Assembly (NCBI GenBank): GCA_963837955.1
Contig: CAWIPH010000002.1
Location: 1,984,001-2,048,000, forward strand
Direction: 5' to 3'
DNA length: 64,000 nucleotides
Origin: an uncultured Verrucomicrobiae bacterium
GTDB lineage: Bacteria; Verrucomicrobiota; Verrucomicrobiia; Chthoniobacterales; JAFAMB01
Part shown: one piece after another, positions 1 to 64,000 of the stretch
How the letters are laid out: the number at the start of each line of letters is the position of its first letter
How positions within the stretch are numbered: the stretch's first letter is position 1
Notes under the pieces: model-generated
The model's input: only the letters and a program-made list of their open reading frames with translations
Told to the model about the DNA's origin: nothing
Database searches by the model: none
Position numbers and translations under genes: made by a program

Positions 1-80
1 CAGCCGGTGACAATGTCTTGCCGCACTTGAGTTCAAGTACGATCGCGAAGTTCCGCGATTACCGCTTGTTACCAACTAAT

Positions 81-153
81 TGGAGGTAAGGGGATTCGAA
101 CCCCTGGCCTTCTCATTGCGAACGAGACGCTCTACCAACTGAGCTATACCCCC
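81..153 (-). tRNA. tRNA-Ala (anticodon CGC)
   Basis: Reverse complement folds as a cloverleaf: acceptor GGGGGTA/TACCTCC with G3:U70, D arm GCTCAGTTGGTAGAGC, anticodon loop TT-CGC-AA, T loop TTCGAAT; CCA not encoded. Confidence 0.95.
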
Positions 154-287
154 ATTTGGGAAAGGGTGGATAGTTACAATCGAAGGAGCTGATTCGCAAG
201 TTGGTTTTCCAGCCTGGGACGCTCCAATCGGGGTCGAGGATCAAGACGAAAGCCCATAGTTTGTGTAAATCTCGTGGCTTCTATCCT

Positions 288-1385
288 TTAGAGGTTTCCG
301 CGGCGAGCTTGTTCGCGCTCGAGGGCCTCGAATAATGCTTTGAAGTTGCCGACACCAAATCCCTGACTGCCGTGACGCCGGATCACTTCGTAAAAGACCG
401 TCGGACGATCCTGGATCGGTTGGCTGAAAATCTGGAGTAAGTAACCTTCGTCGTCGCGGTCCACCAAAATACCCCGCTTCGCCAGTTCGCCAATATCCTC
501 GTCGATCGGACCAACTCTGGCCGGCAACTCTTCGTAATAGGCGGGGGGAATACGCAGAAAATCGACGCCGGACGCGGTCAATGCGTCGACGGTCGCGATT
601 ATATCTTTGGTCGCGAGAGCAATGTGCTGCACTCCAGGTCCGCCGTAGTGGATGAGGTATTCTTCGATCTGGCTGCGTCGTTTTCCTTCGGCCGGTTCGT
701 TGATCGGAAATTTGATTCGGCCAGAGCCGTTCTGCATGACCTTGCTCATCAAGGCGGAATAATCAGTACTGATATCGCTGTCTTTGAAATGAGTCAGCTG
801 AGTAAAGCCCATTACGTCACGATAAAATCCGACCCACTCGTTCATTTTTCCGAGCTCGACATTACCGACGATATGATCGATGGCCGCTATCCCGGTGTCG
901 GTAACGGACGGCGGATTTTCAATCTTCTTAAAGCCCGGTAAAATACCGCGGTAGTTGTCCCGTTCGATGAAGCTGTGAACCGTGTCGCCGTAGGTAGCGA
1001 TCGTTGCGCGAACAAAGCGCCCAAAACCATCTTCAAATTCTTGTGGTTCTTGGATCGCTTTGCCGCCGCGTTTAACCGCTTCGTTAAATGCCGCCCGGGC
1101 ATCGTGGACGCGTAGGGCGATGTCACGGACGCCATCGCCGTGGGCTGCGATATGACGGGAGATTTCCGGTGCAGAATCTGGAGCTAAACAGGAGGTGAGA
1201 AGAAAATGCACCTGGCCGCGTCCGACCAGCCAAGAGGCTCGATCGCGTACACCAGTTTCGAGTCCGGAATAGGCGATGGGAACGAGACCGAGAGCGGTCC
1301 GATAGAAATGGGCTGCTTGCCGAGCGTTTGATACATAAAACTCGACGTAATCGATGCCTTGGAATTCGAGAGGGTCAGAACTCAT
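288..1385 (-). CDS. hppD: 4-hydroxyphenylpyruvate dioxygenase
   Basis: IDHIVGNV, PGVQHIAL, GYLLQIFS, FYEVIRR and GFGVGNFKALFEALE motifs. Confidence 0.95.
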   Translation of the reverse strand: MSSDPLEFQGIDYVEFYVSNARQAAHFYRTALGLVPIAYSGLETGVRDRASWLVGRGQVHFLLTSCLAPDSAPEISRHIAAHGDGVRDIALRVHDARAAFNEAVKRGGKAIQEPQEFEDGFGRFVRATIATYGDTVHSFIERDNYRGILPGFKKIENPPSVTDTGIAAIDHIVGNVELGKMNEWVGFYRDVMGFTQLTHFKDSDISTDYSALMSKVMQNGSGRIKFPINEPAEGKRRSQIEEYLIHYGGPGVQHIALATKDIIATVDALTASGVDFLRIPPAYYEELPARVGPIDEDIGELAKRGILVDRDDEGYLLQIFSQPIQDRPTVFYEVIRRHGSQGFGVGNFKALFEALEREQARRGNL

Positions 1386-1518
1386 ATTGATGGGGGGAGG
1401 GTTGCTGGTCCGCGGCCGCGGGATCGAGCCGGGGAAGGCTTCAATTAAAAGATTAAAGATACAGTCCGACCGGCTTCCGAGGCAAACTAAAAGGGGAGGT
1501 TAAAACATTGATCATTCA

Positions 1519-1553
1519 TTCCGATAATTGGAATGCTGTTCCGAAATATGAAG
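1519..1553. promoter_or_regulatory. candidate IclR operator upstream of hppD (TTCC-N7-GGAA plus weaker box 20 bp away)
   Basis: TTCCGATAATTGGAA at 1519-1533 and TTCCGAAATATGAAG at 1539-1553; same motif upstream of hmgA. Confidence 0.45.
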
Positions 1554-1580
1554 AATTCGCGCGTGGCAAACTCCCAGACC

Positions 1581-1761
1581 GGTAGGGCGAAAACCTCGGC
1601 GCGCCGGGAACGTTTCGATTTCTTTTGTGCGGGTCGCGCCGGGTTTGAGCCGCCCCTTGCATCAATCTGTGTTGCGTTTTTTTCCCTCGCGTTCCTCAGT
1701 CGGACGGGCACGAACGGCTCAAGCCGGTACGGCTGAGACCGTACCAAGCTTTCGCCCTACC
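1581..1761. mobile_element. REPIN/MITE-like non-autonomous derivative of the RAYT element at 8541-9213
   Basis: Terminal GGTAGGGCGAAA...TTTCGCCCTACC; both arms match the two flanks of the RAYT gene in inverted orientation. Confidence 0.75.
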
Positions 1762-1836
1762 AATCGGGGTTAGAACGGACGCACAGGAGCGCGTCCCTAC
1801 CGACGATGAGGCGTGGTCAACGCACTGATCGCCCCC

Positions 1837-2595
1837 CTACCGAACAAGCCCTCCCGAAGCTTTCTTAAGCGTCGTAATGATCTTGAGCGCTTTCATCCGA
1901 TCCGTTCTCAGCTCGGGAGCGACCGCGACTAACACTAACGGCGCGCGGCGATGCAGTGTATCTTTCCAGCTCACTGGTACTGCCATTCCGACAAGCTCTT
2001 CGGTGTATTCGCCGTGTTCGATCATGTGCCCGTCCTGGCGCACTTGCTGAAGGCGCCGCAGCAATTTCGCTCGATCGACGATCGTCCGCGAAGTGTATTT
2101 GGGTAGTTTCTTTGGCAAATAACCTGGCCAGCTTTCCACCGGAAGATTTGCCAATAAGGTAAGGCCGGTCGCTCCAAACAGTAATTCACGACGGAAACCA
2201 GCCCGCGCAGCTACCCGCAGCGCGCGCTTCGGCTCAGCGACCGCCAAGTAGAGTAACTCTTTTCCTTCGACGGTTGCAGCCAGCACCGTCTCTCCCAATT
2301 TTTCCGCCAATGATTCAACCGTGTGATTGAGCTCCTCGCCAAAAGAAAGTCCTTCCCGGGCAATCATGCCCAGCTCGAAGAGCCGCAAGCTGGGCCGGTA
2401 ACCATCAGCCGAGCCCGACAACAAATCACATTCCGTCGCGACCTTGAGAACCCGGAAGACAGACGTCTTTGGAAGTTTGGAAAGGCGGGTCAAGTCGGCG
2501 AGGGAGCGGACCGGATGGTCCAGGTCAAATTGCTCGAGAACTCGGCTGAGTTTCTTAAGCGTGCCGGTTGCATCTGATTCCCGTTTTTTCGGCAT
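1837..2595 (-). CDS. IclR family transcriptional regulator
   Basis: N-terminal HTH (LADLTRLSKLPKTSVFRVL), LFELG, GETV and YTSRTIVD effector-domain motifs. Confidence 0.9.
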   Translation of the reverse strand: MPKKRESDATGTLKKLSRVLEQFDLDHPVRSLADLTRLSKLPKTSVFRVLKVATECDLLSGSADGYRPSLRLFELGMIAREGLSFGEELNHTVESLAEKLGETVLAATVEGKELLYLAVAEPKRALRVAARAGFRRELLFGATGLTLLANLPVESWPGYLPKKLPKYTSRTIVDRAKLLRRLQQVRQDGHMIEHGEYTEELVGMAVPVSWKDTLHRRAPLVLVAVAPELRTDRMKALKIITTLKKASGGLVR

Positions 2596-2730
2596 AAGGC
2601 TCGGTCCGACAGGCCGCCTCGCTATCGCCTGTGCGCGTCAAAATGAGGCTTAGAACCATGCGCAGAAGACTTTCCCAGCTTGTCCGCCGGAGGCCGCCCC
2701 ATAGCAAAGCGACGGCGTGGCGAAGGAGGA

Positions 2731-2948
2731 AGGGACTCAATGAAAGTAGCCCAGTACGAAGTGCTGGGAAATAATGCAAAAAGAGACGTCCGTCCCGGAG
2801 GGACGATCGAAGTGTTTTGGCTCCTGATCTTCTCGTATGCGGCTTCACCAGCGTAAGCAACCCTCGATCGTCCCATCCGGGACGGGTCGCTTTTTTGACG
2901 CCACCCAGCACTTCGTACTGGGCTACTTTCATCGGGTCCTTCAGGGAC
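2731..2948. repeat. REPIN family A (GAAAGTAGCCCAG..CTGGG / CGTCCCGGAGGGAC arms)
   Basis: Inverted arms ATGAAAGTAGCCCAGTACGAAGTGCTGGG / CCCAGCACTTCGTACTGGGCTACTTTCAT; related copies at 5513 and 10769. Confidence 0.85.
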
Positions 2949-3024
2949 CAATGCTCTTGGCCCCCTGTCCGTTCTGTACGACCGATGGATATTTCGCCCC
3001 CTTTTCGCCAGGCACATTCGCAGG

Positions 3025-4188
3025 CTAGACGTTTGCCGGTTGGGGAGTTTCGATCGGGTAGTACCAGGAGGTTGAGTAGGCTTCGACCGCTCCCTTGAGC
3101 CCGTCAGGAGTGATGAACAACGGTTCAACAGTATCAAGAGCGACCGCGTATTCATTCGTCTGTTTGGTCAAGCCTTTGCGATCCCGCTCCCAGGCTTGGG
3201 GGTGTGGACCGTGATCGATACCCATCGGATGCAGCGTAAGCATTCCGGGCTCAATTCCGCCGCGGGAGAAGAAAGTTCCGTCGTGATAGAAGATCACTTC
3301 ATCGCAATCGATGTTCCGGTGATAATAGGGTAGGCGCAAAACCTCATCGTCTCCAAGGAATCGCGGAGCAAATGTCCCTACGAAGACTTCGTCACTGGAG
3401 AAAGTTGCGCCCGCCGTGGGCGGAACATGATAACGCATGCTGGCTACCGGACGGAAATCGCGAACGTTAAGTTTACTTGGGAGAACGGTTCCCTTGTAGC
3501 CAACGACGTTTTCGATCGGATTGAAGTCAAAGAAAAGCCGAGTACGAAAACCGGTGCGCTTGATTTGCAGTTCAAACTCTTTGCCCTCTAGATCCGATCG
3601 TTTTTGATCGAAATCAGGATACTGGATCACGCCAGGATCAAAGAGGGCGTGCATCCCAAGAATTCCGCGATCAGGAATACCGTATGGAGTGCGGGATTCC
3701 GCGACGAAGGCCAACGTGTCATCGGAGTGCGGCACTAGGCGATAGACGCATCCCTTTGGAATAACGATATAATCGCCTGGCCGGTAAGGTAGGAGCCCGA
3801 ACTCGGTCTCGAAAACGCCTTCGCCGCGATGAAAGAAGTAGAGTTCATCGCCATCAACAGTCTTGTAGAGATAAGGCATCGGCTGGCGCCGGCGGGACAG
3901 AAAGATGGACATCGATTTTTTGGCACATGCAGCCATCGATTGCATTAACAACATTGGAGTACCGCGTGCGTCCAAGCTGTCTTCGGTCTCCAACTTCCGG
4001 CAATCCAACGCCATAGGTTTGAGAGGCCCCTCGATTCGCTTCCAAGCAGACGGCATCTCCCGCGTGTAGAGATGCGTCGCTTCGCCGAAAAATCCCTGGC
4101 GACCGTACTCCATCTCGTAGGTCCCCTCCGGGACTCGCACGTGGGCTTGGTTTGGGTAAACACCATTTTTCAGGGGGAACCTTTGCAT
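3025..4188 (-). CDS. hmgA: homogentisate 1,2-dioxygenase
   Basis: DGDELYFFHRG, PYYHRNIDCDEVIFYH and TLHPMGIDHGPHP iron-binding motifs; start placed at MQRFP (4188). Confidence 0.9.
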   Translation of the reverse strand: MQRFPLKNGVYPNQAHVRVPEGTYEMEYGRQGFFGEATHLYTREMPSAWKRIEGPLKPMALDCRKLETEDSLDARGTPMLLMQSMAACAKKSMSIFLSRRRQPMPYLYKTVDGDELYFFHRGEGVFETEFGLLPYRPGDYIVIPKGCVYRLVPHSDDTLAFVAESRTPYGIPDRGILGMHALFDPGVIQYPDFDQKRSDLEGKEFELQIKRTGFRTRLFFDFNPIENVVGYKGTVLPSKLNVRDFRPVASMRYHVPPTAGATFSSDEVFVGTFAPRFLGDDEVLRLPYYHRNIDCDEVIFYHDGTFFSRGGIEPGMLTLHPMGIDHGPHPQAWERDRKGLTKQTNEYAVALDTVEPLFITPDGLKGAVEAYSTSWYYPIETPQPANV

Positions 4189-4213
4189 AGATAATTCCGG
4201 TTGATTTGGACTA

Positions 4214-4248
4214 TTCCAACTAATAGCACACGATTCCGCCTGACGGAA
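4214..4248. promoter_or_regulatory. candidate IclR operator upstream of hmgA
   Basis: TTCCGCCTGACGGAA at 4234-4248 plus weaker TTCC box at 4214, the same 20-bp spacing as at hppD. Confidence 0.45.
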
Positions 4249-4351
4249 CAAAAGAACGGAGCGGATTTATGGTACCAGCGGCCGTCCGGGCCCGATCTTA
4301 GGCCCTTTCAGGGCAGATCGTTTTATTGGAAGTTATCCCGGGTTAAAACCA

Positions 4352-4403
4352 GGGAGGGATCGCGTCCTCGCGATCCGCGGCGCACGAGGACGTGCGCCCT
4401 CCC
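4352..4403. repeat. REP doublet family B (GGAGGGATCGCGTCCTCGCGATCCGCGGCGCACGAGGACGTGCGCCCTCC)
   Basis: Identical copy at 18047-18097, interrupted copy at 55631-55740, partial copy near 23199. Confidence 0.9.
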
Positions 4404-4494
4404 CGCCGAGAATTCCGTTTGGGTACACCGGGTTTGAATCGCGTGTTATCGAAGCAAAACAGATCATGCTAATACTTGGTCGCACCAGACCGTT

Positions 4495-5406
4495 ATGACG
4501 GCGCTCATAATAGCCCCAACTAATCTTGGCCTGAGACCAACACCCGCCGGTGGAGAGCCCGGATGTTGGGCGGCACCCGCTGTTCTTGAATCGGCCGGCT
4601 TCGCTCAGCAGCTCCAAATCGCCAAACGTATAGCACTCGCGCGCCCAAAGTATTCGTTCCAAGCGGAGCCAGGCACACGGATACGGAACGGAGGTGCTAT
4701 ACGTCGATTCAATGAAGGACTCGCCGAGCGGGTTGCCAGTACGCTCCAGGCGGGCGATCGGGCTTTGGTTCTCGGCGGCGACTGCAGCTTGTTGCTAGGC
4801 TGCCTCGCCGGGGTGCGCACCTTAGGTTGCTGTGGGCTCGTCCATGTCGACGGACACAGCGATTTTTATCATCCGGGAAACTACGACGCGAATTCCAGAC
4901 TCGGGTCTGCTGCGGGAATGGATTTAGCGTTAGCCACCGGGCGGGGCGAGACGCTATTGACAGTGTACCAAGGACTGGATGGTCCGCTCGTGAACGACGA
5001 ACTAGTGGTCCAAATCGGCGAGCGCGAGAACCGTGACGCAAATTACGCGTTCCCTGACATTTTGAGCACAAACATCGCGCAACACGACATCTTCAGAACG
5101 CTTGACGTCGGTATTGAGGCGGTAGCGCAAGAGACGGTTGCGACGCTAAGCGCCGATCGGATCGATCGCCTATGGTTGCACGTAGACCTGGATGTCCTCG
5201 ACCAGCTGATTATGCCGGCGGTGGACTCCCCGGGTGAGCCTGGACTCAAATTCGACGAGTTGGCGCGGCTCATTGATTCGATTGCAGGATCGGGTCGATT
5301 GGTCGGAGTGGATGTAACGATCTATGATCCGGAGCTTGACCCGGACCGAGTTTTCGGGCCGAAGATTGTCGAATGTTTGGTAGAGGGGCTGCGCGCCTGG
5401 GTCTAG
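4495..5406 (+). CDS. arginase/ureohydrolase family protein
   Basis: GGDCS, HVDGHSD and HVDLDVLD metal-binding motifs. Confidence 0.85.
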   Translation: MTALIIAPTNLGLRPTPAGGEPGCWAAPAVLESAGFAQQLQIAKRIALARPKYSFQAEPGTRIRNGGAIRRFNEGLAERVASTLQAGDRALVLGGDCSLLLGCLAGVRTLGCCGLVHVDGHSDFYHPGNYDANSRLGSAAGMDLALATGRGETLLTVYQGLDGPLVNDELVVQIGERENRDANYAFPDILSTNIAQHDIFRTLDVGIEAVAQETVATLSADRIDRLWLHVDLDVLDQLIMPAVDSPGEPGLKFDELARLIDSIAGSGRLVGVDVTIYDPELDPDRVFGPKIVECLVEGLRAWV

Positions 5407-5512
5407 TGCCCCTAGAGCACCCGCAACTCGCAGCGCGTGTGTTTTTCAGAGGGGCACCACCGCGTGACGCCATATGAAGAGCCAAGTGCTGTGGGCGCAC
5501 ATCAAGAGATTT

Positions 5513-5733
5513 GTCCCGGATGGACATCGTGAAAGTAGCCCAGCAATTTATTGCTGGGTAGATGGCATAGAGGGGCCGTCCCGTGAGGGACGTTAGAAAC
5601 GTTGAGGTAATGGCGTCCGATGCGAACTTCACGAGCCCAGATGGAATCGATCGTCCCTATCGGGACGGACGCGTCTTAAACACTATCCCAGCACTGAAGT
5701 GCTGGGCTACTTTCACTGCGTCCCTTCCGGGAC
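5513..5733. repeat. REPIN family A copy
   Basis: GTGAAAGTAGCCCAGCA...TGCTGGGCTACTTTCAC inverted arms with internal GTCCC/GGGAC hairpins. Confidence 0.85.
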
Positions 5734-5909
5734 GGGACCCTCTTTACTTCTATTCCCAGTCCCACGGCTGCGTGCCGCTGTGTGGCTCTCTGCCCCTATT
5801 ACGGTCTCACACTGTGATGCCTTATTGAGGGCAACCGCATTAATCGACTAATCCCGGGTTAACCCTCCAGGCTGACGCAGACGGGCGGACTACCGACCGT
5901 CACCAAACC

Positions 5910-7079
5910 CTAAATATACGTCAACGCTTCTGCTAGATCCGACCTGAGATCCTCGACGTCTTCCACGCCGACAGAGAGCCGAATGAGAGTGTCATCAATC
6001 CCGAGTTGAGTCCGCTGCTCCGCTGGGATTGAGCCGTGGGTCATCAAGGCCGGATGTTCGATGAGGCTTTCAACGCCGCCGAGACTTTCGGCTAGCGCGA
6101 AAAGGTGGGTATTTTCCAGGAACCGGCGGGCGCCCTCTAGATCAGAGTCCAAATAGATCGTGATCATGCCGCCAAAGCCTTTCATCTGCCGTCGAGCTAA
6201 TTCGTGCTGAGGGTGCGAGGCTAGCCCAGGATAGCGCACTTGTCTCACTTTGGGTTGTTTCTCCAACCAAGCCGCGAGCTCGGCCGCGTTCGCGCAGTGT
6301 CGTTCCATGCGGAGGGCCAAGGTTTTCAAGCCGCGCAAAGCAAGGAAGCTATCAAAAGGTCCGGCCACAGCTCCCACCGCGTTTTGGAGAAAGGCCAAGC
6401 GGTCGCTCAAAGCTGCTCTTCCTGGTGCCACTACGACGATGCCGCCTACCATATCGGAATGGCCATTCAGATATTTTGTGGCGGAATGGACAACGATATC
6501 GACACCAAGGTCGATCGGCCGCTGGATCCATGGGCTGGCGAACGTATTGTCGGCTACGGTCACCAAGTTGTTTTCGCGAGAAAATCGAGCAACCGCTTCA
6601 AGATCGATCAACTTCAACAGCGGATTACTCGGCGTCTCGACCCAGGTCATTTTGGTGTTTTTGCGAATCGCTTTCTTCAGCGCCGCCGGATCAGTCATAT
6701 CGATGAAACTGAATTCGAGGTTAGCCGATTTGGAACGAACTCGCTCGAATAGGCGGAAAGTGCCCCCGTACAGATCATCGCTCGCGATTATGTGTGACCC
6801 GGCCTCCAAAGTTTCAAGCACGGTGGCCATCCCAGCGAGTCCCGAAGCAAATGCAAAACCACGTTCGCCATTTTCCAGATCGGCCAGGCAACGCTCGTAC
6901 GCCAGGCGGGTGGGATTGATGCTACGCGCATAATCGTAGCCCTTGTGTTTGCCTGGGCTCTCCTGAACGTAAGTGGACGTCTGATAAATTGGAGTCATGA
7001 TCGCCCCGGTCGACGGATCTGGCTCTTGGCCAGCATGAATGACTCGAGTAGCGAATGCCTTTTTCTGAGGGTTTTTCAT
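5910..7079 (-). CDS. cystathionine gamma-lyase/gamma-synthase (Cys/Met metabolism PLP enzyme)
   Basis: HSATKYLNGHSD PLP-lysine motif, ETPSNP, LAESLGGVESL. Confidence 0.9.
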   Translation of the reverse strand: MKNPQKKAFATRVIHAGQEPDPSTGAIMTPIYQTSTYVQESPGKHKGYDYARSINPTRLAYERCLADLENGERGFAFASGLAGMATVLETLEAGSHIIASDDLYGGTFRLFERVRSKSANLEFSFIDMTDPAALKKAIRKNTKMTWVETPSNPLLKLIDLEAVARFSRENNLVTVADNTFASPWIQRPIDLGVDIVVHSATKYLNGHSDMVGGIVVVAPGRAALSDRLAFLQNAVGAVAGPFDSFLALRGLKTLALRMERHCANAAELAAWLEKQPKVRQVRYPGLASHPQHELARRQMKGFGGMITIYLDSDLEGARRFLENTHLFALAESLGGVESLIEHPALMTHGSIPAEQRTQLGIDDTLIRLSVGVEDVEDLRSDLAEALTYI

Positions 7080-8473
7080 GAGATGCGACGTCGGAGATAG
7101 TTGAGAAGATCGATGCGGGTGATCAGACCGACGAATTGACCGTCCTTAACCACGATAGCGACTTTTCCGTTATCGAGAATGTTGCGGACGTCATCAAGAG
7201 AATCGGACGGTTCCAACGTTTCCACGCGATTGGTCATCGCGGTTCGGACCTCATCGCGAAAAGTGCCACCACCGTTCTGAACTCGGGTCAGAAGATCAGA
7301 TTCATCCAGGATACCGATTAATTGATCGCCTGCGAGCACCGGTACCTGGGATATATCGGCGATCCGCATGCGGTTGAACGCGGTAAGGAGCGTATCGGTC
7401 GGCCCAACGCTCACTACAGTGCCGTCTTGGTACCGCCGGGAAACCGCGTCTCGAAGATCGCCAAAAGTTTCTCTTTGCAGAAAACCTTGATCGGTCATCC
7501 AGATGTCGTTGAACATCTTGGAGAGGTATTTACTACCGCTGTCGCAAGCAAAAGTGACCACCCGTTTTGGCGAGGACTGTTCTCGGCAGTAGGCAAGTGC
7601 CGCAGCGAACAGCGTACCGGATGACGAGCCGACGAAGACACCTTCTTTTTTAAGAAGTTCCCGAGCGGCATGAAAGCTCTCTTGATCCGAGATGCTGTAC
7701 GCTGTGCGGACCCGGGAAAGGTCGGCAATCGGCGGAATGAAATCTTCGCCGATTCCTTCGACTAACCAGGAACCCGGCTTATTCATAGTGCCCTTTGTGA
7801 CATAGTCCGCCAAGACCGATCCGACAGGATCGGCCAATATGATTTCGCAATCAGGGGCTACTCTCGCGAAAAAACGACTGAGGCCGGTCAGCGTACCGCT
7901 GGATCCCACACCGACGACTACCGCGTCCACGCGCCGTTCCATCTGTTCCCAGATTTCAGGTCCAGTGGTTTCCTCATGAGCCAATGGGTTAGTCTCATTA
8001 GCAAATTGGTTTACATAGAAAGAGTCGGGTGTCTCCTTGGCAATCTGCGCTGCCAGATCCTGGTAATATTCCGGATGCCCTTTTGCGACATCGGATCGGG
8101 TGATCACTGTCTTGGCTCCGAGCGCTCGCAAATGAAGGATCTTTTCCTGGGACATTTTATCCGGGATAACCAGGATCAGGTGGTAGCCTTTGGCGGCCGC
8201 AACCAGCGCCAACCCGAGGCCAGTATTGCCGGCGGTAGCCTCAATGATTGTGCCGCCCGGTTTCAGATCGCCGTGGCGTTCCGCAGCTTCCACCATGGCC
8301 AATGCCATTCGGTCTTTGATCGAACCGGTGGGATTTTGAGTCTCCAGCTTCAGAAACAAGTGGCAAACCCCAACATCAAAACGGGTCACTTCGATCAGCG
8401 GTGTTTTTCCGATCAATGAGAGGATCGCCGGATTCTCGATTTGCGGAGCGAATGAAGGCGGGGCGGAGGCCAT
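7076..8473 (-). CDS. cystathionine beta-synthase with C-terminal CBS-domain pair
   Basis: NPTGSIKDR, EATAGNTG, GVGSSGT, EGIG and C-terminal CBS domains; ATGA overlap with the downstream gene. Confidence 0.9.
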   Translation of the reverse strand: MASAPPSFAPQIENPAILSLIGKTPLIEVTRFDVGVCHLFLKLETQNPTGSIKDRMALAMVEAAERHGDLKPGGTIIEATAGNTGLGLALVAAAKGYHLILVIPDKMSQEKILHLRALGAKTVITRSDVAKGHPEYYQDLAAQIAKETPDSFYVNQFANETNPLAHEETTGPEIWEQMERRVDAVVVGVGSSGTLTGLSRFFARVAPDCEIILADPVGSVLADYVTKGTMNKPGSWLVEGIGEDFIPPIADLSRVRTAYSISDQESFHAARELLKKEGVFVGSSSGTLFAAALAYCREQSSPKRVVTFACDSGSKYLSKMFNDIWMTDQGFLQRETFGDLRDAVSRRYQDGTVVSVGPTDTLLTAFNRMRIADISQVPVLAGDQLIGILDESDLLTRVQNGGGTFRDEVRTAMTNRVETLEPSDSLDDVRNILDNGKVAIVVKDGQFVGLITRIDLLNYLRRRIS

Positions 8474-8540
8474 GACATTGAATCTCCCGTGGCCCGTTCC
8501 TCCGAGTCAAGTCGATACGCAGGAATTCCGGCGAAAATGA

Positions 8541-9213
8541 GGTAGGGCGAAAGCCTGGGGCGGTATCAGCCGCACCGGCTTGAGCCGTTTGTGTCTGATC
8601 GCGGGCTTCAGAACCACCAGCGCTCGGCCTTCACCAATTCTCCACGATAGGGCCAGTCCCGGATGCGCCTCACAAGCCCCGCGCGGACCGGGTTTTCGTC
8701 CATATAGATTCGCTTTTCGATTGCGCCTTCGAAACAACGGAGGCGATGATGGAACGATCCTGGCTGCCACCGAAATTCAGGGTTCTTCAAGACTCGAGCG
8801 ACACCGCGTTTCCAGCACGTGATCCAATCATCGAAGGCTATTGGCTCTGCACCCGGTTCGGTGAAGAAATGTACATGGTCTGGCATGATGACGTAAGCGC
8901 TTACGATCCAACGACTGTGGCGGAGCCACGCGGCACGAAGGACACTGTGCACGCGTGGGGTGGCTAGCCATGGTTTCCGCTTCCTCGTGCACGTTGTTGC
9001 GAATACCAAAGTGGGAAGAGTTTCGTCTTCGAGAACTCCTCGGGCGGGGTGACGCCGTTGAGTATATAACATATTTATAAGATGTAGCTCAGTGTGTCGG
9101 GAAATCAAGTCCATCCGGGCAGGGTCGATCCCTGGGCTGCGGCTCAAACCCGGCGCGCGTGACGCAAGGTATCTCAGTGTTTTCCGGCAGCGCGCCGAGG
9201 TTTTCGCCCCACC
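8541..9213 (-). mobile_element. RAYT cassette bounded by inverted GGTAGGGCGAA-type REPs
   Basis: GGTAGGGCGAAA at 8541 and TTTCGCCCCACC ending 9213 enclose the transposase gene. Confidence 0.75.
8608..9147 (-). CDS. REP-associated tyrosine transposase (RAYT/TnpA-REP, Y1 HUH); true start may be internal (e.g. 9072)
   Basis: YVIMPDHVH HUH motif, WQPGSFHHRLR, YMDENPVRAGL catalytic Tyr, DWPY. Confidence 0.9.
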   Translation of the reverse strand: MSRSPGIDPARMDLISRHTELHLINMLYTQRRHPARGVLEDETLPTLVFATTCTRKRKPWLATPRVHSVLRAAWLRHSRWIVSAYVIMPDHVHFFTEPGAEPIAFDDWITCWKRGVARVLKNPEFRWQPGSFHHRLRCFEGAIEKRIYMDENPVRAGLVRRIRDWPYRGELVKAERWWF

Positions 9214-9220
9214 GGTAGGG

Positions 9221-10399
9221 TTAACCCGCGCTTCCTAACCCAGCAAAGCACTCCAGGTATTTTGTTCCGGATCCGGTGTTGAAAAGGACGACCGATTCAT
9301 CGGGCCGGATTTGGCCAGTTGCTTGTAGCCGTTTCAGTGCTGCATAGCAGGCTCCGCCTTCCGGAGCGACGAAAACGCCCTCCGAGCTACCGATCTCCTG
9401 AACCGCAGCGAGCATCTCTTGGTCGCTCACAGCAACGGCGGTGCCACCAGACGCACGGACAGCATCCAATATTAGAAAATCACCGATAGCTTTCGGCACC
9501 CGGAGCCCGGATGCTTTGGTGGTAGCATTACGATGTTCTTCGGCGAACCGCTGATTTCCGGTAAATGCGGAAACAATCGGTTGGCAGCCGGTTGCCTGGA
9601 CCGCCACCATACGCGGCCGGCGAGAAGTGATCCAACCCATTGCTGTCATCTCTGCGAAGGCTTTCCACATACCGATCAAGCCGGTCCCGCCTCCGGTTGG
9701 ATAAATGATCACATCCGGTAGCGTCCAATCGAGCTGTTCGGCGATTTCGTATCCGAGCGTTTTCTTGCCCTCGACTCGATACGGTTCCTTCAGCGTTGAG
9801 AGATCGAACCACCCCTCTTTTTCTTTGCGCAGCGCGATCTCTTTTCCGCAATCGGTGATTAGTCCGTCTATCAACGTGACGTGAGCACCCAGAGCAATAG
9901 ACTCGATGACGTTGGCCTTCGGTGTATCCCTGGGCATGAAGAGATATGCCGGTAAACCCGCTCGAGCAGCGTATGCGGCCAGGGCCCCGGCGGCATTTCC
10001 GGCCGATGGGACGGCCAGTTTCTTGGCTCCAAGATATTTGGCCATGGCGACTGCCACAGCCATACCGCGCGCTTTGAAGCTGCCCGTCGGATTTTGCGAT
10101 TCGTCCTTGATCCAGAGCCGGTTGAGACCGCAGTGCGCGGCAAGACGCGGAGCGTAGAGTAGCGGCGTCCAACCTTCTCCCAGAGTTAACGCTTCCTGGT
10201 CGGGCGGCAGTGGTAGCATCTCTCGGTAGCGCCAGAGAGAACGGGGTCGCCCTGGAAGTGACGCTTTGAAGCCTTCGGCTTCGACCCGTCCAATTTGGTA
10301 CCGGGCCAGGAGTGGGCGGCCGCATTCCGTACAGACATTTTGTAGCTGCTGCCACGGAAGAATCCTTCCGCAGAGGCCGCACTGGAGATGGTGGAACAT
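9221..10399 (-). CDS. thrC: threonine synthase (N-terminal CxxC..CxxC)
   Basis: LGEGWTPL, NPTGSFKARG, PSAGNA, EGKKT, YPTGGG, FNTGSG; start placed at MFHHLQC. Confidence 0.85.
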   Translation of the reverse strand: MFHHLQCGLCGRILPWQQLQNVCTECGRPLLARYQIGRVEAEGFKASLPGRPRSLWRYREMLPLPPDQEALTLGEGWTPLLYAPRLAAHCGLNRLWIKDESQNPTGSFKARGMAVAVAMAKYLGAKKLAVPSAGNAAGALAAYAARAGLPAYLFMPRDTPKANVIESIALGAHVTLIDGLITDCGKEIALRKEKEGWFDLSTLKEPYRVEGKKTLGYEIAEQLDWTLPDVIIYPTGGGTGLIGMWKAFAEMTAMGWITSRRPRMVAVQATGCQPIVSAFTGNQRFAEEHRNATTKASGLRVPKAIGDFLILDAVRASGGTAVAVSDQEMLAAVQEIGSSEGVFVAPEGGACYAALKRLQATGQIRPDESVVLFNTGSGTKYLECFAGLGSAG

Positions 10400-10460
10400 C
10401 AGCAGGAGTGGAGTGGATTCGGGAGGGCGTATCGGTCCCGACTCGCACACTTGTCTCGCC

Positions 10461-10520
10461 GAAGCGTCCGACGAAGCCGCTTCCCGATGTTCGAGCCACG
10501 GTTGACTATTGGCGAAGTCG
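10461..10520 (-). repeat. 60-bp TCCGAC..GTCGGA mini-element nested in another REP
   Basis: Similar to inserts at 46691-46749 and 55670-55727. Confidence 0.65.
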
Positions 10521-10768
10521 GAAGGCTTTGCGAAGGCGGAAGGCCATGTCGCGGCCACATTTCGAGGTATGCACAGCCTAAGAACGAGGGCGCGCTGAAG
10601 CTGGCGAAAGTGGCCGCGACCGCCGAACCGAGAGTATGATCGAACCCTGTTAGGCCGGAAAAGAGAATCCGAAATCTGGAAACCATTGAAGTGATAAGTA
10701 TTGCGGGCTCAATACTGACCGGAGTGACCATACGTCGTCAATGATTTGGCGTTAGCCCGATAGGAGTC

Positions 10769-11071
10769 GTCCCGGAGGGACCCAATGAAAGTAGCCAAGT
10801 ACGAAGTGCTGGGGATAATGCAAAAAAGAGACGTCCGTCCCGTCAGGGACGATAGAAGCGTTTTGGTTCCTGGTCCTCTCGTATGCGGCTTCACCAGCGT
10901 AAAGAGATCGATCGTCCCCTCCGGGACGGGTCATTTTTTTTGCATTATCCCCAGCACTTCGTACTGGGCTACTTTCACTGGGTCCCTCCGGGACAAAGGA
11001 TTAGACATCGGCCTTGTTGACGCACGTGCGCGGCCGCGGGGTGGGCTACTTTCATTGGGTCCCTCCGGGAC
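10769..11071. repeat. REPIN family A copy with extra arms
   Basis: Close to 2731-2948; additional half arm at 11043-11071. Confidence 0.85.
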
Positions 11072-11316
11072 AACAGCCTTGGACCTCCGTCTCTCGGCCC
11101 TCGCCGAACTCAGCCTCGAGAAGCACTACCGGTCGTCGGGCGCCAAGCACTTATGATGACGACGCCGCTCACAAAAGCGTAAATGCTGCTCTGCTGATTT
11201 TAGCGGAGCCATCACGCTTTCTGCCGTCACAGGACGAGTTCATCCCGTAAGAGCCCTTTAGACGGAGGTCGAGGTAAGACCTGCAAAACCAGCCGTCGAA
11301 ACCTCAAAAATTAACA

Positions 11317-11736
11317 ATGACCAAAATTATGAAGAAACAGATATTTGCTGTACTCGTTTTAATTGTAGCGTTAGCCGCCATACCGGCGAAGGCCGATCTT
11401 ATTGTTCTTCCGGGGGACAGTGATTCGATGGATTTCGTATTGGAGAACGCGACCAACGAACCGCTTACGGGATTTTACGTTGCGCCTAATGGGGAGATAT
11501 CGAATGACAATTGCCTAACTAGCGCGCTGCTCACCGGGCATAGCACAACATTGCGATTCTCTCGGAACTCCAGTGCCGGCTCCTACGATCTCAACTTTGT
11601 TTATCGAGACGGCCCGAACACCTCCATGAGCAATTTTGATTTGTCTGCGATCATGAAGATCAGGATTTCTATGGGCAATGGCGGTTCGCACATCACGCAA
11701 ATACAGTACCGTAACGGCAAAATAGAGCAGTATTAG
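11317..11736 (+). CDS. small secreted hypothetical protein
   Basis: Signal peptide MKKQIFAVLVLIVALAAIPAKA; beta-rich mature region. Confidence 0.7.
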   Translation: MTKIMKKQIFAVLVLIVALAAIPAKADLIVLPGDSDSMDFVLENATNEPLTGFYVAPNGEISNDNCLTSALLTGHSTTLRFSRNSSAGSYDLNFVYRDGPNTSMSNFDLSAIMKIRISMGNGGSHITQIQYRNGKIEQY

Positions 11737-11896
11737 GCCTCCGGTCCGTCGCGTCCGCGCGCGTTTGCTGAAATGAAGCCGCTCTATATGCGAGGATTCG
11801 TTCTGTTAGTAGTTCTTGCGTCCAGCGACCCAGCGCCGAAAAAAGCTGCTTGATTTGATGGCATCGGTCACCAAGCGCTTAGGATGACGGCCGCGC

Positions 11897-13402
11897 TCAC
11901 AAAAGCATAAACGCTGCTCCGGCGATGAGGGTAGGCACTAGAGCACCAAGAAGTAGACCGAGAGGCGAGATGCCGCCCTCACCGAAACGGGAGGACAAGA
12001 TCGATACACCTGCGGGATTGGGAGCGTTTGCGATCACTGTTAGCCCGCCTCCAGTGATAGCACCCGCCATCACCGCGTATTTTAGAGAATCGGAAAAATT
12101 CGGCACCAACGAAGCCAGATAGGTGATAGCTGCGTTATCGTTGAACGCTGTTAAGATCGTCGCTCCGATCATCATCGGCCATTCAGTCAACTGCTGAAGT
12201 ACGGGCACGATCCACCATTCCTGGCATCCGCCGTGGATAACAAGTGAGCCAAGGAAAAAGCCAACCAAAAGCGCTTGGCGGAGCGCGATCTGGTGTTGGC
12301 TCCTTCGGGTGGCGGTGACAAACGCCAGGAAAAAAAGAAAGCCGAAGATGGTGAGCACCGGGTAATGCGCATTCACGACGGTCCAAGCCAAAAAAAGCAG
12401 ATGGATGAGAGTGATCGACCATGGAACCCCTCGACGTTCTTGAGTTGATTCCGCTTTGGCCGGCTCGGGAGCGAGTTTCCCGAGTTCCTTTCGGAATAGC
12501 AGCAAGAACAGAAGGTTGGAGACTAGAATAGCAACGACTGCTTTCCAGCCAAAGTTTTGTAGCATGAAAAGAAAGTCCCAATTCCAATGGCTTGCGACCA
12601 TCACGACTGGCGGGGCCGCAAAATGAGTAAGAGTTCCGCCAACCGAAATATTCACGAAAAGGAGACCCAGCGTCGCGTATTTCAGGTGCTTGCTCGGGTG
12701 CAGGTTGTAGAAGCGATGGCGGAGTAAGAGTGCACTGATGGTCATTGCCGCCGGCTCCGTGATGAAAGAGCCAAGGACCGGACCGATCGTTAGGATGGAC
12801 AACCACCAAAACATCGGGCGGCCCCGGCCGAGAGCTGCGATCCGAGCGATCGTGTTCTCTGCCATTCGGAGGATCGGCAACGAGCTGGCCATCGACATGA
12901 TGACAACCACAAATATCGCTTCGGCTACGTTCACGTGGCCTACGTAGCTGACCATCGCCCCCCACCCGTGAAAAAAGATGATGGCCATCATTAAAGGAAC
13001 GAGCCAAATGCCGAAGACGGCTTCGATTTCGCCCATGAAATGGAAAAATTGGGCGCGAAAGATCAGACGATCCCACTCGTCATCCAGGTTGCGGCGTTCA
13101 GTCGGATCCGATTCCTCGATGGCCCGCGCTTTAACATCGTAACCATGGGCGATTTTTTGAAACCGGGAAGCCAGAAAGGTATGCACGATCGCGCAGAAAA
13201 AGATGATCGTAGCCGCGGCATTAAATGGTTCTTGCTGAATCCGAGCGAGAAGCTTGCCGGAAAGGGATGAAATCGAGTCGTCGTTATAGCTGTCGCTGGA
13301 GAGTGGAAATTTTTGGTTATTTGCTGGCTGGGCGGCTCGCGCTGGCGCAGCGCCGAACAGCAGACACGGCAGGATCAAGAAAAGAAGACACCAGTTCTTC
13401 AT
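11897..13402 (-). CDS. putative Na+/H+ antiporter (DUF1504-like membrane protein)
   Basis: Many TM helices; GSFITEPAAMT, NISVGGTLTHFAAPP, DNAAITY, GGGLTVIANAPNPAG; start placed at MKNW. Confidence 0.85.
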   Translation of the reverse strand: MKNWCLLFLILPCLLFGAAPARAAQPANNQKFPLSSDSYNDDSISSLSGKLLARIQQEPFNAAATIIFFCAIVHTFLASRFQKIAHGYDVKARAIEESDPTERRNLDDEWDRLIFRAQFFHFMGEIEAVFGIWLVPLMMAIIFFHGWGAMVSYVGHVNVAEAIFVVVIMSMASSLPILRMAENTIARIAALGRGRPMFWWLSILTIGPVLGSFITEPAAMTISALLLRHRFYNLHPSKHLKYATLGLLFVNISVGGTLTHFAAPPVVMVASHWNWDFLFMLQNFGWKAVVAILVSNLLFLLLFRKELGKLAPEPAKAESTQERRGVPWSITLIHLLFLAWTVVNAHYPVLTIFGFLFFLAFVTATRRSQHQIALRQALLVGFFLGSLVIHGGCQEWWIVPVLQQLTEWPMMIGATILTAFNDNAAITYLASLVPNFSDSLKYAVMAGAITGGGLTVIANAPNPAGVSILSSRFGEGGISPLGLLLGALVPTLIAGAAFMLL

Positions 13403-13608
13403 GGGGGAGGAATTGGGCGTATCGGCGTGCCGGCGTTTCGGAGTATCGGCGTGTTGTTGCATGTTCTGGGGGTTCTGCGGCAATCCGTGTGCGTTCGCGT
13501 CTATTCGTGGTTTGAGAACGATCGACTCCCTTAGCGGGGCATGGCTAGGCATTACCCGTCACGCCCTTACGCTGGTCCTGGCCCTCTCATCTCCCGTCTC
13601 CAAACCCA

Positions 13609-13905
13609 TCACAAATCTTTCGTCTTGAGTTGGGCTAAGCACCGTTCGAGGGCATTGAGCGCGTTCTCGGCATCCGGACCTTCGGCGGTGACCAACAGTT
13701 CAGCGCCGGTGCGAATGTCAGCCGTCATGATATCCATGATGCTTGTCGCCGAACAGCTTCGTCCGTTCGCTTCCAAGGTGATAGAGCTCTTAAAACGCAT
13801 TGCGCATCGGACGATCTCGCTAGTCGGGCGGGCATGGAGACCGGTCGCGTTGGTGACCTGCATTTTGCGGGTCAATTTCTTCGTGGAATTGGACGCTTGG
13901 GTCAT
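13609..13905 (-). CDS. ptsH: HPr family phosphocarrier protein
   Basis: GLHARP (His15 motif), SATSIMDIM (Ser46 motif), AEGPDA. Confidence 0.85.
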   Translation of the reverse strand: MTQASNSTKKLTRKMQVTNATGLHARPTSEIVRCAMRFKSSITLEANGRSCSATSIMDIMTADIRTGAELLVTAEGPDAENALNALERCLAQLKTKDL

Positions 13906-13926
13906 GAGGGGGGTGAAGCGGACCAT

Positions 13927-14193
13927 TCAGATAGTGTGGGAAGGCGCTTGGGTGAATTCATCCTCACTGATTTCCTCGATCTTCAGAACGTGGGGATTCT
14001 CGCAACAAAGCTCCAGGAAACGGTCTCGATCGGCATCTCCCTTTAATTCCACCAGAATGAGCTGCGCGCTCGCATTCCTTTTGCGGGCCCAACCAGAAAC
14101 CCAAGGTAGATACACAACAGGTGGGAAGACATGAAATTGATAGAATGCGGCCTCTTCATTCTGGAATGTGATTCGAAAGCAAAATCGATACAT
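13927..14193 (-). CDS. hypothetical protein
   Basis: ORF ends just upstream of the HPr gene on the same strand; no recognisable motif. Confidence 0.4.
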   Translation of the reverse strand: MYRFCFRITFQNEEAAFYQFHVFPPVVYLPWVSGWARKRNASAQLILVELKGDADRDRFLELCCENPHVLKIEEISEDEFTQAPSHTI

Positions 14194-14356
14194 CGAGCGG
14201 TAATAAAACCGCCGAGCCCGGAGACGCAAAGGGGAAAAGCCCTCGGGGGGAGGATTAGTGATTGGTGACCGGTGAATGGTGATTGGGTGATTAGTGAATG
14301 ATGATTGGTAAATCAGTGAGGGTTAATCGGGAATCCGCGATCGCCCGCCGGGGCAG

Positions 14357-14553
14357 AGCGCCGAAGGCGCGATTCAAGATAGCCTAGAGGGTGAAGCCCT
14401 AGGAATAGAAACAATAAACGGGATCAGCGCTGAAAGCGCGTGACAATGTGAGATTAGGGAAACGTTGAGACGGACCTTCAGCGCGTAACCGCTTGGGGAC
14501 CGATTTCCTAGGGCTGCACCCTAGGGGCTATCTTGAATCGCGCCTTTGGCGCT
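14357..14553. repeat. REPIN family C (AGCGCCGAAGGCGCG...CCTAGGG..CCCTAGG...AGCGCTGAAAGCGCG), flanked by GATTGGT-type heptamers
   Basis: Long inverted arms; a second copy at 59870-61562 is split by IS256. Confidence 0.85.
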
Positions 14554-14616
14554 TTGCCCCGACGGGCGACCGCCGACCACCAATCACCCTCCGACCCCTC
14601 CCATGCGCGTTTCACG

Positions 14617-15879
14617 CTACCGGTGTTTTCGCCGTCGTTTGGCCGCCTTTGCCAGCCGAATTTTTGGTCGCCAGGTGTCTCGTTGATCTAGTTCTTGCAG
14701 AACCAAGCTCGCGGCGCCACGGGCCCAGACAACATCACCCCAGTGATGGATCATTAAATCAAAATCGTGCCGAAGCGGATCAATCAGGCGGTCGTCAATG
14801 GTTGCGCGCATCGACTTCTCAAACAGGTGAGCGCAACTCACAGCGCCTTCACAGATAACGACCCGTTCCGGGTTAATGAGATTGACGAAGTTAGCGATGC
14901 CCAGCCCGAGATAATTGCCCATTTGTTCAAAGATCCGGCGATAACGACGATTTCCCGCTTCCGCCTCTTGCACGACTTGCCGCAGGAGCGAAATGCGCGC
15001 TTGGTAATCCAAAGGTTGGGCTGGTAGCTGAAACCCGGCGCTTTGGGCTTCACGTAAAATAGCAAATCCGGCCGTGTGTGTTTCCATGCAGCCGTGTTGG
15101 CCGCACTGGCAAATCGGCCCGTCGAACACCAATTTGGTGTGTCCAAATTCTGCACCAATTCCGCGAGCGCCCCGGAATAGTCTCCCATTTAAAATCAAGC
15201 CGCTTCCGGTTCCGTGCTCAATCGTGATGACAATGACGTGCTGCAGACCCTTTGCCAGCCCAAACCAATGTTCGGCCAAAGTCACCAAATTCGCGTCGTT
15301 TTCGATAAAGACCGGCGCGTCGAAACGGCTCCGAAGCAATTTGCCGAACTCCACGTCGCGTCCCCTGAATACCGGGCTCCAAAACACTTTCCCTGATTCT
15401 GCTTCCACAAAACCAGGTATCCCGACTCCGATTCCACTTACTTCGGTCAACGTTTTTTTTGCCTGCTTTAGGCAGGCGCGGACAGCCTTAGCCACAAAAG
15501 CCGCCAGCTGAACTGGCGACAGATCAAGCGGTTCGCATGCGATATTCTCCGAAGCGAGCACGTCGCCGGTAAAATCGGTCAAAGAAACAACAATCTGATG
15601 GGTGGCGATTTTGACGCCGGCCACGTGCATATAGTTCGGATGCAGTTTGAGAGCCACGAGCGGACGTCCGCGTCCACGGGTTGCGACAGGCATCGAGTCC
15701 TCTTCGATCAGAGCGCCTTCTTCGATCAAATGACTGACGATACTGGATATCGTGGCTTGGCTCAGTCCTGTGACTTGGGCCAGCTCTGATCGCGAAATTT
15801 GATTATCGTGAAGCCGAATGGCGTGTAAAACATCAAACCGATTAATGTTCCGAATGATGGCGGGACCTCGAGAAGCCAT
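14617..15879 (-). CDS. ROK family transcriptional regulator (NagC/XylR-like)
   Basis: N-terminal HTH ISRSELAQVTGLSQATIS, GRGRP, ENDAN, EFGH, CQCGQHGC. Confidence 0.92.
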   Translation of the reverse strand: MASRGPAIIRNINRFDVLHAIRLHDNQISRSELAQVTGLSQATISSIVSHLIEEGALIEEDSMPVATRGRGRPLVALKLHPNYMHVAGVKIATHQIVVSLTDFTGDVLASENIACEPLDLSPVQLAAFVAKAVRACLKQAKKTLTEVSGIGVGIPGFVEAESGKVFWSPVFRGRDVEFGKLLRSRFDAPVFIENDANLVTLAEHWFGLAKGLQHVIVITIEHGTGSGLILNGRLFRGARGIGAEFGHTKLVFDGPICQCGQHGCMETHTAGFAILREAQSAGFQLPAQPLDYQARISLLRQVVQEAEAGNRRYRRIFEQMGNYLGLGIANFVNLINPERVVICEGAVSCAHLFEKSMRATIDDRLIDPLRHDFDLMIHHWGDVVWARGAASLVLQELDQRDTWRPKIRLAKAAKRRRKHR

Positions 15880-15982
15880 GGGTGAGATCAAAATGGGGGG
15901 TGTTAGACCTTTGTACGTGAGTATACACCGGAAGCGCAAGAGGCGAATCGAGGGATCAGTCGCTCATTCGACGAAAAAGCCC

Positions 15983-16208
15983 CGTAGCCTGATGCTGGAG
16001 TAGCCTGACGCTCCAGCCTCAGGGAGCTTGTTAGTGACTAACGCCGACAACGCCGGGAACGCCGGGAACGCCGGGAACGGCCGGGAACGCATTGGTTGGT
16101 GATTAGTGAGAGGGCGGTGGGAGCTTTGTCGAGGGTTTACCGACAGGGGACCTCTCACCAATCACCTCTCACGCGCTGGGTTCCTGAGCCGGGAGGATCA
16201 GGCTACGC
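15983..16208. repeat. GTAG-type REP pair enclosing an (AACGCCGGG)n 9-mer array
   Basis: CGTAGCCTGA ... TCAGGCTACG ends; 9-mer tandem at about 16041-16090. Confidence 0.6.
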
Positions 16209-16210
16209 TG

Positions 16211-17065
16211 TCAGGCCTCAATCGCTTGCAGGATTAGTTCTAATGCTGCGGCGGCTTGCACGGTTCTGGCAACCTCGACCGGCCCGCCCGCTTCGGGATG
16301 AAACCGGGTATGCCCCGTCGCTTCGATCTTGACGACCCCGGTTTCGAACTCGAACAGCTCCCGATGGAGGATCGCCAAAGCGGTTAACGGATCATGAAGA
16401 TGACAACGCTGTCGCTCTAGCCTTTCCCACCAAAGCCGGGTTTGCTGCTCCAACAATGTACCAAGTCCGTTCGGCAAACCGGATAGACGAAGTAGTTTCG
16501 GCTCTGTTATTTCGACTTGTAGCGTCACATCGAGTCCTACCGCTGTAATCGGAATGCCGGAGTCGAAGACGATACCGGCCGCCTCCGGGTCTACCTGAAT
16601 ATTATGCTCCAGGTAGGGCAACCAGAACGCTCCGCCCATCAGATAAATGCGTTCAACGTCGCGGACAAACGCCGGACTGTTCTGGACTGCTAAGGCGAGA
16701 TTAGTGAGAGGCGCGATCGCGAGTATTTCTAACCGCTTCTCGGCCGCAGCCTTTACCAGAAAGTCCGGAGCGCTAGTTTCGGTATTAACGGACAATGTGT
16801 CGAGGTCCGGGAACCCTTTGGTGTCGGGTTCGTTCCAAGATGTCGCCCGCGAGACCAGCGGTGAGGTTTCACCAGGTATGACCGGGATCGATTCGCGCCC
16901 GAGAAGTTGACAGACGTACCGGGCTATCTTCGCGCGAACCGAGGAGTTTCCATGCACGGTTGTGATCCCTCTGAGTTCGATCTCTGCACTCTTCGCGAGC
17001 ATTACCAGGGTATACAAATCGTCGACGTCGTATCCAATATCGGTGTCGAGCAACAGTGGGCGCAC
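16211..17065 (-). CDS. nucleoside hydrolase (IU-NH family)
   Basis: DTDIGYDVDD, PLTNLA, MGG, EHNIQVDPEAA, HDPL motifs. Confidence 0.9.
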   Translation of the reverse strand: MRPLLLDTDIGYDVDDLYTLVMLAKSAEIELRGITTVHGNSSVRAKIARYVCQLLGRESIPVIPGETSPLVSRATSWNEPDTKGFPDLDTLSVNTETSAPDFLVKAAAEKRLEILAIAPLTNLALAVQNSPAFVRDVERIYLMGGAFWLPYLEHNIQVDPEAAGIVFDSGIPITAVGLDVTLQVEITEPKLLRLSGLPNGLGTLLEQQTRLWWERLERQRCHLHDPLTALAILHRELFEFETGVVKIEATGHTRFHPEAGGPVEVARTVQAAAALELILQAIEA

Positions 17066-17241
17066 GGAAGCGATCAGTAGCTCTAAATTGAAACGATGGG
17101 TAGGAGAATTCGAATCCGGGAAAGGGACAGCGCTCGCGCGATAGCCGATCGCCGATAGCCAATGTGCTATTTGCTATCGGTCAGTTCTGCTCGCTTTGAG
17201 ATTGCAGTAGCCGCAGAAACTGGGATTTGATTGCGGCCACA

Positions 17242-18030
17242 ATGCGAATTCCTCCGCTGCTCCGCATCTCGATCTGGTTGCTCCCGCTCATTGTCTTAAC
17301 CCAAATTAGCCAGGGACAGTCTATTCAGCTCACCGATTCGCAGGCCCAGAGCGTCGGAAGGCGGCTGTGGCAAAATGAATCAGGGGGAAGCGTCGCCGGT
17401 CTTACTGCCTGGAATACCGGCGAAGATTTCGCTTCACTCGGAATCGCCCACTTTATTTGGTACCCCGAGAAAAGACGTGGACCATTTGAAGAGAGCTTTC
17501 CTCCGTTACTGGCTTTTCTGCGATCATCCGGTGCGTCGGTGCCAAACTGGTTAGCCGATGCCAAGGCATGTCCGTGGTCAACGCGCGCTGAATTTTTGGC
17601 TGCGACAAATAGCCCGAAAATGGAGGAGTTACGCAGCCTTCTCGCTAGAACGGTTGGATTGCAGGCCCGGTTTGCAGCCAATCGTCTGGAACAAGCGCTA
17701 CCGAAGATGCTCGCGGCTGCCCCGGCAGAGAAACACGCGTCGATCCAGCACAATTTCGCCAGAGTAGCGGCGCTTTCCAACGGAGCGTACGCGCTCGTGG
17801 ACTACGTCAATTTCAAGGGAGAGGGAACGTTAGTGACCGAACGTTACAACGGAGAAGGTTGGGGGTTGCTGCAGGTATTGGAGACGATGGGGGACGGTCC
17901 GGCGCTCCAGGAGTTTAGTCGAGCCGCAGATAAAGTCTTGACCCGGCGCGTTCAAAACGCGCCACCGGCGCGCGGGGAGCAGCGGTGGTTAGCAGGTTGG
18001 CGGAACCGGGTCCGGAGCTATGCGGAGTGA
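17242..18030 (+). CDS. secreted conserved hypothetical protein
   Basis: Signal peptide; WQNE, WNTGEDFASLGIAHFIWYP and DYVNFKGEG blocks look conserved. Confidence 0.75.
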   Translation: MRIPPLLRISIWLLPLIVLTQISQGQSIQLTDSQAQSVGRRLWQNESGGSVAGLTAWNTGEDFASLGIAHFIWYPEKRRGPFEESFPPLLAFLRSSGASVPNWLADAKACPWSTRAEFLAATNSPKMEELRSLLARTVGLQARFAANRLEQALPKMLAAAPAEKHASIQHNFARVAALSNGAYALVDYVNFKGEGTLVTERYNGEGWGLLQVLETMGDGPALQEFSRAADKVLTRRVQNAPPARGEQRWLAGWRNRVRSYAE

Positions 18031-18046
18031 CTGAATCGAGGAGCCA

Positions 18047-18097
18047 GGAGGGATCGCGTCCTCGCGATCCGCGGCGCACGAGGACGTGCGCCCTCCC
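18047..18097. repeat. REP doublet family B copy
   Basis: Identical to 4353-4403; lies between convergent genes. Confidence 0.9.
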
Positions 18098-18158
18098 CGT
18101 CCAGGGCGAAGATCAACGCTGCGATCGGCAACCGATCACTGCTTCCCGATCACCGGTC

Positions 18159-18587
18159 CTATTTCCGGTGACTCGCGCTATCCAACGAATAGCGATCCCA
18201 ATTGGCGGTCGCTAATAGGACGGTGAAGAAAGCGACGTAAATCATTTGCTCGCTCGCAACCGTCCAATTCTGAATCTGCGTTGCACCGAATGTCAGCAGA
18301 CACATAAAAAGCGTCCCACCGATTAAGCTCGGGCGAAGGTACCATCCCGCGATGAGAACGATGCCAAAGATCAGTTCGAGTGGGGGAATAACGTCGCCTA
18401 CCAGGGTTATCAACGGACCTGGTATCCAGGTTTTTTCGAACATCTTTTCCATACCGGCGGCAAAGGCTGGGATGTTGCCGATGCGGGTAATGCCGTGACC
18501 GAGCAAATTGATGCCGAGCGCAATCCTGGCCAAAGCATGCGCAAGGGAGAGGTCGCTATGTGAAAGATTTGGGTCGGGTCGTTCCAT
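18159..18587 (-). CDS. DoxX family membrane protein
   Basis: LARIALG..LGHG, LELIFG..LIAG, four TM segments, RYSLD tail. Confidence 0.85.
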   Translation of the reverse strand: MERPDPNLSHSDLSLAHALARIALGINLLGHGITRIGNIPAFAAGMEKMFEKTWIPGPLITLVGDVIPPLELIFGIVLIAGWYLRPSLIGGTLFMCLLTFGATQIQNWTVASEQMIYVAFFTVLLATANWDRYSLDSASHRK

Positions 18588-18667
18588 GGCGCGTGATCAT
18601 ACGACAATCGCCGGGGCGTTGTCGTGCGCGAATTGCGGGGATTGCGGGCTCGGCTAAGCCTCGCCCG

Positions 18668-18812
18668 ATGACAAATGACAAATGACAGATGACAAATGAC
18701 AAATGCGTGTGCGATCCAGCGCGACGTAGCCTCGGGTGTAGTGGGGCGAGAAGCCCTACCGGTCGTGGGTTGCACCCTCGCATCTGTCATCTGTCATTTG
18801 TCATCTGTCATT
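18668..18812. repeat. inverted heptamer arrays (ATGACAA)n ... (TCATCTG/TCATTTG)n
   Basis: About 5 units at 18668-18704 and complementary units at 18781-18812. Confidence 0.8.
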
Positions 18813-18863
18813 CACCCGGAGGTTGACGTGCGATTCGCGGTGCGTTAGCAATCCGCTCCTCGA

Positions 18864-20030
18864 ATGGACTTCCGCATTCCGACCTCATTTGGCGAAGCCA
18901 TCGCACTCGATCATGTTCCGGAAGCGGATCAGTCTGTTTTTGTCTCGAGCTTTGAGCGCTGCGTTGCGGATCATCGATATTACGAAATTACGAAAGCGGC
19001 GCTGGGGGAGCAGTTCGAACACCGGTACTTGATTCTCAAAGACAAACAGGAGCGTACGCGCGCGGTGCAACCCTTTATCATAGTCCGTCAGGATTTGGTT
19101 ATGGGTACCCCGGCGTCCGTGAGAGGCCCAATCGATTCTCTCCGAACACGGTTTCCGAACTTTTTAAAACTACCCATGCTGATGATAGGCTGTTCGGCGG
19201 GCGAAGGTGCTATTGCGTTGGATGCCGTATCCGGGGATATCGACTGGACCATTGACGCCTTGGGAGAAGCGCTCCCGCTTCTAGCCAAGCGGCTCAAGGC
19301 GGTCATGGTATTGTTCAAAGATTTCCCGAAATCCTATCGAGCAAAACTCGACCGGCTCTTGGGCTCGGGATTTACCCGAATACCGAGTATGCCGGCGACC
19401 GGTCTGAAACTCGATTTCCGCAACTTCGACGAGTACCTGGCAACTAGGCTAAGTCACGCCATGCGGAAGAATTTACGGCGCAAATTCCGTAAGTCCGAAA
19501 CCGGGCCGCCGATCAGGACGGAAGTGGTGAGCGATATCACGCCATTCGTCGACGACATTTTGCCTCTTTACCAAGCCGTCTTCGGTCGAGCGAAACAACG
19601 ATTTGAGGAGCTGAACCGATCATACTTTTGCCAGCTCGGTCAGCGCATGAGCGATCGTTCGCGCTTTCTCATTTGGCGGCGAGAAGACAAGATCGTGGCT
19701 TTTGCGTCTTGCCTCGTTCATGACGGTGTTTTGAAAGACAACTATATCGGCCTCGATTATTCTCTCGCTCTGGAATATCACCTGTATTTTGTGACCTGGC
19801 GCGACACGGTCATCTGGGCTGTAGAAAATGGTTGTCACACCTACCATAGCGCCCCGCTGAACTATGATCCGAAGTTCCATTTTCGGATGCATTTGGAACC
19901 GCTCGATCTTTACGTCAGAGCGGTGCATCCTCTGCTGAATGCATGCTTTCGACCGCTGCTACCGCTCCTGGAACCGACCCGATACGATAAACCGATCCAG
20001 AAGTTCGAGAATGCAGGAGAGCTGTGGTAG
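18864..20030 (+). CDS. GNAT-fold acyltransferase (FemAB-like; possible bacterial ceramide synthase family)
   Basis: FKDFP, FDEYL..L...RKNLRRK, RFEEL, YIGLDY, LYF, PK motifs. Confidence 0.75.
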   Translation: MDFRIPTSFGEAIALDHVPEADQSVFVSSFERCVADHRYYEITKAALGEQFEHRYLILKDKQERTRAVQPFIIVRQDLVMGTPASVRGPIDSLRTRFPNFLKLPMLMIGCSAGEGAIALDAVSGDIDWTIDALGEALPLLAKRLKAVMVLFKDFPKSYRAKLDRLLGSGFTRIPSMPATGLKLDFRNFDEYLATRLSHAMRKNLRRKFRKSETGPPIRTEVVSDITPFVDDILPLYQAVFGRAKQRFEELNRSYFCQLGQRMSDRSRFLIWRREDKIVAFASCLVHDGVLKDNYIGLDYSLALEYHLYFVTWRDTVIWAVENGCHTYHSAPLNYDPKFHFRMHLEPLDLYVRAVHPLLNACFRPLLPLLEPTRYDKPIQKFENAGELW

Positions 20031-20114
20031 GGCGGGGAGGTCGGGATTGGTGATTAGTGATTGGTGATCGGTGATTTGGTGATGATCGCGCATCGTTGAT
20101 CTTCACCCCAGGCT

Positions 20115-20329
20115 GGTAGGGCGAAACAGTCCGGCAAACGCGACGTGGTTGAAGATATTTGGAGAGCGCCGGACTGTGAGCCGTCGTGAGCCAACGCCCG
20201 GCGCCAAAATCATGACCTGTCGCGTGAGATTTACCTTTCTGGGCGGCGGTAATTTGCGGATCGCGCCTCACGGAAATCGGCTCACACGTCTTATTCTCGC
20301 TGTCGCTCAACAACGTGTTTCGCCCTACC
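20115..20329. repeat. GGTAGGGCGAA-type REPIN
   Basis: Terminal GGTAGGGCGAAA / TTTCGCCCTACC; inverted relative of 20954-21103. Confidence 0.8.
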
Positions 20330-20412
20330 CGTCAGGGGGTCACCCCGCGCACCGACCTCCGATTTCGCGAAATTCTTGAACTTCCGCACGCGGCCGTGGC
20401 AATCTGCCGACC

Positions 20413-20916
20413 GTGTTGTCCCTTCGTCGAATTTTCTGTTGGCTCGGTTTGATGGTGATCCTCGCAGGTTGTGAAACCACGGCGCCATACGTTTACCACT
20501 ATATTCCAGGGCGGACGGCTACCGCCCAAAGTGGCTTTGCGATTGCTCCAGTGCAGGCTCCTTCGGCAGTCCAACAAGCGATCGCTGCCGGAAATGAAAT
20601 CGCGGGCCGGCCATATCGATATGGAGGAGGGCACAGATCATTTTACGATAGCGCTTATGATTGTTCCGGAGCGACCTCATTTGTGCTACACGCGATCGGG
20701 CGTCTGAATACACCGAACCCATCGGGCGAGTTTCGGAAATATGGCGACAAAGGCCCGGGAGACTGGATCACCATTTATGCTGCAAACGGTCATGTCTTTC
20801 TCGTCGTGGCGGGCCTTCGTTTTGATACCGGTTGGGGAGATGGGGATGGACCGCATTGGACTAGTCGAAGCCGGCCAGCTGATGGATACGTATTGAGGCA
20901 TCCGTCGGGTCTGTGA
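20413..20916 (+). CDS. NlpC/P60-like lipoprotein (putative peptidoglycan endopeptidase)
   Basis: Lipobox LAGC; PYRYGGGH, YDCSG, NGHVF catalytic Cys/His. Confidence 0.85.
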   Translation: MLSLRRIFCWLGLMVILAGCETTAPYVYHYIPGRTATAQSGFAIAPVQAPSAVQQAIAAGNEIAGRPYRYGGGHRSFYDSAYDCSGATSFVLHAIGRLNTPNPSGEFRKYGDKGPGDWITIYAANGHVFLVVAGLRFDTGWGDGDGPHWTSRSRPADGYVLRHPSGL

Positions 20917-20953
20917 ATTGTCCACGATTGTTGGGCGAAACACACCCAAGATT

Positions 20954-21103
20954 GGTAGGGCGATACACACCGTCGAGCGACAGCGAGAAAAGGTGTGTGA
21001 GCGGAGCGCGTGAGTCAACCCATGGGTTTCGGAACGGCTCACAGTCCGGCGCTCAACGACGTTTTATCACACGTGGCGTTTTGCCGGACTGTTTCGGCCT
21101 ACC
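20954..21103. repeat. GGTAGGGCGAA-type REPIN, inverted copy of 20115-20329
   Basis: Arms GAGCGACAGCGAGAA and ACAGTCCGGC shared in reverse orientation. Confidence 0.8.
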
Positions 21104-21150
21104 GGCCCTCGGTGCGTTTTGCGCACTGGTAAGGCTAACGGTCCACCCAC

Positions 21151-21186
21151 AAAAAAAGCCAGTGCAGGTAGCGACCTGCACTGGCT
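21151..21186 (-). terminator. rho-independent terminator of the binding-protein gene
   Basis: Perfect 13-bp stem AGCCAGTGCAGGT/ACCTGCACTGGCT followed by a U-tract on the minus strand. Confidence 0.85.
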
Positions 21187-21241
21187 GAATTGAGTTGTTA
21201 ACAGCTAACTGAGATTCGTCAGTTGACTGGTGCTTCGCGGT

Positions 21242-22456
21242 TTATTTACCGGGTAGGCCGCCATTCTCGATCGTACCGCCATCTTTGTCTCTGCTAACCT
21301 GCATGGCGCTCAGCAAAATGCCCGATACAGATGCATCTGTCGTGAGAATGGTGTTAGCGATCTGGAGAGCAACTGTCTTCTGGTTTCCGGCAAGGGTTTT
21401 GCGGTAATCGAAATGTTCGTAACCCCAGAAAGTGTACAAGGGATTAGTGGGGCTGGATGGGCCCGTGACTCCCGCTGTGGAGTAAGCAACCCCGTTGAAG
21501 TTCAATTGAATCCCGGTGGTAACACTGGCCGCATCATTGAGGCCAAGATAACCAATGAACCAGGTTCCAAAGCCAGTCGCTTTTGGAGTGTTGAGGGTCG
21601 TAGCCAGCGTACCGCCGCTGGAAAAACCGGAGTCTCCAACCGGATAGTTAATTCCGTCCACCGTCACTGCTGGCCAGAGATTTGCACCGTTGACTTGGCC
21701 ACCGCCGTTGAGCGTCGGTTGATATTGTTGCGGATTCTTTTGGATACCGAATCCACTGCAAGCAAACGCTTGAATACGGGTGCCGGAATCTTCATCACGG
21801 CCTACCGCGAACACACTTTCGGTATCTCCCTTGTTTCCGCTAAGTGTCTTGAGTAGGAGAGTACCCTTGAGAAGGGTCTGCACCTGCGCTGACGTAATAT
21901 TGGTCACCGACCCTAGGGCAGCCGTTCCCGGGCTGGCTACAAACTTAAAGGGCACAACGCCCACTACTTCGGTGGTGAGTACCGGTGTCTGGTAGAGCGG
22001 CGGTGCCGACTTTTGGTAGCAATCGGCAAGGGCCACATCAGCGGTCAACGGTGACTCAAAGACAGGGCTGAGATCATTGGTGCCGCCGGTGCTTTGGGCG
22101 GTTGAATCAACCAGCCATCCGCCTCCACCAAAGGAGGTTCCACCGGGTCCAACGGTCAGGTTTTTAGCCAGCGTGGCAATGCCGCCGACCGAACCGGAGA
22201 ACGAGGTCTTAATGATCACAGAAACATTGCTCGTTTTGGTCGTGCCGGTGAAGATAGCTTGACTGGCTTTGCTCAAGCCGCCTGTGCCGGTATAAGCATA
22301 GACGTAACCGGTTTGGAGGTTGTCTTGGATCGCTTGATATACTGCTGCGCGATACGCGGTGGAACCGGTAACGCGTAGAAACGTCGTCTGGGCAGACGCC
22401 GTACCAATGAGGGCAAATGCGAGTAAACTCGCGAGGATGGTTTGGAACGCTTTCAC
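21242..22456 (-). CDS. secreted periplasmic-binding-protein-like protein (PstS/DING-like fold)
   Basis: Signal peptide ending ASA; RVTGST, GSVGGI, GRDEDSGTR and IGYLG resemble type II PBP phosphate-binding motifs; GTG start at 22456. Confidence 0.65.
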   Translation of the reverse strand: MKAFQTILASLLAFALIGTASAQTTFLRVTGSTAYRAAVYQAIQDNLQTGYVYAYTGTGGLSKASQAIFTGTTKTSNVSVIIKTSFSGSVGGIATLAKNLTVGPGGTSFGGGGWLVDSTAQSTGGTNDLSPVFESPLTADVALADCYQKSAPPLYQTPVLTTEVVGVVPFKFVASPGTAALGSVTNITSAQVQTLLKGTLLLKTLSGNKGDTESVFAVGRDEDSGTRIQAFACSGFGIQKNPQQYQPTLNGGGQVNGANLWPAVTVDGINYPVGDSGFSSGGTLATTLNTPKATGFGTWFIGYLGLNDAASVTTGIQLNFNGVAYSTAGVTGPSSPTNPLYTFWGYEHFDYRKTLAGNQKTVALQIANTILTTDASVSGILLSAMQVSRDKDGGTIENGGLPGK

Positions 22457-22605
22457 TATTATGGTTTGTTCTAAGGAACGATCTTTGTTCAAGGACGCTT
22501 GGTCAGTCGGTGCAGCGGAATAGCAGCGCTGAGCCGATCCCGTATGCACCTGTCTGATCCGCAACTAACATCGCTAACCCCCCGTTTCAGAACAACCGCT
22601 TTAGC

Positions 22606-22893
22606 GTTACAATTGCGCCACAATCTACCGTCGGTTGTGGTTAATAATGTACATCGAAGGCTTTTCGCAGGTGCACAAAACTTTCAAGACTACCGATCAG
22701 ACCGGTTATCTGACAACCTACTTACTGTTACATTTTAGTAACAAAGCAGTGTGTTTTTGCAGAAGGTAAAGTCCAGATTTGTTTTGGCACTGAATAGCTA
22801 GAGCTATTTATATTTTAGTTAGGAGACTTAACTAGTAGGGGTAGTAAACGCAACCGGGAGAACATACTTTCGGGTCACAATTGCGCTACAATC
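22606..22893. promoter_or_regulatory. Pho-box-like 11-bp-period direct repeats in the divergent promoter region
   Basis: GTTACAATTGCGCCACAATC (22606), CTGTTACATTTTAGTAACA (22725), GTCACAATTGCGCTACAATC (22874). Confidence 0.5.
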
Positions 22894-24016
22894 GCGCTCT
22901 TTCGGTATAGCGAATTGCTAGTAAATGAGCTGATAGCCAGCTAGCCAATGGGAGCTAAAAATAAGAAAAGAAATTTTAAACAGAAGGTAGCAAAGGAAGC
23001 AAAGACAGAGGGTTGGAAAGTTGAAGTTTGACCGTAGAAAGGTGATGCGTTCGGGTACTCGCAAAGAGTATTCCTGCATGAGGAAATTTAATGCCACGCA
23101 ACGGACTAACGAGCTCAGTCAAGCCGTCGAAGCAAACGTGATTAGTGAAAAGTGATTGGTGATTGATTTTGGCGAGGCGCTCCGAATTACCCTGATCAGG
23201 GAGGGCGCGCGTCCTCGCGCGCCGTCGCAGCCTCGCCCAGCGATGAGTCAGACGATAAAGCCGAGATGTCAGCATGATGGGTTAAACAGCGGATTGCGAG
23301 GACGCAATCCCTCCCAAGTTCCATGTGCTTTTTTGCGACCATTCCTATTCGTGTCAATTTCTCATCCATTCGTGGTTAATAAATTGCGTTGCAGATCTCT
23401 TCTGGGAACGCGAAAAGAGAAGTAGGTCGAACAGATAACCACGAAGATTTCGACTTACGCTTTGCTTCCTGTGTGGACCTATTGGTTTAGGAAAGTAAAC
23501 CGAGCCAGAAAACTATGGCGATTGGGCTCGGCGATCGAGATGAACCAAGCTTTGCGTTACCCTAGAGCTTCGTTCGAATCCATGGTGTTGTGAGGACAGT
23601 CGCCGCTACCAATTCCTCTTACCTTTGCGATCTTTGCGTTCTTTTGTGGCTATTCTTATTTCGCGATGGGCCGGCATCTGCCCGCAGGAACCGGAGCGCA
23701 CACGTGGGAGATCGAAATAAACAATGGTGGGAACATTTGGAAGGTACTCACCGATCTTGCCAGCCACCGACAGATAGAATGCCATGCGATTGTTACAATC
23801 CGTTGCTTGAGAGTCTTAACCGCGGAAGATAAATAACAGGCGATTGTTCTGGCGAGCGCGAGTAGATCGGCGAATTGACGCGAATGGATACAATAGATGC
23901 GAATTGGGAAGGCGAACACACTGGGGCATAATGGGGGGATTGTGAGCCTTATTCGTGTCTATTGTATTCATTCGCGCATCTGCAATATCTGATCGCTCTG
24001 AGTCCTAGACCGGAGA

Positions 24017-27000
24017 ATGTTGATGGATTTGCGTAAAAACCTTTTCAGCGTTCCCCGAAGAGCCCGGTCGCTGGGATTTGCTATCTGCTATTTGCTATCT
24101 GCCATTTGCTATCCGCGAAGCGTAGGGGCGGGCGATATTCTCCGAGGGGGCTCATCGAATAGCTCGACCGGACCCACGTCCGCCGCCGTTGGCGGAAACC
24201 AGGCCGCGATGGCCCAGCTGAAGACCAATGCCAAAGACATACTGGCGCGAGCTACGCAGGCGTTACAATCGGCGCAAGCCATGCAACAGACCGCGCGCAA
24301 GCTGGCGCTAGCGGCACCGAACAATGTCCCGAACGGTTTGAAGCCAGGCGGGCTCCAGGTGGCCACCGGCAAGAACGCGTTTTGGCAGGGCGCCAATCAG
24401 CCTACGCAGTCCGTGGTCAATGGCCAAACCACCGTTACGATTCTACAGACGGCACCCCAAGCGATTCTCAATTGGCAAACATTTAATGTCGGAAGTAACA
24501 CCACCGCCTATTTCAACCAGAGCGCAGGCGGCAATTTCGCTAATACCTGGGTAGCCTTAAACCGGATCCTGGATCCTTCACGCGCCCCCAGCCAAATCCT
24601 GGGCTCGATCAAGGCTCAGGGACAGGTTTATCTCATTAACCAAAACGGCATCATTTTCGGTGGTTCATCCCAAGTTAACGTCAGCTCCCTCCTGGTTGCT
24701 GCCGCCATTATCACGAATAATCAGTTCACGACATCCGGTATCTACAGCCCGATAGTAACCGGCGTTTATCAGCCAAGTTTTACGGGCGGATCAGGTCCGG
24801 TCTTGATTCAATCCGGGGCGGAGATCACCACGAATGCGCCGCCAGGGATTGCCGATCGGGGCGGATCGGTCATCCTCCTTGGCCACTCGGTCGAGAACGA
24901 CGGTTCTATCACCACTACTAATGGCCAAACCCTTCTGGCAGCGGGAAAGAGTTTTAACTTGCTCCAAGGCTACAGCATCACACCGGCAAATAGTTCAAGC
25001 GGGAACCTGACCTCGACCACACTCGGGACCGAAGTCGCGGTTAGCCAGGGTGGAATCGCAGTGAATACCGGTCTGATCCAGGCAACCACGGGTGACATTA
25101 CCATGGTGGGCAGCCAGGTGACGCAGGGAGGGGTCGCTATCTCCACCAGTTCGGTGTCCCAACGGGGCACAATTCATCTCTTGACCCCGACGGTTGATCT
25201 AAACAGCGGCAAGACGTTTCCGGGCAGCAGCGTCACTTTGGCGCCCGGCAGTGTTACCCTCATTGAGCCGGACCCCAACTCCGGGAATGCGCTCAACCCG
25301 CAACGGACTGCCGCTTACGCCCAACAACTCGCCTACCTAACTAATGCCCAACTCAATGCTACCGCCGGACTCAACGATGACGTTTCGCTGCCGGACCGGA
25401 TCGGAATTTCGCGGATCGAGATCACGACCGGTGGCACAGTGGATTTCGCCAGCGGCTCGCTGACCAGTGCGACCGCGGGACAAATTGCCGTCAGTGCGGG
25501 GAAACAGGTTTTTGCCGGAACCGGAGCTGAGCTTAACGTCTCGGGACTGGTCGATGTTTCGCTGCCGATGTCGGCCAACAATCTCGCGGTTAGCATCCAA
25601 GGGTTCGAACTGCGCGATAATCCGCTCAACCGGGATTCGAAAACTCTCTTTAACAGTACGGTTTATGTCGATCTGGGGCAACTTCAGCAGGTACCGGCAA
25701 GCTCCGCGTATCGACAAAACCGGTTCTACACGGCGGGCGGCGCGTTGGAAGTCAGCGGCGAACTGAACAATGTCAACCATAGCATCAACGAATGGTCGAC
25801 CATTGGCGGCTCGATCACTTTATCAGCCGGTCAAGTCGTGGCGCAGAGCGGGTCAGTATTTAACATTGCGGGAGGGTCCATCCAGTACCAAGCCGGTTAT
25901 CTCAAGCAGAGTTACCTCATCGGCAGTGATGGCCACATCTACAATGTGAACACCGCCCCGGCCGGCATCAGCTATCTCGGGGTCTTTCAAGGCTTCATCG
26001 TCAATCATCCCCGTTGGAACGTGACCGAGAATTTCGCGAACATTATTGTCGATCCCAGTCAGATTTACCGGCCAGGTTATACCGTAGGTCGCGATGCTGG
26101 CAGTCTGACGATAAATGCGCCGACCTCGATCTTCGAAGGAACGATTGAAGCTGGAACGATCGACGGAATCCGCCAGAACGGGACCCGGCCATCGAGCGTG
26201 CCGGATCCGTTTCTTTTGCCTCAGACCACGGTTCCGCTCAACGGTTCTCTGACCGTTGGTACGAATTACCCACAAAAGCCGCAGCCGGCCTCTCAGCCGA
26301 TTGCTGTCTCTACCAGCAACGTTGTTTTTGCTAACGGTAACACCTCGATCGCTACCAATCTCAACCCGACGGCCCAGCTCGACCCAGCGTTGCTCGACAC
26401 GAATACGTTTTCCGCCCAGCGGATCAGCAGCGCTGCCCTGGGCGGTTTAACCGTCAATGTCCAGGCGCCAGTTCATCCCTCCACAATTCCCGGAAAGACG
26501 AATCAAGGCTACTTGACGATCAGCGCCCCGCTCCTTTTTGCGGACGGCGCTCAAGTGTCATTGACAGCGGCTAACGTCGTGATCAGTGGCGGTATCACCG
26601 CACCGAGCGGCTCTGTTACGATCAACGCGCTCTCTTATCAGGTAAGTCCTATTATCGTGACGTCTTTTACCATACCGCGTCCGATCGCCGGGATTACGCT
26701 GGAACCGGGCGCTGTGATTAACACCCAAGGCCTATTTACTAACGCGCTGCTCGATCCGTCGGATCTCACCGGTGAAGCGTTCATTAACGGCGGCAACGTG
26801 ACCCTGGCCACGAACCAGGGGATCACGCTGGCGGCCGGGAGTCTGATTGATGCTTCCTCGGGCGCGGCAATCTTGCCCAACCGCAAGACGCTCAATGGCG
26901 CCGGCGGGAATATCACGATTCTGGCGGATCAGGTCGGTAATGTGATAGCCCGGCCGTCAAAAAACCCGAATGTGGTGCTTACTCCTGATGTCGCACACCA

Positions 27001-30000
27001 GGTATCGAGCGCACCGTTGATTCTGTACGGGACGCTCCGCTCTTTCGGGGTCAAAACAGACGGTGCGCTTTCCTTGCAAGCCTACTCCGTGGTGATCGGC
27101 GACTCGATTTCCCCGGCGGCGTCAAGTCAGCTTGTGCTTTCTACGTCGTTTTTCATCCAGGGGTTCTCGAGTTACACGATCAACGGTCTGACCAGCCTCA
27201 CCGTGGCACCCGGCGCCAATATCAATGTGACCTCACCGGTCTATCAGATCACCCCAGCCGTTTTCAAAATGCCAACCGGCACCGATCCGGCGATTGCCTT
27301 GGGTCGTCCCACGCTCATGCCGGTCTATGTCGGCAACGCAGCGACCGCGACCGTGACCCAGCGTCCCGGTGCCAGCCTTACCTTGGAGTCGGGAATCAAT
27401 CCGGCGATCCGGCCGAAAACGACGGCGATCGATCCTTCAACGATCATTGATCTCCAGGAGGGGGCGTTTGGTGGCAACATCGAGATCGGGTTAGGGGCCT
27501 CGATTGTGGTTGATCCAAACCAGTCGGTCACACTCCAGAGCGGGGGACAAATTACAGTAAACGGTGCGATCCGAGCCCCGGCCGGTACTATCGCGATCGC
27601 CAACAACCGGCAATTGGGTGGACTCGGCAAGACGTACAATCCCGGTGCGCTTTCGATCTGGCTGGGCAGCAACAGCGTTCTTGATGTGGCGGGGAACGCT
27701 TATACGACTAAGGACCAGTTTGGCCGGACATACGGTGTGGTGCAGAATGGTGGATCGATCATCCTCGGGAGCCAGGGTGGTGTGGATTCCATGTTCTTTA
27801 GTGAGTTATCGACCGACGCGTTTGTCATCATTCGGCCCGGTGCTCTCCTCGATGTGTCCGGTGCAAGCGCTGTGTTGGATCCGTTGGCGGGAACCGCACC
27901 CGGGATGTTCGATTCCTCGCAGCTCTCAGGTGTTCCGACCGCACCGGTCCTGGTCGCGAGCAATGGCGGTTCGATCACATTGAGTTCTTACGATGGCATC
28001 TTCAACGACGGGACGATGCGCGCCTTCGCGGGCGGAAGAGGCGCTGCCGGTGGAACCTTATCGGTCATCTTAGAGTCGCCAGTTTATACGCTAAATAAAA
28101 ACCAGATCTCCGGTCCGCAAGAAACTCAAATTCCGGCGGTTCCTGCAACGCTAAACGTCCCGCGAATTATGACCGTAGGCCAGGGAACTCCCACGGATCC
28201 GCTACCTATCATCCTGCAACCGGGGCAAACCGACCCTGATCTGCAGGTTGGTCAGGCTTATGTAAGCGCCAATGCAATCAACCAGGGCGGCTTTGCAAAC
28301 GTGTCACTGTATGCCGGGAACCAGATAGCCTTTGCGGGCAGCAGCATCTTGCGCGCGCCGGAGTCCATTACTCTGACTGCCCTCAATCTGGTCGGGAGTA
28401 AACGGGGTGCTTCGACCCAGATCATCGCCCCTTACGTCAAATTTAGCAGTCCCGTGACCTTCGTCCCTATTTCTGGTGGATCGCCGCCATTCTACTCTCT
28501 CGAACTGGGCGTTTCCAACTCCGTCGTAGTAGTAAAAAACTTTGCAGTAGTCGCTGATCTGATCGATTTCCAAGGCGCTACCGACGTCGGGTTGCCTTCC
28601 AACTACCCCAACTTTCTGTTGCCACAAAAGTCCGAAGTGAGCTTTTTTAGCAGCGGAGATATTCGCTTCGTTGCGCCGGTCCCCAACGGTACCGGAGGAA
28701 GCCCCTCCTCCTCTGTTGCCGCTCCAGACAGCATCTCGCTGAGCGCGGCGCAAATCTATCCGGCCACGGGCGTGTCCGGGTCGATCTCCGCAGCTGACAC
28801 TATTTCAATCGGTCGAACAGGAGGCCCAGCCCCGGCCGTTCCGTACTCGGTTTTCGGCACGCTGAGCCTCACTGCTGCGACCATTGAGCAAGCCGGTGTC
28901 CTGCGTGCGCCCCTCGGCTCCATCGTATTAACTGCCAACCGAGCGCCGTCCGTTCGGGACTCCGGCTCAGTGGATTTGCTCCCCGGCAGCATTACATCCG
29001 TAAGTGCGAACGGCCTGACTATACCCTACGGGGGTACGACCGATGGCGTTCGCTACACCGTCAATGGGAATTCGGTGACGTTTCCGAGCCTGGTTGGCAA
29101 CGCGAACTCCATTTCTCCAAGTGCTGGGCAATTTGTTATCGGAATCACCATCAATGCTTTATCGGTAGCCGGCAGCAAAGGTTCGCTGATCGACCTATCC
29201 GGTGGAGGAACACTGACCGGCGCTGGATTTATCTCTGGGCGCGGCGGATCGGTCGATGTTTTGTCCACGCCGCTCATTAACCAAAACCCTACGAACACCT
29301 TCAGTACGGCTGGGAGCACCGTCTATGCGATTCTGCCGGGAGGGCCTGACTATGCGCCATCGGGAGCGAGTACCAATATCCCTTACACCGGTGGAGTGCC
29401 CGGGATCGGCCAGCAAATCACGATCCCAGCCGGCGTCCCTGGACTCGCGCCCGGTGTTTACACGCTGCTGCCTTCGAATTACGCGCTTTTGCCGGGCGCC
29501 TATCGTGTCGAACTGGGGGGCGCCGCCGCGCCATTGAACCAGCTGCCGGTTATTCCAGTTACCGGTGGTTCATTCCTGGTTACGGCCTACGGCGGGATTG
29601 CCAATACTGGGATACAGAGTTCGCAGCCGCTTCGCGCGATAATCACTTCGGGGACCACCGTTCGCGACGATTCTCAATACGACGAGGAGAGCTATAGCTC
29701 GTTCGCGCTGGCGCAGGCAGCGCAATTCCACAATGTTGCTCCGTTGCTGCCAGCCGATGCCAAGACGCTCGTCCTCAATTTTGCCGTTCCAACGGCTCGG
29801 TTATCGGCGCTCACCTTTAACGGAGCCGCCAATTTCAGTCCTGGACCTGGCGGTGTTTCTGGTTCCCTGCTGGTCGAGATTCCGACCCTTGACAGTTTCA
29901 ACACGCCGCTGAGAACCAATCTCTTGGAGATCACCGGACAGGGCGCGATACCGACTCGTGGTTGGGTTTCGGTCAGTGCTGCCGCGCTTGACGCCTTTGG

Positions 30001-33000
30001 AGCGCCCAATCTTTTCATAGGTTCGGTCCTGGCCCCTTCTAGCGGTTCATCTATTGTTGTAGTTGAAGCGACTGCCTATCAAGTTACGCTGCGAGCCGGA
30101 GCAGCCCTCACCGGGGCACAGGTCATCCTCGCCGCGACCCAGGGGGGGGTCACGCTCGAAACGGGCTCGACCATCACGACTTTGCGGGGTGGTTCACCGG
30201 GGATTGATTCTTCAGCCGGTTACTTGTTTACAAATGGAGAGCTTGCCCCAGCCGCTGTCGACGAACTTGGCTACTCGGTTGTATCGGTCTCTAACGGATC
30301 TTTCCTCCTGACTCCCACAGCCGTTTCATCTAAGGCTCATATGTTCGGGGGTCCAGTGAACATAAACGCTGGTGCATCGATCTACTCCGAAGGAAGCATT
30401 GGGTTCGCCAGTGGCACCAGTTTGAACCTGAGCGAACAGGTGAATCTTGGATCCCGTTTAATCGGGTTCGCTGTGGCCGATATCAACATCGGAACCGACA
30501 CCGCTCTGGCCGCGGGTATTCTGCCGAGCGGCCTCTCTTTCGGGCAAGTCCTGCTGGATCGATTAATTGCTGGAAATCCTGCAGTCGGCGCTCCTGGCCT
30601 CGAGACCCTTGTGTTCTCGGCATCGCAGTCGGTCAATTTTTATGGGTCGATCGATCTGGCTGCACCACACCTACAGCTCGTCTTCGGCACGCCCGCGTTC
30701 TACGGCGGGGGAACGTCCAAAGATAGTGTGACGATTACGGCCAATCAGGTAGTTTGGAATGGTCTCCTTGGGTTTGTGGCCGACAGCAGTGGGAACGTGA
30801 TTCCCGTCAACACAAATCCAGGGCCGGTAATCCCGGGAGGGCCCGGGACAGGCGCCGGTACGCTGAATATCGTTGCTAACCAGATCGTGTTTGGTTATTC
30901 GGCCACGGACCAACCGCAGAACCAAATCGAACTGAGCCGTCTGGCGCTCGGTTTCTCCGATGTCACGTTCACTGCCCGGCAAGAGATTACGGCAAATAAC
31001 AAAGGAAGCGTCTCGGTTTACTTGGCCCAGACAACCGGGCCAGGATCCTATACCGGCGGCAATCTGACCCTGGTTACACCCTTGTTAACTGGAACACCTG
31101 GATCGGTCTTGAGTTATAAGACAGGCGGAAACCTGACTTTGACGACACCGGCAGGCGTCCTCCCGACAACCGTGATGCCCGATAGCCTGGGCGCAGAGAT
31201 CAATCTTACCGGGAACACTATTACCGATTCCACCTCGATTATGGCGGCCAGCGGCAAAGTCACGCTGACGGCCACCGGCAGTATTAACCTGACCGGTGGT
31301 TCCCGGATCGATGTTTCCGGCCTGACGGTTGCGATGTTCGATCAGAAAGTGCCTACCTTTGGCGGCGATGTTTCACTCGAGAGCACCCAGGGCAACATCA
31401 CCCAGACCGCTCTGTCGGTGATTAATGTCTCGGCCAACGGCAACAACGCCGGAAGCTTAACCATCACTGCCACTGGGAACTCCGGCGGACAGGTCATGTT
31501 GGGCGGTACCTTTCTCGGCAGCAGTACGGGCAACTTTAGCTCGGGCTTCTTTGATGCCCGTGTCCAAAGCCTGGGTGATTTCAGCGCTCTCAACGCGCAG
31601 CTCAATCAAGGCGGCTTCTTTGGTTCCCGTTCTTTTGATATCAAACAGGGGAGCGTGCTCATCGCCGCTGGAACGACGATCAAGGCGCACACCGTAGACA
31701 TCTCCGTTGATAACGGGAGCCTGACGGTGAGCGGTGTGATCGATGCCAGCGGTACGGCACCCGGTTCGATCCGTTTGTCGGCGGGTGGAAACCTCGAACT
31801 AACTGCCAGCGCGGTCCTCGATGCTCATGGCAAGGTGCTGCAGGTGGATAGCTACGGCCAGCCGATCGATGCGAAAAACCGGGCCACGGTGGAGCTGACC
31901 GTTGCGGACGGGACCAACTCTTCCGTCGCAACATTGAACAATGGCCAAGGCATTCTCCTTCTGGATCCCGGTGCAACCATCAATCTCAGCTCGCCCGATG
32001 GAGTGAACCGGGGTGACCTGGAGTTGAACGTGCCGCGAATGACCGGCGCGACTTCGGGTGATATCCGAATTCTCGCCGGTGGGCCGCTCAGTATCGCCGG
32101 CGCCCAGACCATCGCCGTGAACGCTTTTTGGACCTATGCGCCGGCGGATGCGAACGGCACGATCGTGCAGAGCACTGGAGCCAATGTGCCCGCAGGCGCT
32201 GTTATCCTTGATCAGGTCAGCCAGGACAGCACCGCTTTCATAGGGAACGCCGAGGCGAACGGTGTGCTCAACGCCGGTTTACAGTCAAAACTGGCTGGTT
32301 TAACCGCCTACCGACAGGCATTCCATTTGCGTCCCGGTGTCGAAATTGTTAGTGCAACTCCCAATGGCAATCTCATCGTGCAGGGCGATCTGGATCTCTC
32401 CCTATACCGTTACGCCAGCGTCAATCCGAGCTCACAGCTCAACGGCGCCGTCTATGGTTCAGGGGAACCCGGCGTTTTGCTGTTTCGAGCAGGGGGCAAT
32501 CTCACGGTGAATGGGAGTATCACGGACGGATTTGGTCAGGTTCCTGGACCGAATCCGGATGACAAGGGATGGGTACTTCAGTCCGGAATACTTGGGGCAA
32601 ACCTCACATTGCCGGCTGATCTCCCGCAGGCCATCATCCTCAAACCAAGCAGCACTTACCCGGCGACCAACGTGACGCTAAACTACGACCTTCCGGTGGC
32701 GACCGGAAACGTGATTCTGCCAGGGGTTAGCCTCCCCGTTACCGCCCAGCCGATCTCGCTTAGCAAGGGAGTTCAGATTTCCAGTTCATTCATCGCTACC
32801 GGGACGATCACCGGTCCGAGCGGCCAGATCCTGTTCAGAGCCGGACAAACCGTGCCGGCCAGTCCAGCCGCACCTTACAAATTCGCAATTGGCACCGCGT
32901 TTGGTTCCGGGAGCATCCTGCCTTTCCCGATCACCATCAACGCGGTGATGTGGCCGGCTGGTTCCTCTCTCGCGGCATTTTCTCAAAAAATCCGTCTGGA

Positions 33001-36000
33001 TCCGAATGGTACGCTGACTTTGGCGGCGAATGACCTGATTCCCGCCGGTGCTAACCTCGCTTTCGCAAACGGTCCAGCGAATTTGCGCCCGCTTAATAGC
33101 AACGGAGTTCAAGGGTTGATTTACCCGACTGCACCGCTGCTCGGCCCCGGCTTGCTTTCCTGGTCGTTTAGTCTGGTTAGTGGAGCCGACGTTGCGGCTG
33201 CAGATTCCCGCGCGTTGCTTGCAACCACCGCGCTGAACGGTTCAGGAAATCTCCTCTTGAGCGATCCGCACATCGCAAAAAAAGGCGGTCAACCGGACTT
33301 CAGCGTGATTCGAACCGGCACTGGAAGCCTTGACTTAATGGCCGGTGGAAATCTGGAAGAACAATCGCTTTACGGGATTTATACAGCGGGAGCTCAATCT
33401 CCCGCCATCCTTAATGCCGGAATCAACTTATACAATCCTACGCGCAGTCCTGGCTTAAGCGGAGCGTATGCGAATGTGGTAGCCGCGCAGATCGCCGGAG
33501 GGTATCAGGCATTTTACCCGACCGGCGGTGGCAATCTATTGGTGTCGGTAGGAGAGGATCTATTCACTTATACATCCGCTTTGACGACTAGCCCTGCCGT
33601 AGGGAATTGGCTCTGGCGGTCAGGGGGCGCCCTGGATCCTTCAAGCGGCGCGGTCTTGCCTGCGGCTTGGTGGATTAACTTTGGAACCTATCTTGCACCC
33701 AACGGTTTTCCGGCATCACTAACCGGGTTCACCGGCTTTGGAACGCTGGGAGGCGGGAATCTGACGATTTTGGTCGCCGGTAGCGCCGGAATTCAAAATG
33801 CGGGCCCTGGTAGTCGGAGCGGGGGCTCGTTCGTTCCAACTACGAGTCAAAGCCTCGTCGCGGCTATCGGAGCGACTGGACGAATCAATGGCACCTCAAT
33901 CGTGGAAACGGGTGGAGGCGACCTCACTATCAAGATTGGCGGAGCTCTCAATCCAGTGGCTTCGAACTTTCAGGAAAACGATCTCGATGGCGGCGAGTTC
34001 ACTGAACTGCGCGGAACATTACAAATCAAGGCTGGGTCGATCGGCGGGTTAGAACTATTGTACGGGAGGTCGAGCCCGACAGATCCCGTACCTACCAGCC
34101 CTTTTGTTGCGGCTGGTCTGACCCTTGCCAATAGCGCGCCGATCTACGGGAATCCGGTCGTTGTCCTGGGCGATGCGGTCGCCGAATTTGAAACGCGCGG
34201 CGATTTAGCCTTGGGCGGTGTCGATGACGCGGGCAGGGTAGCGGAATCGGTACAATTTCAGGGCGCGTGGACCGGGCACCTCATTGTCCCTACGAATTCC
34301 TGGTTCTCTCTGTGGCGACCTCAGACCGAACTAGACCTGCTTAGCGCCGGCGGAAACCTTGCTCCGCTTAGTTTGGCTAATTTACGAGGCGACGGGAGCA
34401 ACTATGAAACCAACAACGGCTATACTTACCGAAGCTATTTCTATCCATCGATCCTGAAGTTTGTGGCCACCGATGGCAGTGTTTACCTCGGAGGGTATTA
34501 CGCGGCGTCGACCATTGAGCAGGCACCTTCGCTCTATTCGCAACTGGAGGTTTTTGCGAAGGGCTCGATTTATGCCAATGCTTTGGCAGCAGACTCAGGC
34601 AACGCCAATTCCGGCCCAGTGACCTTCGCGATTTCCAGCGGTACTCTGAATAGTGTCGCTGCACCGTTCAAGCCGGCATTCTACGGACTTGACACCCTTG
34701 GGTCTCCTGTCACCAACGTCAGTACGACGAATAGCGACGTGGTCGCCGGGTTACCGGTCGACGCGCTTTTTGTCTTCGGACTCGACACCGCGGCCAATGG
34801 TCTTTCTCATTTCGATCTACCCTCTCGTATCTACGCCGGAGGGGATATCGTTGACTCTCAATACGGTGCGGTTTTGACTCCGCGTCCGTCAGGCTCCGCT
34901 ACCGAAACTTTGTACCTGTCAGCTGGGCCTGTCCAGATTCGGGCTGGCGGCAACATCATCAACTTCGGTTCGCCGGGAAGCCAGGGCCTAATCCTGAATA
35001 ATTCGCGGCAGGATGTCTCCGTAATCTCGGCCGGCAGCGATATTCTCTACGCGAATGTCGATGTTGCTGGCCCGGGCGATCTGGAGGTCAGCGCCGGGCA
35101 CAACCTTTATCAGAACCAGGCGATCTTGGATCAACAGGCGGTCATTGAGAGCATCGGTTTGCTTGGATCAGCGAGAACTCTCAACCCGAGCGGAGGCGCG
35201 TCGGTCAGCGTGATGGCGGGTGTTGGGGCGAGCGGTCCCGATTTCAACCAGTTCGCGACGCTTTACCTGAACCCGGCCAACTTGGCAGATCCTTCCATCC
35301 CGCTGCAGAATCAGCCGGGCAAGGTAGTCCAAACTTACCAGAACGAATTGTATGCCTGGCTCAAACAGGTGTACGGGTACACCGGTACGGAGACGAATGA
35401 ACTGGCTTATTTCGATTCCTTGTCCCCTGACCAGCGGAGCGTATTTCTGCTGCAAACCTATTTTGCGGAGCTGAACCTTAGCGGCCTGGAACATAACGAC
35501 CCCACCAGCCCGTTCTTTCAGACTTATCTGCGAGGAACCCGGGCGATTACAACCCTGTTCCCCGGTTCGGCGGCCAGCTACAAAGGTAACCTTACGCTTT
35601 TCGGAGGGGCAGGCATCCGGACTGATTTCGGCGGCGCCATTGACGTACTCACACCGGACGGTCAAACCATCGTCGGGGTGGAAGGCGCGCAACCGCCGCC
35701 AACGGCGGGTATCCTGACCCAGGGGTCCGGCGACATCAATATCTACTCCGAAGGCAGCGTGTTGCTCGGGCAGAGCCGAATCCTGACGACCTTTGGTGGC
35801 AACATCCTGATCTGGTCAGGCACCGGCGATATTAATGCCGGTATCGGCGCCAAGGGAACTGTCATCTTTACGCCGCCCGGCATCGTTTATGACGGATTCG
35901 CCGACATACTCCTTTCGCCAACGGTACCGAGCTCCGGTGCCGGTATCGGCACGCTAGACCCGATCCCGCAAGTGCCTCCGGGAAACCTGAACCTGATTGC

Positions 36001-36286
36001 TCCGCAGGGAACCATCGATGCCGGCGAAGCAGGTATTCGCGTCTCCGGCAATGCCAACTTGGCCGCGCGCGTTATCATCAACGCCGCGAATATTACGGTG
36101 CAAGGTCACGCGACTGGTTTGCCCACAATTGTCACGCCGAACGTGGCTGCGATCACGGCAGCCAGCAACACCGTTGGCGCAGCGAATAATGTGGCGAACG
36201 AAATCGCGAAACAGCAGGTCGCTGCAGGCACGCAGGACATTCCGTCGATCATCACCGTCGAGGTCCTCGGGTACGGCGGAGGGTAA
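24017..36286 (+). CDS. giant filamentous haemagglutinin-like TpsA exoprotein with C-terminal DUF3739-like region (PdtA-like)
   Basis: TPS secretion domain (ILNWQTFNVG, PSQILGSIKAQGQVYLINQNGIIFGGSSQVN), beta-helix repeats, C-terminal GDINAG..IDAGEAGIR..EVLGYG. Confidence 0.92.
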   Translation: MLMDLRKNLFSVPRRARSLGFAICYLLSAICYPRSVGAGDILRGGSSNSSTGPTSAAVGGNQAAMAQLKTNAKDILARATQALQSAQAMQQTARKLALAAPNNVPNGLKPGGLQVATGKNAFWQGANQPTQSVVNGQTTVTILQTAPQAILNWQTFNVGSNTTAYFNQSAGGNFANTWVALNRILDPSRAPSQILGSIKAQGQVYLINQNGIIFGGSSQVNVSSLLVAAAIITNNQFTTSGIYSPIVTGVYQPSFTGGSGPVLIQSGAEITTNAPPGIADRGGSVILLGHSVENDGSITTTNGQTLLAAGKSFNLLQGYSITPANSSSGNLTSTTLGTEVAVSQGGIAVNTGLIQATTGDITMVGSQVTQGGVAISTSSVSQRGTIHLLTPTVDLNSGKTFPGSSVTLAPGSVTLIEPDPNSGNALNPQRTAAYAQQLAYLTNAQLNATAGLNDDVSLPDRIGISRIEITTGGTVDFASGSLTSATAGQIAVSAGKQVFAGTGAELNVSGLVDVSLPMSANNLAVSIQGFELRDNPLNRDSKTLFNSTVYVDLGQLQQVPASSAYRQNRFYTAGGALEVSGELNNVNHSINEWSTIGGSITLSAGQVVAQSGSVFNIAGGSIQYQAGYLKQSYLIGSDGHIYNVNTAPAGISYLGVFQGFIVNHPRWNVTENFANIIVDPSQIYRPGYTVGRDAGSLTINAPTSIFEGTIEAGTIDGIRQNGTRPSSVPDPFLLPQTTVPLNGSLTVGTNYPQKPQPASQPIAVSTSNVVFANGNTSIATNLNPTAQLDPALLDTNTFSAQRISSAALGGLTVNVQAPVHPSTIPGKTNQGYLTISAPLLFADGAQVSLTAANVVISGGITAPSGSVTINALSYQVSPIIVTSFTIPRPIAGITLEPGAVINTQGLFTNALLDPSDLTGEAFINGGNVTLATNQGITLAAGSLIDASSGAAILPNRKTLNGAGGNITILADQVGNVIARPSKNPNVVLTPDVAHQVSSAPLILYGTLRSFGVKTDGALSLQAYSVVIGDSISPAASSQLVLSTSFFIQGFSSYTINGLTSLTVAPGANINVTSPVYQITPAVFKMPTGTDPAIALGRPTLMPVYVGNAATATVTQRPGASLTLESGINPAIRPKTTAIDPSTIIDLQEGAFGGNIEIGLGASIVVDPNQSVTLQSGGQITVNGAIRAPAGTIAIANNRQLGGLGKTYNPGALSIWLGSNSVLDVAGNAYTTKDQFGRTYGVVQNGGSIILGSQGGVDSMFFSELSTDAFVIIRPGALLDVSGASAVLDPLAGTAPGMFDSSQLSGVPTAPVLVASNGGSITLSSYDGIFNDGTMRAFAGGRGAAGGTLSVILESPVYTLNKNQISGPQETQIPAVPATLNVPRIMTVGQGTPTDPLPIILQPGQTDPDLQVGQAYVSANAINQGGFANVSLYAGNQIAFAGSSILRAPESITLTALNLVGSKRGASTQIIAPYVKFSSPVTFVPISGGSPPFYSLELGVSNSVVVVKNFAVVADLIDFQGATDVGLPSNYPNFLLPQKSEVSFFSSGDIRFVAPVPNGTGGSPSSSVAAPDSISLSAAQIYPATGVSGSISAADTISIGRTGGPAPAVPYSVFGTLSLTAATIEQAGVLRAPLGSIVLTANRAPSVRDSGSVDLLPGSITSVSANGLTIPYGGTTDGVRYTVNGNSVTFPSLVGNANSISPSAGQFVIGITINALSVAGSKGSLIDLSGGGTLTGAGFISGRGGSVDVLSTPLINQNPTNTFSTAGSTVYAILPGGPDYAPSGASTNIPYTGGVPGIGQQITIPAGVPGLAPGVYTLLPSNYALLPGAYRVELGGAAAPLNQLPVIPVTGGSFLVTAYGGIANTGIQSSQPLRAIITSGTTVRDDSQYDEESYSSFALAQAAQFHNVAPLLPADAKTLVLNFAVPTARLSALTFNGAANFSPGPGGVSGSLLVEIPTLDSFNTPLRTNLLEITGQGAIPTRGWVSVSAAALDAFGAPNLFIGSVLAPSSGSSIVVVEATAYQVTLRAGAALTGAQVILAATQGGVTLETGSTITTLRGGSPGIDSSAGYLFTNGELAPAAVDELGYSVVSVSNGSFLLTPTAVSSKAHMFGGPVNINAGASIYSEGSIGFASGTSLNLSEQVNLGSRLIGFAVADINIGTDTALAAGILPSGLSFGQVLLDRLIAGNPAVGAPGLETLVFSASQSVNFYGSIDLAAPHLQLVFGTPAFYGGGTSKDSVTITANQVVWNGLLGFVADSSGNVIPVNTNPGPVIPGGPGTGAGTLNIVANQIVFGYSATDQPQNQIELSRLALGFSDVTFTARQEITANNKGSVSVYLAQTTGPGSYTGGNLTLVTPLLTGTPGSVLSYKTGGNLTLTTPAGVLPTTVMPDSLGAEINLTGNTITDSTSIMAASGKVTLTATGSINLTGGSRIDVSGLTVAMFDQKVPTFGGDVSLESTQGNITQTALSVINVSANGNNAGSLTITATGNSGGQVMLGGTFLGSSTGNFSSGFFDARVQSLGDFSALNAQLNQGGFFGSRSFDIKQGSVLIAAGTTIKAHTVDISVDNGSLTVSGVIDASGTAPGSIRLSAGGNLELTASAVLDAHGKVLQVDSYGQPIDAKNRATVELTVADGTNSSVATLNNGQGILLLDPGATINLSSPDGVNRGDLELNVPRMTGATSGDIRILAGGPLSIAGAQTIAVNAFWTYAPADANGTIVQSTGANVPAGAVILDQVSQDSTAFIGNAEANGVLNAGLQSKLAGLTAYRQAFHLRPGVEIVSATPNGNLIVQGDLDLSLYRYASVNPSSQLNGAVYGSGEPGVLLFRAGGNLTVNGSITDGFGQVPGPNPDDKGWVLQSGILGANLTLPADLPQAIILKPSSTYPATNVTLNYDLPVATGNVILPGVSLPVTAQPISLSKGVQISSSFIATGTITGPSGQILFRAGQTVPASPAAPYKFAIGTAFGSGSILPFPITINAVMWPAGSSLAAFSQKIRLDPNGTLTLAANDLIPAGANLAFANGPANLRPLNSNGVQGLIYPTAPLLGPGLLSWSFSLVSGADVAAADSRALLATTALNGSGNLLLSDPHIAKKGGQPDFSVIRTGTGSLDLMAGGNLEEQSLYGIYTAGAQSPAILNAGINLYNPTRSPGLSGAYANVVAAQIAGGYQAFYPTGGGNLLVSVGEDLFTYTSALTTSPAVGNWLWRSGGALDPSSGAVLPAAWWINFGTYLAPNGFPASLTGFTGFGTLGGGNLTILVAGSAGIQNAGPGSRSGGSFVPTTSQSLVAAIGATGRINGTSIVETGGGDLTIKIGGALNPVASNFQENDLDGGEFTELRGTLQIKAGSIGGLELLYGRSSPTDPVPTSPFVAAGLTLANSAPIYGNPVVVLGDAVAEFETRGDLALGGVDDAGRVAESVQFQGAWTGHLIVPTNSWFSLWRPQTELDLLSAGGNLAPLSLANLRGDGSNYETNNGYTYRSYFYPSILKFVATDGSVYLGGYYAASTIEQAPSLYSQLEVFAKGSIYANALAADSGNANSGPVTFAISSGTLNSVAAPFKPAFYGLDTLGSPVTNVSTTNSDVVAGLPVDALFVFGLDTAANGLSHFDLPSRIYAGGDIVDSQYGAVLTPRPSGSATETLYLSAGPVQIRAGGNIINFGSPGSQGLILNNSRQDVSVISAGSDILYANVDVAGPGDLEVSAGHNLYQNQAILDQQAVIESIGLLGSARTLNPSGGASVSVMAGVGASGPDFNQFATLYLNPANLADPSIPLQNQPGKVVQTYQNELYAWLKQVYGYTGTETNELAYFDSLSPDQRSVFLLQTYFAELNLSGLEHNDPTSPFFQTYLRGTRAITTLFPGSAASYKGNLTLFGGAGIRTDFGGAIDVLTPDGQTIVGVEGAQPPPTAGILTQGSGDINIYSEGSVLLGQSRILTTFGGNILIWSGTGDINAGIGAKGTVIFTPPGIVYDGFADILLSPTVPSSGAGIGTLDPIPQVPPGNLNLIAPQGTIDAGEAGIRVSGNANLAARVIINAANITVQGHATGLPTIVTPNVAAITAASNTVGAANNVANEIAKQQVAAGTQDIPSIITVEVLGYGGG

Positions 36287-36297
36287 GAGAGAAGAGA

Positions 36298-36746
36298 TCT
36301 CACGCAAAGACGGAAAATCTCACGCAAAGACGCCAAGACGGATTTGAACAGGAGGTAACGGAGGAAACAGAGGTCTTGACGGAGACCTCAGCGGCGCGGC
36401 TGGAGCTCGTCGAAGTCCGGGGCGGAATAAGAGAAAATCTCACGCAAAGACGCCAAAAAAATCCAGGACACAGAGAAACGGAATCCAAGATCGATAGCGG
36501 CGACTGTCCGGCTGCCTGCCGAATTCTGCTTAATCCGGGTCTCACGAAGGACCCGCCGCGTAATACGCTGAGGAGGATCAGGTTTTCGCGTTACCACCAT
36601 CGGACGAGTCACGCCTTTATCTTGTCTTTCCTTTGCGTCTTCGCGTCTTTGCGTGAGTTCTCTTCGTAGCTCGAGACGTCGACCGTGTCCGTCAAAGCCT
36701 CTGTTTCCTCCGTTACCTCCTGTTCAAAGCCGTCTTTGCGTGAGAC
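36298..36746. repeat. nested long inverted repeat between tpsA and tpsB
   Basis: TCTCACGCAAAGACG x3 versus CGTCTTTGCGTGAG x2; GAACAGGAGGTAACGGAGGAAACAGAGG versus CCTCTGTTTCCTCCGTTACCTCCTGTTC. Confidence 0.85.
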
Positions 36747-36829
36747 TTGCGTCTTCCCGGGACGATACCGAGTAGATCCACCGTAGAAGCCAGAAGACGC
36801 CGCTTCTGCTGACATGGTTACAATAAGAA

Positions 36830-36848
36830 CTGTCACAGGATCTTAACA
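36830..36848 (+). promoter_or_regulatory. Pho-box-like site upstream of tpsB
   Basis: CTGTCACAGGA-TCTTAACA, 11-bp period. Confidence 0.4.
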
Positions 36849-36940
36849 AAGGGCGTCTTGTGTAGCTCCGGCCAACACCGGTATGAACTATCCCCACTTG
36901 AACGCGGTAGATCGGCCTGCCCGCCTCAAGTCGCCGGAAC

Positions 36941-38728
36941 ATGCACACCGCCCTACAGGACCACTTAGATCATTCGCCGGTACGATGCGGTGTGGCGAAG
37001 GAGTGGAGTGTTGGAGTTGCGGAGTTCTGGAGTGATGGAGTGAGGGTGCGGCTGAGTTCGGGTCGGAGTCACCGACTTGGGCGCTTCATATTACTGTCGG
37101 TCGCTGTTTCGTTCTGCTGGCCGACCTTTTTGGGTGGGCAAACGGCGGGCCCTTCGCCTGCACCTCAGGAAGGCAAACCGTCGGCGACTCCTTCGCAGGT
37201 CAAGGCGCAAGCTAGACCGCAGACCCAAACACAGCCGGAGCGCCAGCTATACATCCAGGAGTACCGAGTCCAGGGCGCGCATCAATTAAGCCCAGTCCAG
37301 GTTGAGGAAGCGGTCTACAGCTATCTTGGACCGGGCCGGACCACCGAAGACGTGGAACATGCGTGCGCAGCGTTGGAGAAAGCCTACCAGGACAAAGGTT
37401 ATCAGACAGTGTCGGTGCAGGTTCCGCCCCAGCAGGTGAGGAACGGTGTCGTCGTCCTGCAGGTAATCGAGGGCAAGGTAGGACGGCTGCGTGTTCGCGG
37501 GTCACGCTATTTCTCTCTCGATCAGATCAAGAGGCAGGCGCCTTCGATGAGAGAAGGAACGGTGCCAAATTTCAATGATGTAACCCGGGATATCGTGGCG
37601 TTGAATCAGCTACCGGATCGACGGGTCACGCCAACTCTGCACGCCGGTGTTGAACCTGGAACGGTCGATATCGATCTGACGGTAAAAGACACGCTACCAC
37701 TGCACGGCAGCATGGAATTGAACAACCGTAACAGTCCGAACACCTCATCCCTTCGGCTCAATGGTTCGGTCAGTTACAATAACCTCTGGCAGCTGGGTCA
37801 CTCGCTCGGGTTCAGCTTTCAGGTCGCGCCAGAGCGTGCGGCCGATGCGGAGGTTTTTTCAGCGTACTATCTCGCCCGATTTTCCGGGGCCGAATGGCTC
37901 AGTCTGCTGATTCAGGGGACCAAGCAGGACAGTAATGTATCGACGCTCGGTAGCATTGCGGTCGCGGGACGCGGCGAAATCCTGGGCGCGCGAGCCATTA
38001 TCACGTTGCCGCCCGGCAAGGATTTCTATGAGTCGCTCAGTCTCGGAATTGATTGGAAGCATTTTGATCAACGGGTAGCGCTCGGGACCGGCACGATCGC
38101 CACACCCATCACATACTACCCGGTGAGCGCCGTCTACACTGGCACCTGGGTTTCCCCGGGCTCGGAGACTGATCTGAACGCAGGTGTCACCTTAGGTCTG
38201 CGCGGTGTAGGCAGTAAGGATACGGAATTTGATAACAGCCGATTCAAGGCGAGCGGCAATTTCTTCTATTTCCGAGGCGATCTGGCTCATACGCAGGATT
38301 TGCCCTGTGGCTGGCAGGTCTATGGGAAAGTACAGGGCCAGATTGCCGATCAACCGCTGGTGAATAGCGAGCAAATCGGCGGCGGTGGTTTGGGAACCGT
38401 ACGTGGGTATTACGAAGCGGAGGAGTTGGGCGACAGCGGCATTTTTGGTACGGTGGAGCTGCGCAGTCCTTCGCTTCTCGGTTGGATGGGAAAGAAGGGC
38501 GACGAATGGCGGTTCTACGGCTTCCTGGATGCCGGACGGTTGACTCTGAGAAATCCGCTTCCTGAACAAATCTCCCGCTTCGACCTGATGAGCTACGGGG
38601 GAGGCACCCGGGTCCAAGTCTATGACCATTTCAATGGATCGCTCGACATCGGGGTACCGCTTATCAGCGGTCAGAACACTCCGCTGCACGAGGTCCGCTT
38701 CACTTTCCGTCTGTGGGCTGATTTCTGA
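36941..38728 (+). CDS. TpsB (ShlB/FhaC/HecB) outer-membrane transporter; exact start uncertain
   Basis: POTRA (YQDKGY, VIEGKVG), VRGYY motif, terminal Phe. Confidence 0.92.
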   Translation: MHTALQDHLDHSPVRCGVAKEWSVGVAEFWSDGVRVRLSSGRSHRLGRFILLSVAVSFCWPTFLGGQTAGPSPAPQEGKPSATPSQVKAQARPQTQTQPERQLYIQEYRVQGAHQLSPVQVEEAVYSYLGPGRTTEDVEHACAALEKAYQDKGYQTVSVQVPPQQVRNGVVVLQVIEGKVGRLRVRGSRYFSLDQIKRQAPSMREGTVPNFNDVTRDIVALNQLPDRRVTPTLHAGVEPGTVDIDLTVKDTLPLHGSMELNNRNSPNTSSLRLNGSVSYNNLWQLGHSLGFSFQVAPERAADAEVFSAYYLARFSGAEWLSLLIQGTKQDSNVSTLGSIAVAGRGEILGARAIITLPPGKDFYESLSLGIDWKHFDQRVALGTGTIATPITYYPVSAVYTGTWVSPGSETDLNAGVTLGLRGVGSKDTEFDNSRFKASGNFFYFRGDLAHTQDLPCGWQVYGKVQGQIADQPLVNSEQIGGGGLGTVRGYYEAEELGDSGIFGTVELRSPSLLGWMGKKGDEWRFYGFLDAGRLTLRNPLPEQISRFDLMSYGGGTRVQVYDHFNGSLDIGVPLISGQNTPLHEVRFTFRLWADF

Positions 38729-38751
38729 ACCGCAAAAAACGAATCTCGATT

Positions 38752-40614
38752 ATGGCAACGGCTAGTAAACCATCAAAGATACATCTCCTAACTCTTGGGC
38801 ACTTCGCGAGGCTGCGATCCCTCCCGAGCATCCTGGGCTGTTTGATCATCCTGATCTTTCCGGTCGCCGCTCACGCGTGGTGGAATGGCGATTGGTCGAT
38901 CCGAAGGAAAATCACTGTAGACATGACGGCAACAGGGGCCGCCATCACCGAGCCGATCGGCACCGTTCCGCTGCTACTTCGGCTGCACGACGGCAACTTC
39001 CAATTCAGCGCAGCGAAAGAAGACGGGAGCGATATCCGTCTCGTTGCCGAAGACGATAAGACTCTCCTCACCTATCACGTGGAAAAGTATGATTCGCTTT
39101 TGAACGAAGCGTTCGTCTGGGTGAAGATCCCCGATCTGAAGCCTGGCGCGAAGACCAGCTTCTGGCTCTACTACGGCAACAGTAACGCGTCGGCCACGCG
39201 AGTCGATAATGCGAAGGGCACATATGATCCCGAAACGGTGCTGGTCTACCATTTCGGAGCACAACCTCCGGCGGATTCCACAAGTTACGAGAACAACGCG
39301 AAGACCGCGGGCACTGCCGTAGAAGGTTCACTCATTGGAAGCGGCGTACGCCTGGATGGAAAGAACGCTATCGCGCTGCCTGACTCTCCCTCGCTGGCCT
39401 GGACGCAGGGTGGAGCGCTGACCTGGTCGGCTTGGATCAATCCCTCGGCGTTGCAGCCGAACGCCGCGATCTATAGCCGTCGAGAAGGTGCGAATAGCTT
39501 CGTGATTGGCCTCGATAACGGCATTCCCTATGTGGAAGTGACCGGGTCGAACGGTACTGCTCGTACCGGACCGGGAACCGCGATTCCCACGGGCAGCTGG
39601 CGGCATCTTGCAGTGGTCGCCGCAGGCTCGGTGATCACGCTCTATGTCGATGGCGCATCCTACGGGACGGTGAGTGCGTCAATCCCGGCGACGAGCAGTT
39701 CCGCGTTGATCGGAGGAGACACGGCCGGATCCGGTTTCACCGGTGAAATGGACGAGCTGGAAATTTCGAAGGTCGCGCGCGATCCGGGCTTCATCAAACT
39801 GCTGGCCAACGACCAGGGCGGTGAAAAAGCGACCAAACTGCTGACGTTTGGCGAAGACGAGCAGACGGGAAGCTGGTTGACCGGTTATTTCGCGGTCATC
39901 CTGAAGTCAGTAACTCCCGACGGCTGGGTCGTGATTGGCATCCTCATGGTGATGGCTGTGTTCAGTTGGTTCGTGATGTTTAATCGGTTGGCCTATCTGA
40001 ACCGAGTCAGTAAAGGGAACGCAAAGTTCCTGGAGGAGTGGAACCATATTTCGAGAGATCTCACTGTTCTGGACGACGGAAACGCTGAAAAGGTGAGAAC
40101 CATGGGTGGCCGGATTGGGATAGGGAGCAGCGCCATCCGCAACGCTGCCATTTACCGGATCTATCACATCGGAGCGGAGGAAATCCGGCACCGACTCGGG
40201 AACGGGGGGCCCAAGGTGCTGTCCGGTCCATCGATCCAAGCTATCCGCGCTAGCCTCGATGGCGGACTCGTACGCGAGAGCCAAAAACTCAATAGCCTGA
40301 TGGTGTTCCTCACGCTGGCCATCTCGGGTGGTCCGTTCCTCGGTCTTCTGGGTACGGTGGTCGGCGTGATGATCACTTTTGCCGCGATTGCTGCTGCGGG
40401 CGACGTGAACGTCAATTCCATTGCGCCCGGTATTGCCGCCGCGTTGGTGGCAACGGTGGCCGGTCTCGCTGTCGCCATCCCCGCCCTGTTTGGCTACAAT
40501 TACTTACTCACTCGAATCAAGAATCTGACCAGCGACATGAACGTCTTCATCGACGAATTCGTGACGAAGATGGCCGAGTTCTACAGCAGCCGGCCGGACG
40601 AGGTGGTCCGCTGA
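38752..40614 (+). CDS. exbB: DUF2341 + LamG-like + MotA/TolQ/ExbB fusion
   Basis: WWNGDW..R, DGSDIR, LYYGN; concanavalin-like WRHLAVV/LYVDG; GPFLGLLGTVVG, PGIAAALVATVAGL. Confidence 0.9.
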   Translation: MATASKPSKIHLLTLGHFARLRSLPSILGCLIILIFPVAAHAWWNGDWSIRRKITVDMTATGAAITEPIGTVPLLLRLHDGNFQFSAAKEDGSDIRLVAEDDKTLLTYHVEKYDSLLNEAFVWVKIPDLKPGAKTSFWLYYGNSNASATRVDNAKGTYDPETVLVYHFGAQPPADSTSYENNAKTAGTAVEGSLIGSGVRLDGKNAIALPDSPSLAWTQGGALTWSAWINPSALQPNAAIYSRREGANSFVIGLDNGIPYVEVTGSNGTARTGPGTAIPTGSWRHLAVVAAGSVITLYVDGASYGTVSASIPATSSSALIGGDTAGSGFTGEMDELEISKVARDPGFIKLLANDQGGEKATKLLTFGEDEQTGSWLTGYFAVILKSVTPDGWVVIGILMVMAVFSWFVMFNRLAYLNRVSKGNAKFLEEWNHISRDLTVLDDGNAEKVRTMGGRIGIGSSAIRNAAIYRIYHIGAEEIRHRLGNGGPKVLSGPSIQAIRASLDGGLVRESQKLNSLMVFLTLAISGGPFLGLLGTVVGVMITFAAIAAAGDVNVNSIAPGIAAALVATVAGLAVAIPALFGYNYLLTRIKNLTSDMNVFIDEFVTKMAEFYSSRPDEVVR

Positions 40615-40643
40615 TCCAGCTCTCTTTTTAAGAACGGAGCTCT

Positions 40644-41048
40644 ATGCAAGTCCAATCCGAAGAGAAGCCTTACGACGACATCAACATCACGCCGATGCTC
40701 GACCTGGCTTATGTGCTCCTCGTTATCTTCATCATCATGACGACTGCTTCGGTCCAAGGACTGAAGGTCAATCTGCCCAAGGCGGGCGCCGCGCCCAGCT
40801 TGGCTAAGCCGCAGACCAAGGCGATCACGGTCACCAACGAAGGCAAGATTTTTCTCGATACGGTTCCCGTCACGCTAGCGGAATTGGAACAGCGTCTGAC
40901 CCAACAGAAAGCGCAGACACCTGAGTTTCCGGTGGTGGTACGAGGCGATAGCCTAACTCAATATCAGAAGGTTATGGACGTACTGGATTTGCTCGGGCGT
41001 TTAGGCATAACCCAGGTCGGACTGGCGACCAAACCGCTCGTGAAATGA
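40644..41048 (+). CDS. exbD: biopolymer transporter ExbD
   Basis: INITPMLDLAYVLLVIFII, VNLPKA, VRGD, VMDVL. Confidence 0.92.
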   Translation: MQVQSEEKPYDDINITPMLDLAYVLLVIFIIMTTASVQGLKVNLPKAGAAPSLAKPQTKAITVTNEGKIFLDTVPVTLAELEQRLTQQKAQTPEFPVVVRGDSLTQYQKVMDVLDLLGRLGITQVGLATKPLVK

Positions 41049-41148
41049 TTGCGCGCTACAAGTTCTCAGAATGTTGTTTTTGCGCGAGGAGTTTCTCCCT
41101 TCCTTCGCGAGTGATCAACCACGCTGCGAATCGTAACCCCGTGGCTCC

Positions 41149-41865
41149 ATGGATCTGACTGACCAAGACGAAATCAGTTTCTTTCGCCGGCATCGTTTCT
41201 TGGTCGCTGGCGGCGTCCTGCTCGCCCTCATCGCAATCGCCGCTTTGGCCATGAAGATGTTCACTGGTCAGAGCTCGACGCCAGTCAAGGTGCCGCAAAT
41301 GACTTTCGTGAAGCTGTTGCCTCCGGCGCCGACGCCGACGCCACCTCCGCCGACGCAGTCAACGCCGCGCCCGCAGGAGATGATCGAGCAAAAACAGATG
41401 GTCGAGCCGGAGAACAAGCCAATCAAACCGGACGAGAAACCCAAGGAAGAGTCGAAGGATAATAAGAAGCCGCCGGGTCCGTTAGGCCTTAATGCGAAAG
41501 GGGAAGGAAATTCGGACTCCTTCGGGTTGGTGGGTAGGCCTGGCGGCAATGGCTTGTTGAACGGAGGCGGTGGCGGTGGTGGCACGCGCTGGGGTTGGTA
41601 CGCCAATCAGGTTCAGGCGAAGATCGAAGACGCTCTGCGGCAAAATCGCCAGACCCGCGACGCTGCGCTCCGGGTTCAGGTCCGCATATGGGCCGATAGC
41701 ACCGGCCGCGTTACCCGCGCTCAACTGGTGGGCTCGACGGGCAACGCGGCAATCGATAGCGCCATCACGAACGAGGTTTTGTCAGGACTCCAGTTCCAGG
41801 AGCCTCCGCCCTCCGACATGCCAATGCCGATTGTCCTGCGGCTCACCGAGCGGCGACCCAACTAA
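41149..41865 (+). CDS. TonB/TolA-like energy transducer
   Basis: N-terminal TM, Pro/Lys/Glu-rich linker, C-terminal GRV..AQLVGSTG..AID domain. Confidence 0.85.
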   Translation: MDLTDQDEISFFRRHRFLVAGGVLLALIAIAALAMKMFTGQSSTPVKVPQMTFVKLLPPAPTPTPPPPTQSTPRPQEMIEQKQMVEPENKPIKPDEKPKEESKDNKKPPGPLGLNAKGEGNSDSFGLVGRPGGNGLLNGGGGGGGTRWGWYANQVQAKIEDALRQNRQTRDAALRVQVRIWADSTGRVTRAQLVGSTGNAAIDSAITNEVLSGLQFQEPPPSDMPMPIVLRLTERRPN

Positions 41866-41900
41866 CTCGATACCACTTTCGCAAAAGATCTCAGCTAACT

Positions 41901-43898
41901 ATGGTCCACAAAGAACACATTCTTCGCCGCCAGACGCTGTTGTTCGCATCGATATGGTGCGTATCCGCAGCGCTGCCGGCATTTGCAGCTGATCCAGTTG
42001 CGACGCCGAGCCCTCCTAATTTCCCGGTCTCGGACACTGCTCCTATTCCCTCGCCAACCCCGCTTGTTGCTGCATCTCCAGCTGCTTCCGCAACTCCAGC
42101 GCCTTCGGCAACGCCATCGCAGAATGTAACGATCAATCTGATCAATCGTCTGGTTCAGCGCGGTGTTCTTACCAAAGAAGATGCAGATGAACTCATCAAG
42201 CAGGCCGAAGCCGATGCGGTCCGCGCCCGGGAAGAGGTTACGAAAGCGAATGAAACACCGGCTCCCGGCTCGGCCCTGATGACTCCGGGAGGTCTTTTGC
42301 CTTCTCCTCAGTTTATGCCGACCCAGAATCCGGTCGCCAATGCCGAGAGCGGCTCCGTTCCGCCGGCCAGTCAGGAGCCTCCGCCAGCTCTCGAACCTGG
42401 TCCCGACGACACGGTGCGGGTTACTTACATACCCGAGGTCGTGAAGGCTCAGTTGCGGGATGAAATCAAGCAGGAGGTTATGCAGGAAGCTCGCGACGAG
42501 CGCTGGGCGGCTCCGCGCACTTTTCCGGAATGGGTGTCGCGCATTAAGCTTTTCGGGGATGTCCGTTTCCGTTACGAAGGTATTTTCTTTCCCTCCGGTA
42601 ACGATAACACCGGCGCTTTTCCCAATTTCAACGCGATCAATACCGGGCCCCCTTTTGATGTGAGTCAGAACAACACCAGTTTCCCGCCAGAGCTCAATGT
42701 CGATAAGGAGCGCAATCGGTTCCGGATGCGAGTTCGAGCCGGCCTGCTTGCGGATTTGGGTGATGGGTTTACGATCGGAATCCGTGGAGCCACCGGGGAA
42801 AACGACTCTCCGGTGACAGAGAATCAGACGGTCGGAGCTGCGAACAGCGGGCAGGGAGGCAATTTCAGCAAATACGCGATCTGGCTCGATCGTGCTTTTC
42901 TGAAGTACGAGATTGGATGTCTGCCCGTTAGCGATTTGGCTATTACGTTTGGCCGTTTCGACAATCCGTTCTTTGCCACTACCATGATCTGGGCAAACGA
43001 TCTTGGCTTTGACGGCGTGGTGTTGCAGGGGAAATACCAATTTTTCGGATCTGTGACTCCGTTCCTGACACTGGGCGCCTTTCCTGTCTTTAACACGGAG
43101 CTCAACTTCGCCTCCACCAATGCCGCCAAGTTCAACAGCGAAGATAAATATCTTTTCGCGATTCAAGGTGGGACCGAGTGGGTGATTAACCGCGATTTCA
43201 GCACGAAACTGGGCCTCGCGTACTACTACTTCAAGAATATCGAGGGCCGGCTCTCGAAGCCGTTTACACCGCTTTCCTCGTCGGACCAGGGAAACACGGA
43301 TGACAGCCGGCCGGCGTTTGCCCAGAACGGGAACACCTACATGGCCTTACGGAATATCATCGGGACTGCCTCCAATAACTTTAATCAGACCAACCAATTC
43401 CAGTACTTTGGACTCGCCACGCCGTTCCATGAATTGGCGTTTACCGGACGACTCGATTACAACCATTTTGAGCCGCTCCAGGTATCGCTGGTAGGGGAAT
43501 TCGTCACGAACGTCGCTTTCGATCGAAGCCAAATAGCGGGCAAGGCGGTGAACAATCGGAGTACAGCGACTCTCCCGGCAGTCGGTTCGTTTGCGGGTGG
43601 TAATACGGCCTGGATCATCAATCTTACCGCTGGGAGCGCCACATTTCAGAAGCGATGGGATTGGAACGTCGGCATCGGATACCGCTATGTGGAATCTGAC
43701 GCAGTGGTCGATGGCTTTAACGACTCCGATTTCGGCACTCCACTATCCGGCACCAATCTGAAGGGCTACACCATCTTCGGAAATCTTGCTCTAACTCCCA
43801 ATGTTTATCTCGGAATCCGTTGGATGAGCGCCAACGAGATTGCGGGTCCTCCCTTCAAATCCGACGTACTGCAAGTCGACATCAACGGAAAGTTCTAA
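41901..43898 (+). CDS. putative outer-membrane porin
   Basis: LVQRGVLT N-terminal motif, GDVRFRYE, RFRMRVR, DSDFG..GTN.KG, C-terminal DINGKF. Confidence 0.85.
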   Translation: MVHKEHILRRQTLLFASIWCVSAALPAFAADPVATPSPPNFPVSDTAPIPSPTPLVAASPAASATPAPSATPSQNVTINLINRLVQRGVLTKEDADELIKQAEADAVRAREEVTKANETPAPGSALMTPGGLLPSPQFMPTQNPVANAESGSVPPASQEPPPALEPGPDDTVRVTYIPEVVKAQLRDEIKQEVMQEARDERWAAPRTFPEWVSRIKLFGDVRFRYEGIFFPSGNDNTGAFPNFNAINTGPPFDVSQNNTSFPPELNVDKERNRFRMRVRAGLLADLGDGFTIGIRGATGENDSPVTENQTVGAANSGQGGNFSKYAIWLDRAFLKYEIGCLPVSDLAITFGRFDNPFFATTMIWANDLGFDGVVLQGKYQFFGSVTPFLTLGAFPVFNTELNFASTNAAKFNSEDKYLFAIQGGTEWVINRDFSTKLGLAYYYFKNIEGRLSKPFTPLSSSDQGNTDDSRPAFAQNGNTYMALRNIIGTASNNFNQTNQFQYFGLATPFHELAFTGRLDYNHFEPLQVSLVGEFVTNVAFDRSQIAGKAVNNRSTATLPAVGSFAGGNTAWIINLTAGSATFQKRWDWNVGIGYRYVESDAVVDGFNDSDFGTPLSGTNLKGYTIFGNLALTPNVYLGIRWMSANEIAGPPFKSDVLQVDINGKF

Positions 43899-43900
43899 TC

Positions 43901-44548
43901 ATGTCCCGAAACATCTCACCTTTCATCGCTATGAGCTTGCTCTGGATCTGGATGGCCGGAGCGCTCAAAGCAGCCGATCAAACGACTTCACCGGAGGAGC
44001 GTCTGCGCGGAATGTTGCGCACCACGATGCTCCAACTGCGTGAGGCCCAGAATCAGAACGCTGTCCTGCAGACAGCCAAAGCCGAAGCCGAAAAAGGGAA
44101 ACAAGAGGTCAGCGATCGTCTCGAAGCTTTGACTAAGCAAGCCGCGGCCGACAAAGATGCCGCAACTAAAACTGTTTCTGATCTCAACGCCAAACTCGCT
44201 GATCAGAATACGCAGCTGGCCCAGTATAAGGATGCTCTGGAAAAATGGCAGCAAGGCTACAAACAGGCGGCCGAGCTGGCGACCACGAAGGAGGCACAGC
44301 GGGCTAAGCTCGCCTCTCAGGTCATTGTCCTGCAGCGGCGGGTCGAAGACGATGAACGCAAGAATGCCGAACTTTACAGCCTGGGGAAAGAAATCCTCAA
44401 CCGTTACGAAAAGTTCGGTCTCGGGACGGCTCTGACTGCCCGCGAACCGTTCGTTGGTGTAACGCGCGTGAAACTCGAGAACTTAGTCCAGGATTATTCA
44501 GATAAACTTAGCGACCAACAAATCAAACCAACTGCTCCCGCTCATTGA
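43901..44548 (+). CDS. secreted coiled-coil protein
   Basis: Signal peptide, heptad-rich body, REPFVG..RVKLENLVQDY tail. Confidence 0.8.
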   Translation: MSRNISPFIAMSLLWIWMAGALKAADQTTSPEERLRGMLRTTMLQLREAQNQNAVLQTAKAEAEKGKQEVSDRLEALTKQAAADKDAATKTVSDLNAKLADQNTQLAQYKDALEKWQQGYKQAAELATTKEAQRAKLASQVIVLQRRVEDDERKNAELYSLGKEILNRYEKFGLGTALTAREPFVGVTRVKLENLVQDYSDKLSDQQIKPTAPAH

Positions 44549-44590
44549 TCTCACTCTTGCATATCTCGCCTATCCAGATCCTCTCCTAAT

Positions 44591-45589
44591 ATGAATCTCT
44601 CCTTGTCGTCTGTATCGTCTTCGAGTTCGCGTGTCTTTCATCGGTTACCGGCCTTGAGCGTCGCACTATCTTGGTTGGGGAAGGTGCACGTGGGCCTCTT
44701 GGCGTCGAGCTTGCTTGTTTACAGCGCGACCGCGGCTGATCCGAGCCCGTCCGCTACTGACTCCGCGGTGATCGCTCGGATCGGCGACACCGAAGTCAAA
44801 ATCGACGATATCCGCGCCTCGATCGAATCCCTCGATGCTCGCGACCAAGCGGCGTTGGCCCGCGATCCGAGTTTGCTGAACCAGGTCGTACGAACATTCC
44901 TCGTGCGCCGGATCGTGTTGAAGGAAGCCCTGGCTAAAAAATGGGACCAGGAGTCGGCGGTAGCCGCGCAGATCCAACGGGCGCGCGACAACACCATCGT
45001 TGAAACTTATTTGCAATCCGTTTCCAAGCCGGTCGACACGTATCCGAGCGACGCCGAGTTACAGACCGCCTATGAGACCAAGAAAGCTCAGTTACTTGTT
45101 CCCCGGCAGTTTCGGCTGGCCCAAATCTTTATCGCAATGCCGAAGACCGCTGATAAAGCCACGACAGATAAAGCCCAAACCAAACTAGAGGCCGTTAAAA
45201 AGAGTCTACACCAAACCGGTGCCGATTTCGCGGTGATCGCCAAGGCAAACAGTGAAGAAGCGGAGAGTGCGGCGCGCGGAGGTGAAATTGGTTGGCTTAC
45301 GGAAACCCAGGTGCAACCCGAGGTTCGACCCCAAGTGACCTCTCTGAGCAAGAACGCGGCGTCCGAACCAATCCGACTGGAAGACGGGTGGCACATTCTC
45401 AAGGTTCTTGATATCAAGGAGGCATACACTCCGACGCTCGACGAGATTCGCAGCCAGCTAGTACAGCAGCTTCGGAACGAAAAAACCCAAAGCAACAGTC
45501 AGGCATATCTGGCCAAGCTGTTGCAGCAAAGCCCCGTCGCGATCAACGAGCTAGCTCTCTCGAAAGTTTTGAACAAGACGGAGAAGTGA
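44591..45589 (+). CDS. PpiC-type peptidyl-prolyl isomerase (SurA/PrsA-like)
   Basis: LAQIFI, ADFAVIAKANS, GGEIGW, SEPI..GWHILK. Confidence 0.88.
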   Translation: MNLSLSSVSSSSSRVFHRLPALSVALSWLGKVHVGLLASSLLVYSATAADPSPSATDSAVIARIGDTEVKIDDIRASIESLDARDQAALARDPSLLNQVVRTFLVRRIVLKEALAKKWDQESAVAAQIQRARDNTIVETYLQSVSKPVDTYPSDAELQTAYETKKAQLLVPRQFRLAQIFIAMPKTADKATTDKAQTKLEAVKKSLHQTGADFAVIAKANSEEAESAARGGEIGWLTETQVQPEVRPQVTSLSKNAASEPIRLEDGWHILKVLDIKEAYTPTLDEIRSQLVQQLRNEKTQSNSQAYLAKLLQQSPVAINELALSKVLNKTEK

Positions 45590-45678
45590 GGCGTGGTTGG
45601 TGAACGGTGATTGGTGATTGGTGAGCAGTAATCAGTAATCAGTAATCAGTAAGCAGTAAGCGGGGAGCGGAGAGCCGG

Positions 45679-45739
45679 GAGAGCCGGACGCCGGGGTATG
45701 CCGTTGCGTTTGTCGATCGTCACAACAAAACCGCCCGGC
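45679..45739 (+). repeat. left copy of a 61-bp inverted repeat flanking the mini-TpsA gene
   Basis: Reverse complement of 46773-46833 with few mismatches. Confidence 0.8.
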
Positions 45740-46012
45740 GTATATGGTCGGTGACGCGATGACCGATGACCAATCACCGTGCGCTACCACGGGGGGACCG
45801 AGTCCCTGGGGCTTCGCCCCTAGGCTATCCTAAAACGTGCCTTCAGCCCTAACTAACTAAGCTAATCACCGATCACCAATCATTCGCCATCCCAGCCCGC
45901 TGAGCGACGCGCCACACGAATGTAACAATCAAAATGCAGACGACTCGGTGTGTTGATGACAATGATAAGGGCAACGATTTCAACAAACTTTCGGTAACCG
46001 ACCTACACGTTT

Positions 46013-46561
46013 ATGTGCACCCTGAAATCTTCCGATTTGTTTGGCGCGCATCGGAGCGCCTTTTCGACCGCTGCCGCGATCCTGGTCATGATTGGAGCTA
46101 TTTCCGTCGCTGCCGGGGGTGATGCCGGGAACATACTGCGCTCAAACCCTGTGGTGAATCCGAATCAGCAGGCGAATGCGATAAATCGTCTCGCGCAGAC
46201 AAATCAGGCGGTGCAAGCAATGCAGAATACGACTAATGCCCTTCGCAGCCTGAATAATCAGCAGACCAGCCCCATACGCGGCGGTGGCGTGATCGTCAAT
46301 GCGAGCCAGACCCCGAACGCGGTACCGAGCCAGATCCTGGCTTCGTTTCACGTCAATGGCAAAACGTATGTGATCGATCGCAACGGCATCATTTTCGGCG
46401 GTCCGCGGCAGATAAATACGCACGAGTTGACTGGTGCGGCCATGGGAGCAACGAGCGATTGGATGACGGAAGTCGCGAAAAAGCAACGCGCTGAGACTGC
46501 GCCGAAAAAGGTTCCGTCGCTCGTGAGAGCCGAGGTGCTGGGGTACGGCGCTAAGCCCTGA
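46013..46561 (+). CDS. miniature TpsA paralog (N-terminal fragments joined to the C-terminal tail)
   Basis: AGNILR, LAQTNQAVQAMQ, PSQIL..YVIDRNGIIFGG..IN and VPSLVRAEVLGYG match both ends of the 4089-aa protein. Confidence 0.8.
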   Translation: MCTLKSSDLFGAHRSAFSTAAAILVMIGAISVAAGGDAGNILRSNPVVNPNQQANAINRLAQTNQAVQAMQNTTNALRSLNNQQTSPIRGGGVIVNASQTPNAVPSQILASFHVNGKTYVIDRNGIIFGGPRQINTHELTGAAMGATSDWMTEVAKKQRAETAPKKVPSLVRAEVLGYGAKP

Positions 46562-46600
46562 CCGGGCGCTGGTGATTGGTGATCGGTAAGCAGTAAGCAG

Positions 46601-46757
46601 TCTTGCGCTCTTTCAGAGCGGACGCATTGGTTTGGCGCTACCCGGGGTTGCGCAAAGCCTCCACCCCGGGCTGAGTCCTCTAACGCCTTCCGACTTCGCC
46701 AACCATTAGCTATGGTTCGACGTCACAGAAGGGCTTCGTCGGACAGGTCGGCGTATC
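46601..46757. repeat. REP family D arm carrying a nested 59-bp mini-element
   Basis: TCTTGCGCTCTTTCAGAGCG...CCCGGGGTTGCGCAAAGCCTCCACCCCGGG...ACGCCTTC[insert]GGCGTATC. Confidence 0.8.
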
Positions 46758-46772
46758 TGGTGTATCCGACAA

Positions 46773-46833
46773 GCCGGGCGGTTTTGTTGTGACCATTGAC
46801 AACGCGACGGCATACCCCTGGCATCCGGCTCTC
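46773..46833 (-). repeat. right copy of the 61-bp inverted repeat
   Basis: See 45679-45739. Confidence 0.8.
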
Positions 46834-47231
46834 GCTTACTCCTTACTCCTTTCTGCTTACCGATCACAAATCAACGATCACCGCTGCATCGTCACCGCGT
46901 CAGGGGTTGATACGCCGAAGGCGTCAAAGGACTCAGCCCGGGGTGGAGGCTTTGCGTAACCCCGGGTAGCCCAAAAAATGCGTCCGCTCTGAAAGAGCGA
47001 AAGAAGTCTTTAGGGAGCTCGGTTAAGGCAGCAACAATCCGTAGAAGCCAACGCTGGGTGAGAGGATCTAGAAGGGGCGTTCATGCCCTCGATGGAGCCG
47101 GTAATTGAGCGCCGTTCTGCCAGATGGTCTTGCGCTCTTTCAGAGCTTCAACCGGCTGCGCGGGTGTTTTTCACCGTAGGAACATTCATTTAGTGGCGTA
47201 GTGGAGTCTTCCTTCGCTAAGAGGAGGGATG

Positions 47232-47418
47232 CAACGAGGAGGCTTGGCAAGTAATCCGCTTGCCCAGTGGTGTTTAGCAGTAACTAAACCCGCCTTTCAG
47301 CATGGAATCAGACGCTACGATTTTTTCACTGGTGGCTGGAAAGCACTGTGGTGCTTGCAAGACCCCGTTTATGAGAATGTCTCGATCTTTCGCCGTCTGA
47401 GCCACGCCTCCTTCGTTG
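47232..47418 (+). ncRNA. candidate IS110 bridge RNA (target-binding and donor-binding loops)
   Basis: Outer stem 47232-43/47406-18; loop 1 closed by CCAGTG/CACTGG contains CTTTCAG (target); loop 2 closed by GTGGCT/AGCCAC contains TTATGAGA (donor). Confidence 0.7.
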
Positions 47419-47434
47419 GCTAATCAACGAGAGA

Positions 47435-48844
47435 ATGAAACAACACGAGAAGACAAAAACCAAGTCCGAAGCGCCAAAACCGTTACACGAGCCAGAGCCC
47501 GATGCGGCTGGCATTGATGTAGGAGCCAATGAAATCTGGGTTGCTGTAGCGCCTGATCGTAGCGAGAAGCCAATCAGAAGATTTGGTGCATTTACTCAGG
47601 AGCTCAAGGCCATTGTCCAGTGGCTGCGAGATTGCGGGATTCGTACCGTAGCAATGGAATCGACCGGTGTTTACTGGATTCCACTCTATCAGCTTCTGGC
47701 CGATGCCGGACTGAAGGTCTGTTTAGTCAACGCCCGGCATGTCAAAAATGTACCGGGTCGCAAAAGTGACGTGGGCGACTGTCAATGGTTGCAGTACCTC
47801 CACAGCGTGGGTCTATTGCGGGCTTCTTATCGGCCCGATCAAGCCATCTGTGCCGCGCGGAGCATTTACCGCTATCGGCAAAATCTGCTCACCCAGGCTG
47901 CTCAGCATCTCCAGCATATGCAGGCGGCCTTGGATCAAATGAATATTAAGCTCCACCACGTCATCGACGATCTGACGGGCATGACGGGGCTGGCGATCAT
48001 CGAGGCCATTTTAGAGGGTGAGCGAGACCCACACCAATTGGCCAAGCATCGCGATCACCGAATCAAAGCTTCCCAACAAACCATCGTCAAAGCCTTGGAG
48101 GGCGATTGGCGCAGCGAACACCTCTTTGTTTTAAAAGTGGCCTGGGAAAATTGGAAGCAGGCTCAACACCAAATCCAAAAATGTGATCAACAGCTGCTGG
48201 AATACACCCGCCAATTGGAAGCCTGTACTACTCTGGCCAAGCCGATCAAGACCGTGCGCTTGAGCACGCAAGCAGCCGGCTCTCATCCCGTTGCCCGGCC
48301 CAGCAAACCGCGCAGGAAAACCAGCAAGAATGAACCCCCGGGGCCTTGGCGAGAAGAACTCTCTCGCTTCTTTGGCGTTGATCTGACCGCTATCCCAAGC
48401 ATCAGCGTTCTCACCGGTATTACCCTGATGACCGAGCTAGGTAATGACCTGGGTGCTTTCAAGAGCGCACACCACTTTAGTTCCTGGCTCTGTCTGTGTC
48501 CGGATAACGAGACCAGCGCTAGCAAAGTGCTTCGCCGAGCGACCCGTCGCAGCCAAAATCGGGTTCGACAGGCATTGCGCATGGCTGCCTCTTCCTTGCA
48601 CCATGATAAGAGCTACCTGGGAGACAAATACCGACGCTTGCGCGCCAAACTAGGTGCTCCCAAGGCTATCACCGCCATGGCCCACCAATTAGCCAGAATC
48701 CTCTGGCACCTCATCGTTCATCGAGTCCCCTTTGATCTGACCATCTTTGCTGCTTACGAAAAGGCCAATCAGACCCGACGTCTCAAACGACTCTCCTCTG
48801 CTGCCCGCCAGATGGGCTACCAACTGACTCCTATCGCTACCTGA
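47435..48844 (+). CDS. IS110 family transposase/recombinase
   Basis: DEDD RuvC-like domain (GIDVG, MESTG, KSDVGD) and C-terminal Tnp domain (SWLCLCP..ETSAS, AITAMAHQLARI); intact. Confidence 0.95.
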   Translation: MKQHEKTKTKSEAPKPLHEPEPDAAGIDVGANEIWVAVAPDRSEKPIRRFGAFTQELKAIVQWLRDCGIRTVAMESTGVYWIPLYQLLADAGLKVCLVNARHVKNVPGRKSDVGDCQWLQYLHSVGLLRASYRPDQAICAARSIYRYRQNLLTQAAQHLQHMQAALDQMNIKLHHVIDDLTGMTGLAIIEAILEGERDPHQLAKHRDHRIKASQQTIVKALEGDWRSEHLFVLKVAWENWKQAQHQIQKCDQQLLEYTRQLEACTTLAKPIKTVRLSTQAAGSHPVARPSKPRRKTSKNEPPGPWREELSRFFGVDLTAIPSISVLTGITLMTELGNDLGAFKSAHHFSSWLCLCPDNETSASKVLRRATRRSQNRVRQALRMAASSLHHDKSYLGDKYRRLRAKLGAPKAITAMAHQLARILWHLIVHRVPFDLTIFAAYEKANQTRRLKRLSSAARQMGYQLTPIAT

Positions 48845-49264
48845 GACCGATCTCCGCTGTGAACTCCACGCTAAACTCCACCATGTTCCTTATGAGAGCG
48901 GGCGCGTTTTTTTGCGTTACCCGGGGTTGCGCAAAGCCTCCACCCCGGGCTGAGTCCTTTAACGCCTTCGGCGTATCTGGCGTATCCGACTCCTGGCGTC
49001 GGCTCCTCGCTTACTGCTTACCGATCACCCATGACCAATCACTGACCACGGATCACCAATCCCGACCACCCGATGACCGATAACCGATCACGGATACACT
49101 GAATCACTAATGGCCGACCACCGATCACGGCGGAACGCCATTCCACCGGACAACTAGACAAGTTCGAAACTTGATCCAATCTCGATAGCGTACGCCATGG
49201 AAGATTATCAAACATGCGGGCTGTGTCTTCTGTGGTGAGGTTAACGGGTAAGAATCAGATATCG

Positions 49265-51118
49265 ATGCCATTCGACGTTTTCATCTGCTACGCGATGGCG
49301 GACAAGCTGACAGCCGACGCAGCATGTGCTGCTCTTGAGGCTTCTGGAATCCGATGCTGGATGGCGCCGCGCGATGTGTTGCCGGGGATGGATTATGCCG
49401 AAGCTATCATCGAAGCAATCGAACATTGCCGAGGTATGCTGCTGATTTTTTCGTCAAGCGCAAACCGATCCAATCAGGTAAAGCGCGAGGTCGAACGAGC
49501 GGTGCACCATGGAATCCCGATCATCCCGTTTCGGATCGAAGATGTACCTCCTTCGCGAACGCTCGAATTTTTTATCAGCGCGCCTCATTGGCTCGATGCG
49601 CTAACTCCGCCGCTCGAGGAACATTTGAAGCGGTTGAGTGCGATGATGCAAGTGTTGCTAGATCGAAGGAGAGCCGAGCTACCGGAGCAGCCAAGCCGTC
49701 CTGGTAGTGGTCAAGGGATTTCCGCTAAATCTGCAAGTGTCCCGCCGGCGACCTCTCGCACCTCCGGAGGTAGGTCACTCGTTTGGATTGTGATTGGTGG
49801 GTTAGCGGTTGTGCTGTTAGGCGGGTTTTTCGTTATTGCGTTGCTCGTGCTTTTCTTTGCCCGAGGTCCTGCACCTACTTCCGCTTCCAAAGAGGGACCG
49901 AACCCCGTGCCTTCGGCGATCGGGCAGGTGACACCATCGCCTATCCAACAGGTGTCGCCGGGTCCGCAGCCGCGGGCCTCGATCAAGGGGGAAGCCCAAA
50001 CGCTACTGAACGAAGGCGATCGAGCCGAAAAGCAGGGGCAATATCAAAGTGCGCTGGTGAAGTACAACGAGGCGCTTGAGCTCGATCCGGATTCGGCGGA
50101 CCTCTACAACGCGCGCGGCATTGTCTATTACGGTATGCATTCCTATGATTTAGCGATCAAGGACTACGATCAAGCGGTTCGGCTGAGTCCGCAGGCCTAC
50201 TACGCTTTTTCTAACCGAGGGAACGCTCTCGGCCAACTCGGGCGTCATAGCGAAGCGATCAAAGATTATAACGAAGCGATTCGGATCAAGCCGGATTACG
50301 CCTACGCGTTTAACGGCCGAGGCCTGGCTTATTATAACCAAGGCGATAGCGATCGAGCCATCACCGACTACACAGAGGCGATTCGACTAGATGCCAAGTA
50401 TGTCAACGCCTATAACAACCGCGGAAATGCGTACGAAGCGAAGCAGCAATACGATACCGCGCTGGCCGATTTCAATCAGGCCATCCAACTTGATGGCAAT
50501 TACGCGTATGCCTACAACGGCCGGGCAATAGTCTCTTATGATCGCGGCGAGTACGACAAAGCGATCGCGGACTATACGATAGCAATCCGGCTCTCGCCTA
50601 AATACGTTGCGGCCTATACCAATCGAGGCAATGCCTACGAACGAAAACGCCAATATCAAGCAGCCATAGCCGATTATAACACTGCGATCGGTCTCGACGG
50701 TAAATACGCCTCCGCCTACAACGGGAGAGGAATCGTTTACGACGACGAGCACCAATATGAAAAAGCGATTGGTGACTATGCCGACGCGATTCGTTTGAAT
50801 CCGAATTACTCCTACGCTTACAACAATCGGGGGAATGCGCTATGCAGTCTCCGTCGATATGATGAAGCGCTCAATGACTATAACGACGCGCTGCGCATTT
50901 ATCCAAACTACGTATATGCCTACAATGGGCGCGGGGTTACCTACTACAACAAAGGTGACTATCAGCGAGCGATTGCTGATTATACGCACGCGATCAGTCT
51001 CAATCCAAATTACGCTCTAGCTTACAAGAACCGCGGATTGGCTTACGAAAAGACCGGCGCGAAGGACAAGTCCAAAGCAGATTTCGCCGCGGCCCATCGG
51101 CTGGATTCGAGCCTGTGA
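49265..51118 (+). CDS. TIR domain - TM helix - 11 TPR repeat protein
   Basis: DVFICY..D, CWMAPRD..PG, SNQVKREVERA; hydrophobic WIVIGG..LFF; 34-aa repeats; start placed at MPFDVF. Confidence 0.9.
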   Translation: MPFDVFICYAMADKLTADAACAALEASGIRCWMAPRDVLPGMDYAEAIIEAIEHCRGMLLIFSSSANRSNQVKREVERAVHHGIPIIPFRIEDVPPSRTLEFFISAPHWLDALTPPLEEHLKRLSAMMQVLLDRRRAELPEQPSRPGSGQGISAKSASVPPATSRTSGGRSLVWIVIGGLAVVLLGGFFVIALLVLFFARGPAPTSASKEGPNPVPSAIGQVTPSPIQQVSPGPQPRASIKGEAQTLLNEGDRAEKQGQYQSALVKYNEALELDPDSADLYNARGIVYYGMHSYDLAIKDYDQAVRLSPQAYYAFSNRGNALGQLGRHSEAIKDYNEAIRIKPDYAYAFNGRGLAYYNQGDSDRAITDYTEAIRLDAKYVNAYNNRGNAYEAKQQYDTALADFNQAIQLDGNYAYAYNGRAIVSYDRGEYDKAIADYTIAIRLSPKYVAAYTNRGNAYERKRQYQAAIADYNTAIGLDGKYASAYNGRGIVYDDEHQYEKAIGDYADAIRLNPNYSYAYNNRGNALCSLRRYDEALNDYNDALRIYPNYVYAYNGRGVTYYNKGDYQRAIADYTHAISLNPNYALAYKNRGLAYEKTGAKDKSKADFAAAHRLDSSL

Positions 51119-51363
51119 ATGAGCGTGCCGGCGTATCGGCGTGGGAGCGGGGCCCGGTCTAACAAGATTCTGTCACACTCTGGGTTCGGCGGTCCGGGAG
51201 GACACGCCCTACCGACGTCAGGTTCTGCCCCGCTCCCACGCCGATACGCTCTTCACTCTCCTCGGGGAACGCGAATTTTGATTGAGGTTGCGACCCAAAA
51301 TCTTTAGACGGATAGGGCGAGAAAGACGCAATCAAAGGTTTTTTTCTCGTCTTTCAAATCACC

Positions 51364-53538
51364 ATGCCACTCGACGTCTTTATAAGCTATGCGCTCGCCG
51401 ATAAGTTGACCGCTGACGCGGCGTGCGCCGCGCTCGAAGCCGAGGGAATTCGTTGCTGGATCGCCCCGCGAGATGTGCTTCCTGGAATGGACTATGCCGA
51501 GGCGATCATCGAGGCGATCGAGAAAGCGCGGGGCATGCTGCTCATCTTTTCGTCCAACGCGAATCGTTCAAACCAAGTGAAGCGAGAGGTGGAACGGGCG
51601 GTCCACCATGGCATTCCAATTATTCCGTTTCGGATCGAAGATGTGCCACCCAACCGAGCCTTGGAATATTTTATCAGCGCTCCTCATTGGCTGGACGCTT
51701 TAACGCCGCCTTTGGAGCAGCATCTAAAGCATCTCGCATCAACTATCGGAATGCTCCTTAACCGAGCCGATGCCGAGGCTGGGGTGGCGACACCTCAATC
51801 ACGTCCTGGGTCCGCTCAGACCGCCGAGCCTCGAGGAAATTTCGTAGCCCCGTCCGTCTCTCCCGTAGGACCGAGCGCAAGCGGGACACCGCTTAATCCG
51901 GCAACCAAAGCTGGATCCGCCCAGGATCCGCGGGCCGCCGGCGTTCCCGCCGTCACAATCCCGCCCAAGTCGAACGCGCCGGTCGTGATTTTGATTCTGG
52001 TCGGAGTCGTGGGCGTTATTGTTGCCGGCATGTTATTCGTTGCCATTGCGGCGTTCTTTTTCTTCCAGCGCCCGGGCGTAAGGCCGTCTCCGTCACCTTA
52101 CGTGCTCAACACGACGCCTACGCCGTCGACTCGGGTCAGTCCTCCTAGCACGCCGTTCGCAATCACAACGCCGATGCCCGCAACGATCCCCGGGGATAGC
52201 TATTCCGATCTGAAGAGCGCGCTGGATGCAGCGAAGAACTACGAAAACGATGGGAACTATGAAAAGGCGATTGCTGCCTACAACGCAGCGATCGGCTTCG
52301 ACCCAAAAGACTCCGCAACCCTATATAAGCGGGGATATTGCTACAAACAGCTCGGACAGTACGATAAGGCAATCGAGGATTACAACGCGGCGATCGGTCT
52401 CGATTCAAAGAATCCCAATTATTTCAACGATCGGGGCATCGCCTACTGGAAAAAGGGGGACGATGACCGAGCAATTGCGGATTTCAACAATACCCTGCAA
52501 CTCAATCCCAAGTACGCTTACGCTTACAACAACCGAGGGCTGGCTTACTACGATAAAAAGGAAACTGCGCGCGCAGTCAGCGACTACGAGCAATCGATGC
52601 AACTCGATCCCAAGTATGCCGATCCGTACTACAATCGAGGAATCTATTATTATGATAAGGAAGATTACGAGTCCGCGATCAAAGACTACAGCGCCGCCGT
52701 CGAACGCGATTCTAAGTATGCGAACGCATTTTATAATCGCGGTCTGTGCTACCAGACACTGAAACAGAACGACAAAGCGATCAGCGACTATACTTCGGCC
52801 ATCCAGATTAACGCGAACTTCATCGACGCTTACAATAATCGGGGCCTGATCTATCTTCGCCTTGGTGACTACGATCGGGCGATTCAAGATTACGACGAAG
52901 CCATCTCCCGGAATGCCAGTTACTATCTGGCCTATTACAACCGAGGAATCGCCAACGCAAAGAAGAAGCAGTACGATGTTGCCATCAATGATTACACCGA
53001 AGCGGTTCGTCTAAATCCGGACTATGAAAGTGCGTATTTCAACCGCGGCGACAGCTATAGCGCCAAAGGCGATTACGATCGGGCGATCAGCGACTACAGC
53101 GTGGCGATTCATTTAGCTCCCCGGAATGCCGATAGTTTTAACGATCGCGGGATCGCTTATTTTCATCTGGGCCAATACGACAAAGCGATCGAAGATTATA
53201 CGCAAGCTATCTCGCTCAACTCGAACTACGCGGAGGCTTTCTATAATCGGGGCAACGCCTACACTAACGCCGGTTCTTACGCCCTGGCCGTCAACGATTT
53301 TAATGTGGCGCTACGGCTAAAACCGAACAATCCGGATACATACAATAACCGCGGAATCGTTTACTACGATCAAGGCGAGTACGATCGAGCGATCAGTGAT
53401 TACAACGAAGCTCTTCGCATTGATTCAAGTTATGCCCGGGGTTACCAGAACCGCGGTCTTGCCTACCAGAAGAAAGGGATGACCGAAAGGGCGAATAAGG
53501 ATTTCGACCAGGCCAAGAAACTCGGCTTCAAAGACTAA
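51364..53538 (+). CDS. TIR domain - TM helix - 13 TPR repeat protein
   Basis: TIR 111/124 identical to the upstream paralog by manual alignment; TM VVILILVG..FFFF; 13 TPRs. Confidence 0.9.
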   Translation: MPLDVFISYALADKLTADAACAALEAEGIRCWIAPRDVLPGMDYAEAIIEAIEKARGMLLIFSSNANRSNQVKREVERAVHHGIPIIPFRIEDVPPNRALEYFISAPHWLDALTPPLEQHLKHLASTIGMLLNRADAEAGVATPQSRPGSAQTAEPRGNFVAPSVSPVGPSASGTPLNPATKAGSAQDPRAAGVPAVTIPPKSNAPVVILILVGVVGVIVAGMLFVAIAAFFFFQRPGVRPSPSPYVLNTTPTPSTRVSPPSTPFAITTPMPATIPGDSYSDLKSALDAAKNYENDGNYEKAIAAYNAAIGFDPKDSATLYKRGYCYKQLGQYDKAIEDYNAAIGLDSKNPNYFNDRGIAYWKKGDDDRAIADFNNTLQLNPKYAYAYNNRGLAYYDKKETARAVSDYEQSMQLDPKYADPYYNRGIYYYDKEDYESAIKDYSAAVERDSKYANAFYNRGLCYQTLKQNDKAISDYTSAIQINANFIDAYNNRGLIYLRLGDYDRAIQDYDEAISRNASYYLAYYNRGIANAKKKQYDVAINDYTEAVRLNPDYESAYFNRGDSYSAKGDYDRAISDYSVAIHLAPRNADSFNDRGIAYFHLGQYDKAIEDYTQAISLNSNYAEAFYNRGNAYTNAGSYALAVNDFNVALRLKPNNPDTYNNRGIVYYDQGEYDRAISDYNEALRIDSSYARGYQNRGLAYQKKGMTERANKDFDQAKKLGFKD

Positions 53539-55550
53539 TCCTTATTCGTGATGGGTGAGCTCAAACGGAATAAGGGATAGCGCCCATATTTTTTTGCGAA
53601 ATCAATTTGTCCCAGATAATCGAATCCGAATTCCAAGGTTTCTTCGCCGCGTTGTTTTCGCGCATAATTTGCGATGGTCGCGTAAGACATGAACGCTTCG
53701 GTTGCCCAGACTTCACCTTCCCGAACCATCGGTTCAATTCTGGCCGCATGGCTGACGTGCGATCCAGTAAAAGTGATTTGGCGAATCACCGGATCTACAC
53801 AGAGCGTCACGGGCCCTGTGTGCAGGCCGACGCGCAGGTCCATCTTAGCAGTGAGATGCGTTCGCCAACTGCCGCTTTGCACGACTCGCAAAAGACGCAA
53901 AGCGACGGTGCCGGCGGCTACCGGATCATCGAACACCAGGTAGACGGCGTCTCCCCAAGTGTTGGTTAGAACCGGGCGAGGGGGTTGAGAAATCAACTGC
54001 GAGATCATGCCCAGGAATTCGGGCGCAAAATATTCGATCTGTTCCTCCGGTATCTTGCTGTAACCGACGACGTCAGCAAACAATAGCGTCTTCACCGCCT
54101 GCTGGCCCTGGCTTACTTTTACTTCATCAAAAGCAAATGAATGATGTTCCGGGGGGGCTTCGATAACGGAAATGCCGCTGATACGAGAGAGGTCAATGAT
54201 TTCCACGGCGTGTTGGCGAGATCGCCAGAAGTGAACGAAGCTCGATGTCCCACCTAGTCCGTCACCCCTTTTTCCATCCCAGACTGCGACCGGCGTTACG
54301 TCGGAACCGATGGTCTCTGCGCGATAGAGAGCCATGCCATTCATGCAGTCGCTACAGTAAACGTATCCGAGATTGCCGCTGGGCGCACTCTGCTGGGAGA
54401 GGTAAGTAACTGAGGTCACTTCTACCAGGAGTTGATCAAATTTGTCGTTCCAATAAGGATCGTCATTGATGGTGACACTGGTCCGCAGAAATTCTTCTTT
54501 GCGCCAAGGCAGCACGACATGGATCTCTGCCCCGCGCTCGAGCATCGCTTCGATGAAAAGGAGATCGGAGCCGCAAGCTGCCGACGAAATGCCGATTTGG
54601 GCATCACATTGATTCAGTCGTTCTTTGATTTCCTTGGCCACAGCCGGTACCAGACGAGCCGGGAAGCGAGGTCGCACCCGATCGGGTGCGTCGATCATGT
54701 GCCCCGAGAATAGGATTACATTAGGCAGCCCGAAAATTTTCTGCAGTGATGAAAAATCCCAACCGGCAAATCCACAGATCAATTTGGCCTGCCGGCGGGT
54801 AGAGCTCAGATCACCCCAATGACGAAGGTGGTGGGCAATAGCCGATGCTCGTTGATAGTAAGAAAGTGCGGTGTGACTAAGTTCGCCTTCTCTGATCGAG
54901 AGGATCAACTCAGCTTCAGCAATCGTTGCGGATGCCCAATAGTCTTCCGGATCTTTCTGGAGGATTGCGCGGCATAAACCTTTCACTTTCTCGGCCAGTT
55001 CGCAGGCCGTCTTTCGGTTCTGTTGCCAGAGCGCGACCGTAGCGGCATTGATCGCCGGATAGTATGCGCCACTCAACTCGAAGGCTCGCAAATAAAAGGA
55101 ATGTGCCTTCTCCAAATTGGAAGCCAGAATGGCTGGTTGAGTAGCCGCTAAAGCGAGATCCTTGTAGGTGCGCCCGATCGCGCTCAAAATAGCGGCGTTC
55201 TCGGGCCGCTTCTCATGGAGTGCCAGCAGCGTCTCTCGGGCTTCGCCGATCGATCCCAGGCGGGAAAGCGCAATTGCCTTTTCGTAATCGAGGTCATCGA
55301 GCCGTTGCTCCACCAGGGCGGTCCGACTCGCTCGAAATGCCGACAGGGTATCGCGACCCTCGAGAGCGATTTCCAGAGCTAGCAGGCTCTCGCCAAAGCG
55401 CGTAGCGGCTCGACTCAGGTTGGCATAGACCGCACTCGCGGCAGGGAAATCCTCGGTAAGTTCGATCTGCCAAGCGGCGCGGTTGCTCCAGAATCTTCTG
55501 ATATTCGGAACCGATCGACAAGCTGTTGTTACTTCTTCAAGGAAAGGCAT
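53535..55550 (-). CDS. TPR-S (DUF4071-like) + SLOG-like + class III nucleotide cyclase
   Basis: GRTYKD..YYPAINAAT..DYWASATIAE; LFSGHMID..SSAACGSDL; LFADVVGYS, WGDA, RVGLHTGP, AARIEP; start placed at MPFLEE. Confidence 0.8.
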   Translation of the reverse strand: MPFLEEVTTACRSVPNIRRFWSNRAAWQIELTEDFPAASAVYANLSRAATRFGESLLALEIALEGRDTLSAFRASRTALVEQRLDDLDYEKAIALSRLGSIGEARETLLALHEKRPENAAILSAIGRTYKDLALAATQPAILASNLEKAHSFYLRAFELSGAYYPAINAATVALWQQNRKTACELAEKVKGLCRAILQKDPEDYWASATIAEAELILSIREGELSHTALSYYQRASAIAHHLRHWGDLSSTRRQAKLICGFAGWDFSSLQKIFGLPNVILFSGHMIDAPDRVRPRFPARLVPAVAKEIKERLNQCDAQIGISSAACGSDLLFIEAMLERGAEIHVVLPWRKEEFLRTSVTINDDPYWNDKFDQLLVEVTSVTYLSQQSAPSGNLGYVYCSDCMNGMALYRAETIGSDVTPVAVWDGKRGDGLGGTSSFVHFWRSRQHAVEIIDLSRISGISVIEAPPEHHSFAFDEVKVSQGQQAVKTLLFADVVGYSKIPEEQIEYFAPEFLGMISQLISQPPRPVLTNTWGDAVYLVFDDPVAAGTVALRLLRVVQSGSWRTHLTAKMDLRVGLHTGPVTLCVDPVIRQITFTGSHVSHAARIEPMVREGEVWATEAFMSYATIANYARKQRGEETLEFGFDYLGQIDFAKKYGRYPLFRLSSPITNKD

Positions 55551-55630
55551 ACTCCGGAATCCGCTGTGAGAGTAACGAAAAACCGCCGAGGCTACAGAAA
55601 AAAACGAGACGCTATGTGACGTCCAGGATG

Positions 55631-55740
55631 GGGAGGGATCGCGTCCTCGCGATCCGCGGCGCACGAGGATCCGACGTCGCGCTCAAGCGTCCCGCAGCAG
55701 GCATCCAAAAGGCTATGTCGGACAGGCTGTGCGCCCTCCC
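55631..55740. repeat. REP family B copy interrupted by the TCCGAC..GTCGGACAGG mini-element
   Basis: GCACGAGGA[~58 bp]GTGCGCCCTCCC versus the intact copy at 4352. Confidence 0.8.
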
Positions 55741-55851
55741 CCATCCGGGGCAGAGAAACCGGACTCGGCACATCGACGATCCGACGCCACTGCGCATCAC
55801 GCTCAAAGACCATACGCCTCTGCGATGTCGGATCCCGTGATCGCAGCCGAG

Positions 55852-57228
55852 TCAGCGGATCAAATCAACTGGAGAGTAGATGTATCCCGTAGAGGTCCAT
55901 AGGTACATGACTCCACGCGAAAAGCCGTTCAATGCACTGTTTGCGTCCTGACTCGTGCCGATTACCGTGTCGTCCACTTGACATAAAACCATCCCAATTT
56001 TGAGCCCGAGCTTATCGGCGGCGCTTCCCATTTCGACCTGGGTCAATAGAGCACCGTGAACTTTCGCGGGTATCGCGTAGAGCCGGCGTGCCTCATCGGT
56101 GAGCTCGCCAAATCGGACACCGGCCAGCAATGATTTCCTGGAGCCGGCCGATTTTTCGATTCCCGGTTCCTTCAATCGCGTGAGACGCATCCGGCTGTTA
56201 AGGATCGAACCGCTGCGATAGGTCGCAAACGAAACCTCGGAGTCTGGCTGGGAGAAGGTAATCAATTCCCGAAGCTGGATGGAATTTGAGACAGGCTGTC
56301 CATTAAACTGCTGGATAACATCCTTCACCCGAAGTCCAGCTCCTTGGGCGGGGCTATTCGGCGCTACCTCTGTGACAAGTACGCCCACGGTCTTTTGCGG
56401 CAATGAAAGCATTGCCGCCAGGTCCGGCGTGAGGTCCTGGAACGCTACTCCGGCATAGGCCCGATCGACTTTTCCGTTGCTCTTCAGCTCTTCGTAGACG
56501 CTTTTCACCAACGCAGAAGCGATGGCGAATCCCAGGCCAGTATTTACTTTGCTGTTGAAGACAGGCACGTACATCGAATTGATGCCGACCAGCTTACCGT
56601 CCACGTCTACCAAAGCACCGCCGGAGTTACCCGGGTTAATTGCGGCGTCAGTTTGAATGTAGTCTTCGTTGGCGGAATTGTTCAGAGAACGCCCGACAGC
56701 ACTGATAACCCCAAGAGTGACAGAGTTGGCAAAGGAGAGCGGATTGCCAATCGCTAGTACGAAATCTCCGACGTGATAACTTCCAGAGTCCGCAAACGTC
56801 AAGGTCGGCAGATTGTTGTCGTTGATTTTGATCAGCGCAAGGTCGGTCTGCGGATCTAAGCCTACGATCGTGGCCTGATAATTTTTGCCAACATCCTCTC
56901 GTTTGACCGTGATGTGTGTGGCGGTCTTAATGACGTGATAATTTGTGACGATGTATCCGTCGGGAGACAAAATAACGCCCGATCCGGTCACCGAATCCTT
57001 GCCGTTCGAGTCGTCCTGTTGGTCTGACTCGTTGTTGCTCTCCACCTTTCCGACCATTCCGGAAGCGGTAATGGAGACTACGGCCGGCGCAACCCGTTGA
57101 ATGAGTGGGGCGAAACCGCGGCGGTCGGTAGCCGGCAGTTCTGCGCGAACGCCACTAATGAGCTGCAGTATCAGAATGAAAGGTGCGATGCGCCAAACAG
57201 GAGAAGGTTGGCGAGGGCACGTTGGCAT
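55852..57228 (-). CDS. HtrA/DegP-like serine protease with PDZ domains
   Basis: GSGVI, TNYHV, TDLAL, IQTDAAINPGNSGG, two PDZ-like regions. Confidence 0.92.
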   Translation of the reverse strand: MPTCPRQPSPVWRIAPFILILQLISGVRAELPATDRRGFAPLIQRVAPAVVSITASGMVGKVESNNESDQQDDSNGKDSVTGSGVILSPDGYIVTNYHVIKTATHITVKREDVGKNYQATIVGLDPQTDLALIKINDNNLPTLTFADSGSYHVGDFVLAIGNPLSFANSVTLGVISAVGRSLNNSANEDYIQTDAAINPGNSGGALVDVDGKLVGINSMYVPVFNSKVNTGLGFAIASALVKSVYEELKSNGKVDRAYAGVAFQDLTPDLAAMLSLPQKTVGVLVTEVAPNSPAQGAGLRVKDVIQQFNGQPVSNSIQLRELITFSQPDSEVSFATYRSGSILNSRMRLTRLKEPGIEKSAGSRKSLLAGVRFGELTDEARRLYAIPAKVHGALLTQVEMGSAADKLGLKIGMVLCQVDDTVIGTSQDANSALNGFSRGVMYLWTSTGYIYSPVDLIR

Positions 57229-57238
57229 CGAATCGAGA

Positions 57239-57589
57239 CTACACGAGGGGGATGTCTTGCCGATCTTCAAAGACGGCTAGCTCCGTTCCCTGAGGGTGCC
57301 GGTGCCACCCAGTGTAGTATCGACCGTCGCCTGCTATCGCGGTGCCGAGAAGCACGTCGGTGTGTGGCCCGTACACCCCGTTTTCGTTTACGACGAAATG
57401 GTGACCGACCACTTCAGGCTGAGTAGCCCGAGGATACGGTTCCAAGGGAAGATGCCCCAATTCTTCGAGTCGTGCCACTGGGATGCGATACTCTTTAGCG
57501 ACCTCTTCCGGCAGCTCGTAGACAAAACCGTCCGGCCCGGTAAGAAAAATTGTGCCTAAAGGTTGTGGGAACAAACTTGGTTTACTCAT
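57239..57589 (-). CDS. small His-rich hypothetical protein
   Basis: ATG with an AAGAAAAGGT upstream; stop 10 bp before the htrA start; GHH, HTD, WHRHP. Confidence 0.7.
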   Translation of the reverse strand: MSKPSLFPQPLGTIFLTGPDGFVYELPEEVAKEYRIPVARLEELGHLPLEPYPRATQPEVVGHHFVVNENGVYGPHTDVLLGTAIAGDGRYYTGWHRHPQGTELAVFEDRQDIPLV

Positions 57590-57732
57590 ACCTTTTCTTA
57601 AGGACGGACGCGGTGCCCCGGGAAACTTGCAGACTTTACAGGAAAACTATGGAGAAAGAAGGGTTCTACATCGTCTCACAAATATTGAAATGATGCAGCA
57701 GGTTCTGACGAGTGTTTATTTCCGGAGATCGT

Positions 57733-59559
57733 ATGGCATTGCCTGAGCCGAAGAACCCGCAATCTGACATTGCCCTCCTGCTTCGTTTTCGGCGGTATTT
57801 TGTTCCCTATTTGCTTCCTGCCGGGGCCCTTATCGTTCTGGCGCTGATTCAGGCTAATCTGACTTTGCTGGCAACCGCGACCGGGCAGCGGCTGCTTGAC
57901 CATTTTCTGCACATCGTTCCCGCGGCGTCCGCTGGGCAAACCGAGAACGCTTTCCGAACCGAAGAGCTTCGAGGAGCATTGCAGATGGCGGGCTGGTTGT
58001 TGGCAGCGGCAGCGGTCGGCGTAGGCGCAAGCCAAGCTCGCAGCGCGATCCACGAAAGATTCACGGTGCGGCTGCAGCGAGAAGTCCTCGACAGTCTAAT
58101 CCACGAAGATGGCGAAGCCCGCGCTTCCCGCCAGAGCGGGTCGACTCTGCGGACGTATATTTCCGATGCGTCGAGTCTTAGCGCTTTTCTAGTATTTGGC
58201 ATAGTCGGGGTAGGGGAACACCTGGTTCGTTTGATCACTTACGTCGTCGGCCTGTGGGGCATTCCGGGCGGTTGGAAAATTGTGTTCGTAGTGGGTGGTC
58301 TAGGAATTCTTTTTCAGACTTTTGTAATCAAGGCGTTTGCCAGGGCCGAGCGAAAGACCGGAGAAAAGGCTGATCAACTGAGTGAGAACCTTTTCAATAA
58401 GGCTAGCCGGTATTTCGAAGTGTTGGAGCGTCTCCTATTTTTCGGAGGCGAAAGAACGGTCGCGAAGGAAATGAATGAATGCGCGCGAGAAGGAGCAAAG
58501 GTCAAACGCAAGTCACTCCTGCTCTCGGCCAGTCGCGAAGCTGTCTCCGGGATATTGATTACGATCTCCTTACCGCTCACGGTGCTGCTGCTCTTAGGGT
58601 CGCCCGGCTTCTCTCCCGGATCCGTGGTGCAAGCGCAGATGCTTACTAATCTCTTCTTGTTGTCGATCGGGGCGCTTTGTGCGGTTCCAGCCACGCTTCG
58701 CCAATTTGTTCCGGGCTTGCATCGAATCAACGCGTTGCTCCAGATCCCGCGGTCTCCGGAACCGCCCGCTGCAGTCGATGCTCTAGCTGACCAAAGCTGT
58801 GGCGCCGCTCTCCGAGTACGCGGACTCCAATTTGCGTTCTCTGGAAATGGAAAAGAATTATTTCGCGACTTCGACATCGAGATCCCGGCCGGAGCGATTG
58901 TCGGCTGGGTTGGTCGTTCCGGCTGCGGCAAATCGACTTTGGCAAAGCTGCTTGTGGGTGACCTGCGCCCAAGCGCGGGCTCGATTTGGATCGACGAGGA
59001 AGAGATTACACACTGGCCGATTCATTGGCGCAGACGCGTCATCGGCTATCTGCCAACCGGGTTCGGTTTTTTGGATGGAACTCTGGAACAAAACGTTCTT
59101 TTTGGCCGCCCAAAAGAAGCTGTCGGCGATGTGCGAGCCGCTCTTGATTTGTCTGGTGTGACCGACTTCATGCAGGAGCAAAAAATCGATCTGAGCTACA
59201 AAATCCGAAGTCTGTCCGGGGAAGGTTTTCTTTCTTTTGGTCAACGTCGCCGAGTCGGTCTGGCCCAATTATTGTGCGGTAGAAACCGTTTGGTCATCCT
59301 CGACGAACCGGGAGCGAGCCTTGATCCTCAATCGATGCAAAGGATCGCTCACAACCTGCGCTGGGCTCTCGCCAATCGGACCGCGATTGTCATTACGCAT
59401 GACCCCGATATTTTCGAAACAGATTTCAACATTTTCTTCATAAATGGGGAAATCGCCGATATCGGTCCACACGAAGATCTGTTGTTGCGCAACGCGCAAT
59501 ACGCCGAGTTGATCCGGACCGTCATGGCGGATCGCGGGAAGCAAAGGGGAGGAGCGTGA
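57733..59559 (+). CDS. ABC exporter, fused permease/ATP-binding
   Basis: N-terminal TMs; Walker A GRSGCGKST, signature LSFGQ, Walker B VILDE, H-loop ITHD. Confidence 0.88.
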   Translation: MALPEPKNPQSDIALLLRFRRYFVPYLLPAGALIVLALIQANLTLLATATGQRLLDHFLHIVPAASAGQTENAFRTEELRGALQMAGWLLAAAAVGVGASQARSAIHERFTVRLQREVLDSLIHEDGEARASRQSGSTLRTYISDASSLSAFLVFGIVGVGEHLVRLITYVVGLWGIPGGWKIVFVVGGLGILFQTFVIKAFARAERKTGEKADQLSENLFNKASRYFEVLERLLFFGGERTVAKEMNECAREGAKVKRKSLLLSASREAVSGILITISLPLTVLLLLGSPGFSPGSVVQAQMLTNLFLLSIGALCAVPATLRQFVPGLHRINALLQIPRSPEPPAAVDALADQSCGAALRVRGLQFAFSGNGKELFRDFDIEIPAGAIVGWVGRSGCGKSTLAKLLVGDLRPSAGSIWIDEEEITHWPIHWRRRVIGYLPTGFGFLDGTLEQNVLFGRPKEAVGDVRAALDLSGVTDFMQEQKIDLSYKIRSLSGEGFLSFGQRRRVGLAQLLCGRNRLVILDEPGASLDPQSMQRIAHNLRWALANRTAIVITHDPDIFETDFNIFFINGEIADIGPHEDLLLRNAQYAELIRTVMADRGKQRGGA

Positions 59560-59564
59560 GAAGG

Positions 59565-59830
59565 AATGGAGTGATGGAGTGATGGAGGAATGGAGTGATG
59601 GAGTGATGGAGTGATGGAGGAATGGAGTGATGGAGTGATAGGAGTGATGGAGTGATGGAGTGATGGAGTGATGGAGTGATGGAGTGATGGAGTGATGGAG
59701 TGATGGAGTGATGGAGTGATGGAGTGATGGAGTGATGGAGTGATGGAGTGATGGAGTGATGGAGTGATGGAGTGATGGAGTGATGGAGTGATGGAGTGAT
59801 GGAGTGATGGAGTGATGGAGTGATGGAGTG
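59565..59830 (+). repeat. 8-bp tandem array (GATGGAGT)n, about 33 units
   Basis: Directly visible, with a few variant units near the 5' end. Confidence 0.97.
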
Positions 59831-60063
59831 GCGGGAAGTGACGGAGGTTTTACTCGGCGGATCGCCGCTAGCGCCGAAGGCGCGTTTCAGGAAAGCCTAG
59901 GGTGAAGCCCTAGGAATCGGGAAAATTAAAGCGATTCAGCGCTGAAAGCGCGCGACAACACCGGCAGTTTCCATCTCAACCGATTGTAAGCTTGGACCTG
60001 AAGGAGTCTTGCTGTCGGTCTTTTTTTCGGGAATCGCAACAATCGGTTCGAGCCGAGTTGAGC

Positions 60064-61471
60064 GAGGGTGTCTGAAAATTTGTGTGTGGGTCACAACCTG
60101 AGGTAAGAGATGGAAGTGACCAAGAAGAAGGAGCGAGAAGAGTCGGGCCAGGAAGGCAAGAAGGGGATTGATCCGGCGATCATTGAAGAGTTGATGAAAG
60201 GGTACCAGCGACCGGAAGATCTGACCGGTCCTGGAGGGATCATGGAGCAACTGACCAAGCGTTTGTACGAAACGGGTGCTTGGGACGGAGATGACGCACT
60301 ATCTGGGCTACGAGAAGGGCCAGGCGCCCAAGCTCGAAGAAGGCCAGGAACGGGAGAGCCATCGCAACGGGACGAGCAAGAAGACGATTGTTAGCGAGGA
60401 TGGCAAGTTAGAGATTGAAGTGCCCCGAGACCGAGCTGGGGAGTTCGAGCCGCAGTTTATCCGTAAGGGTCAGCGTCGGTTCGGAGGATTCGATTCCAAG
60501 ATCATCGCGATGTACGCCCAGGGCATGACGGTACGTGAGATCAAGGCGTTCCTGGAAGAGCAATACAAGGTGGAGGTCTCGGCTGAACTGATCAGCACGG
60601 TGACTGACTCGGTCATCGATGATGTGTTGGAGTGGCAGAACCGGCCACTGGAGCGGATGTATCCGGTCGTGTTTTTTGACGCTCTACGGGTCAAGATCCG
60701 CGACGAAGGAACGGTCAAAAACAAGGCAGTTTACCTGGCCTTGGGCATCCAACGCGACGGCACCAAAGATGTGCTGGGACTCTGGATCCAGCAAAGCGAG
60801 GGAGCCAAGTTTTGGCTTGCGGTGATGAACGAGCTCAAGCACCGCGGGGTGCAGGATATCCTGATCGCAGTCATTGACGGGCTGAAAGGTTTTCCGGAAG
60901 CAATTACAGCCGTTTTTCCTGAGACCCAGATTCAGACTTGCATCGTGCATCTGATCCGCAACTCGCTGTCCTTCTGCAACTGGAAACAGCGGCAGCCGGT
61001 AGCCCGGGAACTCAAGCGCATTTATAACGCCGAGACGGCCGAACTGGCGGCCAAACGGCTGGAGGAGTTTGGCAATAGCGAGTGGGGCAAAAAACTGCCG
61101 GCCATCCTCCAGAGCTGGCGAAGAGTCTGGGAGCAAGTCATCCCCTTCTTTGTTTATCCGGCCGAGATCCGCAAAATCATTTATACCACCAACGCCATTG
61201 AGAGTCTGCACATGCAACTCCGCAAGGTGCTCAAAAACCGAGGGCACTTTCCCAGCGACGAAGCAGCGACCAAATTGATTTACCTGGCCTTACGCAACAT
61301 CACCAAGAAATGGAAAAACCCGCCGATAACCTGGAAGCTGGCGGCGACCCAGTTTGCCATTCAATTCGGCGAGCGATTTTTCGCGGCTGACGCCGCCTAA
61401 AAAAGATGAGAAAAGTCGAGACTTAGAAAGCAAAGCCAAATCGACCCGCACACAAAAAAGCGGACACTACC
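60064..61471 (+). mobile_element. IS256-family insertion sequence
   Basis: Imperfect TIRs GAGGGTGTCTGAAAATTTGTGTG / CACACAAAAAAGCGGACACTACC; duplicated AGTTGAGC at 60056-63 and 61473-80. Confidence 0.92.
60110..61400 (+). pseudogene. IS256 transposase with a +1 frameshift near 60271
   Basis: N-terminal ORF (..MEQLTKRLYE) and main ORF (VLGTEM..RNG..PRDR..DAL..DGLKG..TTNAIES) join if one A in TACGAAACGGGTG is removed. Confidence 0.8.
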
Positions 61472-61636
61472 AAGTTGAGCCGCGCCTTCAGCGCTTCACG
61501 TCTTGGTTGTATGAATTCCTAGGGCTTCACCCTAGGCTTTCCTGAAACGCGCCTTCGGCGCTGAGGAGCGCCGATCGCCCAACGAATCCTAGTGGCATAT
61601 TCACGGTCGGCGACTCCGATCATTCCTACCCCCGGC

Positions 61637-61721
61637 ACTCCATTACTCCATTACTCCATTACTCCATTACTCCATTACTCCATTACTCCATTACTCCATT
61701 ACTCCATTACTCCATTACTCC
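61637..61721 (+). repeat. 8-bp tandem array (ACTCCATT)n, about 10.5 units
   Basis: Directly visible; reverse complement AATGGAGT is one base from the left-array unit. Confidence 0.97.
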
Positions 61722-61891
61722 GAGGATCCCGTGCTCCCTGTTCCCTCTCTGCTCTCGAATTTTTCGAAGAAATACTGCAAGCGGCGCTCTTCAAGGCGTC
61801 TACGTTTCGCGAACAGCGTGTCCGCAATACCGGATTGCGTTTGTCGCCAAATACCAGATCCTGTACAAGCGCTGGTTGAACGAGCGTCTTC

Positions 61892-62677
61892 GTGAAAACG
61901 AAACAAAGCGTCGGCAAGGAAGGGGGTGCGCATTTTCGCACTACCGAGTGGGATCTCGTTCTTCATTCTGGGGACATGAACTCGTCCGAGTACGACCGCT
62001 GCCTGTCGGAGCTCTGTTCTCGCTACTGGTATCCGCTTTACAATTTCGCGCGTTTTACCGGTCTTTCCAACGAGGACGCCGAGGATGTGACGCAAGGTTT
62101 TTTCCGGCATCTTCTGGAAAAAGGGGGGCTACAGACTGTTCATCCTGCCAAGGGCCGATTTCGGTCATTTCTCTTAGCTTCTTTCCGCAATCACCTCTCG
62201 ACGCTGCGGCAATACGCGTCCGCGGAGAAACGAGGCGGAGGACAGCCATTGATCGAGCTTGATGCCCATGAACCGGACGATCGCCACCATCTGGAGCCGG
62301 CTGACGACCTAACGGCTGAAACTTTTTTCGACGCGAACTGGGCTCAAATCCTGATTGAGCGCGTCACGCTTCATCTCGCCGAGGAGTACCGGCGAAGCCG
62401 CAAGTCGGAACAATTCGATGTTTTGCGCCGCTATCTCGAGCTCGGCTGCGAACCAAACGCCGAATCTTATGAAAGAGCTGGTCCGGCTCTGGGCCTGTCT
62501 GGCAACGGCGTTAAGACTCTGGTTTTTCGAATGCGGCAACGGTTTGCTGCGCTGATGCGGCAGGAGGTCGCGCAGACGTTGTTGGATCCGGGTGATATCG
62601 ACGCGGAAATGCATTCTCTTTATTCGGCGCTGCGAGCCACCGAGGGTCGATTGAGAAATGAACTCCGAACCCGATGA
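61892..62677 (+). CDS. ECF sigma factor (kinase-associated type)
   Basis: FRTTEWDLV, YWYPLY, DAEDVTQGFF, GRFRSFL, KRGGG, VKTLVFRMRQRF. Confidence 0.9.
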   Translation: MKTKQSVGKEGGAHFRTTEWDLVLHSGDMNSSEYDRCLSELCSRYWYPLYNFARFTGLSNEDAEDVTQGFFRHLLEKGGLQTVHPAKGRFRSFLLASFRNHLSTLRQYASAEKRGGGQPLIELDAHEPDDRHHLEPADDLTAETFFDANWAQILIERVTLHLAEEYRRSRKSEQFDVLRRYLELGCEPNAESYERAGPALGLSGNGVKTLVFRMRQRFAALMRQEVAQTLLDPGDIDAEMHSLYSALRATEGRLRNELRTR

Positions 62678-64000
62678 AGAGGCTAAAGCGACTGATGACC
62701 AGACGGTCGCGCGCGGGCAGCGGGACCAAAAAGATCAACCGACGCAGCCAAATCGGTCTCCTCCAATCGACCCGGATTCTGCGTCGACGCCGCACCCCGG
62801 GCTCGGGGCAGCTCAAGAAGCCGGCCATTTCGTGCTGGTTGCTGATCCGCAGACCATCGTTTCAGCGGTAAGTCAGAGCCAGTACCAGCATTTTGCCATC
62901 GAAGTCGGCCCTGATGGCGAGCCTGTGGAGTTGGGCAGAGGTGCGATGGGCGTGACCTATCGCGCCATTGACACAACGCTCCAGCGCCCGGTCGCGCTGA
63001 AAGTGATTTCCTCCCGTTTGATCGACAATGAAGTATTGAAAAGCCGGTTTATCCGCGAGGCGCGCGCGGCCGCTTCGTTACGGCACCCCAACGTAGCTTC
63101 CGTCTTTTACTTGGGCTCGACGGAGTCTTCCTATTTCTACGCGATGGAGCTGGTGACAGGCGAAACGCTCGAACAGTTCATTGGAAAAAACGGCCCGCTT
63201 GATCCGATTTTAGCAATCGATATCACGGCGCAGGTCACCTCAGCGTTGGTGGCAGCAGATCAAGCCGGTCTCGTCCACCGCGATATCAAGCCGGCCAACC
63301 TGATCCTGACGAGAGACGAAAAACAGCGCGTGCTGGTGAAAGTGGTTGATTTCGGGTTAGCGAAGGTAGCGGCGGAACAGGGTACTGACTCCGGTATCTC
63401 TGATCCCGGCGCATTTTTGGGAACGCCTCGTTACGCCAGCCCCGAACAGTTCAGCGGTGGCAAGATAGACATCCGTTCCGACCTTTATGCGGTCGGGATC
63501 ACCCTGTGGCAGATGTTGACCAAAGCGACGCCATTCAACGGGACCCCAACTCAAGTGGCTGCGCAGCACCTCCAGTCTGCCTTGCCGATCGGCGAACTGC
63601 GTCATATACCCTATCCGATTGTTAGTTTGCTAACTCATCTGCTGGAGAAAAATCCCGATGACCGGCCGCATACACCGGAAGAACTGTTAGCACTGCTGAA
63701 TTCGACCCGGCGCGCTATCGGCGGACAGGTAGGAGCCACAGAAGCGATGCCACCACGGCTTCTGCCGAGACGACGAAGAATTGGTAAGGGAGCGTTTCTC
63801 GCAGCTGCTGTCGTAGCCTTGATTGGTAGCGCAGCATTACTCGTCCGGTTCTTTCCTTCGCATCCGGTGCACGATCTAAAGTCAGTAGCGGTGTTACCGT
63901 TTGATAACGTAGGCGACGATAACCAGAATGCCTATCTCAGCGACGGTTTGACGGCCGAAGTAATCTTTCAACTGTCCAGGATTGCCGATTTGCGGGTGAT
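62658..64000 (+). CDS. Ser/Thr protein kinase with TM and TolB-like (SVAVLPF) domain; truncated by the window edge
   Basis: Not in the ORF track (no stop in window); ATG 62658 in frame with LGRGAMG, VALK, HRDIKPAN, DFGLAK, GTPRYASPE, SVAVLPFDN. Confidence 0.9.
   Translation, partial: MNSEPDEEAKATDDQTVARGQRDQKDQPTQPNRSPPIDPDSASTPHPGLGAAQEAGHFVLVADPQTIVSAVSQSQYQHFAIEVGPDGEPVELGRGAMGVTYRAIDTTLQRPVALKVISSRLIDNEVLKSRFIREARAAASLRHPNVASVFYLGSTESSYFYAMELVTGETLEQFIGKNGPLDPILAIDITAQVTSALVAADQAGLVHRDIKPANLILTRDEKQRVLVKVVDFGLAKVAAEQGTDSGISDPGAFLGTPRYASPEQFSGGKIDIRSDLYAVGITLWQMLTKATPFNGTPTQVAAQHLQSALPIGELRHIPYPIVSLLTHLLEKNPDDRPHTPEELLALLNSTRRAIGGQVGATEAMPPRLLPRRRRIGKGAFLAAAVVALIGSAALLVRFFPSHPVHDLKSVAVLPFDNVGDDNQNAYLSDGLTAEVIFQLSRIADLRV

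Follow-up and report, generated by a model that had tools for sequence, protein, structure and literature searches.

The 64,000-nucleotide stretch of DNA analyzed here (the window) encodes, at opposite ends of one run of genes, a giant TpsA of 4089 residues and a protein of 182 residues that resembles the two ends of the giant joined together. This raises the question of what a TpsA-like protein without a passenger is, that is, whether it is the debris of a deletion or a protein with a function of its own, and what that function could be. As described below, the small ORF is very probably a functional, selection-maintained, passenger-less paralogue of a DUF3739-type giant TpsA, and its main value is that it flags conserved end motifs of a widespread, poorly understood TPS–TonB system.

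The small ORF matches both ends of the giant TpsA

The small ORF (P0002; positions 46013..46561, + strand, ATG start, taken from the ORF listing) is referred to here as the mini. Its comparison with the giant ORF (24017..36286, + strand) by BLASTP gave three colinear matches whose order is kept in both proteins. Giant residues 8–96 match mini residues 8–80 (E 0.002), the TPS core of the giant (residues 179–238; 24551..24730, + strand; also found by tblastn) matches mini residues 93–152 with 26 of 60 residues identical (43%, E 4e-10), and the C-terminal segment of the giant (residues 4053–4087; 36173..36277, + strand; found by BLASTP, tblastn, and the motif count described below), which includes PSIITVEVLGYG, matches mini residues 144–179 with 15 of 36 residues identical (E 8e-5). 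The TPS-core and C-terminal matches both cover residues 144–152 of the mini, which places the join between the N- and C-terminal parts at approximately residues 136–150. A profile of 39 mini homologues matches the giant twice, at residues 173–238 (i-E 2e-15) and 4047–4088 (i-E 0.0021); hence, the similarity between the two proteins goes beyond chance.

The mini is 3907 residues shorter than the giant. Giant residues from about 239 to 4052 have no counterpart in it, and a short linker takes the place of residues from about 97 to 178. The original prediction, which described the ORF as a head-to-tail miniature of the 4089-residue TpsA lacking about 3900 residues of passenger, is thus borne out, and the strings that it quoted (AGNILR/AGDILR, a Q/A-rich helix, PSQIL...NGIIFGG...Q(I/V)N, and E(V/I)AK(K/Q)Q...EVLGYG) are all found in both translations. 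It had also held that the mini is not a fresh deletion, and this agrees with the DNA: similarity between the two genes is faint (72% over 83 nt at the C-motif and 95% over 21 nt at NGIIFGG), which rules out a fresh deletion of the local giant as the source of the mini. Neither tblastn nor a profile scan of every ORF of 50 residues or more revealed another mini upstream of the giant in the window.

The giant TpsA and the gene array

The ORF at 24017..36286 is a true TpsA. Pfam assigns residues 127–389 to the TPS domain and residues 3927–4037 to DUF3739. An AF2 model of residues 1–405 (64 sequences) shows a TPS β-helix with a pLDDT of 83.9 and a pTM of 0.80, and among PDB entries this model best matches the secretion domains of HxuA (E 2.8e-10), EtpA, HMW1, HpmA, and FHA.

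The C-terminal pattern (I/V/L)(I/F)xV(E/D)V(L/I)G(Y/F)G, here called the C-motif, occurs within the last 150 residues of 54 of the 65 fetched giants (proteins of at least 2500 residues), and is followed by 1 to 67 residues. Some of the 11 giants without it may be truncated records or proteins of other architectures, like P0082. This 3930-residue protein has about ten tandem TPS-core-like segments (10 matched stretches), whereas an ordinary TpsA has one N-terminal TPS domain. A GDILR-type motif (the N-motif) lies within the first 120 residues of 28 of the 65 giants. In proteobacterial giants, 45–67 residues extend beyond the C-motif (about 50 or more at loci L066 and L073). Several of them (P0088, P0096, P0118, P0119, and those at L066 1-1119 and L073 2-5350) have a second strand, VQV(L/I)GxG, about 30 residues past VEVLGYG and followed by a short charged helix; the giant of the window stops right after the first (VEVLGYG) strand.

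All genes between 24017 and 46561 are on the + strand, with the giant first and the mini last. Between them, Pfam identifies a TpsB transporter (POTRA_2 and ShlB; 36941..38728), which is near to and shared by the giant and the mini, a protein combining DUF2341, LamG, and MotA/ExbB (38752..40614), ExbD (40644..41048), a TonB-like protein with a TonB_2 C-terminal domain at residues 150–230 (41149..41865), an outer-membrane protein of the Porin_5 family (41901..43898; E 5.6e-203), and a PpiC-type, SurA-like peptidyl-prolyl isomerase (PPIase; 44591..45589). A coiled-coil protein to which the domain search assigned no Pfam family (43820..44548) lies between the porin and PPIase genes, and a repeat-filled gap of 423 bp separates the PPIase gene from the mini. 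The window thus carries the full ExbB/ExbD/TonB/Porin_5/PpiC array; at the two other loci with a mini (L001 and L002, see below), the available DNA ends inside the giant. The sole signal-like hydrophobic stretch of the TpsB ORF lies at residues 47–66, so that its true start is probably further downstream. By eye, the mature N terminus of this protein is rich in Pro and Gln and shows no obvious H1 plug helix.

Modules and predicted fold of the mini

Five modules are retained in the mini: a signal peptide, the N-motif G-(D/N)-I-L-(R/K), a long helix, a TPS fragment, and a C-terminal strand. The predicted Sec signal peptide (residues 1–35; 46013..46117, + strand; core AAAILVMIGAISVAAG) was recognized by eye from a hydrophobic core at residues 20–35 followed by small residues, and AF2 places a helix at residues 12–32. 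The N-motif AGNILR (residues 38–43; 46124..46141, + strand) forms the predicted mature N terminus and occupies the same residues, 38–43, as AGDILR in the giant. It is followed by a Q/A-rich helix (residues 50–82; 46160..46258, + strand), which appears in the AF2 models of both the mini and giant residues 1–405 and lies within the N-terminal BLASTP match (E 0.002); its counterpart in the giant is the helix at residues 60–99.

The TPS-domain fragment (residues 93–135; 46289..46417, + strand), identified by BLASTP, TIGR01901, and alignment with solved domains, contains the secretion motifs PSQIL and NGIIFGG. Next comes the junction segment THELTGAAMGATSDW (residues 136–150; 46418..46462, + strand), where the BLAST matches overlap and where conservation in the family is highest. 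A basic linker then precedes the C-terminal strand PSLVRAEVLGYG (residues 168–179; 46514..46549, + strand), which is supported by BLASTP, by alignment, and by the motif count in giants. Residues 170–179 fit the C-terminal pattern of the DUF3739-type giants, and the consensus of this strand among minis is PS(I/L)xxV(E/D)VLGYG.

About 60 of the approximately 260 residues of a TPS domain are kept. In the model of the giant, the equivalent residues 179–238 make up seven short strands and one helix of a β-helix that runs from about residue 113 to beyond residue 400. The fragment aligns with residues 66–131 of HMW1, 70–103 of EtpA, and 74–109 of HxuA, around the LINPNGI region. Within the 39 aligned minis, (N)P(N)AVPSQIL and DRNGIIFGG show little or no variation, and we take these PSQIL and NGIIFGG stretches to be the NPNL-type and NPNGI-type motifs, respectively. 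The TPS domain is not complete: the mini has no PF05860 match at E ≤ 1, and its TIGR01901 score of 22.3 bits is under the cutoff of 29.1. Pfam also finds no DUF3739 in the mini, whereas the giant has one, and the mini, with 182 residues in total, has no long β-helical passenger.

AF2 modeling of the mini alone (39 sequences) gave a pLDDT of 55 and a pTM of 0.22, with a hairpin at residues 108–122, helices at residues 50–82 and 136–162 in addition to the signal-peptide helix, and an unstructured C terminus. A search of the ESM Atlas returned just TPS-fragment clusters, at 0.92–0.93, and nothing new. With about 60 of 260 TPS residues and no confident fold, the mini would not be able to form or nucleate a β-helix alone.

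The mini family is conserved and under selection

A word-indexed search (E ≤ 1e-3, 260 candidates) yielded 73 proteins of 113–206 residues that share the architecture of the mini. Their identity to the protein of the window is 48–99% in the best local alignment, and frames are intact in all 73 clusters (at 36–99% identity). A Chthoniobacterales MAG is named as the source of one of them, and many bear the JGI name "filamentous hemagglutinin family protein." The same plan is kept in the divergent minis P0075, P0078–P0080, and P0083. In an exhaustive profile search of 1.84 billion cluster representatives, which gave 1291 matches at E ≤ 1e-3, the top consisted of seven full-length mini clusters (164–181 residues) and six fragments, and below these came giants of 3500–4900 residues and their fragments.

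Conservation was expressed as the fraction of rows with the commonest residue in the alignment of 39 minis. It is lowest in the signal peptide (0.34) and highest in the junction (0.95), and amounts to 0.86 in the TPS core, 0.82 in the C-motif, 0.75 in the linker before the TPS core, 0.72 in the basic linker, 0.71 in the N-motif, and 0.62 in the helix. The C-motif is present in 73 full-length minis as well as in most giants, so the C-terminal EVLGYG strand that the original prediction had singled out is indeed a conserved motif. The junction is near-invariant and has no close counterpart in giants, and these sequence comparisons suggest that it is a surface acquired after the deletion.

The mini is carried by three independent genome assemblies. 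With DNA from these three minis, dN/dS could be computed for two pairs, giving 0.25–0.32 for the window versus L001 and 0.22 for the window versus L002; these values are rough, with dS near saturation. An intact frame, selection, and homologues of the same length set the mini apart from a pseudogene or deletion remnant, and the outcome that the original prediction named as its refutation, a decaying remnant, is contradicted by 73 homologues of similar length and dN/dS values of 0.22–0.32.

Origin of the minis

Phylogenetic analysis of the TPS core covered 72 distinct minis and 110 distinct giants over 64 columns in a quick search. Proteins without NG(I/V)(I/V/M)FG among residues 1–600 were excluded, as were rows whose cores were identical. 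Minis and giants are separated by a single branch (SH-aLRT 98), and none of 500 label shuffles came as low. These sequence data are compatible with a single origin of the minis. Within the same three genomes, the minis are 50, 50, and 67% identical to one another, compared with 56, 56, and 68% for the giants, so that the divergence of the minis runs parallel to that of the neighboring giants.

Two further origins were considered and rejected. Gene conversion between the mini and its own giant is ruled out, the cognate giant being no closer to the mini than foreign giants are. A continuum of deletion products is also ruled out: among 58 matches of intermediate length (211–2499 residues), one (P0122, 1767 residues) has both the TPS motif and the C-motif, and the minis therefore form a discrete size class. 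P0122 may be a giant that was shortened on a separate occasion. The most economical account is that a TpsA paralogue lost about 3900 internal residues in frame, once and long ago, and was thereafter inherited together with the giant. The best explanation of the data places this inheritance in one verrucomicrobial (Chthoniobacterales-like) lineage.

Distribution across genomes

A scan of one genome per species (185,579 species) led to 80 loci being kept. Two of these, L001 and L002, both from Verrucomicrobiota MAGs, encode a mini. The other 78 have a giant, recognized by its TPS-core match, and no mini in the DNA fetched, which means that the giant system works without the mini. The mini family is narrow, and its direct biological reach is limited.

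At L001 and L002, the giant follows 174–193 bp after the mini and has a signal peptide and a TPS domain of its own, whereas in the window the mini lies 9.7 kb downstream of the giant, beyond the PPIase gene. The partnership of mini and giant thus holds in all three genomes while the position of the mini varies. Both of these loci also encode, upstream of the mini and in divergent orientation, a protein of 444–461 residues without a Pfam family, which by eye shares conserved N- and C-terminal sequence with the product of 21242..22564 in the window. These proteins belong to a secreted-looking family of 409–461 residues with no Pfam assignment and the motif TGSTAYRAA, encoded divergently and upstream of the giant or mini in the three genomes (window 21242-22564; L001 2683-4068 and 1066-2295; L002 7688-9022; all on the − strand).

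Comparison with known systems

The mini resembles type Vb TpsA proteins in its Sec signal, its PSQIL and NGI(I/V)FG-type motifs, and the presence of a TpsB in the array. It differs from HxuA, EtpA, HMW1, HpmA, and FHA in having about 60 of about 260 TPS residues and no passenger. With neither a whole TPS domain nor a passenger, it falls short of a TpsA in two defining respects, and DUF3739 is absent as well. We regard it as a derived TpsA paralogue without a passenger and, in architecture, as a new variant inside a known kind.

The region from 24017 to 45589 of the window is like the P. aeruginosa cluster pdtA-pdtB-exbB2-exbD2-tonB4-PA0696-PA0697-PA0699 in the kinds of genes and their order, as judged by comparing gene lists rather than sequences. 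In the sections consulted of the papers on this PdtA/PdtB cluster, PA0696 is a porin and PA0699 a PPIase, PA0691 is described as a transposase-like or Phd-like gene, and the TonB system is termed uncharacterized (PMC7035377, PMC2729926). Those same sections describe no mini-TpsA in the cluster (PMC7035377, PMC2729926). Literal term matching in the portions of the literature covered likewise found no equivalent of a natural mini-TpsA or of a TonB-coupled TPS system.

Engineered TpsA truncations offer the closest comparison. According to the sections of PMC10449530 consulted, TpsB-dependent secretion requires no more than a signal peptide and a whole TPS domain, so that in these constructs the N-terminal end alone, with a whole TPS domain and no native C terminus, engages TpsB. 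The mini differs from them in being natural, in having a quarter of the TPS domain, and in having this fused to the C-terminal motif. A section heading of the same paper refers to two BcpA proteins in competition to be secreted by one BcpB transporter, and the paper also describes the H1 plug helix of TpsB transporters (PMC10449530, in the sections consulted). The helix predicted at residues 136–162 of the mini (about 27 residues, low confidence) differs from H1 in that it is on a separate protein rather than part of TpsB itself; that it might occupy the barrel as H1 does is speculation based on the model.

A DUF3739 giant TpsA beside a private ExbB-ExbD-TonB set, a porin, and a PPIase is found in many phyla, including PdtA of P. 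aeruginosa. The mini amounts to a natural deletion experiment on such a giant, in which 95% of the protein was discarded and just four short modules were conserved. Judging from sequence, the retained ends are probably the parts that touch the export machinery. The candidate contact surfaces are the mature N-terminal GDILR, the pre-TPS helix, the two TPS motifs, and the C-terminal VEVLGYG strand, and these end motifs provide small handles on the role of TonB in such clusters and on how the C terminus of the giant is held.

Possible functions of the mini

The NPNL and NPNGI motifs matter for recognition, and partial TPS motifs may suffice for POTRA binding. We tentatively favor, as a possibility somewhat short of probable, that the mini is a periplasmic competitor or gatekeeper at the docking sites of the giant and that it tunes the secretion of the giant or its retention at the surface. 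Once exported by Sec, the mini would stay at the periplasmic face of the outer membrane, where its PSQIL and NGIIFGG motifs would bind the POTRA domains of TpsB and its PS(L/I)xxV(E/D)VLGYG strand would bind whatever holds the C terminus of the giant. As it is without about three quarters of the TPS β-helix and the whole passenger, it would not be pulled out by folding and so would serve as a competitor or gatekeeper. The data show that the modules are homologous and conserved and that the family exists and is under selection, and from there we infer the location, the binding partners, and the regulatory effect. Also in favor of the reading are the presence of TpsB in the same co-directional array and the fact that the end modules conserved family-wide are exactly those that were kept. 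The occurrence of the mini at two of the 80 kept loci and its unfixed position weigh against such a role.

It is unlikely, although worth considering, that the mini is instead a substrate of TpsB, i.e., a minimal exported or surface-anchored protein, for instance a stub filling or marking the transporter. The TPS motifs would then start translocation and the C-motif would keep the mini attached. The signal peptide, both TPS motifs, and the C-motif of the giant are all in the mini, and truncated TpsA proteins consisting of a signal peptide and a TPS domain are secreted elsewhere (PMC10449530, in the sections consulted). However, the secreted constructs hold the whole TPS domain, whereas the mini holds just the equivalent of giant residues 179–238 and is predicted to lack a confident fold of its own.

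The ExbB, ExbD, and TonB-like genes between TpsB and the mini bring in another reading, namely that the C-motif or the N-terminal GDILR is a TonB-box-like strand and that the mini is an adaptor or plug coupling TpsB or the porin to the ExbB-ExbD-TonB motor. The C-motif is strand-like, with alternating hydrophobics, and is kept in 54 of 65 giants; the likeness of the C-motif and the N-motif to a TonB box is one that we presume by eye. A cluster of the same kind with an uncharacterized TonB system exists in P. aeruginosa (PMC7035377, in the sections consulted). The reading is nonetheless quite unlikely: 45–67 residues trail the motif in proteobacterial giants, and a free end is thus not needed. 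More doubtful still is a trans-acting version, in which the mini would use its TPS fragment and junction helix to thread or cap TpsB and would offer its C-terminal strand to the ExbB-ExbD-TonB motor. If this were true, the proton-motive force would control whether PdtA-type giants are secreted, retained, or released, whereas type Vb secretion is described as needing no external energy source, and the end motifs common to giant and mini would be the coupling handles.

We give little credence to the idea that the mini titrates or primes the PpiC/SurA-like chaperone or the coiled-coil protein rather than TpsB. The PPIase gene is the upstream neighbor of the mini in the window, and the model of the mini consists largely of helix and disorder, which is what a chaperone client would look like, but the minis of L001 and L002 adjoin the giant and not a PPIase gene. 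A primer or cap, as proposed originally, would conflict with the predicted inability of the mini to form or nucleate a β-helix by itself, and a core part of the machine is at odds with the giant being widespread while the mini occurs at two of 80 fetched loci. That the mini is a neutral, functionless leftover of a deleted TpsA paralogue deserves scarcely any credence, because its setting among dispersed repeats, inside 61-nt inverted repeats and beside an IS110 transposase gene, and its lack in most giant-bearing genomes are outweighed by 73 clusters with intact frames, dN/dS below 0.33, a near-invariant junction, and occurrence in three assemblies, so that conservation at the sequence level largely refutes this reading.

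Repeats, mobile elements, and flanking genes

The mini lies between the arms of a 61-nt inverted repeat (left arm, 45679..45739; right arm, 46773..46833), whose two copies are the only ones in the window. An IS110-type transposase gene is found downstream at 47435..48844. On both sides of this gene are copies of a palindrome about 90 nt long (46601-47004, 47127-47146, and 48895-48977), consistent with insertion of the IS110 element into a repeat element just 3′ of the mini. Scans for promoters and terminators around the minis of the window, L001, and L002 gave counts at the level of shuffled sequences.

An intergenic hairpin repeat also recurs in the window. Its best four copies (5687-5734, 14357-14403, 59870-59914, and 61518-61562) score 35.8–36.8 bits, just under the Rfam gathering score of 37 for Acido-Lenti-1 RNA, and weaker copies lie at 5526-5558, 14507-14553, 45805-45850, 46911-46966, and 48920-48975; one such Acido-Lenti-1-like copy is 160 bp upstream of the mini ORF. 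Short tandem repeats of the GGTGATTGGTGA or CAGTAA type number 15 in the window, versus 0.18 expected. Sites with these repeats are at 45587-45671, 46559-46601, 14257-14297, 16098-16166, 20049-20074, and 23151-23162, and they include positions directly 3′ of the stop codons of the PPIase gene and the mini ORF.

Further downstream, the region at 49214-51118, 51364-53538, 53535-55664 (− strand), and 55852-57270 (− strand) includes two paralogous TIR + TPR membrane proteins, which adjoin a TPR-S + class III nucleotide cyclase protein and an HtrA-like protease. This neighborhood (49214-57270) may be of a signaling or defense type.

Follow-up and report, generated by a model that had tools for sequence, protein, structure and literature searches.

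Engineering of bridge recombinases into programmable tools for DNA insertion is under way, and the design rules stem almost entirely from IS621 and its near relatives. Bridge RNAs have been predicted in most IS110 elements (PMC11208160, Durrant et al. 2024), and descriptions are available both of the loop order of IS621, with its conserved G ahead of each guide (PMC11208158, Hiraizumi et al. 2024), and of the top-before-bottom order of the IS1111 seekRNAs (PMC11187229, Siddiquee et al. 2024). A 2026 preprint (10.64898/2026.10.21.760802) presents 86 bridge-RNA covariance models covering 32,190 loci, and reports that many of these models are visibly unlike the IS621 structure and still covary with target and donor. 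The present study analyzes a window (the whole stretch of DNA that was examined, 64,000 nucleotides) from the genome of a soil bacterium that carries 6 copies of a 1.75-kb IS110-family element, including the copy in the window. Our main reading, to which we give a probability of roughly 0.8, is that the element belongs to the RNA-guided insertion sequences of the IS110 family, with a 290-bp left end that encodes a predicted bridge RNA and a gene that encodes a DEDD/serine recombinase; the chemistry and the homology to IS621 by permutation, together with production of the RNA and its binding by the recombinase, are parts of this reading that we infer.

Several patterns are shared with IS621 as published, including an RNA encoded in the left end ahead of the DEDD/Ser recombinase gene, a target loop that precedes the donor loop, a REP target, left guides identical in sequence to the top strand at the left target or left donor together with the core, a right target guide that is the complement of the top strand and extends into the core, and a stem and conserved G before each guide. 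Other patterns set the two apart, again on the published description of IS621: the core is AG here and CT there, the left guides comprise 5+2 nt as opposed to 7+2, the loops run stem, right guide, hairpin, left guide rather than stem, left guide, stem-loop, right guide, an outer stem surrounds both loops, the two bases past the left target guide copy RD1-2, and no right donor guide with complementarity to RD was detected here. With the seekRNAs of the IS1111 elements ISEc11, ISPa11 and ISKpn4 the predicted RNA shares a top-strand complement lying 5′ of the bottom-strand match, and with the elements themselves the insertion sequence shares inverted repeats of at least 7 bp near its ends, ISPa11 being likewise REP-targeting; the RNA is upstream of the gene here, however, and downstream in the IS1111 elements described, and the IS1111 repeats are 11–13 bp long and lie 7 bp and 3 bp off the ends whereas the left arm here is 30–38 bp inside (PMC11187229). 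ISPpu10 is similar in its multi-copy insertion in REP hairpins and its left-end bridge RNA but is described as having IS621 pairing logic and a CT core (10.64898/2026.03.19.712850).

The predicted protein contains PF01548 (DEDD_Tnp_IS110, N-terminal; E = 6e-22) and PF02371 (Transposase_20, C-terminal; E = 9e-13), and it scores 258 bits on NF033542, “IS110 family RNA-guided transposase”, for which the cut-off is 140. At 469 aa it is longer than the IS621 recombinase (about 326 aa), to which it has only a distant match (8wt6, E = 5.5e-7), and than the IS1111 transposases (330–350 aa), and it falls slightly over the 395–455 aa range given for the subgroup holding IS110 itself (PMC11187229). On the weak alignment to IS621, GID and MESTG fall on its first D and its E, and S361 on the ESGSS serine; D28, E75, D112 and D115, with numbering from that same weak alignment, are invariant in 9 relatives, and the serine is not on the invariant list.

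The insertion site can be read directly, with an uninterrupted REP (GCGCTCTTTCAGAGCGG) at 46605–46621 and the 1753-bp insert splitting the same REP into 47132–47143 and a remainder from 48897 on, which confirms the initial annotation on this point. All 6 genomic copies occupy REP-like sites, are inserted at AG and show no duplication beyond the 2-bp core, and 40 free sites of the form CTTTCAG[AG]GCGG are found in the genome. Across the copies the left-end junction is LT-AG-CAGCTTC and the right-end junction is TTATG-AG-RT. In 4 of the 5 other copies the left junction is AG-CAGCTTCAACCC, with CTC replacing AGCAG in the fifth, and the donor junction first proposed for the window copy, CCTTATG-AG-AGCTTC, is therefore one base off. 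The left tip of the window copy bears two 1-base deletions, one of element base 1 (a C in 58/59 relatives) and one of a C in CAAC(C)CGG, such that the earlier description of an intact recombinase element holds for the open reading frame and not for this tip. The AG core that had been proposed is supported, the A being invariant and the G present in at least 90% of 77 relatives at both guide positions. Features of the window copy and of its predicted RNA are collected in the table.

Table. Positions of the element, its target and the predicted RNA features in the window
Feature	Position	Strand	Details
IS110-family insertion sequence	47144..48896	+	1753 bp in window copy, right-hand AG core counted in
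Left half of split REP target	47132..47143	+	5′ arm and loop of hairpin CGCTCT-TTC-AGAGCG, from comparison with intact copy 46605-21
Left target CTTTC	47137-41	+	left AG core copy = 47142-43
Right donor tip (element's first bases)	47144..47150	+	AGCTTCA in window copy; CAGCTTCA in 4/5 other copies
Left-end hairpin	47151..47165	+	ACCCG/CGGGT in other copies; one C missing in window copy
Segment X, TTTTTCA	47167..47173	+	identical to donor-loop 5′ side 47322-28
Inverted repeat, left arm (AGGAACAT)	47178..47185	+	reverse complement of 48883-90
P1, outer stem 5′ strand	47232..47243	+	partner 47406-18
P3, target-loop closing stem 5′ strand	47255..47257	+	partner 47304-06
Right target guide CUUGCC + C47265	47259..47265	+	G47258 precedes; 5′ of hairpin H1
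H1, target-loop hairpin	47269..47291	+	GG(U)GUUUAG, loop, CUAAACCC
Left target guide CUUUC + core AG	47294..47300	+	G47292 precedes
CA after left target guide	47301..47302	+	identical to relatives' first two left-end bases
P3, 3′ strand	47304..47306	+	
P2, 5′ strand UCAGACG	47308..47314	+	partner 47394-400; contains 47313-14 of CGCT
P4, donor-loop closing stem 5′ strand	47317..47319	+	partner 47378-80
Donor loop 5′ side (segment J, AUUUUUUCA)	47320..47328	+	right-donor-guide position; identical to 47167-73
H2, donor-loop hairpin	47331..47366	+	
Left donor guide UUAUG + core AG	47369..47375	+	G47367 precedes
P4, 3′ strand	47378..47380	+	
P2, 3′ strand	47394..47400	+	
P1, outer stem 3′ strand	47406..47418	+	ends 17 nt short of start codon
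DEDD/IS110 recombinase gene	47435..48844	+	469 aa; protein identical in 4/6 copies
Inverted repeat, right arm (ATGTTCCT)	48883..48890	+	
Left donor TTATG + right AG core copy	48890..48896	+	
Right target AGCGGG (3′ arm of split REP)	48897..48902	+	

A homologous predicted non-coding RNA was found upstream of the gene in 83/90 loci, 77 of which were aligned. Within the 291-nt left end of the window copy, CTTTCAG has a single occurrence, at 47294, which equals 47137–43, and TTATGAG(A) has a single occurrence, at 47369, which equals 48890–97; simple arithmetic gives a chance expectation of about 0.02 for any given 7-mer in 291 nt. Across relatives the left donor guide 7-mer was present at its own right end in 64/70 loci, compared with 92/4725 mismatched pairs (~2%), and the left target guide 7-mer was present upstream of its own locus in 49/73 loci, compared with 133/5503 mismatched pairs (~2%), or in 63/73 when a 6-mer was used. 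The guides stop at 5+2 nt, the 8th base matching in only 11/73 and 7/70 loci. Both left guides had been placed correctly in the initial annotation, and the covariation check it had proposed is positive for each; its view that the element belongs to the IS110 family and has a non-coding left end of the bispecific bridge-RNA type is supported. Boundaries in the relatives were set from the left guides, so that left-guide identity in column-by-position scans is circular, and the independent evidence consists of the mismatched-pair controls for the left guides and of the RT and RD signals only, with shuffle statistics inflated by kinship among the relatives.

The right target guide provides such an independent signal. 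It is complementary to the core G and the right flank as G-GGCGG, with two G:U pairs, while AGCGG sites leave one C.A mismatch, a mismatch at RT1 that is seen in 4/6 genomic sites. Columns 47262–64 complement right-flank bases 3, 2 and 1 in 34, 40 and 35 of 60 loci (z = 5.6, 7.3 and 5.9), and full complementarity of the core G plus RT1–3 was found in 19/60 loci, where shuffling gives 0.9 on average. Handshake-type guides were sought 3′ of the right guides, and no column there complements the last LT or LD bases at z ≥4. An alternative explanation could be that the left end is mainly a leader regulating transposase expression, with the protein picking the target and the ends on the DNA itself (by the REP hairpin and the inverted repeat) and the RNA-DNA matches arising as by-products. 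This would fit with an outer stem that stops 17 nt upstream of the start codon and with targets that are structured REPs, a target stem-loop being said to aid ISPpu10 (10.64898/2026.03.19.712850), but it would not account for the observation that three RNA segments track three DNA segments over dozens of differing targets and ends, where many of the targets across relatives are not palindromes, and the family has been found by experiment to be RNA-guided in the systems reported (PMC11208160, PMC11187229). We regard a leader of this kind as highly improbable.

The helices were assessed on the same loci. The outer stem P1, already proposed to enclose first a target and then a donor domain, is present in the minimum free energy (MFE) fold of the left end, and its mean duplex energy over 77 loci was −17.8 kcal/mol with its own partner and −10.1 with the partner from another locus; the duplex-energy test was used since only 49% of P1 is paired on the MAFFT alignment, because the position of the stem shifts among lineages. 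P3 was paired in 94.5% of cells with double-sided change in 3/4 pairs, P2 in 83.1% with double-sided change in 7/7 pairs, and the bases of H1 and H2 in 97.7%, while P4 can pair in 65–76 of 77 loci, double changes numbering 15 and 22. RNAalifold independently recovers H1, P2, H2 and P4, and none of 500 shuffles (0/500) matched the observed score of the whole helix model. A further candidate helix, P2b (47318–20/47390–92), was rejected with only 68% of cells paired, and P4 fits instead. Stability of the 291-nt left-end fold as such is unremarkable (z = −1.49), and the comparative structure has −43.0 kcal/mol against −72.2 for the MFE fold, a distance that is expected only if the protein keeps the loops open. 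A scan of 46400–49300 against Rfam left the left end without a match, the flanks having only sub-threshold Acido-Lenti-1 and suhB, and a scan for sigma-70 promoters and terminators over 47050–47500 yielded 0 sites. Among sequencing runs, none recorded as RNA contains the sequence, a blank and no more than that, and one run with a small share of its words is RNA by guess only.

These data also bear on a different layout, that of the initial annotation, in which CCAGTG/CACTGG and GTGGCT/AGCCAC serve as the closing stems of the two domains and the right guide is CGCT (47313–16), 12 nt past the left guide, both lying 3′ of the hairpin. CGCT complements AGCG in the window element alone, and the CCAGTG/CACTGG columns are pairable in 75.5% of cells in 77 relatives. 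However, CGCT has 3 occurrences in the left end with 1.1 expected, no column at this position tracks the right flank, and C13 and G14 sit in the co-varying P2. The CAnTGG motifs recur as a direct repeat that is conserved; the middle pair is unpaired in 41/77 loci and double-sided change is found in 1/6 pairs and absent from the other 5/6, and the GTGGCT/AGCCAC stem is paired in just 47% of cells. The comparison already contradicts this layout, which we consider highly improbable, and it places the right guide at 47259–65. What stands from it is that the architecture differs from IS621; the hairpins do sit between two guides, and it is the order that differs, the right guide coming first and the left guide last.

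The arrangement that we favor would comprise P1 enclosing a target-binding domain (47254–47307) followed by a donor-binding domain (47308–47400), with both loops ordered as closing stem, G, right guide, CAnU, hairpin, G, left guide. An excised circle would recombine at AG, leading to insertion at the boundary between loop and 3′ arm of REP hairpins (CGCTCT-TTC-AGAGCG) and leaving no duplication past the core. Each loop may represent a circularly permuted IS621 loop, in which the IS621 closing stem would have been capped as a hairpin (H1, H2) and the IS621 distal stem-loop opened and joined to the remaining RNA (P3, P4). Permutation of this sort puts the right guide before the left guide, and each of the four guide positions would still be preceded by a stem and a conserved G. 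At the level of sequence, comparison establishes the three guides, the core, the boundaries, the copy number, the helices and the RD1-2 copy.

On its right side the donor follows another pattern. No RD-complementary guide was found, so that one defining interaction of IS621 is either missing or different here. Complement and wobble scans of every RNA column against RD1–12 gave no diagonal, and RD-complementary 5-mers anywhere in the left end (37/57 loci, control mean 43.1) and 6-mers (17, control 14.1) were not enriched, nor was the complement of the donor-loop 5′ side in the junction (18/52 against 17.2) or from the left end through CDS+60 (22/47 against 23.0). Segment J (47320–47328) has no complementarity to the first bases of the element and repeats left-end +21 to +28. 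Identity to RD1-2 beside the left target guide was seen in 58/59 and 48/59 loci (z = 8–9), and an RT1-2 copy after the left donor guide, sought by analogy, occurred 7 times against a background of 3.6, which is not significant.

The ends of the element have features of their own. The non-coding ends are 290 bp on the left and, past the stop codon, 52 bp on the right, and in relatives a hairpin of variable sequence is present at the position equivalent to 47151–47165. An inverted repeat of 7–10 bp, compared with 2–3 bp in IS621 as described, has one arm at the right end and the other at left-end bases +30 to +38; it reaches at least 7 bp in 53/56 loci (mean 7.9), the right arm lying 2–5 bp off the core across loci and the left arm 29–43 bp inside. 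In a count of wobble direction, meant to separate an RNA-DNA from a DNA-DNA role of the repeat, unpaired positions in the flanks dominated. With low confidence, we suggest that the right donor side may be recognized by way of three features, namely the CA past the left target guide, a distal stretch (+21 to +28) that the donor loop matches in the same sense, and the inverted repeat.

It could instead be that the element is IS621-like in all four guides, with 47320–28 reading the first bases of the element by discontinuous or non-canonical pairs and with the +21 to +28 match and the inverted repeat being duplication relics or protein-binding sites that have no guide role. The position of 47320–28 corresponds exactly to that of the right target guide, and the IS621 right donor guide is itself described with discontinuous pairing, flipped-out bases and one G:T pair (PMC11208158). 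Moreover, just 16/46 distinct sequences have a match of at least 6/7 between the donor-loop 5′ side and left-end +20 to +31, although this same count exceeds all of 200 shuffles (mean 1.09, maximum 5) and involves at least 15 unrelated sequences, and the column-by-position scan had zero complementarity signal for such a guide with or without wobble. We consider four IS621-like guides unlikely. A more far-reaching reading, tentative and put forward as a possibility rather than an expectation, is that the bridge RNA of this clade has loops circularly permuted relative to IS621 and that the donor is read differently. All three donor-directed segments, i.e. the left donor guide, the RD1-2 copy and the donor-loop 5′ side, whose left-end counterpart (+21 to +28) comes directly after a conserved DNA hairpin, would be same-sense with the top strand, and the co-varying inverted repeat would bracket the junction. 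If this is true, the donor would be held folded or strand-separated with one strand on the RNA, unlike the bent duplex of IS621, and guide order and RNA-encoding end would be independent characters within the family.

Our literature search found no paper describing a right-guide-first order for an upstream-encoded RNA, and the matches to “bridge RNA” with “permut” were of statistical usage only. This element's family may be among the 86 catalogue models (10.64898/2026.10.21.760802), the main text of which is without guide order, nesting or core for the deviant models. The family offers a comparative case for a two-loop RNA tolerating circular permutation of each loop, on the inferred permutation homology, as well as an AG core, shorter left guides and a donor side that departs from the rule of four guides. 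Should a function be shown for the inverted repeat and for the distal same-sense match, they would point to a second mode of donor recognition, and this would bear on the dispute between double-strand and single-strand transfer.

For the host genome this is an ordinary insertion sequence with a recent expansion, for which REP hairpins are used as safe landing sites. The element was not found in the 4 genomes of the same genus that were searched, and the search for copies with the same guides in 42 genomes of the family returned diverged relatives only, at 74–87% identity. At 42–47% identity the clade is widespread, ranging over Verrucomicrobiota, Acidobacteriota, Bacteroidales, and proteobacterial and cyanobacterial plasmids.

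Sequence comparison shows the IS110-family element to be a genuine bridge-RNA element, a kind already known; its variant architecture and odd donor side are of moderate interest, chiefly to specialists. The insert is 1753 bp long and interrupts a REP hairpin (coordinates are collected in the table). Its product matches NCBIfam NF033542, "IS110 family RNA-guided transposase", and, distantly, the IS621 recombinase structure 8wt6 (E = 5.5e-7). There are six copies in the genome of origin (2 contigs, 5.6 Mb, 54% G+C). When these were aligned, the left end read left target-AG-CAGCTTCAACCCGG in four of the five other copies, and the right end read CCTTATG-AG in all six, followed by AGCGG (four copies) or GGCGG (two). 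The alignment thus gives AG as the core, a left target ending YTTC and CCTTATG-AG-CAGCTTC as the donor junction. The AG core of the initial annotation is borne out both by this alignment and by the guides of relatives, where the core A is invariant and the G is conserved at 90% or more in both guides. Two C residues are missing from the window copy, one after the core and one in the hairpin that follows, and in copy C2:3512622-3514469 (-) CTC replaces AGCAG at the left junction. The 469-aa protein is identical in four copies and frameshifted in the other two, C2:3512622-3514469 (-) and C2:1932514-1934282 (+), with the first stop after codon 405. Unoccupied CTTTCAG[AG]GCGG sites number 40 in the genome (35 with A, 5 with G). 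The element was absent from all four same-genus genomes searched, and two other genera of the family hold diverged relatives with 74-87% identity.

Features of the element and its surroundings (window positions)
Feature	Position	Remark
Intact REP	46605-21	GCGCTCTTTCAGAGCGG
Split REP, left part	47132-43	ends in GCGCTCTTTCAG
Element	47144-48896
Split REP, right part	from 48897	restarts AGCGGGCG
Target domain	47254-47307
Stem P3	47255-57/47304-06	closes target loop
Right target guide	47259-64 plus C47265	C47265 opposite core G
Copy of RD1, RD2	47301-02	CA, after core of left target guide
Donor domain	47308-47400
Stem P2	47308-14/47394-400
Stem P4	47317-19/47378-80	closes donor loop
Repeated TTTTTCA	47167-73; 47322-28	left end; donor loop
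Recombinase ORF, 469 aa	47435-48844	matches DEDD_Tnp_IS110 and Transposase_20
Inverted repeat arms	48883-90; 47178-85	ATGTTCCT; AGGAACAT
REP-adjoining units	46911-46966 (-); 48920-48975 (+)
Downstream ORF, 634 aa	49214-51118 (+)

A scan of species genomes yielded 12 related loci, from Verrucomicrobiota, Acidobacteriota, Anaerolineae and Bacteroidales MAGs, and a metagenome scan yielded 79 (39-77% protein identity). When 90 loci were searched with a profile of the left-end RNA region, 83 had a homologue directly upstream of the gene, and 77 of these were aligned. In this alignment P3 was paired in 94.5% of cells, one of its pairs appearing as AU, GU, CG, UA and GC; P2 was paired in 83.1%, with all seven pairs changing on both sides; and the bases of the loop hairpins H1 and H2 were paired in 97.7%. 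None of 500 shuffles matched the observed pairing score, and slid partners dropped to 31-51% paired. RNAalifold independently recovered H1, P2 and H2 from the same alignment, plus P4, which is paired in 65-76 of the 77 loci, shows 15 and 22 double changes and closes the donor loop straight after the left donor guide. Because the outer stem P1 shifts between lineages, it was assessed by duplex energy, which was -17.8 kcal/mol with its own flanks vs -10.1 with mismatched partners. An outer stem enclosing a target domain and then a donor domain had been proposed from the outset, and that topology is correct; the two stems proposed to close the domains both fail pair counting. What was taken for a CCAGTG/CACTGG stem is a conserved CAnTGG motif, directly repeated at the start of each hairpin module. 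Positions 47318-20 can alternatively pair with 47390-92 (68% of cells, vs 84-99% for P4); the two partners of these bases before the donor loop may reflect conformational switching, or the second helix may simply be weaker and due to chance.

Two of the four guides originally called, both left guides, were placed correctly. Of 70 loci, 64 carry the 7-mer of their left donor guide (here TTATGAG) at their own right end, vs 92 of 4725 mismatched pairs, and 49 of 73 carry that of their left target guide (here CTTTCAG) upstream, vs 133 of 5503 (the 6-mer in 63 of 73). An eighth base agrees in just 7 of 70 and 11 of 73 loci, respectively, so that the left guides comprise five nucleotides plus the core. 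Boundaries of the relatives were called from these matches, giving lengths of 1587-1825 bp. For the right target (RT, numbered outward from the core), each RNA column was compared with each right-flank position under permutation controls, and a single diagonal emerged in which the columns of G47262, C47263 and C47264 were complementary to RT3, RT2 and RT1 in 34, 40 and 35 of 60 loci (z = 5.6, 7.3, 5.9), or with wobble in 37, 43 and 38 of 59. In-register four-base complements starting from the core G, RT1, RT2 and RT3 occurred in 19, 11, 6 and 4 of 60 loci, against backgrounds of 0.9, 0.6, 0.5 and 0.4. Together the diagonal and these complements define the right target guide. In the window element, CUUGCC-C pairs along the full G-GGCGG, including two G:U pairs, and on the commoner AGCGG sites there is one C.A mismatch. 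The CGCT previously taken for the right guide occurs three times in the left end and gave no covariation signal.

Each loop has the order closing stem 5' strand, G, right-guide position, CAnU, hairpin GG(U)G...CCC, G, left guide and core, two bases, U, closing stem 3' strand. The IS621 loop, as set out in section 7 of PMC11208158, runs stem, linker with G, left guide, stem-loop, linker with G, right guide, handshake bases, linker, stem. Capping its closing stem and opening its stem-loop would give exactly the order seen here, and from this analogy we infer homology; in both, a conserved G precedes all four guide positions. PMC11187229 places the top-strand complement of IS1111 seekRNAs 5' of the bottom-strand match and reports the reverse order for the IS110-type ISEc21. 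On that account the present family has the IS1111 order but encodes its RNA upstream of the gene and has a 469-aa protein, slightly exceeding the 395-455 aa given in that paper for the subgroup containing IS110 itself. A literature search of article text turned up no paper with this combination, which may be depicted in PMC11208160 (in Fig. 6d or Extended Data Fig. 10c) or in supplements to a 2026 catalogue preprint.

The right side of the donor (RD) gave another picture. Neither column-by-position scans nor a k-mer scan of the left end found an RNA column complementary to RD. Three further signals were seen. The two bases that follow the core of the left target guide copy RD1 in 58 and RD2 in 48 of 59 loci (z = 8.1, 9.4) and track rare non-CA tips (TG, TA, GA) as well, so that the RNA is a closer match to the left junction LT-AG-RD1-2 than to the unoccupied target. 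By analogy with the IS621 handshake guides described in PMC11208158 and PMC13626964, such a match could help insertion go to completion. The 5' side of the donor loop, the counterpart of the right donor guide position, repeats left-end positions +20 to +31 in the same sense, directly 3' of a sequence-variable left-end hairpin. Sixteen of 46 distinct donor-loop 7-mers match that segment at 6/7 or better, six of them perfectly (200 shuffles: mean 1.09, maximum 5); shared 5-mers occur in 33 of 52 vs 15.7, and 6-mers in 16 of 52 vs 3.9. The repeat spans at least 15 unrelated sequences, and a strong match is limited to about one third of loci. There is also a co-varying inverted repeat between right-end positions -4 to -12 from the core and left-end +29 to +43, at least 7 bp long in 53 of 56 loci vs 73 of 258 mismatched pairs. 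These three features may act in the DNA or in the RNA.

By homology with IS621, the element would most likely be excised as a circle joining TTATG-AG to CAGCTTC. Recombinase dimers would hold the left-end RNA, whose target loop would pair around AG with both strands of a REP and whose donor loop would pair with the circle junction, and strand exchange at AG would put the element between the REP loop and the 3' arm. Of this scheme, alignments and covariation show the guides and helices, and we infer transcription, protein binding and chemistry.

Plasmid relatives with 42-47% identity occur in Burkholderiales, cyanobacteria, Rhodobacterales, rhizobia and Citrobacter/Enterobacter, and the Citrobacter relative carries the same RNA. 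This locus, L122 (C. freundii IncFIB plasmid NZ_CP086288.1, 105556-109236; 42% identity), belongs to a relative found on enterobacterial plasmids (61 Citrobacter and 21 Enterobacter records); it has guides ending AA, not AG, and adjoins an IS66-family gene. Read in the matched frame, the transposase genes of L032 and L038, both from one Verrucomicrobiae MAG, contain 4 and 13 stops although their RNA and ends appear intact, which may reflect decay of the copies or faulty assembly. In several relatives (L044, L051, L052, L063, L073, L110, L119) the left flank and core resemble a sibling's right end (GTTCATTAGG-AG, TTTCTTGAG-AG) and the left target guide is a typical left donor guide; these appear to insert at right-end junctions of related insertion sequences. 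Around the window element, each REP is adjoined by a unit of about 60 nt with a CCCGGGG...CCCCGGG hairpin and a GCCTTCGGC hairpin, and since flank segments are present about 70 times in the genome, REP and unit form a composite repeat. The two units match the Rfam Acido-Lenti-1 RNA below threshold (23.8 and 25.3 bits vs a gathering score of 37). The translation of the ORF downstream of the element, read by eye, has a putative TIR-type start, followed by a hydrophobic segment and numerous TPR-like repeats.
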